From: a bacterium
GTDB lineage: Bacteria > Zhuqueibacterota > Zhuqueibacteria > Residuimicrobiales > Residuimicrobiaceae
Length of the DNA stretch: 36,516 bases
NCBI GenBank assembly: GCA_012523655.1
Contig: JAAYTV010000504.1
Coordinates: 1-36,516 of the forward strand
Reading direction: 5' to 3'
The notes beneath the pieces were generated by a model. That model saw only the letters and a program-made list of their open reading frames with translations, did not search any database and was not told the origin of the DNA. A program made the translations under genes and the position numbers. Shown piece by piece: positions 1-36,516 of this stretch; the stretch's first letter is position 1; each line of letters starts with the position of its first letter.

Positions 1-153
1 GATCGCTTTTTCTCTGGCGCTGAAATCCACACAGTGCTGCAGCAGCGGGGAGGCAAAGTCTATGATCAGGGAAGCCAGATCAGAAGTGACGACCGCACCG
101 GCTTTGGCAAAGGGGCCGGGCGCATGGAGATCATCGCTGTGGGGCATGGTCAT
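1..153 (-). CDS. hypothetical protein, only the N-terminal 51 codons in window (continues past coordinate 1)
   Basis: The minus-strand frame is open from ATG 153..151 to the window edge (MTMPHSDDLHAPGPFAKAGAVVTSDLASLIIDFASPLLQHCVDFSAREKAI...). The ATG overlaps the helicase TGA stop (152..150) as ATGA, a typical translational-coupling arrangement. Third codon positions are mostly G/C, like neighbouring genes. No recognisable motif. It is absent from the ORF track because it is truncated. Confidence 0.3.
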   Translation of the reverse strand, partial: MTMPHSDDLHAPGPFAKAGAVVTSDLASLIIDFASPLLQHCVDFSAREKAI

Positions 154-2633
154 GCGTTCCTTTCACCATGGATCAACAGGCGGCGCAGGGCAAGCTCCTG
201 CTCCAGCTCTGCCAGTTTTTGCCTGGAGGTCGTGGCGGGTTCTACGTCGGCGCCGGCGTTTTTAGGCATCGGCAGAGGACGCCTTTCCTTTTTCAGCTCG
301 TGGATTTTTTTCTCCAGTTTGGCATCGGAGAGTCCAGCCAGACCGGGATTCAGACTCACCTCGATCAGGAAATCAGAGTACTCTTTTTCCGGCGCGGTGA
401 TCAATAGTGTGCGGATGGCGCGGGTGACGCCGACATAGGTTACCCGGCGCTCCTCTTCCCAGTCTGGGTCGGAACGGAGACGATAATCATGGGCCAGATG
501 GAACAGGACCACGTGCGGAAACTCTTTGCCCTTACTGGCGTGAATAGTGGCCAGGGTCACCTGCGGCACAGATGCCTCCGCTTCCCATTCATCAGCCGGA
601 TCGCCCGGCCCGGCCGGACTCAGCTGTTGGTAAAACTCGGTCAGGTCAGCGCAGGCGGCGGAGACTTCGATGAGAACGTCAAGCACCACTTCCTGACCCG
701 CCTCATCCGCCGCACCGTAGACCGACGGCAGTCCGGCATAAAACGAACGCAGGTCAAACGACGTTACGAGCCGCGCCAACAGGTCCGGCACCTTAACCGC
801 GTTGGCGTCGATCCGGCGGAACGGATCGACTTGTCGCAACCACTCCTCCAGCACCAGCCGTTCCCGTTCGCTGACCGTAAGATCACAGGCGACCTGCTCC
901 AGCGCTTCCCAGGAGGTGATCGTGCGAATCAAGGAATTGGTTAAAAATTTGTTTGGACGCTTTAGAACCCGGCTCCACTCTTTTTCGCCCGCTGCCTGCG
1001 GAAAAAATAAAACCGTCAGATAGCTGTATACGTCTCTGCCCACTGCGGTTTGCATCAGGCCGCGGTGATCCACAAAGGTGTGCGGAATTTTGTAGCTGTC
1101 CAACAGAACCGCCAACAGATATTGATAGACATGATAACGATAGAGCACGGCGAAATCAGACCAGCCGTCGGCCCCCTGTTCCCGCCGCTGTAAAATCCAC
1201 TCGACCGCTTTTTTAGCCTGTGCCCACAGGTTGCTGTGCAGGGTGACGGTGAACTCGCCCTCGGCCGCGGTCGCGGTGGGATGGATGTCTTTAGCCACCC
1301 TGCGGCGGTTGTGGGCGATCAACCACTTGGAGTGATCGATCACCTGCCGGGTGGAACGATAATTGGTCTCCAGGGTGTAAGTGGCTGCGCCGCGGTAATG
1401 CTCGGCAAAGTTCAGAATGTTTTGCACATCCGCACCACGCCAGCCGTAGATCATCTGATCGTCATCGCCGACGACGAAAAGATTGTTGTGCGGCATGCTG
1501 AGCAGCTGCATCAACAACAGCTGACTGCGATTGAGATCCTGAAATTCATCGACAAGAACAAAATGGAACCGGTGCTGAATTGTTTGCCGCAGCCCGGCGT
1601 CATCCAGCAGCAGCCGCAACGGCCAATAGATCATGTCATCGAAATTCATATACCCCTGTGCGGATTGCAGCTGCAAATAGTGGGCAAAAATATCTTTGAA
1701 CGGAAACTGTTCGCCGTTGATTTCTGTGCGCATCTCCTCCCATTCCGGCAAATCGGTCGTGGCGGCAGTCAAGCTGGCGAGCAGGCCGGCGGCGGGATCC
1801 TGATTACGCAGCATCGGCAGACGCAGCACTTTTTCGGCAGCCGTCTGCAGCAACTGCCGGCATCTTTTGTCGCCCTCATCGTGCTGATACCGCCAGCCGT
1901 TGTGACGCCGAAGGATCTCATAGCCCAGCGCATGAAAGGTCCGAACGGTCACCCCCTCTTCGTCCAGGTTTCCGGCAATGGCAACGCCGCGCTGCGCCAA
2001 CCGCTCCACCATCTCCTGCGCCGCTTTTTTGTTGAACGCCAGTGCGAGTATCCGATGGGCGGCCACGCCTTCATTGACCAGATGGATGATGCGGTTGATC
2101 AGCGTCTTGGTCTTACCCGACCCGGCCGGCGCCAACACGCGAACAGGGCCGTAGAGCTGACGGATGGCGTTGACCTGCGCCTCATCCAGATCCTCGTCCA
2201 ACGCCAGGGCGGTGCTCTTTTTCTGCAGCGGTGTTCGCTGCAGTTGAAACGAACGGTCCAGCATGGGGCCAAAGTGCTCCAGAAGAATCTGCGCAGACAG
2301 CTGCTGCCGGGAGTCATGCAGCCCATCGCTGTTCAGACGTGCAGTGTAAAAAGAGCGCGGCCAGCGGGAAAGAAAAGAAAAAGGCTTGGCCGCCTGCAGC
2401 AGGGGGGAAATGATCTGAGACTGCAGAATCGTCAGCACATTCAGAAACGCCGGCAGGGCTAGGTCCTGATAGATAAAGACCTGATCGAATTTTTCATGGT
2501 TAAATAAACGATCAGGGGCAAGTTTAGAGCAGGCGAGCCAGCAGGCGCGAACACCCGACGCCTTGGCTCTCCTCCAGGCAGCGCGTGCCGCCTTGACATC
2601 CAATTCAAAACTGATATGGTCGCAAGAAGTCAT
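150..2633 (-). CDS. UvrD/Rep/PcrA-family superfamily-1 ATP-dependent DNA helicase with ~150-aa N-terminal extension
   Basis: Motifs read directly: Q-motif region LDEAQVNAIRQ, Walker A APAGSGKTKTL, motif II VLVDEFQDLN, motif III VGDDDQMIYGWRGA, ETNYRST, TIHASKGKEFPHVVL, VTYVGVTRA. Start is set at ATG 2633 (MTSCDH...). The longer ORF-track version (to 3047) runs through an AT-rich tract and a perfect terminator hairpin at 2814-2841. ATG 2714 is an alternative start. Confidence 0.88.
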   Translation of the reverse strand: MTSCDHISFELDVKAARAAWRRAKASGVRACWLACSKLAPDRLFNHEKFDQVFIYQDLALPAFLNVLTILQSQIISPLLQAAKPFSFLSRWPRSFYTARLNSDGLHDSRQQLSAQILLEHFGPMLDRSFQLQRTPLQKKSTALALDEDLDEAQVNAIRQLYGPVRVLAPAGSGKTKTLINRIIHLVNEGVAAHRILALAFNKKAAQEMVERLAQRGVAIAGNLDEEGVTVRTFHALGYEILRRHNGWRYQHDEGDKRCRQLLQTAAEKVLRLPMLRNQDPAAGLLASLTAATTDLPEWEEMRTEINGEQFPFKDIFAHYLQLQSAQGYMNFDDMIYWPLRLLLDDAGLRQTIQHRFHFVLVDEFQDLNRSQLLLMQLLSMPHNNLFVVGDDDQMIYGWRGADVQNILNFAEHYRGAATYTLETNYRSTRQVIDHSKWLIAHNRRRVAKDIHPTATAAEGEFTVTLHSNLWAQAKKAVEWILQRREQGADGWSDFAVLYRYHVYQYLLAVLLDSYKIPHTFVDHRGLMQTAVGRDVYSYLTVLFFPQAAGEKEWSRVLKRPNKFLTNSLIRTITSWEALEQVACDLTVSERERLVLEEWLRQVDPFRRIDANAVKVPDLLARLVTSFDLRSFYAGLPSVYGAADEAGQEVVLDVLIEVSAACADLTEFYQQLSPAGPGDPADEWEAEASVPQVTLATIHASKGKEFPHVVLFHLAHDYRLRSDPDWEEERRVTYVGVTRAIRTLLITAPEKEYSDFLIEVSLNPGLAGLSDAKLEKKIHELKKERRPLPMPKNAGADVEPATTSRQKLAELEQELALRRLLIHGERNA

Positions 2634-2813
2634 AAATGGGCCACCCGCTTCACCAGGCCGTTCCTCCGACAGCAGGAAAAAATAAATTAATTCAATGTAA
2701 AACAGTTTCGCCATAAAATCCAGTGAAACTGTGGAGAAAGGTTGGAACAGAATCCTGATCGGGCGGGCGGACGCTGGGCCGGTGCGTTCGATCTCCAGCC
2801 GGTCCATAAAAGA

Positions 2814-2841
2814 GAAGGCCCGGATGGATCTCCGGGCCTTC
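2814..2841 (-). terminator. rho-independent terminator candidate downstream of the SDR gene
   Basis: Perfect 11-bp inverted repeat GAAGGCCCGGA / TCCGGGCCTTC with a 6-nt loop. On the minus strand it is followed by TCTTTTAT. Confidence 0.55.
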
Positions 2842-2855
2842 CCCGTGAGGAGACA

Positions 2856-2882
2856 GTCGGGATTCAGAAGAATCCGACTTTT
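2856..2882 (+). terminator. terminator-like hairpin with plus-strand T-run (orphan: no plus-strand gene upstream)
   Basis: GTCGGGATTC-agaa-GAATCCGAC (9 bp with one bulged G), followed by TTTT then GGGGGGG on the plus strand. It sits back-to-back with the 2814-2841 hairpin. Confidence 0.3.
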
Positions 2883-3109
2883 GGGGGGGACAATATTACA
2901 GGCACTATTTATGATGTAAACTTTACTACAAACATTGTGCCAAAATTTACAAATGTAACTTGCAAGACATTTATTTACCTTAATACCAATTAAATCAATG
3001 CAATAAAAAATTGCCCGGGATGGGGAAATAAAATGAATAAAAATCATTTTTGGTTAAATAACCAAATGATTGCCCATATTTTGGTTATTTAGCCAATTAA
3101 TGAATGGTG

Positions 3110-4087
3110 CTAAAGCCAGCCGTTTTCCCGGTACCAACGGCCGGTCTGTCGCACCCCCTGCGCCAAGGTGTATTGAGGAGCAAAGCCCAGCTCCTGTTTT
3201 GCCGATTGGTTGCTGCACATCCAGCCGGGTTGCACCATCTCGCGCACCTTGTCCGCATTGAGAAGGGCCGGTTTACCGGTCACCTGCGCCATGGCACGGG
3301 CAATCCAAGATACAGAGTATAACAGCCACACCGGCGTTCTGATGGTGATGGTCTTCCTCTCCATCGCCTGCGCGATCTCCCGGCCGATGGTGTTCCAATC
3401 ATAATAGCCGTCGCCGGAGATAAAGAACACTTTGCCGTTGCTCGTCGGTTGTTCCGCCGCCAGAATGATGCCGTCGACCAGGTCTGAAACATGCACCAGG
3501 CTGATCTGTGGATCACCTTTGCCCAGCACCAGCACCAGCCCACGGTTGACATTCTGGAAATAGACCAGGATGTCACGGTCTCTGGGACCATAGACCGACG
3601 GCGGCCTGAGCACGACCACGGGCAGCTCACGGCTCAGGTTCAAGACTTCTTTCTCAGCCGCCAGCTTGCACTCGCCGTAAATAGAGATCGGATGCGGTTC
3701 ATCCGCTTCAGTAAGGGGGATGCCGGACAGGCTTGGGCCAGCAGCCGCCTGACTGGAGACATAGACGAATTTTTTCAGCCCCTGCTGCAGACGACACGCT
3801 TGCAGCAGCCGTTTGGTGATGGTCACGTTTCCCTCCACATAGCCCTGCCGGTCTCTGGCTTTGGTGACCCCGGCCAGGTGGAAAATCCAATCCATTCCGG
3901 CGACCGCCTCTTCCAGCCCTTCGCCATTGGACAGGCTGGCGTAGGAATACGCCACAGGCAGATTCTGCAGCCAGGCCAAGTTGCTTTGACGACGAACCAG
4001 ACAGGTAACCTGATGGCCCTGATGCAGCAGTTTTTCCACCAAGGTACTGCCGATAAATCCATTGCTGCCGGTTACCAACGCTTTCAT
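3110..4087 (-). CDS. NAD(P)-dependent epimerase/dehydratase-family extended SDR oxidoreductase
   Basis: N-terminal Rossmann motif MKALVTGSNGFIGSTLVEKL (GxxGxxG) and catalytic YxxxK (YGECK). AAAGGAA lies 7 nt upstream of ATG 4087. The ORF-track start at 4138 adds 17 residues with no RBS. Confidence 0.85.
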   Translation of the reverse strand: MKALVTGSNGFIGSTLVEKLLHQGHQVTCLVRRQSNLAWLQNLPVAYSYASLSNGEGLEEAVAGMDWIFHLAGVTKARDRQGYVEGNVTITKRLLQACRLQQGLKKFVYVSSQAAAGPSLSGIPLTEADEPHPISIYGECKLAAEKEVLNLSRELPVVVLRPPSVYGPRDRDILVYFQNVNRGLVLVLGKGDPQISLVHVSDLVDGIILAAEQPTSNGKVFFISGDGYYDWNTIGREIAQAMERKTITIRTPVWLLYSVSWIARAMAQVTGKPALLNADKVREMVQPGWMCSNQSAKQELGFAPQYTLAQGVRQTGRWYRENGWL

Positions 4088-4163
4088 GCGAACATTCCTT
4101 TCAGGCTGTTTTTTGCACCTAAAGTAATAAAACCGCACCTCGTTTCAAAGAATAACATTCAGC

Positions 4164-4192
4164 TTGACTAAATAGTAATAAATGCCTAACTT
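4164..4192 (+). promoter_or_regulatory. sigma70-like promoter candidate for the alpha-oxoamine synthase gene
   Basis: TTGACT (4164-4169), 17-nt spacer, TAACTT (4187-4192), about 70 nt upstream of the TTG start. Confidence 0.35.
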
Positions 4193-4264
4193 TTGACCAA
4201 AGTAAAAGCTTCGGCCGGCTGAACGGCTTCTCTTACAATTCCTGTCAATCGTGGAGGCACTACT

Positions 4265-5458
4265 TTGGCGGATTTATTTAGCAAATGCTCAATGGGGGTT
4301 TCTGCACGCGCACGTGAAGCCATGGAACAGGGATGGTATCCCTATTTCAAAGCATTTGGGTCGGGTGCGGATACCGAGGTATATCTCGATGGGCACAAGC
4401 TGATCATGATCGGGTCCAATAACTATCTCGGCCTAACCCAGGACCCCCGGGTAAAAAAGGCAGCCATCAAGGCGATTGAACAATTCGGATCCGGCTGTAC
4501 CGGATCCCGTTTTCTGAACGGCACCTTGACCCTGCACGAAGAATTGGAAGCAAAGCTGGCGTCTTTTATGAACGTGGAGGCGGTGCTGGTCTTTTCCACC
4601 GGATTTATGACCAACCAGGGGGTGATCTCCGCCCTCGTAGGCCGTAAGGACCTGGTTGTGGGCGACAGCGAGAACCATGCCAGCATCGTCGACGGCACGC
4701 GTCTGGCCTTTGGCCGCGCGCTGAAATACCGTCACAACAACATCCAGGACCTCGATCGGGTGTTGACGCGCAATAAATCAGAGGAAAACGGCGTTCTGAT
4801 CGTCAGTGACGGCGTTTTCAGCATGGGCGGCGATATCGTCGACCTGCCAGCGCTGGTCGCCGTGGCCAAAAAGCACGGCGCCCGCATCATGCTCGACGAC
4901 GCTCATGCCATCGGCGTGTTGGGCCGCAACGGCCGCGGCACAGCCGAGCATTTCGGCCTGGAGAAAGAAGTCGATCTGACCATGGGCACATTCAGCAAAA
5001 GCTTTGCCTCCATCGGCGGATTCATCGCCGGCTCTGAAGAGGTGGTGCATTATATCAAGCATGTGTCGCGGGCCTTCATTTTCTCCGCCAGTCCGCCGCC
5101 CGCCTCGGTGGCAACGGTCATTGCGGCAGTGGACATCCTTCAAGCGGAGCCGGAGCGCCGAGAAAGGCTGTGGCACAACTATCACAAGATGAAAAAGGGA
5201 TTTGAACAGCTGGGGTTCAATACCGGCGACAGCCAAACCCCCATCATCCCCATCATTATCGGCGAAGATGAAAAGACATTTCTGCTCTGGCGGCTGCTGT
5301 TTGAAAACGGCGTGTTCGCCAATCCAGTCATCAGTCCGGCGGCGCCGCCGGGCAAAGCCCTGATCCGCACCAGCTACATGGCCACGCACACGGAGGAGGA
5401 GCTGGACAAGGTGTTGGGGATTTTTGAAAAATTGGGCCGGCAACTGAACATCATCTGA
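4265..5458 (+). CDS. PLP-dependent alpha-oxoamine synthase, serine-palmitoyltransferase-like (acyl-CoA/ACP:amino acid C-acyltransferase)
   Basis: TTG start at 4265, preceded by GGAGG (4253-4257, 7-nt spacer). Family motifs: GSNNYLGLT, FGSGCTGSRFLNGT, STGFMTNQG, NHASIVDG, DDAHAIG, PLP-lysine GTFSKSF, RERLW. From memory, the overall pattern matches bacterial Spt better than BioF/Kbl. This needs an HMM or tree to confirm. Confidence 0.88.
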   Translation: MADLFSKCSMGVSARAREAMEQGWYPYFKAFGSGADTEVYLDGHKLIMIGSNNYLGLTQDPRVKKAAIKAIEQFGSGCTGSRFLNGTLTLHEELEAKLASFMNVEAVLVFSTGFMTNQGVISALVGRKDLVVGDSENHASIVDGTRLAFGRALKYRHNNIQDLDRVLTRNKSEENGVLIVSDGVFSMGGDIVDLPALVAVAKKHGARIMLDDAHAIGVLGRNGRGTAEHFGLEKEVDLTMGTFSKSFASIGGFIAGSEEVVHYIKHVSRAFIFSASPPPASVATVIAAVDILQAEPERRERLWHNYHKMKKGFEQLGFNTGDSQTPIIPIIIGEDEKTFLLWRLLFENGVFANPVISPAAPPGKALIRTSYMATHTEEELDKVLGIFEKLGRQLNII

Positions 5459-5497
5459 ACCCCTCGCACCGGCCCCAAAGGGGATACACGCATAAAA

Positions 5498-5520
5498 AAG
5501 GCCGCCTCATGGGCGGCCTT
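5498..5520 (-). terminator. rho-independent terminator between convergent genes (possibly bidirectional)
   Basis: AAGGCCGCC-tcatg-GGCGGCCTT, a 9-bp stem. On the minus strand it is followed by TTTTTTATG, so it would end the manC...ptsN/zinc-ribbon transcript. It lies 40 nt after the plus-strand synthase stop. Confidence 0.6.
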
Positions 5521-5542
5521 ATCATTTGTGGAGCAGCAGGGA

Positions 5543-5878
5543 TCAATCCAACCAATACAGCATCCTTCCGCAGTTCTCACAAGTGAAAATCTCTTCATCC
5601 TCCCGTCCCTTGATGCCCAGAGAGGTGGGTTGGCGTAGAAAGCACCCAAGACAGATATCGTTCTTAACCGGTACGATCGCCCGTTTCAATTTGGCCCGCA
5701 GCCGCTCATAGCGGAACAGCATCGGTTTGCTCAACGTGGCAGCCAGTTCTTCCCTCGCCTTGCGCAGTTCAGTGTAACCGCTGACGGAAAACCCCAATTT
5801 CTCCACCTCGCTTGTCTCTTCGATCATCAAATCGATATCCTGCAACGAAACAAGCACTTCCAAATCTTTTTTGATCAT
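5543..5878 (-). CDS. C4 zinc-ribbon domain protein (DUF164/zf-RING_7-like, short form)
   Basis: 111 aa. Helical N-terminal half, then two CxxC pairs (CLGC ... CENC) near the C-terminus. The ATG lies 3 nt after the ptsN-like stop, so it is co-transcribed. Confidence 0.6.
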   Translation of the reverse strand: MIKKDLEVLVSLQDIDLMIEETSEVEKLGFSVSGYTELRKAREELAATLSKPMLFRYERLRAKLKRAIVPVKNDICLGCFLRQPTSLGIKGREDEEIFTCENCGRMLYWLD

Positions 5879-5881
5879 CGC

Positions 5882-6343
5882 TTATTCTCCCGTGATAATC
5901 GGCAGGAACTCGGCGAAGGACTTGACTTTCGCCAATTTGTCGCGATTGTTTTTTTCATTCAACAGGGTGACCAGGGCGCCGAGAATGGGCAGATAAGTGT
6001 TGCCTTCATCGTTGGGCGGTGCAATGACCATGAAGAAAAGATGTACCGGTTTCCCGTCGATGGCGTCAAAGTTGATGCCCGCCTCGGATTTACCGAACGC
6101 GATCAGCACATTGGAGGCCGCAGTGGTGCGGCCGTGCGGTATTGCCACCCCCTTGCCGATACCGGTACTGCCCAGCTTTTCACGCTGATGCAGCATTTCA
6201 AGCACGATTTCCCGATTACGTATATACTTTTCCTTGACAAACAGATCCAGCAGCTCGCTGATGGCCTGCTCTTTGTTCTTGGCCTTCAGTTGGGCAATGA
6301 ACAGATGCTCGGAAAAATATCGGCTCAATTCACTTTGATTCAT
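5882..6343 (-). CDS. ptsN: PTS EIIA type-2 domain protein (nitrogen-regulatory PtsN/EIIA-Ntr-like)
   Basis: 153 aa. The phospho-histidine context GIGKGVAIPHGR and overall length match EIIA-Ntr. GGAGGT SD lies 8 nt upstream of the ATG. Confidence 0.82.
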   Translation of the reverse strand: MNQSELSRYFSEHLFIAQLKAKNKEQAISELLDLFVKEKYIRNREIVLEMLHQREKLGSTGIGKGVAIPHGRTTAASNVLIAFGKSEAGINFDAIDGKPVHLFFMVIAPPNDEGNTYLPILGALVTLLNEKNNRDKLAKVKSFAEFLPIITGE

Positions 6344-6392
6344 ACTCAGCTACCTCCAGGAATCGATCATTGACTCTAGCAAGGGGTGGGTT

Positions 6393-6731
6393 TTACATCG
6401 GATCCGGCAGAAATGAAGCGGGCTCAGCCGTGGCCTGTTCCTGTTCGATGATCTGGCGAATGGCCGGCATCACATAGAGTGAATCCAGATTAAAGGAGCC
6501 GAGCTCCCGCGCCAGCACGTGGATTTTTCGGTAAACGGGATCGTTCTTCTGCATGACGATCAGATGATCCCGGCGGCAGCGGCAATGGCCGCCATGAAAA
6601 TCACCCTTTTCATAACGCACCTGCAGATCCAGGGCTTTGGCAAGCGTCTCCAATGCCTGCAGAATCTCGGCCTCTTTCATATCTACAAATACTTTTGCTT
6701 TTCGCTGTGCTTGAGCTTTTCGACTACCCAT
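6393..6731 (-). CDS. hypothetical protein
   Basis: No recognisable motif. ATG 6731 has AGGA 6 nt upstream but overlaps the upstream manC gene by 49 nt. The alternative ATG 6680 (MKEAEIL...) starts 2 nt after the manC stop but lacks an SD. Confidence 0.5.
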   Translation of the reverse strand: MGSRKAQAQRKAKVFVDMKEAEILQALETLAKALDLQVRYEKGDFHGGHCRCRRDHLIVMQKNDPVYRKIHVLARELGSFNLDSLYVMPAIRQIIEQEQATAEPASFLPDPM

Positions 6732-7771
6732 TTGACATCCTGTGTTTGGTTACGATGGCAGATCAACAGCGCATCCTTGGTGTCCACCACCACCAGGTCT
6801 TGAACCCCCACCAGCGCGACCAGACGGCGGCCGGACTCCACATACGAATTTTGCACATCTTTGAGAACCGGTTCACCGAGGACCACGTTGCCGTCACTGT
6901 CCTTGGCACACAGCTTGTACACCTCATCCCAACTGCCCACATCGCTCCAGCCGAAATCGCCCTCCACCACCATGACATTGCTTGCCTTTTCCATCACTCC
7001 GTAATCGATGGACTCGCTGCGAATCTGACGATAGACACGGTTCAGCACCCGTCGATAGCCGGCGCGTCCCAGCACCGCGTCGATCTCCATCAGGCCGGCA
7101 TAGAGATCGGGCATCAGCTCTTCGAGGTACTCCAGAATGGTGCGGCACCGCCAGACAAAAATGCCGCTGTTCCAGAGAAATTCACCGCTGCTGAAAAACT
7201 GCACTGCTACTTCATGGGTGGGCTTTTCCGCGAACGCGCGCACCCGCCAGGCCTGACGGTGATCAAAGGCGAACGCTTCACCACGCTGGATATAGCCGTA
7301 CCCGGTGGCTGGATAAGTCGGCTCGATGCCGATGGTGGCCAACGTTTCCGGTTGCTGGCGGATCAATGCAACGGCACTGTTCAATGCGTGCAGGAAACGA
7401 TCGATTTCACTGATGTGATGATCAGCGGGCAGCACGATCATCACCGCCTCAGGAGAACGGCGCACCAGATGCAACGCCGCCAGCCCGATGCACGGCGCCG
7501 TGTTTTTTCCAAACGGTTCCCGAAGAAGCCGGTTGGAACGCAACCATCGCAACTGCCGCACCACCCGGGTCGCCTGATCCTGCGTGGATACCACATAGAT
7601 TTGATCCTGCGGCAGCATCTCCTGCAACCGTTTGCAGGTTGCCTGGATCAACGTTCGTTTATCCAGAAGGGATAGAAATTGTTTGGGCAGCGCTTTCCGG
7701 CTTTTGGGCCAAAAACGGCTGCCAATGCCACCCGCCATGACCACAGCAAAGGTATGGGATAGGTCGGTCAT
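6683..7771 (-). CDS. manC: mannose-1-phosphate guanylyltransferase (GDP-mannose pyrophosphorylase, no PMI domain)
   Basis: N-terminal nucleotidyltransferase signature VVMAGGIGSRFWPKSRKALPKQF. At 362 aa it fits a stand-alone GMP domain. Confidence 0.9.
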   Translation of the reverse strand: MTDLSHTFAVVMAGGIGSRFWPKSRKALPKQFLSLLDKRTLIQATCKRLQEMLPQDQIYVVSTQDQATRVVRQLRWLRSNRLLREPFGKNTAPCIGLAALHLVRRSPEAVMIVLPADHHISEIDRFLHALNSAVALIRQQPETLATIGIEPTYPATGYGYIQRGEAFAFDHRQAWRVRAFAEKPTHEVAVQFFSSGEFLWNSGIFVWRCRTILEYLEELMPDLYAGLMEIDAVLGRAGYRRVLNRVYRQIRSESIDYGVMEKASNVMVVEGDFGWSDVGSWDEVYKLCAKDSDGNVVLGEPVLKDVQNSYVESGRRLVALVGVQDLVVVDTKDALLICHRNQTQDVKWVVEKLKHSEKQKYL

Positions 7772-7775
7772 TCAA

Positions 7776-8102
7776 TCAGCTTAGATGGGTCTCTAGTTTT
7801 TTAAGCAAATTGGGCTTGGCGGCAGCGCCGACGATCTGTTCAACCACCTGGCCGTTTTTGAACAACAGCAGGGTTGGAATGCTGCGAATGCCATATTTCC
7901 CGGCGATCCCGCGATTTTTATCGACATCCACTTTACAAACTTTGAGCATGCCGGTCTTTTCCACAGCGATCTCTTCGACAATCGGTGCGATCATCTTGCA
8001 GGGTCCGCACCAAACCGCCCAGAAATCCACCAACACCGGCACATTCGATTTTATGACTTCACTTTCAAAGGTCGCCTCTGTGACCTCGACAGCAACACCC
8101 AT
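7776..8102 (-). CDS. trxA: thioredoxin
   Basis: 108 aa with the canonical active site WAVWCGPCK, plus GIRSIPTLLLFKNG. Confidence 0.95.
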   Translation of the reverse strand: MGVAVEVTEATFESEVIKSNVPVLVDFWAVWCGPCKMIAPIVEEIAVEKTGMLKVCKVDVDKNRGIAGKYGIRSIPTLLLFKNGQVVEQIVGAAAKPNLLKKLETHLS

Positions 8103-8247
8103 TTCCCACTCCTTGAGCCATTTTTTTCTTTCAGGTCGGATTCCCCGCCGGTCAGTGCTCCGGACGCCGCAGGAACCAGATCACTTAACACATTAGTAAA
8201 ATAAAGGTAACACTTTTTGCCCATGGATGCAATAAAAAACTTGCCCG

Positions 8248-9144
8248 TTATTCCCAGAACCAGACATAACGTTCATTTAAAAACGCAGGCGGTTGCGTCG
8301 CCCAACGACGGCCGCGGCTGATCAGCCGGCACTGGCCTTCTGTCAGCCATTCTTCGGCGCCAACGGTTGTGCGCACGCATAGAGCACGGCAGTCGGGATG
8401 ACACGCGCGCAAGAGGCGTTCCGCAGCGGCGAACAGCGTACGCTTTTCCATGCCCGGCACATGCCAGCACACCTGCAGACGCGCCGCCGTCTGATCGTTG
8501 ACCAGTCTTTGTCCGGTCTGCAGGATCAGCAGCGCCTTTGCGCTTCCATCCTGCATCACCACCGCACTTTCGCCGAATCCATACTGATGGAGCCGCTGCA
8601 CATAGGGCAGGAGATCGACTGCGGGCGACATCGCCTTCTGCAGCGCAGTCCATTCAGCAAAGAAAAGTGCCGCCGTTGACCGCGAAAAAATCAACAGATC
8701 ATCGACGTCCAGCAGACCGGGCATCACCGATTTATATCCATCCAGCGTATCAACGCTGTATGGTAAGGCCATGCGCTCATAAAAGCCGGTGGGCTCGGTG
8801 CGCTCCTCCGCATCCAATCCGATGATCGTGCATCCTGACTCTCTCAATCCCTGCACAGCGGCGAGGTACAACCTGCGGCCGACGCCCTGACGCTGATGCC
8901 GCGGCGAAACCGCCAGGGGACCGATCCATCCGATCCGACCCCAGCTATGGCCGAACACCGCTCCGGCCAATTCACGCCCCTGTTCCGCCACCCAGGCGCC
9001 GGCAGGTGCATCGTCTGCACAGAGCTGGAGAAAAGCGCTCCGCGGCAGGGAAAACCGCGGCTGCAGAGGAAGAAAGGCGCGCAACAGCAGACCGGCGACA
9101 GCGCCGAGATCCGCTGCGGCCATGGGACGCAGGGTGATCACCAC
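8248..9144 (-). CDS. GNAT-family N-acetyltransferase with C-terminal extension
   Basis: GTG start (MVITLRPMAAADL...). Acetyl-CoA motif A HQRQGVGRRL (Q/RxxGxG). At 298 aa it is a GNAT core plus roughly 130 extra residues. Confidence 0.75.
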   Translation of the reverse strand: MVITLRPMAAADLGAVAGLLLRAFLPLQPRFSLPRSAFLQLCADDAPAGAWVAEQGRELAGAVFGHSWGRIGWIGPLAVSPRHQRQGVGRRLYLAAVQGLRESGCTIIGLDAEERTEPTGFYERMALPYSVDTLDGYKSVMPGLLDVDDLLIFSRSTAALFFAEWTALQKAMSPAVDLLPYVQRLHQYGFGESAVVMQDGSAKALLILQTGQRLVNDQTAARLQVCWHVPGMEKRTLFAAAERLLRACHPDCRALCVRTTVGAEEWLTEGQCRLISRGRRWATQPPAFLNERYVWFWE

Positions 9145-9262
9145 TTTCCTTGAAATACGATGATGGGTGGAAAACCGGGCGCAGGGCCGTACGCCCTGTG
9201 CGGGCTAAATTAATCATTTCCAAACCGGCATGCAAGCTCAATCCGCGAAGGCCAATAACTAG

Positions 9263-9291
9263 TTGACTCCCAGAATATTATTTGCTACTTT
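9263..9291 (+). promoter_or_regulatory. sigma70-like promoter candidate (extended -10) for malic enzyme
   Basis: TTGACT (9263-9268), 17-nt spacer ending in TGc, then TACTTT (9286-9291). This gives a ~90-nt leader to ATG 9385, which carries a GGAAGGGAG SD. Confidence 0.35.
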
Positions 9292-9384
9292 ATACGGCAT
9301 CCATCGCCGTTCGACGACTCTGTTGGACCCCCTCCGCCGAGTCGCTGACCTTGTTGTCTACCTACACAAAGGAAGGGAGCGGAC

Positions 9385-11112
9385 ATGCTGACTTATTCTA
9401 AACGTACCGACCCGTTCACCGGAGAAGAGTATCTCGAAGTGCCTTTTAAAGGGCAGTTTCTAACCGAACACCCGATGTACAACAAAGGCACGGCTTTTCC
9501 CGATGAAGAGCGGCACAGTCTGGATCTCTGCGGTCTTTTGCCCGACGGCGTCTCTACGCTGTCGCTGCAAAAACAGCGAACCTACGAGAGCTTTGCCGCC
9601 AAATCCAGCGATCTGGAAAAATATATCTATATGCTCTCCCTGCAGGACCGCAACGAAACGCTGTATTACGCCCTGCTGCAGGATCATCTGGAGGAGATGC
9701 TTCCCATCGTCTATACGCCCACCGTCGGCAAGGCGTGCCAGCAATTCAGCCATCTCTACCGCCGGCGGCGCGGGCTCTACATCACCAGCCGGAATATTGC
9801 GCACATCGACTCGATTCTCAACAACGCGCCTTTCGCCAACGTCAGTCTGATCGTGGTCACGGACGGAGAGCGCATCCTCGGCCTGGGCGATCTGGGCTCC
9901 AACGGCATGGGCATCCCCATCGGCAAGATCAGTCTCTATGTGGCGGCCGCAGGACTGCACCCGGCATTTTGCCTGCCCATTCAGATCGACGTCGGCACCA
10001 ATAACGAAGAGCTGTTGAAAGATCCGTTGTACATCGGCCTGCGGCAGAAAAGACTCAGCGGCCAGGCCTACGACGATATCATCGAACGCTTTGTCTGCGG
10101 CGTGCGCCGCCGTTTTCCCAACGCGCTGCTGCAATGGGAAGATTTCGGCAAAGGCAACGCCTTTCGCCTGCTGGAGACTTATCAGGAGCGGATCTGCTCG
10201 TTCAACGATGACATTCAGGGAACCGGCTCTGTGGCCATGGCGGTGCTGCTGTCTGCCATGAAAATCAAAAAACAGAAATTGAGCGAACAGCGCTTCATGA
10301 TGTTCGGCCAGGGCCAAGCCGGCGTCGGCATCGCCCGGCAGATCATCACCGGCCTGGTCAAGGAAGGGCTGAGCTATCGCGAGGCCTGCGGCCGGGTTTA
10401 CGGCGTGGACAAGGACGGCCTGTTGCTGGAAGGCATGACGGTGAGCGAGGAGCAAAAGCCGCTGCTCAAAAGCCGGGAAGAGATCGCCGTCTGGAAAGTC
10501 AGCCGCGCAAACCAGATCACTCTGCTGGAGGCAATCCGCAACAGCAAAGCTACGGTGCTCTTTGGCGTCACCGGACAAGCCGGCGCTTTTAACGACGAGG
10601 TGATCGCCGCCATGGCGGACAACACCCCGCTGCCGCTGATCATGCCGCTCTCCAATCCCACGGCCAAAGCCGAATGCACACCGGAGACCATCGCCCGGGT
10701 GACTAACGGCAATTATCTAACCGCCACCGGCAGCCCCTTCAAGCCGGTAATGGTCAACGGTCGGGAGCGCGCGGTGTCGCAATGCAACAACCTGTATATC
10801 TTTCCGGGCGTCGGACTGGGCGCGCTCATCTCCGGCTCACCCCGGGTGACGGATCGCATGTTCATGGCTGCCTCCGAAGCCCTGAGCAATCTCGTGACCG
10901 CTGAAGAACTCAACAGCGGCAAACTGTTGCCGCACATCAGCAACATCCGCTATGTCTCCAGCCAGGTGGCACTGGCCGTGGCCAGAGAGGCGCGCGAAAG
11001 CGGACTGGGCGCCCGCGGGGACGACGAAAAACTGCTGCAGATGATCCTCAACGCCATGTGGGAGCCCAAGTATTTGCCGTTGCGCTATCACAAGCCGGAT
11101 TTTTCTTTTTGA
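9385..11112 (+). CDS. maeA: NAD-dependent malic enzyme (oxaloacetate-decarboxylating malate dehydrogenase)
   Basis: 575 aa. Malic enzyme signatures: YNKGTAF, IVYTPTVG, VVTDGERILGLGDLG, FNDDIQGTGSV, LSNPT. Confidence 0.95.
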   Translation: MLTYSKRTDPFTGEEYLEVPFKGQFLTEHPMYNKGTAFPDEERHSLDLCGLLPDGVSTLSLQKQRTYESFAAKSSDLEKYIYMLSLQDRNETLYYALLQDHLEEMLPIVYTPTVGKACQQFSHLYRRRRGLYITSRNIAHIDSILNNAPFANVSLIVVTDGERILGLGDLGSNGMGIPIGKISLYVAAAGLHPAFCLPIQIDVGTNNEELLKDPLYIGLRQKRLSGQAYDDIIERFVCGVRRRFPNALLQWEDFGKGNAFRLLETYQERICSFNDDIQGTGSVAMAVLLSAMKIKKQKLSEQRFMMFGQGQAGVGIARQIITGLVKEGLSYREACGRVYGVDKDGLLLEGMTVSEEQKPLLKSREEIAVWKVSRANQITLLEAIRNSKATVLFGVTGQAGAFNDEVIAAMADNTPLPLIMPLSNPTAKAECTPETIARVTNGNYLTATGSPFKPVMVNGRERAVSQCNNLYIFPGVGLGALISGSPRVTDRMFMAASEALSNLVTAEELNSGKLLPHISNIRYVSSQVALAVAREARESGLGARGDDEKLLQMILNAMWEPKYLPLRYHKPDFSF

Positions 11113-11197
11113 TGGATCGTTGGGCCGGCTATACCGAAAAGAACCGCCGGTGATGACCCGGACGTGGAAAAGAACTTTCTGTCTCGAGCATTCTTAA

Positions 11198-11623
11198 ATG
11201 AAAGACTGGCAGAAAAAAATTGATGATCTGCAGCAGGCCGGCCTGACGCTGCGAGTGGAAAAGGGCGGCCGTGTGATCTTTGCTTCATCAGAACCCATGC
11301 TCAAGCCTCTGCTGCTCTGCTTGCAGCAAAGGCGGAGCGAGATAGCCGGCGCCACAGTGATCGATAAAATCGTCGGCCGCGCTGCAGCCTATTTATGTGT
11401 AAAAGGAAAAGTGGCTGAGGTGATCACGCCGCTGGCCAGCCTTGGCGCGCAGGATGTCTTGCAGCAGGCCGGTATTCCCTTGCAGGCCCAACGGGTGGTG
11501 GCGCAGATTATGAATCGGGATAACACCGGGCCCTGTCCCATGGAGCAACTGGCCGGCGAAGCGCTGTCGGCGGAGGGGTTCTACGAGACCTTGTGCGTTC
11601 GAATCGCAGCAAAGACGGTTTAA
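11198..11623 (+). CDS. DUF1893 (TM1506-like) domain protein
   Basis: 141 aa. The pattern VIDKIVGRAAAYL ... NRDNTGPCPMEQ recalls the DUF1893 family. Assignment is from memory only. Confidence 0.55.
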   Translation: MKDWQKKIDDLQQAGLTLRVEKGGRVIFASSEPMLKPLLLCLQQRRSEIAGATVIDKIVGRAAAYLCVKGKVAEVITPLASLGAQDVLQQAGIPLQAQRVVAQIMNRDNTGPCPMEQLAGEALSAEGFYETLCVRIAAKTV

Positions 11624-11631
11624 GGATAAAA

Positions 11632-11664
11632 GGCCAGCCCTCTTTTGTTCGCCTGAGGCTGGCC
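11632..11664. terminator. terminator hairpin between convergent DUF1893 and PiT genes
   Basis: GGCCAGCC ... GGCTGGCC, an 8-bp perfect stem extendable to about 10 bp with one bulge. The minus-strand reading is followed by TTTTATCCTT. On the plus strand it lies 9 nt after the DUF1893 stop but has no T-run. Confidence 0.5.
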
Positions 11665-11796
11665 CTGTCATGCAGTTCCCCCCTACCTCATTTCCGTTGA
11701 AAAAGCCTTTTAGGTAATCTTTCCAAACCCCCTCGTTCCCTGCAGCCGTCTAACCACACCCCGGCAGCACTTCCAATCCATGCCCCTGCGTTCTCG

Positions 11797-12828
11797 TTAA
11801 AAAGCACCATGCAGCCATTGCACCACATAAAAGCAGCCGGCGGCCACCAGCGCGGAGAAGGGAATGGTCACCACCCAGGAGACGACGATGCGGCCGAAGA
11901 TGCTCCATTTAACCTTGGTGGCGTTGGTTGTGGTCCCTACGCCAGCGATGGCGCCGGCGATCGTGTGCGTTGTAGATACCGGAATGCCCAGATGTGTGGC
12001 GATAAAGATGGTCGCGGCGCCGGCGGTCTCTGCACAAAAGCCGTGCACCGGTTTCAGTTTGGTCAGCCGCATGCCCATGGTTTTAACGATACGCCAACCG
12101 CCCATGGCGGTACCGAGCGCCATAGCGGTCTGGCAGGAGAGGATGATCCACATGGTTTTCAAGTCCAACAGGGAAAGCTGGGTATCGAGATCAAACATAC
12201 CGGCGGCCACCAGCAGGGCCACAATGATACCCATGGTTTTTTGCGCATCGTTGCCCCCATGACCCAAAGAATAGAGCGCGGCAGAGAACAGCTGGCCTTT
12301 GCGAAAAAAGCTGTCCACTTCACTGGGGCGATATTTGCGGAATATCCAATAGACCAGCAGCATGAAGGAAAAGCCCGAAGCCATGCCGATCATCGGGGCC
12401 AGGGGTATGAACTGCAGGATGGCGACCATCTTCTCCCAGCGAATGCTGCTCACCCCCTGGTAGGCGATGCCGGCGCCGGCGAAACCGCCGATCAAGGCAT
12501 GGGATGAGCTGGTGGGCAATCCCCACCACCAAGTCAGCAGGTCCCAGGCGATGGCGCCCAGCAGGCCGGCCAACACCACATAGATGAACGCAGGATCCCC
12601 CACCTGGATGCGCACGATCTTGGAGACCGTATCCGCCACCCGTGGCATGAAGATAAACATGGCGGCAAAATTAAAAAAAGCGGCCCAGAGCACGGCGATG
12701 CGCGGCGACAGCACTCTGGTGGATACCACGGTGGCGATAGAGTTTGCGGCATCGTGGAATCCGTTGATCACATCAAAGACAAGGGCGAGCGCAATTGTAA
12801 AATACACCGTCAGCAAAGAAGAGCTCAT
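11797..12828 (-). CDS. pit: inorganic phosphate transporter, PiT (PHO4) family
   Basis: Polytopic membrane protein. PHO4 signature GFHDAANSIATVVSTRVL at the N-terminus and the repeated half-signature GGNDAQKTMGII. Confidence 0.9.
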   Translation of the reverse strand: MSSSLLTVYFTIALALVFDVINGFHDAANSIATVVSTRVLSPRIAVLWAAFFNFAAMFIFMPRVADTVSKIVRIQVGDPAFIYVVLAGLLGAIAWDLLTWWWGLPTSSSHALIGGFAGAGIAYQGVSSIRWEKMVAILQFIPLAPMIGMASGFSFMLLVYWIFRKYRPSEVDSFFRKGQLFSAALYSLGHGGNDAQKTMGIIVALLVAAGMFDLDTQLSLLDLKTMWIILSCQTAMALGTAMGGWRIVKTMGMRLTKLKPVHGFCAETAGAATIFIATHLGIPVSTTHTIAGAIAGVGTTTNATKVKWSIFGRIVVSWVVTIPFSALVAAGCFYVVQWLHGAF

Positions 12829-12930
12829 CAGATTTTCTCAGGTTAATAAAACTCGGGCAGCCGCCGCTCTCATCAGAGTATTTTGGGTTCAGGCTTGAAA
12901 GAGGCGGAGAACAGGTTGGGACTGCTCCGA

Positions 12931-13554
12931 TCAGGAAGAGGAGATGACGACACCTTCGATAATGTTGGCCACGTTTTCGCAGCGATCCACGGCTTTTTCC
13001 AGGCGTTCAAAGATCTCTTTCCATTTAATGATTACAATAGGCTGATCCTCCTGGAACAGCCGGATCAACGCAGAACGCAGGATGGTATCGCCCCGGCTCT
13101 CCAGATCGTGAATGGCGATGCAGTGGGTATTGATTTTTTGCATGTTTTTCAGATCGCGCATGGCGACCAGGCCGCCGGTGATCTCCGCCATGGAAGTCAC
13201 GAGCACGTCTGCCAACTCGCGCGCTTCTGAACGCATTTGCGTGATGCCGTACAACTCGATGCGGGAACTGGCGGCGTCAATAGAATCCAGGATGTCGTCC
13301 AGCTGCTTGATCAGCTGCAGGATGTCCGTGCGTTCGATGGGAGTGATGAACGTTCGATGCAGCGCGTCGATGCACTCATGCGTGACATCGTCGGCCTGAT
13401 GCTCCAGCTCGTGGATGCGCGCCACATGGACCGGAATGTCTTGGCCGTCAGAAGTCAGGGTCTGCAATTGCAGACACACCTCGGTGGTCAATCGTGCATG
13501 TTTCTCGAAAAAATCAAAAAAACTGTACTCTTTGGGTAAAAAACTTTTCAGCAT
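12931..13554 (-). CDS. DUF47-family PhoU-like phosphate transport regulator (PiT accessory protein)
   Basis: 207-aa all-helical protein starting MLKSFLPKEYSFFDFFEKH. It sits in the conserved position immediately upstream of PiT. AGGAG SD lies 5 nt upstream. Confidence 0.85.
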   Translation of the reverse strand: MLKSFLPKEYSFFDFFEKHARLTTEVCLQLQTLTSDGQDIPVHVARIHELEHQADDVTHECIDALHRTFITPIERTDILQLIKQLDDILDSIDAASSRIELYGITQMRSEARELADVLVTSMAEITGGLVAMRDLKNMQKINTHCIAIHDLESRGDTILRSALIRLFQEDQPIVIIKWKEIFERLEKAVDRCENVANIIEGVVISSS

Positions 13555-13620
13555 AGCTGCTCCTGTTCGAGGGCGAGTGAAAAAATGAATGGCTTTTCAA
13601 TTAGCTCCTGTTCAACATAA

Positions 13621-13649
13621 AATATAATTTCCTGGCCGGTGAAAAGCAA
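13621..13649 (-). promoter_or_regulatory. sigma70-like promoter candidate for DUF47-PiT operon
   Basis: Minus strand: TTGCTT (13649-13644), 17-nt spacer, TATATT (13626-13621), in the only AT-rich patch upstream of the operon. Confidence 0.35.
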
Positions 13650-13851
13650 GCGCTGATTTTACGCAGCGGGTAATGAGGACGAGGAGGGGGAGCCGAGGTC
13701 CTGACTGCCGCTGTTCCACCGCAGCTGCTTGCGGCCGTTGCGCCGAATTTACGGCTGGCCGGAGCCACAGCCCGGTCAGGCGGCCTTCAGCGGCCGGGCC
13801 AAGGCTCGACCGGGCTGCGGCGTGCGGCAGAAACGTCAGGGTGGAAAACCG

Positions 13852-14871
13852 TTAAAAATCAAATCCCAATGAAAAACGGTGCACGGCGTTTAAAATGCCG
13901 AAATCCAGATAAGCGTAGTCGATGCGTAGGTTTACGGTCGACAGCATATGATAGGCCAGACCGCCGCCGAGGGTCACCCCCTCCTCGCTGTCCTTGAGAA
14001 AAAGGGATTTGTAACCGGCGCGGACAAATATGCTGTTGTACAACGCGTATTCAGCGCCGACGTTAACATATTCCGCATTGTCGCTGGGATGCACGGCATC
14101 CACGGCGCAGGTCAGTCGGTGACGGGCTCGGTTGATCACGTCCAGCGCGGCGCCCACCCGGAAGATGAGCGGCATGGACCAGTTATCGGTCTGCAGATGG
14201 GCAATGATCTTGTCGTTGTTGCCGGCGGTCGTAGGGCTGACATCATAGTTGACCTGAGTGTCGATGCCCTGCAAACGCATTTTGCTGCCGAAATTGGAGA
14301 TGCTCATCCCCAGTCGCATATCATGCAGCTGAGTGGTGAACAGCACGCCCACATCCAGCGCCATGGCTGAGGCGCTCATGTGCCACAGTTTTTGCTGCAC
14401 ATATTTGCCGGTGAAGCCGATGGAGAAACGATCGGTGAGGCTGCGGCTGTAGCTGCCGCTGAGCGCCAGATCAGTAGAGCCGAAATACTCCCCTGTGCCC
14501 TCGGGATAAAAAATCGTCCGTACCTGCATTTCATCCATGCTCAAGGAAGTAACGCTGAGCCCGATGGCATCAGCGGAGGACAGAGGAATGGACACGCCCG
14601 CGTGGTCAAAGGCTATATCGGCGATCCATTGCGTATGGCTCATGGTCACCATGGTTTTGTTCAACCGTGAGAGCCCGGCTGGATTCCAGTACAGTGCTGT
14701 GGCGTCATCCGCGGTCGCCACAAATGCCCCGCCCATGGCCAGAGCCCGACCGCCGACCTCGATGGCCAGGAACGGCGCTGCGCTGGTGCCGACTTTGGAC
14801 ACCGCCTGCGCCTGCAGATCGCCGGCGCCCATCAAGGCAACCACGACAAAAAGAAAAAATTTTATTTTCAT
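13852..14871 (-). CDS. PorV/PorQ-family outer-membrane beta-barrel (module 1)
   Basis: Signal peptide MKIKFFLFVVVALMGAGDLQAQA. Family-typical N-terminus GTSAAPFLAIEVGGRALAMGGAFVATADDATALYWNPAGLSRL. Alternating beta-strand pattern ending in the aromatic LGFDF. GAGGAG SD. The start lies 15 nt after the upstream gene's stop. Confidence 0.8.
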   Translation of the reverse strand: MKIKFFLFVVVALMGAGDLQAQAVSKVGTSAAPFLAIEVGGRALAMGGAFVATADDATALYWNPAGLSRLNKTMVTMSHTQWIADIAFDHAGVSIPLSSADAIGLSVTSLSMDEMQVRTIFYPEGTGEYFGSTDLALSGSYSRSLTDRFSIGFTGKYVQQKLWHMSASAMALDVGVLFTTQLHDMRLGMSISNFGSKMRLQGIDTQVNYDVSPTTAGNNDKIIAHLQTDNWSMPLIFRVGAALDVINRARHRLTCAVDAVHPSDNAEYVNVGAEYALYNSIFVRAGYKSLFLKDSEEGVTLGGGLAYHMLSTVNLRIDYAYLDFGILNAVHRFSLGFDF

Positions 14872-14886
14872 TGGTTTCGGTCTCCT

Positions 14887-17800
14887 CTACTTGATCACGC
14901 CAAATTTGCCGATTTTGGAGCCGATCCCCGGCGCATCTACGTGATAGATGTACACACCGTACGCGATCTCCATGCCGTCTTTGGAGAGCAGGTTCCACGA
15001 TTCAGAACCGTCATTGATGAGACTGTCGTGCTCGAGAGTGGCCACCAGATAACCGCGCACGGTGAAAATTTTAATGGTGCATTGAGCCGGCAGATGGATG
15101 AAATCGATCTTGCGTTCTCCACGCCCCGATTTGAACACATGCTGCGGCTCCCAGGCGGCGGTCACGACATAGGGATTGGGCACCACAGCGATGCGGTTCA
15201 GGGCCGAATCGCTGCCGGCCTTTTGCTTGTCGATGTAGGGCGCATGGCTGGTGAAGGTGAACTGATCGCTGGAGGTGAATGGTTTGGTGATCGAGAGATT
15301 GAACACATCGCCGGCCTTGGGATGGATGGCGCGCGGAATGGTCGCCACCACGGTGGTATCCCGTTTGATGTGCGGAATGCCCAGCGTGTCGACCCAGGTG
15401 TGGGTGGTGATGTTCAAAACCAGGGAATCCGTCGGCGCCCAGAACTTGACCTGCCAGGTGCCCCGATATCGGCCGCCGATGTTCACCAGCGGAACGATGA
15501 TGTCCTGATCGGACAGCACGCCGGCGGGATTGACATCCTGAAACACAAATTTCACCGAATCACCGGTGGTCGCGTTAAAGACTAAAAAATTCGCCGGCTT
15601 GTTGTTATACGCCTTGGTCACCGTCTGATCGAACACCACCACATGGTAATCATAGGGCACCGGCGTCTTGACGCCGCCGGCTATATACGTGGAAATATAG
15701 CCGGCATAGTTGCACACCGCACGGCCGGCGTCATAGGGTACTTTGTATTTCTCCGCCGCTTGTTTTAGCGCGTTGCCGCGGAACCAGCCAGCCCGGGTCA
15801 GGCTGGTGCGCAGCGTATCCGGAGCCAGAGGATGATCGACCACCACGATCTTGAGACCGTCGAAAAACGGGTTCATCTCCTCGCCGGCTACATAGGTGCT
15901 GGCATAGACGGGGAAATACTGATAGCTGATCTCATAGGTAACCCCGCTCTGCATTCTGCCGCCGGACACTGCGGCGATGGCGCCGCTCTCCTCCCGGATG
16001 GTGTAGTCAACACCGTTTTGCATCACCGCGCCTGTTGCAGGATCCTTTACTACAATGGACGGACGGTACAGATGCCTGTGGTCCAGTGCGACGGCCGTCG
16101 TGTCGGCGACAAACCGCTTCTGCTGCACCGTGTTGTTCAACACGGAAAAAAGAGTGTGCGGATTCGACGATTTGGCGAACGTCGTGTCGTCGAACAGAAT
16201 CCTGTATTCCGTCTGGTCGATGATCTTCATCGGATCCAGCGGCGTCACTTCAATATACCCGGTCCCCGCTCCTTGAGTATGACGGATGGTTGGATTGGTG
16301 ACCAGCGTACTCAGGGTGGTCGGCGCCACATAGCCGGCTGCCGGCGCGTTGGGAACCGCCTTGACCGTGTTGATGTCCAAGGCAATGACCTCGCCCAGCA
16401 CATTGGTGCGGATGCGCTTGGCGCACACAGAGGGCGTGATCGGCAATAGGTTGGGGATCTCCGAAATGCCTCGGCTGTAAAAATCCTCATCATACCCCTG
16501 GTCATAGGAACAGACCGCATAATAGTAAGTCTGGCCATTCTGCACCGACGTATCGGTCCAGGTGTAGCGCAGCCCGGTGTTGCTGCCCATATTCAGCTGC
16601 AGCCCGTCGAGACCGATAGGATGCGGTCCTTCGAGCGAATCCAATTTATCGAATTGAGCGATCGGCTTGTCAAAGATCTTGTTGCCATAGGCGTTGGTGA
16701 TCACATAGCTCTCAGTAAAGCCGGCATCGGTGCTGCGGAAGATCATGTAGCCTTCAAAATCCTTGCCATAGATGGGATCGCGGGTGAGTTCTTCAGCCCG
16801 TTTATCCCAATACAGGGTGACCTGACGATCGCCGGCCACCGCCGTGACCGTCGGCTTTTCAGGAGGTTTGGCGAAGTTATAGTCCGCATCATAGATCTTT
16901 TGCATCGTTTTAGCATTGCGCAGCAGATCATCGTAATCCTCGCCCAGGACCAAGGCGATGGCGAACTTGCGCTGATTGTTGGGATCGCCCAGTGGCGGCA
17001 ATTGAAAATAGGCCGTGGCATAGAGAAAGGTGAGATCCACGGTTTGCATGATCTCGCTGAAATTGCCCGGCACGGTTTGCAGCCAGACACTTTCATCGTT
17101 GTCCATGACGATGCCGGGATAGGCGGCAGCGGTGAAACTGGTCAATCCCAGCTGGTCGGATTCGCTGTTGTCACTCATCTCGAAATTAGGCTCCGCCACC
17201 CCCAGGACGTAATCCGCATCCGGTTTGCCGTTGCCCTCGGTGCCGTCTGGATCCGGGCCTGGGTAGCCGATCATGCCCGGCGCCAGGCCGTCCAGTCCGA
17301 CGTCGTCCAGGATTGGATTCCAATCTCCGTCATTATCGATGCCATCAGCCTGGGATTCATCGACCAGGCCGTCCTCGTCGTCATCCTTGCCATTCAATGG
17401 ATCACCGGGGGATTCCAAATAGCGGAAGCCGAAATAGGCCGGCGGACCGCCCCAGGCGCCCTTGTTGTCGTGATCCCATTGATAGACGATATCTTCGGTT
17501 TTGTTGAAATAGGCGTCATCGTCCTTTTGATCGCCGTCATCGCCCACATCCGCGTCGCCGTACATGCCGAACACCATCTTGGTGTAATTGGTGGTGCTGT
17601 TGTTGGTTACCCAATAGGTCCAGATGATCAGATCCTCTGCCGCCGGGTGCGCCCATTGATAGCCGCGCACGGCGATCTCCAGCCCCAGTCCGCGGATGGT
17701 GGTGTCGATTTTAGAGGGCAGAAACTTGAATTCATCGTTATAATAGTCGTTCATCCGGTAATAGGTCTCCTGATCAGCGCGGATAAAAGCGCCGTACTGA

Positions 17801-18336
17801 CCGTTCCAGTAAGGAATGCCAGTAGAAGGATCATACCAGCTCTTTTTGTCCGGCCAGCGCCAGGGCCAGCTGTCCGGTTTGCCGTCCTGATTGTCATCCA
17901 GCGCATCGCTGATGGCGATATAGGGCTGATTTTCTTCGGCATATCCGGGCAACGGCTCAAAGGCATAGAATCCGCCCGTGGGCCGGCCATCAGCCACACC
18001 GCTGGACGATGCACCGTCGCTGAAAATATGCCGGCGCTGGCCCAGCCGGTCCACCACTTCGGCGCCGATGACCGGGGTGAATTCGGCAAAGTAGCTGTGG
18101 CCGTTGGCGCCCTTGGGATAGACGCCGGATTCGACGCGACGGTTGGTCCAATCGCCGATGGATCCATAGTTATAGAACAGCGTACTGATCCGGTTGCCGT
18201 CCAGCGTGCCCTCCTTGCGGTCGGCATGCGCGGTGCTTTTGTTGAGACGGCCGTTTTGATCGGCATAGCCTCCCGAGGCAGCTCTACTGCTTGCGGTAAT
18301 AAGAAAGAATAAAATGCAGCATAGAATTCTTTTCAC
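14887..18336 (-). CDS. large secreted protein of unknown function (L1): conserved N-terminal region, acidic Ca-binding-like cluster, FN3 domain, variant T9SS-like C-terminal domain
   Basis: GTG start with GGAGG SD. Signal peptide MKRILCCILFFLITASSRA. Blocks conserved with paralogue L2: GNRISTLFYNYGSIG, RGYQWAH, YLESPGDP..GKDDDEDGLVDES. FN3-like region PTVTAVAGDRQVTLYWD...YYYAVCSYD. C-terminus VVPNPY...CTIKIFTVRG...WNLLSKDG..AYGVYIYHV...GKFGVIK. No HExxH or other catalytic motif recognised. Confidence 0.85.
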   Translation of the reverse strand: MKRILCCILFFLITASSRAASGGYADQNGRLNKSTAHADRKEGTLDGNRISTLFYNYGSIGDWTNRRVESGVYPKGANGHSYFAEFTPVIGAEVVDRLGQRRHIFSDGASSSGVADGRPTGGFYAFEPLPGYAEENQPYIAISDALDDNQDGKPDSWPWRWPDKKSWYDPSTGIPYWNGQYGAFIRADQETYYRMNDYYNDEFKFLPSKIDTTIRGLGLEIAVRGYQWAHPAAEDLIIWTYWVTNNSTTNYTKMVFGMYGDADVGDDGDQKDDDAYFNKTEDIVYQWDHDNKGAWGGPPAYFGFRYLESPGDPLNGKDDDEDGLVDESQADGIDNDGDWNPILDDVGLDGLAPGMIGYPGPDPDGTEGNGKPDADYVLGVAEPNFEMSDNSESDQLGLTSFTAAAYPGIVMDNDESVWLQTVPGNFSEIMQTVDLTFLYATAYFQLPPLGDPNNQRKFAIALVLGEDYDDLLRNAKTMQKIYDADYNFAKPPEKPTVTAVAGDRQVTLYWDKRAEELTRDPIYGKDFEGYMIFRSTDAGFTESYVITNAYGNKIFDKPIAQFDKLDSLEGPHPIGLDGLQLNMGSNTGLRYTWTDTSVQNGQTYYYAVCSYDQGYDEDFYSRGISEIPNLLPITPSVCAKRIRTNVLGEVIALDINTVKAVPNAPAAGYVAPTTLSTLVTNPTIRHTQGAGTGYIEVTPLDPMKIIDQTEYRILFDDTTFAKSSNPHTLFSVLNNTVQQKRFVADTTAVALDHRHLYRPSIVVKDPATGAVMQNGVDYTIREESGAIAAVSGGRMQSGVTYEISYQYFPVYASTYVAGEEMNPFFDGLKIVVVDHPLAPDTLRTSLTRAGWFRGNALKQAAEKYKVPYDAGRAVCNYAGYISTYIAGGVKTPVPYDYHVVVFDQTVTKAYNNKPANFLVFNATTGDSVKFVFQDVNPAGVLSDQDIIVPLVNIGGRYRGTWQVKFWAPTDSLVLNITTHTWVDTLGIPHIKRDTTVVATIPRAIHPKAGDVFNLSITKPFTSSDQFTFTSHAPYIDKQKAGSDSALNRIAVVPNPYVVTAAWEPQHVFKSGRGERKIDFIHLPAQCTIKIFTVRGYLVATLEHDSLINDGSESWNLLSKDGMEIAYGVYIYHVDAPGIGSKIGKFGVIK

Positions 18337-18387
18337 TGAAACCTCCTCCTGACGTAACCAGCCTAACCTAGCGAAGGTTCAATCTAC

Positions 18388-21261
18388 TTAAAAACCGACC
18401 GAAAGGCCGAGCTTGATTTCACGCGGCGATGAATAATAATCCGGCCGCCGCAGATATTCGGACAACGTGTTGGGACCAATGGACTCCGGCGTATACATGG
18501 GGATCAACGAATAGGTGGCGCGGCCGGTGTCGTTGTACACATAATCCTCATTGCGCCGGTCAAACAGGTTGTACACCACCAGATAGACACCGAAGCGCAT
18601 GCCGGAGAGCGCAAACATTTTGTGCGCCCGCATATCGACATTGAGCTGATAGGGCTTGCGGCCGGCGTTTTCAAATGCCGTCCGTGTGCCGCGATACTCC
18701 GGCGTATACGGCAAACCCGAGCCCAATTGGGCGATAAAACTGACATTCCAGTTATTGGGAACGCCGAGGTTCACCGAGCCGTTCAGCGTATGGCGTTGAT
18801 CCCAATCCAGGGCGACCAATTGCTTCTCCGGCTCTATGTCGTTGGAGGTGTCATAAAATGTGGCTTCCGGATCCGAGGCGTTGCCTTCGGAGACGGAATA
18901 GGTGTAATCCAATTTGGCCGACAGCATATTGGCATAGCGCTTGTCCAAAGTCAAAGTGATGCCGCGGATGTTGCCGTAATCGCGGTTGATATACAGCGCA
19001 TAGCGGTCGCCGGCGGCGTAGGTCTCGATGATTTTTGTACCCAGCAGATTGCGCACGTCCTTGTAAAATCCCGTCACGTTGAGTCCCAGGTCTTCGGTCA
19101 ACTGCTGCTGCAAGCCGATCTCATAACCCACCGTGCGCTGCGGTTCCAGGTCGGCGTTGCCCATGATCGTGTTAAGACCGGAGACCACTTCAAAATCTGG
19201 ATTGGAATAGAGATAACTGTACGCTGGGATCTGAAGAAAATGACCATAGGAGAAATGAATGACGCCGCGTTCGGTGATCGGAAAGGCGATACCTACACGC
19301 GGGCTGATCTGATATTTGGCGGATGACTTTTTAAACCAGGTGGCGCTGCCGGATCCCCGCAGCGGTTCGCCGGTATCCGGATCGATGATGGCCGCCGGAC
19401 CGTTCAAACGCACCCGGTCGCCGCCTATGGTGGTCGCCAGATGGCCTTCAGGGATAACGCCGTTCATGGGTTTGCCCGTATTGGGATCGATATAGGTTCT
19501 TTCGCCGGTGTTCGGATCAAGCCGGTAGGGCATCTTGACCAGCATGGTGTCCTGCCCCTGGACAGCCCATACCGATTTATATCGGTTGGGCACCCATAAG
19601 GAGGGATCAGACTGGTCGGTGGGTAGCTGCGAGTTGGAGTCGAAATATTCGAACCGAAGGCCCACATTGACGATCATATCGCGCAATTCGATCTTGTCCT
19701 GTAAAAAACCAGAGAGTTGGTAGGGACGGCGCACATAGCGGTCGTGCGCAGTCAGCGCGATATCCGGTATTTTCGGTTTCCAATCGGTGGATTGATCGAT
19801 CTGAATGGTAAAGCTGTCTCCGAACAGCTTGTCCTTTTCAAATTCCATACCCGCTTTGAGCTGATGAATTTTACTGACCTGGCTGACGATTTCAAACTTG
19901 CCGATATGGGTCAGAGTGTAGCGCTCATAATGGCCCAGGTTGACGCCGCCGGCATAAAAACGATAGCCGCTGCTGGCGTTGAGCCGGTCCGAGCTGACAT
20001 AGCGGGGATCCAATGGATCCTTAAACACATAAGACTGGCCATAGTTGTAAAAGTTGGAATAGCGGAAAGCATAAAACGTTTTCGGCGACAGGGTGTGCGT
20101 CAGAGTGAACACGTTGTTAAATCCAGATCCCCAGCTGGTGGGTCGTCCGGACGGCGTGTACTTCCATTTGTGGCTGTAGCTCTGGCTGCGCGACCAATCG
20201 GCCAGGCCGCCGAGCGTGACTTTGATGTTGTCAGCCACATTGTAGGCGAATTTCCACTGCCCGGAGAATTTGCGATAGGGGTTCATCGCTACAATGGATC
20301 CGTCGCCGGATTCCTGCCAGTTGGCGGCGGTTTGACTGAAATCGTTCGAGTCGGCGATGGTGAAGCGGTTCTGGCCGTAGAGATAGCCCTCCTGGTCCAG
20401 GGCGCGGCCGGAAAAGAAAAAGCTCACTTTATCCCGAGTGAACGGCACCGGTCCGCTGAGGTTGCCGCGCAGGTCCTTGTTGGACAGTGGGGTCACGTCG
20501 TCGATATGATCATAGAGTTCGGTGTCGGTGCTGACGTAATCGCCGAGATAGCCCACGACCTCGCCGGTCAATTTTTTTCCGCCCTCTTTAGTGACGATGT
20601 TGACGATGCCGGACATCGCCTGCCCATACTCGGCGTTGAACGTTCCGCTGACAAACTCCATCTCCTGGATGGCTTCATTCTCCACGCTCAGCGCCATGCC
20701 CGAGTTGTACGGATCGGTAACGCTGATACCATCAACCATGTAGCGCACCTCGCCTGAGCGGCCTCCGCGGATATGCAGCTCGCCACCGCTCCCCTGCACG
20801 ACGCCGGCCTGTAGGGTCAACACCTGATTAAAATTTTCCACCGGCAGCTGCTTGATGTCCTCAGTGGCCACCACCGCGTGGCTGGAAGTGACGTCCTTGC
20901 GCACCAGCGGTCGTTCCGCCACCACAGTTACGGTTTCGTTGATATCCAGAACCGTGGAAGAGAGTTGAAAGTTCAACGGGGTGGTCAGGTCGATGGTGAC
21001 CTTGACGCCGGTTTGCCGCAGGCTCTGATAACCGATCATCTTGGCAACCACGTTATACACGCCGGGCGGAATATTCAGAATGGCGTATTCACCGTTGATA
21101 TCGGTGGCAGCGCCCAGCGTGGTGCCTTCCAGCAGGATGTTGACGCCGGGCAGTCCAGTGCGGCTGTTCTGGTCGATCACCCTGCCGGCGATTTTTCCCG
21201 TGGTGCCGGCCCACAGCATGGCAGGCAGCAACATCATGATGGCGCATTTGAGCATCCGCAT
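18388..21261 (-). CDS. TonB-dependent receptor with N-terminal CarboxypepD_reg-like domain (module 1)
   Basis: Signal peptide. CarboxypepD_reg pattern GKIAGRVIDQ..GLPGVNILLEGT..ATDINGEYAILNIPPGVY. TonB-box-like ETVTVVAE. Plug motifs (IRGGR, VDGISV, FNAEYGQAMSGIVNIVTK). Long barrel ending in LGLSVGF. AGGAGGAG SD. Confidence 0.9.
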   Translation of the reverse strand: MRMLKCAIMMLLPAMLWAGTTGKIAGRVIDQNSRTGLPGVNILLEGTTLGAATDINGEYAILNIPPGVYNVVAKMIGYQSLRQTGVKVTIDLTTPLNFQLSSTVLDINETVTVVAERPLVRKDVTSSHAVVATEDIKQLPVENFNQVLTLQAGVVQGSGGELHIRGGRSGEVRYMVDGISVTDPYNSGMALSVENEAIQEMEFVSGTFNAEYGQAMSGIVNIVTKEGGKKLTGEVVGYLGDYVSTDTELYDHIDDVTPLSNKDLRGNLSGPVPFTRDKVSFFFSGRALDQEGYLYGQNRFTIADSNDFSQTAANWQESGDGSIVAMNPYRKFSGQWKFAYNVADNIKVTLGGLADWSRSQSYSHKWKYTPSGRPTSWGSGFNNVFTLTHTLSPKTFYAFRYSNFYNYGQSYVFKDPLDPRYVSSDRLNASSGYRFYAGGVNLGHYERYTLTHIGKFEIVSQVSKIHQLKAGMEFEKDKLFGDSFTIQIDQSTDWKPKIPDIALTAHDRYVRRPYQLSGFLQDKIELRDMIVNVGLRFEYFDSNSQLPTDQSDPSLWVPNRYKSVWAVQGQDTMLVKMPYRLDPNTGERTYIDPNTGKPMNGVIPEGHLATTIGGDRVRLNGPAAIIDPDTGEPLRGSGSATWFKKSSAKYQISPRVGIAFPITERGVIHFSYGHFLQIPAYSYLYSNPDFEVVSGLNTIMGNADLEPQRTVGYEIGLQQQLTEDLGLNVTGFYKDVRNLLGTKIIETYAAGDRYALYINRDYGNIRGITLTLDKRYANMLSAKLDYTYSVSEGNASDPEATFYDTSNDIEPEKQLVALDWDQRHTLNGSVNLGVPNNWNVSFIAQLGSGLPYTPEYRGTRTAFENAGRKPYQLNVDMRAHKMFALSGMRFGVYLVVYNLFDRRNEDYVYNDTGRATYSLIPMYTPESIGPNTLSEYLRRPDYYSSPREIKLGLSVGF

Positions 21262-21445
21262 CTAATCTACTCCTCCTGATGATGAAAAGAGAATGTAAAA
21301 ACAACGTCAGAACATGGCGTTCGGCATGGGCCGGCTTATAGGGTTCAAAAAAGGCACTCCGATGGGATAGGGTTGGGCCTTTTCAACCCGGTATTCAGCG
21401 AAACAAAACAAACAGGTCTGCAAGGGGGAAGGTCCGCCGGCCGGG

Positions 21446-22456
21446 CTAAAATTCAATGCCCAACGACAGCCGTTGCGCGTTGGCCAGCCGGCCCCACTCC
21501 GCATAGGCGTAATCCAGTTTGAAGGTCATGGCGCCGGGTATTTGATAGCGCAGGCCGCCGCCGAAGGTCAAGCCATCCTCAGCGTCCAAGCCCCAGGCGG
21601 ACTGGTAACCTGCGCGCAACGCCACCAATTCGCGAAAGCTGTACTCGATGCCTGCGTTCACACGCTCGCTATTGTCGTTCGGATGGAGTGCATCGAGGGC
21701 AACGGTCATGCGATGGCGACGGAGTTGCAGCGGATCAATGGCCACGCCGACGCGAAACAGCAGCGGCAGAGGCCAGCTCTGGGTTTCCAGATGGGCCGGC
21801 AGTGTGGCGTTGCTGCCGCTGGCCTCGGGGTTGATGTCGACAAAAATTTTAGAATCCTTGCCGGCCATACGCATCTTGGTGCCGAAATTGGCGATATTCA
21901 TGCCGATGCGCATGCCGTAAAACTGCGTGGTGAACAGCGTGCCCACGTCAAAGGCAAAGCCGTTGGCGTTCATATGGTAGATGCCCTGGCGGATATACTT
22001 GAAATTCATGCCGATGGAAAACCGGTCGGTAAGGCTGCGGCTGTAGGTGATGGTTGCGCAGGCATCCGATGCGCCGAAATATTCCCCCGTGCCTTCGGGC
22101 TCTGTTTCCGTCCGCACCATCATCTCATCCATAGACAGGATGGTCAGACTTGCGGCGATCAGGCCCATATTTCCCATCCGGATCACGACGCCGCCGAAAT
22201 CATAGTTGATGTCCGCCAGCCATTCACTGTGAGCCAGAAGGGCCTCGTGCGCGGTCAACCGGGCCAGGCCGGCCGGATTCCAATAAATGGCGGAAGCGTC
22301 ATTGGCCACAGCCACATAAGCGCTGCCCATAGCCGCAGCCCGGCTGCCGACGCCGATCTTGAGAAACTGGGCGGCCGTGGTTCCGGTCTTGGACACGGCG
22401 AACAAGGCGCTGCCGGTGAACAGGAAGGCTATGAATAGAAAGACTCTCGTTTTCAT
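21446..22456 (-). CDS. PorV/PorQ-family outer-membrane beta-barrel (module 2)
   Basis: Signal peptide MKTRVFLFIAFLFTGSALFA. N-terminus GTTAAQFLKIGVGSRAAAMGSAYVAVANDASAIYWNPAGLARL. Aligns end-to-end with the 13852-14871 product (e.g. SLTDRFSIG, LFTTQ, PLLFRVG). Ends LGIEF. Confidence 0.8.
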   Translation of the reverse strand: MKTRVFLFIAFLFTGSALFAVSKTGTTAAQFLKIGVGSRAAAMGSAYVAVANDASAIYWNPAGLARLTAHEALLAHSEWLADINYDFGGVVIRMGNMGLIAASLTILSMDEMMVRTETEPEGTGEYFGASDACATITYSRSLTDRFSIGMNFKYIRQGIYHMNANGFAFDVGTLFTTQFYGMRIGMNIANFGTKMRMAGKDSKIFVDINPEASGSNATLPAHLETQSWPLPLLFRVGVAIDPLQLRRHRMTVALDALHPNDNSERVNAGIEYSFRELVALRAGYQSAWGLDAEDGLTFGGGLRYQIPGAMTFKLDYAYAEWGRLANAQRLSLGIEF

Positions 22457-22492
22457 GGATTTTAATCATCCTTGTAGACTATGTGCACTAGG

Positions 22493-25400
22493 TTACTTGA
22501 TCACCGCAAATTTGCCCACATATTCGCCGATGCCGGGAGCGTCCACATGATACAGGTAAACGCCGTAGGCGATGTCCATGCGATCTTTGTTGAGCAGATC
22601 CCATGCCTGCGAACCGTCCTCCAGACCAGCCTGATGTTCCAGAGTGACTACATGATCCCCGGACACGGTGTAAATCCGAATGGTGCACGTCGCCGGCAGA
22701 TGGATGAAATAGAGAAGCCGATCGCCGCGGCCGCCGGCTTGGGTTCGGGGCTGTCGTTCGAACTCGGACGCACTGATGTACGGATTAGGCACTACAGCGA
22801 TGGAGCTCAACGCCGATCGCGCCTTTTCCGCCCGAACCGTCGAGGCCATGGTCTGGAAGGTAAAGACATCGCGCCAGCTGAAGGGTTTGCGCACTGCAAT
22901 GAGGTAGACATCGCCGGCTTTGGGAGCAATGGGGGGAACCGCGACGGTATCCACCGGAACCCCATTGCGGTAGACGATGGAATCCGCATGCAAAAAGAAG
23001 CGCACCTGCCAGGTGCCGGTGGTCCTGCCGTTGATCAGCGTGGTCGGCACCACCTTATCCTGATCGCCGATGGTCGAGTCATTGTTTACGTCGAAAAACA
23101 CAAACGGCACATAGGTTTTTTCAGTGATATTGTAGACGCGAAATTTAGCCGCCTTGGCGTTGACGGATTTCTCCTGGAATTTATCCGATATCTCGATGCG
23201 GTAATCAGCCGGATAGGCGACGCCGCTGTTGGGATACTTTTCCACAATGCTCTGATAATTGCAGCGGCCGGCGATGAACCGGCTGCGCCGACGATCCGCC
23301 AGCAGGCTGTCGTTCTTGACCACGACCTTGAGTCCATGCTCGTAGGGGTTGCGATCGCTGCCGTCCAGATAGGGGCTGGAACTGATCAGCCGGCGGTTAT
23401 AGCAAAACACATAGTCGGCGTTCGGCCGCATCACCATGGTGTCCAATACCGTAATCCGTCCTTCGCTATAGGAGACGGCATAATCCCGGTCCTCGATGAA
23501 CGCCGTATTCTGGCGGTTGGTTACGGTCAACGAACCGGCGATCAAATGACCGTAGGCCAGGTTGACGTCCACCACGCGCACGGAATCCACCGGCCGGGGC
23601 GCCCCATTCACGTTTTCCCAGCGCGTATACTTCCAGCGTCGTCTCAACTGCAGGGTATCCCGTTCCACCAGATCGCGGTCGTACATGTTGAACACCGTCT
23701 TGTTTTGCGTCGAATCATCGAATGAAATAACATAGCGATGGCCGTCGCGGATCTTATTCGGGTCGATCAGGTCCACGGTCACGATGCCGGTGCCGGGGCC
23801 GTCCTCATTTTGCGTGGGCTTGAGCGCGCCGAACAGCCGCGGCGGTTCGTAGCCGGCGACCGGCGCCTGGGGAACGACGATGGCGGTGTTGACGTCCGGC
23901 ACATAATTGCCCGAATTCGGCGGATCCTCAAAAAAGGATTTGGTGCATTCGGAGGGAGCGATCTTTAAGCTGTCGCCGCGGTCATAGGACACCACGGCAT
24001 AAAAATACCGCTGACCGTTCACCAAACCTGAATCCACATAAGAGTGAGACAGGCCGGTGTCGTCGCCCTGGTAATAATGAATGCCGGTGGTGGTTTCGAT
24101 TTTATGCGGCCCGCGGATGCCGTTCTTTAAATCAAAGCGGGCGATGGGTTTCCACATCTTGGGATTGCCCAGCGCGTCGGTGATGGTGAATGATTCCAGA
24201 AAGCCGACATCCGTGCCGCGGTAAATGGCGTAGCCTTCAAAATCTTTGCCGTAAATCGGATCGCGCGAATCCTCCGCTGCACTGTCCCAGTAGAGCGTCA
24301 CTTTGCCGTCGCCCGGCACAGCGGTCAACCGGGGTTTGTTGGGCGCTTTGGCGAAACGGTAGCCGGCGTCATAGATCTCTTGAATGGTGCGCGCGTTGCG
24401 GTACAGATCCTGAATATCGTAGCCGAAGAACAGTGCGATGGAAAAGCGCCGGCTGTCGCCGCGGGCCATTTGAACCGGGCCCGAGGCGTACATGAACACA
24501 TTGTCCTTGGTCTGATCAAAGGTGGAGTCGATGATGCCCGAGACCATCAGGCGCCAGGTGTCCTCATCCTGGGAAGGCCAGATCGTACCGTATTCAAAAA
24601 CAGAAAAAGAGGTTAAACCGATCTGGTCCGCCTCATCCAAATCTTTTTCATCGAAATTGGGTTCGCCGTGCGTGGGCACACCGTCGCGTTCGCCGCGATC
24701 CCAGTACTCATTGCCGTCCTGAATGCCGTTGCCGTTCAAATCGCCGTCTACGCCATCTGCGCCGACGTCGTCAAAGCGCGGGTCCCAGTCGTGATCGTCG
24801 TCGATGTTGTTCTGCATCGACTCATCCACCATTCCGTCTTCGTCGTTATCCTTGCCATCATACGGTTCACCCGGGCTTTCCAAAAACTTGTAACCGAGAT
24901 AACCGGGACGCCAGCCGTCCGGGGAACCGCGAAAATCATGATCCCATCCGTAGACCATATCCAGTTTGGTATCATAAAAGCCGTCATCATCGCTGTAATC
25001 ATCCGCACCGCCGATGTGGGGATCGCCGTACATGCCGACGTAGACTTTTTTTATCGTGTCAGCGCCGACATAGCGCACATCATAGATGAAAAAGATGCAG
25101 TCCTGGGCAAGGGTATGCGCCCATTGATAGCCGCGGACGCGCACGTCCATGCCCAGGCCGCGGCGGTCCGGATTGCCGATCGGATCCGGCCAGTAGAGAA
25201 ATTCCGCATTGGTCGAGTCGTCCATCACAAAAAAACTTTCCTGATCCGCGGTGATCACGTTGACACCGTACTCGCCCCACCAGGAGCCGTCGAACTTGCC
25301 ATCATGGTTATCGTCCACATGCGCCCAACTGACCGGCCAGGTGTTGGGTTGATGGCTCATCGCGATATAGGATTGCCCCGGGCGGGCGTAGCCGGATTTG

Positions 25401-25825
25401 GGCTCCCATCCCCACACGGCGCCCTGGGTGGAACGATCCCCACCGGTATCCAGTCCGTCGGAGATGATGTGGCGGCGCTGGCGGTTCTTGTCGACGATCT
25501 CACCGGCCACCAGCATGCCGAATTCGAACGCATAATCGCGGTTGCTGGTGCCTGCCGGCCAGACCAGCGAACGGGAGTTGCTCGGCTGGCCGATGGAGCC
25601 ATAGTTGTAGAAAACCGTAGAGATGCGATTGCCGTTATGGGTTCCTTCACGCCGTTCGTCGTGCCGGCCGAAGGATTTGGCCAGGCCGTCCCGCCTGGCG
25701 CGCCAGGCCTCCCATTCTGACGCCGGCGCGTTTTTGGATGGGATCGAGGTGATCCACTCATCCTGAGCCAAAACCAGGGAACAGAGGATAAACAGTAAGA
25801 CGGTAAACATGCGAGCCATTGGCAT
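22493..25825 (-). CDS. large secreted protein of unknown function (L2), paralogue of L1
   Basis: Signal peptide (M)ARMFTVLLFILCSLVLA. Same conserved blocks as L1: GNRISTVFYNYGSIG, RGYQWAH, FLESPGEP..GKDNDEDGMVDES, RDPIYGKDFEGYAIYRGTD, YFYAVVSYD. Same C-terminal domain, ending GKFAVIK. ATG 25819 (third codon) has better SD spacing (AAGG, 7 nt) than ATG 25825. Confidence 0.85.
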   Translation of the reverse strand: MPMARMFTVLLFILCSLVLAQDEWITSIPSKNAPASEWEAWRARRDGLAKSFGRHDERREGTHNGNRISTVFYNYGSIGQPSNSRSLVWPAGTSNRDYAFEFGMLVAGEIVDKNRQRRHIISDGLDTGGDRSTQGAVWGWEPKSGYARPGQSYIAMSHQPNTWPVSWAHVDDNHDGKFDGSWWGEYGVNVITADQESFFVMDDSTNAEFLYWPDPIGNPDRRGLGMDVRVRGYQWAHTLAQDCIFFIYDVRYVGADTIKKVYVGMYGDPHIGGADDYSDDDGFYDTKLDMVYGWDHDFRGSPDGWRPGYLGYKFLESPGEPYDGKDNDEDGMVDESMQNNIDDDHDWDPRFDDVGADGVDGDLNGNGIQDGNEYWDRGERDGVPTHGEPNFDEKDLDEADQIGLTSFSVFEYGTIWPSQDEDTWRLMVSGIIDSTFDQTKDNVFMYASGPVQMARGDSRRFSIALFFGYDIQDLYRNARTIQEIYDAGYRFAKAPNKPRLTAVPGDGKVTLYWDSAAEDSRDPIYGKDFEGYAIYRGTDVGFLESFTITDALGNPKMWKPIARFDLKNGIRGPHKIETTTGIHYYQGDDTGLSHSYVDSGLVNGQRYFYAVVSYDRGDSLKIAPSECTKSFFEDPPNSGNYVPDVNTAIVVPQAPVAGYEPPRLFGALKPTQNEDGPGTGIVTVDLIDPNKIRDGHRYVISFDDSTQNKTVFNMYDRDLVERDTLQLRRRWKYTRWENVNGAPRPVDSVRVVDVNLAYGHLIAGSLTVTNRQNTAFIEDRDYAVSYSEGRITVLDTMVMRPNADYVFCYNRRLISSSPYLDGSDRNPYEHGLKVVVKNDSLLADRRRSRFIAGRCNYQSIVEKYPNSGVAYPADYRIEISDKFQEKSVNAKAAKFRVYNITEKTYVPFVFFDVNNDSTIGDQDKVVPTTLINGRTTGTWQVRFFLHADSIVYRNGVPVDTVAVPPIAPKAGDVYLIAVRKPFSWRDVFTFQTMASTVRAEKARSALSSIAVVPNPYISASEFERQPRTQAGGRGDRLLYFIHLPATCTIRIYTVSGDHVVTLEHQAGLEDGSQAWDLLNKDRMDIAYGVYLYHVDAPGIGEYVGKFAVIK

Positions 25826-25929
25826 ACCTTTATGTTAAAATCCGTTGTCGCACTGAGCTGTGTTGCACGGCCGGTACGTCCCTATCATTCAGGTGGCAGC
25901 CGGTCTGACGGCAACCGGCTGCGGAACGA

Positions 25930-28821
25930 TCAAAATCCCAACGCCACGCCCACCCGCACCTCGCGCGGCGGGCTGTAATAGGTCGGACGCGACAAATAGT
26001 CCGACAGATAATGGCGGGCGAATTCTCCGCCGTGATCCGCCGTATAGGTGGGTATCAGCGAATAAGTCGCCCGGCCGGTATCAGAATAGACATAGTCCTC
26101 GTTCATGCGATCGAACAGGTTGTAGATTTTCAGCAACAGCGAGGTCCTGATGTGGCCGATATAAAAATCCTTGTGCGCATTGATGTCAAACGAATATTGC
26201 ATGGGTTTGCGCTCGCTGTTCTCATAGTCGGTGCGCATGCCCTGGAGATCCGGCGTGTAGGGCAATCCCGAACCCACATGTCCCAGCAAGCTGAGGCACC
26301 AGTCGCGCGGCTTGCTCAGGGTGACGCTGAGGTTCAGAGTGTGCCGCTGATCCCAGTCCACGGGCACGACAAACCGTTGACTCTCACGCGGCGGATCGCT
26401 CTGGGCATCCTCAAAAGCCGCTGTGGGCGAGGAGGCGTTGGATTCGGAAATCTGATACGTATAATCCATGGCAGCGGAGAGCAGGCCGCGGCCGCGCCGT
26501 TTCTCCAGAGAAAAGGTGATGCCCTGCACATTGCCGTAATCCTGATTGGCATAGCGGCCATAATAATCGCCGCGGGAATAGAGCTCGAACAACTCAGATC
26601 CGAGCAGATCGTTGACGTCTTTATAGAAACAGATGGCCTCCACGCCCACGTCCTCCGCCACCTGCTGTTTCAGGCCGATCTCGTAGGTGACAGTCGATTG
26701 CGGATTCAGATTGGCGTTGCCGAGAATGCTGTTAAAGCGGCCGCTGATCACCTCAAATTCCGGATTGGCGTACAGATAGGCAAAGGGCGGAATCTGGAAA
26801 AAATGGCCGTAGGAAAAATAGATGGTGCCGCGGTCCGTAATCGGATAGGCGATGCCGAGGCGGGGGCTCCACTGCTGCTTGGCCTCCACGTCGACCAGCC
26901 GCAAATCATCGAGCGAGGTACGGCTGGCGGAAATCAGCATTTTGTCTCGGTTGTCCGCCGCCACTTTCCAATTGGAATGGAAATAGTCATAGCGCAAACC
27001 AAGATTGACGATCATGTCCTTGAGCTCGATTTTATCCTGGAGATATCCGGAGAACTCGAACGGTTTGCGATGATCGTAGCGGTTATGGCCGGTGCTGGTC
27101 TCCGGTGTGTGAATGGTCGGCACCCAATCGTAGGTGTCGCGAATGTCCACGGTGTAGGCCAGGGAGGAGAGATCGTGTTGGCGCAGTTCCGCACCCAGCT
27201 TGAACTGATGGGTCCGGTTCCACTGATTGGTCAGGTCAAAACGGCCGACGTAGGTCAGATACCGCGAACGGCTGTAGCTCTTGTCCTGGCCGCCGCCGTA
27301 AAATTCGCGGCCCGGGATTTGGGTCAGAATGTTCGGCAGATAGCGCGCATCCTGCCAATCCTCATAGAGGTACTCTTTGTCGATGTTGGCATTGGCATTG
27401 ACCTTCAGGGTATAAAACGTGGCGGCGGAGAGGGAATGAGTCCAATCCAGGGTGTGAGAAAAGGCCCGGCCATAGTGAGTGGGCCGGCCATCCGGATTGT
27501 ACTTGAAGGTATGATCATACGTTTGATTTTTCACATTCGAATAGAGCAGACCGTAGCGGAGGATCATATTGCTGTTGAACCGGTAGGTCAGTTTGGTCTG
27601 CAGAGATAATTTCCGATAGGGGTTCATGGCCGCCAGGCTGTTGTCGCCGCTGAAACCGTTGTCGCGCCGACCATTCAGATTGTAATCGGTAAACGCTTCG
27701 CCTTCGTCATAGGCGCCGTTGCGGTTGTCGTCATAATAGGGTTCGACAAAATTCAACCGGCCGGTGTTCCAGATGCCATCGCCATTTGTGTCTGTAAAGG
27801 ACTCGTCGCTGTCCCAACGCCCGTTCGCGTTGGCGTCGGTGAACGGTTCAGTGTTGTAGGGGCTGTTGACCAGGCTGAGCACCGCGGTGGAATCGACATA
27901 GACGACATCATTGGGTGAATGCTCGCGACGACCATACAACCACCCCTGACTGTCGAACCAACGGCCGGAAGCGAAAAAGGTCAGTTTTTTGGAAATGCCG
28001 GGAATCGGACCGGAGAGGGAAAGATCCGCGTTCATCAGGCTCGCGGGGTTGATCTTTTCAATATTGAGAAAAGTGCTTTTATGGGACGATACCTTATCGC
28101 CGAGATAGAACTCGGCGTTGCCGCTGTATTTTTCACCGCCGTCCTTGGTGACGATGTTCACCAGACCCGACATGGCCTGGCCGTATTCTGCGTTGAATGT
28201 GCCGCTGACCACCTGCAGCTCCTGAATGGCGGTATTCTCCACAGACACCGAAAGACCGCCCCACATGGGATTGGATACCGCCACACCGTCGATCATGTAG
28301 CCGATCTCGCTGGCGCGGCCGCCACGGATGTGCAGAGCGCCGTTGGCCCCTTCGGTGATGCCGGCTTTGGTCTTGAGCACATCGGTGAAGGATTCCACCG
28401 GCATCTCCTTGATCTCCTCTGTGGTGACGATCGCGCGGCCGGAGGTCACATCCTTTTGCACCATCGGCCGTTCAGCGACCACGGTGATTTCGTTGCCGAT
28501 ATCCAGAACCGTGGAGGACAGGTTGAAATCGATGGTGGTCGTGTGATCGGTCTGCACCAACACTTCTCGCTGGATCACCGGCGTGTAGCCCATCATGGCG
28601 GCGCGCAGGTTATACCGGCCCGGCGGCACATTGATGATGAAATAATCGCCGTCCAGACTGGTGACCGCGCCCATGCTGGTGCCTTCCAGGATCAGGTTGA
28701 CGCCGGGCAGCGGTTCTTTGTTACCCGCGTCCTTGACCACGCCGGCGATCTTGCCGGTGGTGCCGGCCCACAGAAGCGCAGGCAGGCAAAGAAAAAACAG
28801 TGTTCTCTTGAAGCTGACCAT
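25930..28821 (-). CDS. TonB-dependent receptor with CarboxypepD_reg-like domain and an extra Ca-binding-like loop insertion (module 2)
   Basis: Paralogue of 18388-21261. Shared blocks: WAGTTGKIAG, FNAEYGQAMSGLVNIVTK, AMNPYRK, DWDQRHTLN, YNLFDRMNEDYVYSDTGRATYSLIP. Ends VGVALGF. Start set at ATG 28821 (MVSFKRTLFF...; GAGG 6 nt upstream). ATG 28833 (MRLLMVSF...) is possible. The ORF-track start at 29007 runs into the repeat array and is rejected. Confidence 0.9.
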   Translation of the reverse strand: MVSFKRTLFFLCLPALLWAGTTGKIAGVVKDAGNKEPLPGVNLILEGTSMGAVTSLDGDYFIINVPPGRYNLRAAMMGYTPVIQREVLVQTDHTTTIDFNLSSTVLDIGNEITVVAERPMVQKDVTSGRAIVTTEEIKEMPVESFTDVLKTKAGITEGANGALHIRGGRASEIGYMIDGVAVSNPMWGGLSVSVENTAIQELQVVSGTFNAEYGQAMSGLVNIVTKDGGEKYSGNAEFYLGDKVSSHKSTFLNIEKINPASLMNADLSLSGPIPGISKKLTFFASGRWFDSQGWLYGRREHSPNDVVYVDSTAVLSLVNSPYNTEPFTDANANGRWDSDESFTDTNGDGIWNTGRLNFVEPYYDDNRNGAYDEGEAFTDYNLNGRRDNGFSGDNSLAAMNPYRKLSLQTKLTYRFNSNMILRYGLLYSNVKNQTYDHTFKYNPDGRPTHYGRAFSHTLDWTHSLSAATFYTLKVNANANIDKEYLYEDWQDARYLPNILTQIPGREFYGGGQDKSYSRSRYLTYVGRFDLTNQWNRTHQFKLGAELRQHDLSSLAYTVDIRDTYDWVPTIHTPETSTGHNRYDHRKPFEFSGYLQDKIELKDMIVNLGLRYDYFHSNWKVAADNRDKMLISASRTSLDDLRLVDVEAKQQWSPRLGIAYPITDRGTIYFSYGHFFQIPPFAYLYANPEFEVISGRFNSILGNANLNPQSTVTYEIGLKQQVAEDVGVEAICFYKDVNDLLGSELFELYSRGDYYGRYANQDYGNVQGITFSLEKRRGRGLLSAAMDYTYQISESNASSPTAAFEDAQSDPPRESQRFVVPVDWDQRHTLNLSVTLSKPRDWCLSLLGHVGSGLPYTPDLQGMRTDYENSERKPMQYSFDINAHKDFYIGHIRTSLLLKIYNLFDRMNEDYVYSDTGRATYSLIPTYTADHGGEFARHYLSDYLSRPTYYSPPREVRVGVALGF

Positions 28822-28852
28822 GAGTAACCTCATGTGAAAATGAAATAGGTGA

Positions 28853-28881
28853 AACCTATTCGTTGTTAGTAAATAAAGCAA
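28853..28881 (-). promoter_or_regulatory. sigma70-like promoter candidate for module 2
   Basis: Minus strand: TTGCTT (28881-28876), 17-nt spacer, TAGGTT (28858-28853), about 25-35 nt upstream of the receptor start. Confidence 0.25.
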
Positions 28882-28955
28882 GCATCTTGGCCGTTGCTGT
28901 GTCGCATGCGATAGCCAAGGGCGAGGGATCCAGCGTCGCACAGAGCCTTCCCATT

Positions 28956-29029
28956 TGTCATTCTGAGCCCGCAACCCTGTATTGCAACAATCCCGATGCC
29001 GTTGCAAAGGGCGAAGAATCTAGCGTCGC
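28956..29029. repeat. repeat unit A, copy A1 (74 nt; variant with perfect internal hairpin)
   Basis: tgtcattctgagcccgcaaccctgtattGcaacaatCccgatgccgtTgcAaagggcgaagaatctagcgtcgc. A degenerate half-copy (A0) lies at 28914-28945. An 18-nt unit C (ttcacactttcgcttttt) follows at 29037-29054. Confidence 0.85.
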
Positions 29030-29080
29030 GCGAAGCTTCACACTTTCGCTTTTTCCGTTCGTCGCCGATTCCCTTCCTTT

Positions 29081-29259
29081 TGTCCTTCTGAGCCCGCAAC
29101 CCTGTATTCCAACAATACCGATGCCGTCGCGAAGGGCGAAGAATCCAGCGTCGCACAGAACCATGCCCGTTAACTTGTTCAGTTCGTCGCTAGATCCTTC
29201 GGCGCTCAGAGTCTGTGAACAGACGCTGCCGTTCACTGTTTTGCGCCTCAGGAGGACAA
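29081..29259. repeat. 179-nt direct repeat, left copy (units A2 + B1), flanking the GIY-YIG gene
   Basis: Same length as 29632-29810. By manual alignment there are about 8 mismatches over 179 nt. Unit B contains the hairpin cagaGTCTG-tgaa-CAGACgctg. Confidence 0.9.
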
Positions 29260-29285
29260 GACTGGAAATGGTTTTTTAGTTGAGC

Positions 29286-29585
29286 TTATTCTTTGTTCCA
29301 CGCATACCAATCTGCACTCAAGTCAATCCAGTGCGGATTCATGGATTCTATCAACTCGATCTTTTTGCTTCTCGTCCACCCTTTTATCTGCTTTTCACGA
29401 CCAATGGCATATCCAACATCGTCCGTGGATTGAAAATAAACTAATTTAAAAATGTTGTATCTAGAGGTAAAGCCTTTTTTCACTTTGAATTTATGCTGAT
29501 ACACTCTGCGTTCGATGTTATTAGTCATACCCACGTAAAGAGTTTTGCTGATGCTTGCCATAATGTAAACATAGTAGGTTTTCAT
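29286..29585 (-). CDS. GIY-YIG nuclease family protein (small stand-alone URI-domain protein, COG2827-like)
   Basis: 99 aa. GIY-YIG hallmarks: YYVYIMAS...TLYVGMTNNIERRVYQH...GREKQIKGW. The ORF is visibly AT-rich compared with everything around it. Confidence 0.85.
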   Translation of the reverse strand: MKTYYVYIMASISKTLYVGMTNNIERRVYQHKFKVKKGFTSRYNIFKLVYFQSTDDVGYAIGREKQIKGWTRSKKIELIESMNPHWIDLSADWYAWNKE

Positions 29586-29596
29586 GAGCGCTCGAG

Positions 29597-29606
29597 ATTA
29601 ATAGCA
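29597..29606 (-). promoter_or_regulatory. extended -10 element candidate for the GIY-YIG gene
   Basis: The minus strand reads TGCTATTAAT, ending 11 nt upstream of ATG 29585. There is no SD and no clear -35. This would give a near-leaderless transcript. Confidence 0.25.
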
Positions 29607-29631
29607 ATCACCCAACAAGCATTTTCCCTTT

Positions 29632-29810
29632 TGTCATTCTGAGCCCGCAACCCTGTATTCCAACAATACCGATGCCGTCGCGAAGGGCGAAGAATCTAGC
29701 GTCGCGCGGAACCATGCCCGTTTACTTGTTCAGTTCGTCGCTAGATCCTTCGGCGCTCAGAGTCTGTGAACAGACGCTGCATTCCACTGTTTTGCGCCTC
29801 AGGAGGACAA
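29632..29810. repeat. 179-nt direct repeat, right copy (units A3 + B2)
   Basis: See 29081-29259. It starts 46 nt beyond the GIY-YIG start codon. Confidence 0.9.
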
Positions 29811-29820
29811 CATTACAGGT

Positions 29821-29894
29821 TGTCATTCTGAGCCCGCAACCCTGTATTCCAACAATACCGATGCCGTCGCGAAGGGCGAAGAATCTAGCGTCGC
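29821..29894. repeat. repeat unit A, copy A4
   Basis: Near-identical to A3. It is followed by unit C (29902-29919), as A1 is. Confidence 0.85.
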
Positions 29895-29924
29895 ACAGAG
29901 TTTCACACTTTCGCTTTTTACATG

Positions 29925-29999
29925 CGTCGCTAGATCCTTCGGCGCTCAGAGTCTGCGAACAGACGCTGCAATCCACTGTTTTACGCCTTGAGATGACAA
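29925..29999. repeat. repeat unit B, 5'-truncated diverged copy B3
   Basis: cgtcgctagatccttcggcgctcagagtctgCgaacagacgctgcaAtccactgttttAcgccttgagAtgacaa aligns to the 3' 75 nt of B1/B2. Confidence 0.8.
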
Positions 30000-30037
30000 C
30001 GTTGGAGCAAGGAGTCACAACAAAAAATACCGCCAGC

Positions 30038-30069
30038 CAATAAATAAACAAAAGCCCATGGACTGGGCT
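30038..30069 (-). terminator. rho-independent terminator (second of two) downstream of the FG-GAP gene
   Basis: Minus strand: AGCCCA-gtcca-TGGGCT followed by TTTTGTTTATTTATT. Confidence 0.55.
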
Positions 30070-30185
30070 GCACAGAAAATCGGAAAAATCAGGCAAACAC
30101 GCCGTTCCGGTGTCTTTGCATGAATCCTCCGTCATTGAGACGCCGGGCTTGGCCCACCCTGCGCGCTCGAACGCCGAATGAGAAA

Positions 30186-30212
30186 GGCGGGGCGGTACAT
30201 GCCCGCCCCGCC
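30186..30212 (-). terminator. GC-rich terminator hairpin immediately downstream of the FG-GAP gene
   Basis: GGCGGGGCGG / CCGCCCCGCC, a perfect 10-bp stem with a 7-nt loop, 15 nt after the stop codon. The minus strand continues TTTCTCATT. Confidence 0.55.
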
Positions 30213-30226
30213 GAATCCATCATACC

Positions 30227-33200
30227 TTATTTCATCAACGTCATGCGTTGCACTTGTTTGAAATTGCCATACTCCAGGGTGTACAGATACATGCCGGAAG
30301 CAACAGCTCTGCCGGCGTTGTCCATGCCGTCCCAGACGATCCGGTGCGTGCCGGCGGGCATCTGCGCATTCACCAGCGTGCGTACTACCTGGCCCATGGT
30401 GTTGTACACGCACACCTTGATCTGCTTATTCACAGGCAAGGTGTACTCGATGGTGGTAGTGGCATTGAACGGGTTGGGATACGCCAGAGCCAGTTTGTAC
30501 TCATCCGGCGTGATCACCCGCCACTGATTCAGTTTAACGCCGGTTGTAGTCGGCTCCATGACAAACAGCCAGGCGCCGGACCAATAGGACTGCAGCGCGC
30601 TGAAGACCAGCTCTTTGATGCCGTCCTGATCGATGTCATTGGCGATCTTGATGCCGAAGGAGCCATGAATCTGACTGATGTTATTGTCATTCCATTCGGT
30701 CAGCGCCTTTTTGAACACAGTGGAATCGCCGAAATCCGCGAACTTGGGTTTATAGACATACGAGTTGTCATAGAACCCTTCCGAGGTGATCCAGTTCGCC
30801 GGATTGGTGATATCGCCGGCATCGTTGTAGGCCAGCGCATTGACCTGACCGCGGGCGTAATTGGTGAAGAAAAGCTCGGCTTTGCCGTCGCCATTCAAAT
30901 CACCCAACGCGTTGTTGAACGGCGCGCCGCCGGAGGCTTCGCGGATGCGGGCAACGTGGCTGTTGTTCATGGGATCGATGTCCATGATGGAGCCGTCCGG
31001 TGCATTCAACAACAGCACGCGGCCGCTGGTGGTATTGTACAGGGAGCCCATCAACTCGTCTTTGCCGTCTTTATCCACATCGTAAACACCGACAGAAACA
31101 TAAAACACACCGTCGTCAGTAGAGGTCTCGTATCTATCCATGGCTAGAGTCCGCCACATGAAGGAGTCCGGTTTCACCGATTGCGCCAGGATGATCTTGC
31201 CCTTATCCCAGGGCAGAAAAACCGCTTCTTTAGTACCGTCGCCGTTCAGATCAGCCGCTGTAGCGCCCACTGGTGAGCCGGCCCAACCATTGGCGGTGCC
31301 GCGAATATTCGTTCCTTCTGTCTTGAAGACCGGGAAGCCGCTTTCCAGCGTACCGTCGACGCAGGATAAAATGACAAAAGCGTCGTTGGTGTTGGGCGTG
31401 CCGTCATTGGCCAGCAACAGTTCCACCATGCCGTCGTTGTCCACGTCCGCGGCAGCGATGGTTTCTGTGCGGTTGCCGTCGGTGAGCGCCGGATTGATCT
31501 GGTTCAGCGGTAGAATGAATGTCGGGCCGCCGCCGATGGCGCCAAAACCGTTATCCTGTCCGTTCCATTCAAAGAACCAGATGCCCAGGCTGTCAGCGTG
31601 GGCAGCGGTGGAGCCCATGAAAGCGATGATCTCTTCTTTGCCGTTGCGATCCACATCCGCCACGGTGACGCTGCGGGGATTCGAACCGCCGGAGGCAGCT
31701 GCACAGACTTTTTTCGCCGTCGAGTCCACCCAAACCAGTTCAAGGGCGTTGTCGCCGACCACTTCGTACATTACCAATCTGCCTGAGTATTGGGTGGCGA
31801 TGAGTTCTTTCTTGCCGTCCTTGTCGACATCGCTGCCGGCGGCAAACCCGCGCGGATTGCCTTTGATGGCATCCGCCGGATCGACCGTTTGCGAGGGATC
31901 ATTCCACACGACCTTGACGCCAAAGTTAGGCAGCGGTTCATGTTCGAAATATTGAACCAATTCCGGGCTTTCCTCGGACGCGGAGCAGGCGACGATTTCA
32001 CGCCGACCGTCGCGGTCGAAATCACCGACGCCGACGGCGAAAAAGTAATCACCGCTGGCGATCTGGTGCACCGCCCAATTGGCCGGGTCAGTGACGTCGC
32101 CGCCCTCGCCGCCAGTGTATTCGATGTCGTACAAACCCGAATCCGCCGCACAATAGATATCACGTCCGTCGTTGCCGGATCCGGTCCAATCCTGATCGCC
32201 CAACGCAATGCCGTAAATCGAATAGGGCAGCGTAGTGATTAAATGGGCGCAGGTAGAGTCCATCAGGGCGATCTCTCCGGGATTAGTGATAATAAACACT
32301 TCGCCCGACACGTTGGTGGCATATACCAATTCGGTAAACCCATCGCCGTTGAAATCATAGATGCCCATGTCGTGACGCGAAGCGTTATCGGTCGCTGGGG
32401 TGAAATTGAAATGATGGTGCACTTTGTAAGAATCCGGAGCCGTGTTCTCCAACACGAACAGGCCGGCATAGTCGTATTCGCCGAAATAGATGTCGGTCAG
32501 ACCGTCGTTGTCGGCATCGCCGGTGGTAATCCCGTAGGGAGTGCCACCGAAACCGGTTACCTTGAACTCTTCGCGAAAATCGGGAAAAGTTAGATCGCCG
32601 CTGTACTCTTGCAGAATCAACCCGGCACGGGTGCCGGCGGTGCCGGTGGCGTTGTAGGGCCGCATCAACACCATCAGCTCATTCTTGCCGTCTTTGTCCA
32701 CATCCGCCACTTTGGCGGTAAAGGCGCGTGCCCAGCCGGTGCCGGCGGTCAGATCATACGCAAGGGTTGGAGCAGGCGGCAAGGGATACCCGTTGATGGA
32801 TTTGTCCACTTCAAAAAAGAGCAAACTAGGTGCGCCCACCACGCCCGGACGCATGCAAGTAATGATTTCAATGTTGCCGTCGTTATCCGTATCGCCGTAG
32901 GTGGCACTGTACTCTTCAACGACGTTGTCGACAAAGCTGTGCCACAACACCTTGTGGGAATCGTTGTCCTGACGCTCGAGCACATAATAATCGCAGCCGT
33001 TGCCGTTGTTGACCGCGGGGTTGTCGTTGTCGCAGGCTACGAACACCTCGTTGACGCCGTTGTCGTTCAAATCCGGCAGCACGACGATATCCCAAGCGGT
33101 ACGTCCCTGATCCGGAGCAGCCATTCCGAAGGTTTTGACGAACTTGTTTTCGCCGTTTTCAGCGGCCATCAGGGCCACTGTGCACAGCAACACGAGGATC

Positions 33201-33235
33201 AGCGGTACAATCATTTGCTTTAACGTTTGATTCAT
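30227..33235 (-). CDS. FG-GAP/VCBS-repeat protein with canonical T9SS type-A C-terminal sorting domain
   Basis: Start at ATG 33235 (MNQTLKQMIVPLILVLLCTVALMAA signal peptide) with AAGGAGGA SD. About 14 DxDxDG-type loops, e.g. GDTDNDGNIEI, ADVDKDGKNEL, GDADNDGLTDI, GDFDRDGRREI, ADVDNDGMVEL, NDIDQDGIKEL. The C-terminus YPNPFNATTTIEYTLP...VCVYNTMGQVVRTL...WDGMDNAGRAVASGMYLYTL...MTLMK is typical Por_Secre_tail. Confidence 0.9.
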   Translation of the reverse strand: MNQTLKQMIVPLILVLLCTVALMAAENGENKFVKTFGMAAPDQGRTAWDIVVLPDLNDNGVNEVFVACDNDNPAVNNGNGCDYYVLERQDNDSHKVLWHSFVDNVVEEYSATYGDTDNDGNIEIITCMRPGVVGAPSLLFFEVDKSINGYPLPPAPTLAYDLTAGTGWARAFTAKVADVDKDGKNELMVLMRPYNATGTAGTRAGLILQEYSGDLTFPDFREEFKVTGFGGTPYGITTGDADNDGLTDIYFGEYDYAGLFVLENTAPDSYKVHHHFNFTPATDNASRHDMGIYDFNGDGFTELVYATNVSGEVFIITNPGEIALMDSTCAHLITTLPYSIYGIALGDQDWTGSGNDGRDIYCAADSGLYDIEYTGGEGGDVTDPANWAVHQIASGDYFFAVGVGDFDRDGRREIVACSASEESPELVQYFEHEPLPNFGVKVVWNDPSQTVDPADAIKGNPRGFAAGSDVDKDGKKELIATQYSGRLVMYEVVGDNALELVWVDSTAKKVCAAASGGSNPRSVTVADVDRNGKEEIIAFMGSTAAHADSLGIWFFEWNGQDNGFGAIGGGPTFILPLNQINPALTDGNRTETIAAADVDNDGMVELLLANDGTPNTNDAFVILSCVDGTLESGFPVFKTEGTNIRGTANGWAGSPVGATAADLNGDGTKEAVFLPWDKGKIILAQSVKPDSFMWRTLAMDRYETSTDDGVFYVSVGVYDVDKDGKDELMGSLYNTTSGRVLLLNAPDGSIMDIDPMNNSHVARIREASGGAPFNNALGDLNGDGKAELFFTNYARGQVNALAYNDAGDITNPANWITSEGFYDNSYVYKPKFADFGDSTVFKKALTEWNDNNISQIHGSFGIKIANDIDQDGIKELVFSALQSYWSGAWLFVMEPTTTGVKLNQWRVITPDEYKLALAYPNPFNATTTIEYTLPVNKQIKVCVYNTMGQVVRTLVNAQMPAGTHRIVWDGMDNAGRAVASGMYLYTLEYGNFKQVQRMTLMK

Positions 33236-33397
33236 CGGTTCCTCCTTAAACATAAGCCAACCACCAATTCGTTAATACGTCCACCTTGTCAATGGCCGGA
33301 TATCACCTCCTCGACGGATGTTTGTCGTCTGCGAGCTTTAAATGAGGATAAAATAAAAAATAATACATACGGTTAGAAAAAGAGAACATAATTAAAA

Positions 33398-33426
33398 ATC
33401 ATACGGATTTTTTTTAAAATAGTCAA
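33398..33426 (-). promoter_or_regulatory. near-consensus sigma70-like promoter for the FG-GAP gene
   Basis: Minus strand: TTGACT (33426-33421), exactly 17 nt of A/T-rich spacer, TATGAT (33403-33398), inside a strongly AT-rich 370-nt intergenic region. Predicted leader is about 155 nt. Confidence 0.45.
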
Positions 33427-33621
33427 TACGCTTTTTCAGCAAAATCCATGTACCGTCCAAAAAAAAACGACGCGCTCCCCACAAGCGTTCCGGGTGCATC
33501 CCCCCTGAACAAGCTTGCGATGATCACGTCGTTTTACAAAACAATCGATGGTGCTTTGTCTGACCGTCCGTCTTTTTCATCGAGCAAAACAGTCCATCCG
33601 GCAGAACGCGGTCAAGTCTTG

Positions 33622-34806
33622 TCAGGGTTTTGGTTCCAGCTCTTTGCGCATCTCCTCCAACTGCTGGCGCTGATCCGTCTGGCCTTCGAGTATTTTCCGC
33701 AGCCGTTCCAGCTCCCGCTCCGCCTTGCGGCGTTCCTCACGGATGCGCTCCAGTTCCTCCTCAGCGGATTCGGTCTCTCTGCGCTCCTTGATGATCTGCT
33801 CGAACAGTTCGCGGCGGTTTTCCGCCTTTTGCATCAACACATCGCGCTCTGAAGTCCGATACACCGAAGTGGGCAGCAGGGTGAATTGCGCACCCACATT
33901 GATGCGCCAAGTGTTATAATTGGGCAGGCCGGACGGGACCCGCTTGGGGCCGATGGTCTCTTCCTTGTCGCCGGTCATGCGGTATTCGCCGGAGAGGGTG
34001 AAATTGAACCAGCGGTAGGGTTTGTATTTGATGGCGGCGTTGCCGTAGAGATAATTCTCGCGGCCTGCGGCAGCGGCCGGAGGTTGCTGCAGCCAGGCAT
34101 TGCCGTACATCTCCAGGCCGTAATCGAAACTTTCCGTGGGAATCCAAAAGCCGGCGGCAAAATGCATTTGTTGCGTCTGGCTGAGCACGCGACTGTTTGG
34201 ATCATTGACCAAAGAGGTGATGATCTCGCCGACGTCGTTGCTGTTGTGGTAGCCCAGATTCAGATGCAGGTTAAAGGAATCTTCCGGATAAAGCGGATCA
34301 GAGGCGTAGCTGACCAGCCCGGTGAAACCGAACTCGACGGTGCCGGCGGAATAGTTTTCGAACATGATGTTTTTCACGTCGCCGGTGGGGAAACGTCCAT
34401 GCAGCTGCACGCCGTAATTTAACGAAGAGGCTTTGGAACCATAGGAGCCGATCTTCAAGCCGATGAATGTATCATAGGGGTAAACGCCGTATTGCGTCTG
34501 ATCATCTTGGTAGAGAATGGGGGTGATATTCAAATCAAAATGTTTTCCCAAACCATAATTCAAACTGACCGATCCCTGCACATCCCAGACCGTCATTGCG
34601 CTCGGCACATTCATTTTGGCATCTCGGGTTTGGTGGACTTGGCCCCAGAAACGCGTATGAGTCAACATAGTCAGTCGACCGGTTTGACTCACCCAAGCCG
34701 CTTTGGTGTGTGGGAGGCCCAAACCCCCATTGATGATGACCGCCGGTGAAGCATAAGCGAAAAGCAGCACGAGCAAGACTACCAACATCGGCTTTAAAGG
34801 TTTCAT
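33622..34806 (-). CDS. putative outer-membrane beta-barrel protein with C-terminal highly charged coiled-coil tail
   Basis: Signal peptide MKPLKPMLVVLLVLLFAYASPA. About 300 aa of alternating aromatic/glycine-rich beta-strand-like sequence. The last ~75 aa are E/R/K-rich heptad-like helix (RRELFEQIIKERRETESAEEELERIREERRKAERELERLRKILEGQ...). GGGAGG SD lies 7 nt upstream. No family recognised. Confidence 0.7.
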   Translation of the reverse strand: MKPLKPMLVVLLVLLFAYASPAVIINGGLGLPHTKAAWVSQTGRLTMLTHTRFWGQVHQTRDAKMNVPSAMTVWDVQGSVSLNYGLGKHFDLNITPILYQDDQTQYGVYPYDTFIGLKIGSYGSKASSLNYGVQLHGRFPTGDVKNIMFENYSAGTVEFGFTGLVSYASDPLYPEDSFNLHLNLGYHNSNDVGEIITSLVNDPNSRVLSQTQQMHFAAGFWIPTESFDYGLEMYGNAWLQQPPAAAAGRENYLYGNAAIKYKPYRWFNFTLSGEYRMTGDKEETIGPKRVPSGLPNYNTWRINVGAQFTLLPTSVYRTSERDVLMQKAENRRELFEQIIKERRETESAEEELERIREERRKAERELERLRKILEGQTDQRQQLEEMRKELEPKP

Positions 34807-34826
34807 CGTTTAACCTCCCTATAAAT

Positions 34827-34865
34827 TACCAATAAAAATATTGGTATTTTTTCACAAAATGTCAA
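34827..34865 (-). promoter_or_regulatory. internal promoter candidate overlapped by an 8-bp perfect palindrome (operator-like)
   Basis: Minus strand: TTGACA (34865-34860), 17 nt, AATATT (34842-34837). The palindrome TACCAATA-aaaa-TATTGGTA (34827-34846) covers the -10 region. It lies in the 68-nt gap between the lipoprotein gene and the barrel/coiled-coil gene. Confidence 0.3.
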
Positions 34866-34874
34866 GCTAAATAT

Positions 34875-35585
34875 CTAGGGAATACTAAATTTCCGCCAGG
34901 GTGATTCGCTGCCGGAACGCCTTGCCGCTCCGACCGCATCCACGCGCCAACGATACACCCGGCCGCGCGCCAGTCGTTCCAACCTGGCTGCCCCATCCCA
35001 GTTGTAGCGCACCACCTCCTGCTCTATCTGATAGCCGGGCCATCGCGACATCCAGATCAACCGGCCGTAGGCGTCGTCGAAAAGTTTGAGTAAATAAGAC
35101 TCTGCCAGCGATTGCGGCGCCGGCTGCCAGTGGAAGTACAGAGTGTCCTGCTGTAACGCCTGCGCCAGATTGACCGCCTTGGGTAAAAGCATATAATCCA
35201 CGGTATCCGAAGGCTGGGTCACCGCCCCCTCCGCGTCCGCGCCCAACAGATAATAGTGATAGCGCACGTTGAGCGCCAGCTCTGCCTGGTCGAGAAAGAG
35301 GCTGTCCCGCTCCGAAAGCACCACAAGAAGAGTGAATGCCGCCTCATCCTGCTTGCGTCGATACAGCCGGTACTCGGTCAATCCGGCTTCTCGCCGCCAC
35401 TGCAGTTGAATGGCATCGGATTCAGGCACCGCATCGATGCCGGCCTCCACCACGGCTGTATCTTCGGCCGCTGGGACAAAGCGGACCTGCAGCGTCAGCC
35501 GCCTCGGATCAAGCGCCTGTTTTTCACAGGCCAAAAGCAGAACCAGGAGCAGGCCGATTCCGCCGGTTGAGCAAATACTTTTCAT
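34875..35585 (-). CDS. lipoprotein with two FN3-like modules, function unknown
   Basis: Lipobox LLLAC (Cys20) after a hydrophobic h-region. FN3-like strands IQLQWRRE..YRLYRR...YHYYLLGAD and LYFHWQP...YRWRVDAV. The ATG overlaps the upstream stop as ATGA (35585-35582). Confidence 0.7.
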   Translation of the reverse strand: MKSICSTGGIGLLLVLLLACEKQALDPRRLTLQVRFVPAAEDTAVVEAGIDAVPESDAIQLQWRREAGLTEYRLYRRKQDEAAFTLLVVLSERDSLFLDQAELALNVRYHYYLLGADAEGAVTQPSDTVDYMLLPKAVNLAQALQQDTLYFHWQPAPQSLAESYLLKLFDDAYGRLIWMSRWPGYQIEQEVVRYNWDGAARLERLARGRVYRWRVDAVGAARRSGSESPWRKFSIP

Positions 35586-36516
35586 TCGCCTGCTTCTCTT
35601 TTAAAGGTAAAGGAACAGCTGAGCCGATGAACCTGGCTGAAATCGAGAAAGCTGAACGCATAATCCACAGCACAACCGTGCCAGCGCAGGCCGGCGCCCA
35701 AATTCCATCCCTGCGGCCCCATGCCGGAGCGCAAAGCCAGGCCGCGATAGCACGCCTCCACGCCGAGCAGATGGGCCGTGTCATATTTGCGATATTGGGT
35801 GTAAAACAGCTGCACATGGCCGTCGCGCATGCCGAAATCTTCGGCATACCCCAGACCGAACAGCATGGTGCGCTGCACGCGGTCCTCATGCCGGGTGTTC
35901 CACAGAATCGGCGTTCGCGCGATATCCAGAGCGGAAAAAGCCAGGGTGACCTGGCCCAAAAAATCGGAATCCAGCAGCCGCTCCAGGCTAAAATTCAACA
36001 TGGCGCCCAGGTCCAATCCCAGCGCCGAAGCGCTGTTCTGATGCAAAGACTGGCGGAGAATTTTAATCGTAATGCCCAGAGGGATCTCCACCGGCAGATC
36101 GCCGTACAACCAGCCCAGAGGAACCAGATGACGAAAGACGAGGCCGAAGGAAAGATAGACCACATCCTCGGCATTTTGGAAATAGCCCAGCGCATGACCG
36201 TCGGGCTGCAGCGACGCATCGTTCAACCGGTCCGCCAGGCTTCCACCTTTGAGCTCCGGATACAGTGGTATTCCATCGACGAAAAAACGGGTCCAATGCA
36301 CGCCGACGGTGGCGCCGCCGAACAGGGGCGCCTGAAAACCGCAATAGTGATAAACCGCCAGAGGATCGGTCACCGCGCCATAACTGGGCGCATACATCAC
36401 GCTGACAACAGGGCGGTTCAACAACGCCGCAGCCGCCGGATTGCAATGGAAATTATCGATGCTGCCGTAAGAGGCCGCCGCATAGCCGCCTAACGCCAGG
36501 GAACGCGCGCCGACCC
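35582..36516 (-). CDS. divergent PorV/PorQ-family-like outer-membrane beta-barrel, N-terminus off-window
   Basis: The ORF-track TTG start at 36424 is not the true start. The frame stays open to the window edge, and the extra residues read ...VGARSLALGGYAAASYGSIDNFHCNPAAAALL. This matches the N-terminal signature of the two PorV-like proteins (GGRALAMGGAF..ADDA.ALYWNPAGL..L). The C-terminus GAGLRWHGCAVDYAFSF...HRLSCSFTF parallels GGGLAYH...IDYAYLDF...HRFSLGFDF. Confidence 0.6.
   Translation of the reverse strand, partial: VGARSLALGGYAAASYGSIDNFHCNPAAAALLNRPVVSVMYAPSYGAVTDPLAVYHYCGFQAPLFGGATVGVHWTRFFVDGIPLYPELKGGSLADRLNDASLQPDGHALGYFQNAEDVVYLSFGLVFRHLVPLGWLYGDLPVEIPLGITIKILRQSLHQNSASALGLDLGAMLNFSLERLLDSDFLGQVTLAFSALDIARTPILWNTRHEDRVQRTMLFGLGYAEDFGMRDGHVQLFYTQYRKYDTAHLLGVEACYRGLALRSGMGPQGWNLGAGLRWHGCAVDYAFSFLDFSQVHRLSCSFTFKREAGE

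Follow-up and report, generated by a model that had tools for sequence, protein, structure and literature searches.

In Porphyromonas gingivalis, the exported proteins PorU and PorZ keep their C-terminal domains (CTDs), which bind the barrels PorV and PorQ, respectively, so that both proteins are held at the cell surface (PMC10202324), and cognate PorV-like barrels have been proposed to shield CTDs from cleavage (PMC10202324; PMC11285876). Cargo exported by type IX secretion (the T9SS) leaves SprA bound to a carrier, after which its anchoring falls to alternative carriers (PMC10994853). For the type-B cargo of Flavobacterium johnsoniae (SprB-SprF and others), the cargo gene is linked to that of its own PorP/SprF-like carrier barrel, on which the cargo depends first for secretion and afterwards for anchoring (PMC12618676; PMC10994853). 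A second group of described systems combines a TonB-dependent transporter with a surface-exposed partner. In SusC/SusD and other transporter-surface lipoprotein pairs of Bacteroidota, such as BtuB-BtuG, a transporter with a CarboxypepD_reg-like extension at its N-terminus is encoded directly upstream of its partner, and these loci multiply by duplication. Proteobacterial loci of the tbpAB-slam and hrpABC type, whose substrates are metals and haem, cluster a TonB-dependent receptor, a surface or secreted co-receptor (TbpB/hemophilin-type cargo) and a dedicated Slam/T11SS (DUF560) barrel (PMC8406197). The large transporter Oar of Myxococcus xanthus, which also has a CarboxypepD_reg-like N-terminal domain, is needed to secrete the protease PopC, a documented case of export by such a transporter (PMC6434023).

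The stretch of DNA analysed here (the window, 36.5 kb) carried two triads, each consisting of the genes for a transporter (R), a protein of ~1100 residues (L) and a barrel (B), with all six genes on the minus strand in the order R2-L2-B2-R1-L1-B1 and gaps of 104, 36, 184, 51 and 15 nt along this row. Module 2 comprised R2 (25930..28821, 963 aa), L2 (22493..25825, 1110 aa) and B2 (21446..22456, 336 aa), and module 1 comprised R1 (18388..21261, 957 aa), L1 (14887..18336, 1149 aa, GTG start) and B1 (13852..14871, 339 aa); an ORF check returned genes, strand and gaps exactly as in the original prediction. The R2 ORF could be extended upstream to a TTG at 29007; nevertheless, the ATG at 28821, the start first proposed, is taken as correct because it provides R2 with a signal peptide and with an N-terminus that aligns with that of R1.

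By BLASTP, each of the three proteins aligned end to end with its paralogue at 40-53% identity: L2 and L1 at 41% (E 0), B2 and B1 at 50% across the full length (E 9e-128), and R2 and R1 at 53% in the N-terminal 300 residues and 40% in the barrel. All the motif blocks that had been quoted for these pairs were found in the alignments. As just 2689 of the 7410 nt of module 1 could be aligned to module 2 at the DNA level, with a mean identity of 68%, the duplication is old, as first proposed.

R is, by sequence, a TonB-dependent transporter outside the SusC family. R2 matched PF13715, PF13620, PF07715 and PF00593 above cutoff, and its sequence indicated a signal peptide, an N-terminal CarboxypepD_reg-like domain (residues 25-107), the TonB-box-like segment ITVVAERP (residues 112-119, window 28465-28488), a plug (residues 122-217) and, last, a barrel whose final residue is Phe. 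The TonB-box-like EEVVVVAERPMVQK of R was conserved when 61 homologues were compared, and CarboxypepD_reg and Plug domains were detected by Pfam in R1, which aligned along R2. Membership of the SusC/RagA family was rejected, with 55-62 bits in TIGR04056 (55.5 for R2) versus a cutoff of 368, and no SusC-like PDB relative of R was found by sequence.

No Pfam or NCBIfam family was matched by L, whose own family falls into at least 1,525 clusters when grouped at 50% identity. From AF2 models, Foldseek matches and invariant columns, L2 is predicted to consist of a signal peptide of the signal-peptidase-I type, a conserved N-terminal beta-supersandwich (~residues 55-495), an FN3-like domain (~residues 498-640), a variable beta-rich region (~residues 650-1000) and a C-terminal domain (residues 1003-1110, 22493..22819). 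The N-terminal half was the most conserved part of L, and in L2 three invariant acidic DxDxD-type loops were located at residues 323-360 (window 24746-24859). The fold of the N-domain matched the beta-supersandwich of GH15/GH94/GH116/GH149/GH161 enzymes with the catalytic barrel absent; the models were only moderately confident (pLDDT 74.8 and 82.8), with modest TM-scores in Foldseek (0.30-0.42). A lipobox was absent from 37 of 37 L proteins, and L is not a lipoprotein; all-beta and ~1100 aa long, it was also rejected as a SusD-like protein. The 'Sus-like' machine of the original prediction therefore survives as an analogy in layout, whereas neither R nor L belongs to the Sus families, and the anchoring of L would depend on a CTD plus a barrel instead of a lipid.

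The last ~105 residues of L are a divergent type-A-like T9SS CTD, a call based on family-level profiles and on a predicted fold (a 7-strand sandwich in the AF2 model, pLDDT ~86-92). Alignment of L tails to the canonical CTDs of neighbouring FG-GAP proteins with hhalign gave a probability of 96.8% (E 2.7e-10). The PorU tail was matched by 41/43 L tails, the PorZ tail by 38/43 and TIGR04183 by 26/43, whereas the type-B model TIGR04131 was matched by only 2/43, which separates L from cargo of the SprB type. PorU (6za2) and PorZ (5m11) were the only PDB sequence matches of the L-tail family profile, and the retained CTDs of these proteins are the nearest to that of L. The tail of L2, in which ~20 inserted, disordered residues follow VVPNPY and which ends GKFAVIK, gave sub-threshold matches solely to PorU, PorZ and TIGR04183 tails. 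The L1 tail (~14887-15213) matched the C-termini of PorU (E 5e-4) and PorZ (E 6e-4); with TIGR04183, L2 scored 13.8 bits against a cutoff of 23 and L1 had no match, and with PF18962 both tails were under the curated cutoff. The claim that L proteins end in T9SS CTDs thus stands at the level of the family, but the window tails by themselves fall below the TIGR04183 cutoff. Lys was the last residue of L in 60 of 61 sequences.

The 336/339-aa proteins had been expected to be PorV-like, and B2 (236.8 bits) and B1 (239.8 bits) did score far above the cutoff of 90 in the PorV/PorQ family model NF033709. B2 also matched PF19572 (PorV) with 40.7 bits and ends in Phe, and the sole solved relative of B was the PorV of F. 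johnsoniae (6h3i_F, E 6e-9 for B2). B is accordingly assigned, by sequence, to the PorV/PorQ family of outer-membrane barrels, and not to PorP/SprF. It was under the cutoffs of the PorV, PorQ and PorV2 equivalog models (93-105 bits versus 220 for PorQ), in contrast to the barrels that hold PorU and PorZ. The presence of a linked barrel for each type-A-like L also differs from F. johnsoniae, where a single general PorV reportedly serves every type-A CTD.

The surroundings of L homologues in other genomes were as the original prediction had anticipated: of the cases that could be tested, 69/71 had a TonB-dependent receptor gene upstream of L and 71/72 had a PorV-like one downstream. Both genes flanked L at 64 of the 66 loci of other organisms where this could be judged, a recurrence of gene order far beyond chance. 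It was also kept in six further contexts annotated with Pfam (gaps of 9-191 nt), and two distant L relatives were likewise preceded by R. These loci span KSB1, Zhuqueibacterota, Calditrichota, Marinimicrobia/Fidelibacterota, Ignavibacteriota and Delongbacteria, and the triad is present in many uncultured bacteria of the FCB group, including the abundant marine SAR406 group. No T9SS core gene was found within the window; of the FCB phyla examined, all but Chlorobiota have representatives with a reported SprA (PMC12611786).

R, L and B co-diversify, with distance correlations of 0.92 (R-L), 0.90 (R-B) and 0.79 (L-B), part of which is accounted for by shared species history. The paralogue type of L was followed more tightly by R than by B (Spearman 0.94 versus 0.66), and was inherited as a unit, module 2 of the window resembling the first triad of another locus (L001) and module 1 the second. 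Duplication of whole triads recurs: two or more L genes were present in 20/78 loci, and through this tandem expansion the triads behave as uptake loci do.

The conserved neighbourhood reaches beyond the region covered by the original prediction, to a gene on the minus strand (F, 30227..33253) whose 1008-aa product combines FG-GAP repeats with a canonical type-A CTD. In Pfam searches, F matched FG-GAP_3, FG-GAP, FlgD_ig (43.3 bits, cutoff 27) and Por_Secre_tail (23.9 bits). An F homologue adjoined R in 26/44 testable loci and was present in five of the six annotated contexts and absent from the other. Directly after the F gene, a terminator-like hairpin of 10 G-C pairs (30186..30212) separates F from the R2 operon in the window; no hairpin of comparable strength was found in the gaps within and between the triads.

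The reading that we favour, and hold to be somewhat more probable than not, is that each triad forms one outer-membrane nutrient-acquisition unit in which L, exported by the T9SS and held on B by a CTD that is not cleaved, is the capture partner of R. L would be exported by Sec and then cross the outer membrane through the T9SS translocon, directed by its CTD, which would be received there by B as a dedicated cognate carrier. The CTD would stay uncut on B, as that of PorZ on PorQ and that of PorU on PorV, and so tether a non-lipidated, all-beta protein of ~1000 residues to the cell surface. There, L may capture a large or scarce substrate, for which we lean weakly towards a glycan, and pass it to the R encoded upstream, which would import it with energy provided through TonB. 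The conserved N-terminal half of L, with its beta-supersandwich, acidic Ca-type loops and FN3 domain, is probably the constant part, in contact with R or the cell surface, and specificity probably lies with the distal half, which varies in length; were the N-terminal half the substrate-specific one, its being the most conserved would be odd. F, with its canonical cleavable CTD, would be a frequent fourth member.

By analogy, the PorZ-PorQ and PorU-PorV pairs and the Slam/T11SS loci are closer to the triad than Sus is. However, apart from its tail, L has no relation to PorZ or PorU, and L and B are encoded by adjacent, multi-copy genes that always follow one for a TonB-dependent transporter, a component that is also missing from systems of the SprB-SprF type. 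The Slam/T11SS loci are a precedent for the three-part logic of the triad, but their parts are all unrelated to those of the triad in sequence and fold family, their cargo is far smaller and of the TbpBBD type, and their export route is T11SS, where that of L would be T9SS.

Could L and B serve for surface display alone, as an adhesin, a coat or S-layer-like protein or an enzyme scaffold, with R co-transcribed but importing, for example, a loosely linked small product or cofactor? The architecture of L, with beta-sandwich, FN3 and Ig-like domains in a long series, is typical of adhesins, anchoring by a cognate carrier barrel is known for type-B T9SS adhesins too, and L-L tandems without an intervening R occur (L069 and L086). 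In addition, the census of neighbours revealed no recurrent enzyme, whether substrate-related or not, nor any recurrent regulator or inner-membrane transporter near the triads. Nevertheless, display without coupling of R to L is hard to sustain because R precedes L in 69 of 71 cases, across several phyla, and tracks the type of L more closely than B does, so we regard this alternative as unlikely.

An outward role of R, in which it would, like Oar, serve in export, of L (or F), or in the assembly of that protein at the surface, with B as an anchor and independently of or alongside the T9SS, is considered very improbable. Several R homologues matched PF25183 (OMP_b-brl_4), which we take to be the Oar-like barrel family, and the CarboxypepD_reg N-terminal domain is shared with Oar. 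In contrast, R1 and R2 of the window had no PF25183 match at E<=1, and neither CTD cargo nor a PorV-like barrel is linked to Oar, whereas the CTD of L and a cognate PorV-family carrier make up a complete known route of export and anchoring. A folded, all-beta protein of 1100 residues also fits a plugged 22-strand barrel poorly, and in Slam loci TonB is judged to power uptake, not export (PMC8406197). Even less probable is that PorZ and PorQ have their lineage-specific counterparts in L and B, which would then be parts of the T9SS attachment machinery and not of a nutrient-uptake unit. The likeness of the L tail to those of PorZ and PorU and the score of B in the PorQ model would agree with this, as would the listing of PorZ (5m11) for L by Foldseek (probability 0.90) and the presence in long L variants of Reg_prop propeller repeats (PF07494), which the propellers of PorZ presumably resemble. 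But the body of L had no sequence similarity to PorZ, B was under the PorQ cutoff and, unlike PorZ and PorQ, the triads are always coupled to a TonB-dependent receptor. Moreover, core secretion machinery is normally single-copy, whereas the triads are tandem-duplicated and have diverged to ~40-50% identity in many genomes.

With a nutrient-acquisition unit as the preferred reading, the original suspicion that the arrangement was new agrees with our search of the literature, in which no description of R-L-B was found. The triad seems to attach a capture protein to a nutrient importer in a way that has not been described.

Two consecutive triads, each made up of a TonB-dependent transporter (R), a protein of about 1100 residues (L) and a PorV-like barrel (B), were recovered as open reading frames (ORFs) on the minus strand of the window, all six exactly at the coordinates, and with the gap sizes, claimed in the original prediction. 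Module 2 comprises R2 (25930-28821), L2 (22493-25825) and B2 (21446-22456), and is followed by module 1 with R1 (18388-21261), L1 (14887-18336) and B1 (13852-14871); the successive intergenic gaps from R2 to B1 measure 104, 36, 184, 51 and 15 nt. L2 and L1 aligned end to end with 41% identity, as did B2 and B1 with 50%, and R2 and R1 shared 53% identity in the N-terminal 300 residues and 40% in the barrel. The predicted end-to-end paralogy of the three proteins was thus upheld, and every motif block that had been cited was found again in the paralogue alignments. At the DNA level, only about one third of the module could be aligned, at 68% identity; therefore, the duplication is old, as had also been proposed.

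No strong terminator-like hairpin was found in the gaps inside or between the two triads. When the window was scanned for promoters and terminators, no excess over the shuffled expectation was detected, the only notable element being a strong 10-bp G-C hairpin 3′ of the upstream gene F (30227-33253), which encodes an FG-GAP-repeat protein with a canonical type-A T9SS C-terminal domain (CTD). Rfam gave no match in the window at the gathering threshold.

In the 90%-clustered database, L2 had 2,267 homologues, every one of them named 'hypothetical', and an exhaustive profile search (E<=1e-30) brought the family to at least 1,525 clusters at 50% identity. A scan with one genome per species revealed at least 580 L-encoding stretches, assigned by their record titles to KSB1, Caldithrix/Calditrichota, Marinimicrobia/Neomarinimicrobiota/Fidelibacterota, Ignavibacteriota/Melioribacteraceae and Delongbacteria; Zhuqueibacterota was named in one protein-search match. 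No cultured carrier of the triad was identified; the 4.69-Mb contig with the homologue P0125 is part of a metagenome-assembled genome.

Gene order around L was tabulated in the 75 loci kept plus the earlier ones, with only testable cases in the denominators. An R homologue lay directly upstream of L on the same strand in 69 of 71 cases, a B homologue directly downstream in 71 of 72, and both flanked L in 64 of 66 loci, one of the two exceptions being an artefact of ORF extension. The expected flanking of L homologues by R and B in other genomes was therefore borne out. The R-L-B order was identical in six annotated contexts, with gaps of 9-191 nt, and two far more distant relatives of L were likewise preceded by R. 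Tandem triads are recurrent, as two or more L genes were present in 20 of 78 loci, and an FG-GAP protein with a canonical CTD adjoined R, divergently or co-directionally, in 26 of 44 testable loci. Two L-like genes in tandem with no R or B in between were seen in L069 (3884-9144), where they are possibly one frameshifted gene, and in L086 (845-6481), where the contig stops within the second L.

The three proteins have diversified together. Among 61 triads, pairwise distances correlated at 0.92 for R and L, 0.90 for R and B and 0.79 for L and B, and in 41 of the 61 the same triad from another locus was nearest for R, L and B. In module 2 of the window, all three proteins were nearest to the first triad of L001, another Zhuqueibacterota locus, and in module 1 to the second. 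Judged from these distances, the paralogue type is passed on as a whole triad; and since the modules match the L001 triads in the same order, the double triad is older than the split of the window and L001 lineages.

In both R1 and R2, a signal peptide is accompanied by an N-terminal domain of the carboxypeptidase-regulatory-like type and by a PF07715 plug. The PF00593 TonB barrel model matched R2 with 98 bits, and the R1 barrel is supported by its alignment along that of R2 at 40% identity. A TonB-box-like segment following the N-terminal domain, with the consensus EEVVVVAERPMVQK, is conserved among 61 homologues. By plug, barrel and TonB-box-like motif, R1 and R2 are predicted to be general TonB-dependent transporters. 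An assignment to SusC/RagA (TIGR04056) was rejected, with scores of 55.5 (R2) and 62 bits (R1) against a cutoff of 368 and matches confined to the N-terminal ~210 positions; no SusC or RagA chain appeared among the PDB sequence matches of R. A SusC/SusD arrangement was also discarded, as the gene downstream of R encodes L, an all-beta protein with neither a SusD nor another Pfam match and with no lipobox.

R2 carries an insertion at residues ~330-390 (window 27650-27830) with many D/N-x-D/N-G repeats (…TDANANGRWDSDESFTDTNGDGIWNTG…YDDNRNGAYDEGEAFTDYNLNGRRDNG…), which is missing from R1. The repeats are similar to acidic loops of the Ca-binding type that are invariant in L (DNDEDGMVDE, DDDHDWDP, DDVGADG), a likeness that could reflect a Ca-mediated contact or merely a common loop type.

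The identification of B as a PorV-like barrel was corroborated by the NF033709 PorV/PorQ family model, which B2 and B1 matched over its full length with 236.8 and 239.8 bits (cutoff 90); PF19572 PorV gave 40.7 and 45.3 bits, respectively (cutoff 27). The only relative of B with a solved structure was F. johnsoniae PorV (6h3i_F, E 6e-9). The equivalog cutoffs were not reached for PorV (NF033710, 88-94 bits, cutoff 250), PorQ (NF033711, 93-105 bits, cutoff 220) or PorV2 (NF052325, 93-94 bits, cutoff 325), and B is therefore a separate subfamily. Classification as FadL was rejected, as B1 barely exceeded the cutoff of PF03349 (31.2 bits, cutoff 29.7) and scored 240 bits with the PorV/PorQ family model; a slight match to the FadL model is expected for the superfamily that contains the PorV/PorQ barrels. 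A PorP/SprF-type carrier for type-B cargo was dismissed for lack of any PorP/SprF match, and a Slam/T11SS locus because neither B nor L matched the DUF560 barrel or TbpBBD cargo families.

The near-consecutive NCBIfam models NF052323 ('T9SS-dependent M6-like inactivated metalloprotease', with a CTD and ~1043 aa long) and NF052325 ('putative type IX sorting system protein PorV2') may stand for a further pairing of a large cargo with a private PorV. The tail of the metalloprotease model was matched by 10 of 43 L tails. No description of PorV2 in the sense of the NCBIfam model was found in the literature.

Type-A CTDs form the very C-terminal end of their proteins, where they fold into a seven-stranded Ig-like beta-sandwich whose last strand carries a conserved Lys (PMC11285876). 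The L tails of the window did not reach the curated cutoffs for this type (TIGR04183 / PF18962 Por_Secre_tail): TIGR04183 scored 13.8 bits on the L2 tail (E 0.044, cutoff 23) and did not match that of L1, for which CHU_C (E 0.095) was the only hit among models of this kind. All the sub-threshold matches were to T9SS C-terminal domains (PorU, PorZ, TIGR04183 and CHU_C). When 43 L tails were aligned by hhalign with 18 CTDs of neighbouring FG-GAP proteins, a probability of 96.8% was obtained (E 2.7e-10, 60 columns). Singly, 41 of the 43 tails matched the PorU tail, 38 the PorZ tail and 26 TIGR04183 at E<=0.1 (best E 1.4e-6). A type-B CTD was rejected, as TIGR04131 was matched by only two tails (best E 0.026). 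Against PDB sequences, the L-tail profile retrieved only PorU (6za2) and PorZ (5m11), at marginal E values of 0.12-0.18.

In the AlphaFold2 model, the L2 tail folds into seven strands (1010-1013, 1037-1041, 1046-1053, 1058-1065, 1073-1076, 1088-1096 and 1100-1108) with pLDDT of about 86-92 and a disordered insertion of ~20 residues behind VVPNPY, and the C-terminal residue of L is Lys in 60 of 61 sequences. The predicted fold and the terminal Lys are thus those of a type-A CTD. At the level of the family profile, the L tail is clearly homologous to recognised T9SS CTDs. The claim that L ends in such a domain therefore stood by the family profile and the seven-stranded model, and fell short at the curated cutoffs, which both L2 and L1 missed. 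By inspection, 37 L proteins had hydrophobic N-termini of the SPI type, and none of them had a lipobox.

Upstream of the tail, neither Pfam nor NCBIfam assigned a family to full-length L1 and L2, and no recurrent family emerged when 37 members were searched singly; PDB sequence searches with L2 and the L-family profile gave nothing beyond one marginal FN3 match. The AlphaFold2 model of full-length L2 is nearly all beta (pLDDT 74.8, pTM 0.63), and the conserved N-terminal domain modelled alone reached pLDDT 82.8 and pTM 0.84. With Foldseek, this domain consistently matched a beta-supersandwich without catalytic function, the one located ahead of the (alpha/alpha)6 barrel in enzymes of GH15, GH94, GH116, GH149 and GH161 (probability 1.0, TMq 0.30-0.42, 5-10% identity). 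As this fold is an accessory domain and the (alpha/alpha)6 barrel is missing from L, no enzyme activity is claimed for L. Full-length L gave mostly FN3/Ig-chain matches with very poor TM-scores, uninformative on function.

The invariant residues of L are clustered in its N-terminal half and include three acidic DxDxD-type loops, and length variation is located at residues about 710-965, including Reg_prop insertions in the long forms. In these (1350-1630 aa; P0033-P0047, P0078-P0115 and the L proteins of L007, L066, L070, L076 and L079), repeats of the two-component regulator propeller type (PF07494, Reg_prop) sit directly before the CTD, as an insertion near reference residue 955. The short variants (~975 aa) have residues ~710-810 deleted. 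By these insertions and deletions, the distal half of L acts as an exchangeable module.

In a census of 99 flanking genes, no enzyme, regulator or inner-membrane transporter turned up repeatedly, and no substrate can therefore be inferred from the neighbourhood. The commonest domain was another Por_Secre_tail (6/99), followed by a few peptide or amino-acid genes, and no CAZymes were present among the top 25 domains. In only two related loci, L005 (14048-19374) and L006 (GCA_028284905 lineage), is B directly followed by all the genes of an Opp/Dpp-type ABC transporter, namely those for SBP_bac_5, a pair of permeases and a pair of ATPases with oligo_HPY; the first of them begins at the B stop. 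This transporter is the sole hint at a peptide-like substrate; elsewhere, only SBP_bac_5 was seen, in 2 of 99 neighbours.

About 300 nt downstream of B1, on the same strand, are genes for a PHO4-family phosphate transporter (11797-12828) and a PhoU-like DUF47 protein (12931-13554), a pair not seen beside the triads of other loci. The 1.4-kb gap between F and R2 (28860-30135) has a lower GC content (0.51-0.52) and contains a minus-strand ORF for a 99-aa GIY-YIG nuclease-like protein (29286-29585; PF01541, 57.6 bits). This ORF is bordered by a ~184-nt direct repeat, present four times (64-96% identical), and by a 47-nt core, present five times. The region has the appearance of a small mobile or repeat-associated element that was inserted between F and the R2 operon of this genome. 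Upstream of F, three ORFs (33622-34806, 34875-35585 and 35582-36424) had no Pfam family at E<=0.001, and the one of 394 aa gave only a weak outer-membrane beta-barrel match (Phenol_MetA_deg, E 0.014).

In the best-supported mechanism, L would be exported by Sec and the T9SS as a non-lipidated surface protein, be taken from the translocon by B, its private carrier, remain docked there through an uncleaved PorU/PorZ-like CTD, and serve the adjacent transporter R as a capture partner for import, in contact with it. Export of L on B is modelled on the carrier mechanism seen for PorV and type-B carriers (PMC10994853; PMC12618676). Within the T9SS, it is PorU and PorZ that keep their CTDs, which stay bound to PorV and PorQ (PMC10202324), and cognate PorV-like barrels have been proposed to shield CTDs from cleavage (PMC10202324; PMC11285876). 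SprA was reported in representatives of every FCB phylum examined except Chlorobiota (PMC12611786); no statement on the T9SS specific to KSB1, Zhuqueibacterota or Marinimicrobia, was found in the literature, and the Caldithrix and Fidelibacter papers contained nothing relevant. The original prediction of a Sus-like capture/import machine built from T9SS parts is supported as far as comparative genomics reaches, 'Sus-like' holding by analogy only.

We tentatively consider it possible that R, L and B form a stable outer-membrane machine, in which a T9SS carrier barrel permanently tethers a non-lipidated capture protein or lid of ~1000 residues over the transporter. L and B could instead be a surface-display or adhesin unit to which R is merely loosely linked; the near-invariant order of R and L and their tight co-variation make this unlikely. 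It is very improbable that R has an Oar-like export role (PMC6434023): PF25183 OMP_b-brl_4, the Oar-like barrel model (cutoff 30), matched the R proteins of L083 (64.5 bits) and L007 (47.7 bits), but had no match in R1 and R2 of the window at E<=1, and a complete route by CTD and carrier is present. That L and B are lineage-specific equivalents of PorZ and PorQ has the slimmest chance of the readings weighed, given the multi-copy tandem paralogues and the obligatory TonB-dependent transporter.

In mechanism, the triad comes closest to the docking of PorZ on PorQ and of PorU on PorV, and to type-B cargo that has cognate PorP/SprF carriers. In function, its nearest precedents are SusCD-type pairs and the proteobacterial loci that combine a TonB-dependent receptor, a Slam/T11SS barrel and a co-receptor, which resemble the triad in logic only (PMC8406197). 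Membership of its parts in the SusC, PorP/SprF, Slam or PorZ/PorQ groups was ruled out by model scores, and the triad lies outside the PorV, PorQ, PorV2 and SusC models, with B below the three equivalogs, R below SusC and L below every model. The L tail is type-A-like, yet L has a private carrier in B. No description of the R-L-B triad was found in the literature.

Nutrient capture in the FCB superphylum is dominated by TonB-dependent transporters with surface partners, and to our knowledge those described so far are SusD-type lipoproteins. If the proposed mechanism is true, several other FCB phyla, including the globally abundant and almost uncultured marine SAR406 group, would couple the transporter to a T9SS-delivered protein on a private PorV-like barrel, a third independent way to equip it with a surface co-receptor, the first two being lipoproteins (SusD, BtuG) and TbpB delivered by Slam. 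Type-A-like CTDs would then be able to have dedicated PorV-family carriers and to be retained, widening the known roles of this carrier family. The very large L family, which at present lacks any domain annotation, would gain a working hypothesis, and the triad provides testable targets for reading the metaproteomes and metatranscriptomes of communities in oceans and sediments. Given its more than 1,500 clusters and its tandem expansions, the triad would be a main system for the uptake of high-molecular-weight nutrients in SAR406/Marinimicrobia, Ignavibacteriota, Calditrichota, KSB1 and related lineages.
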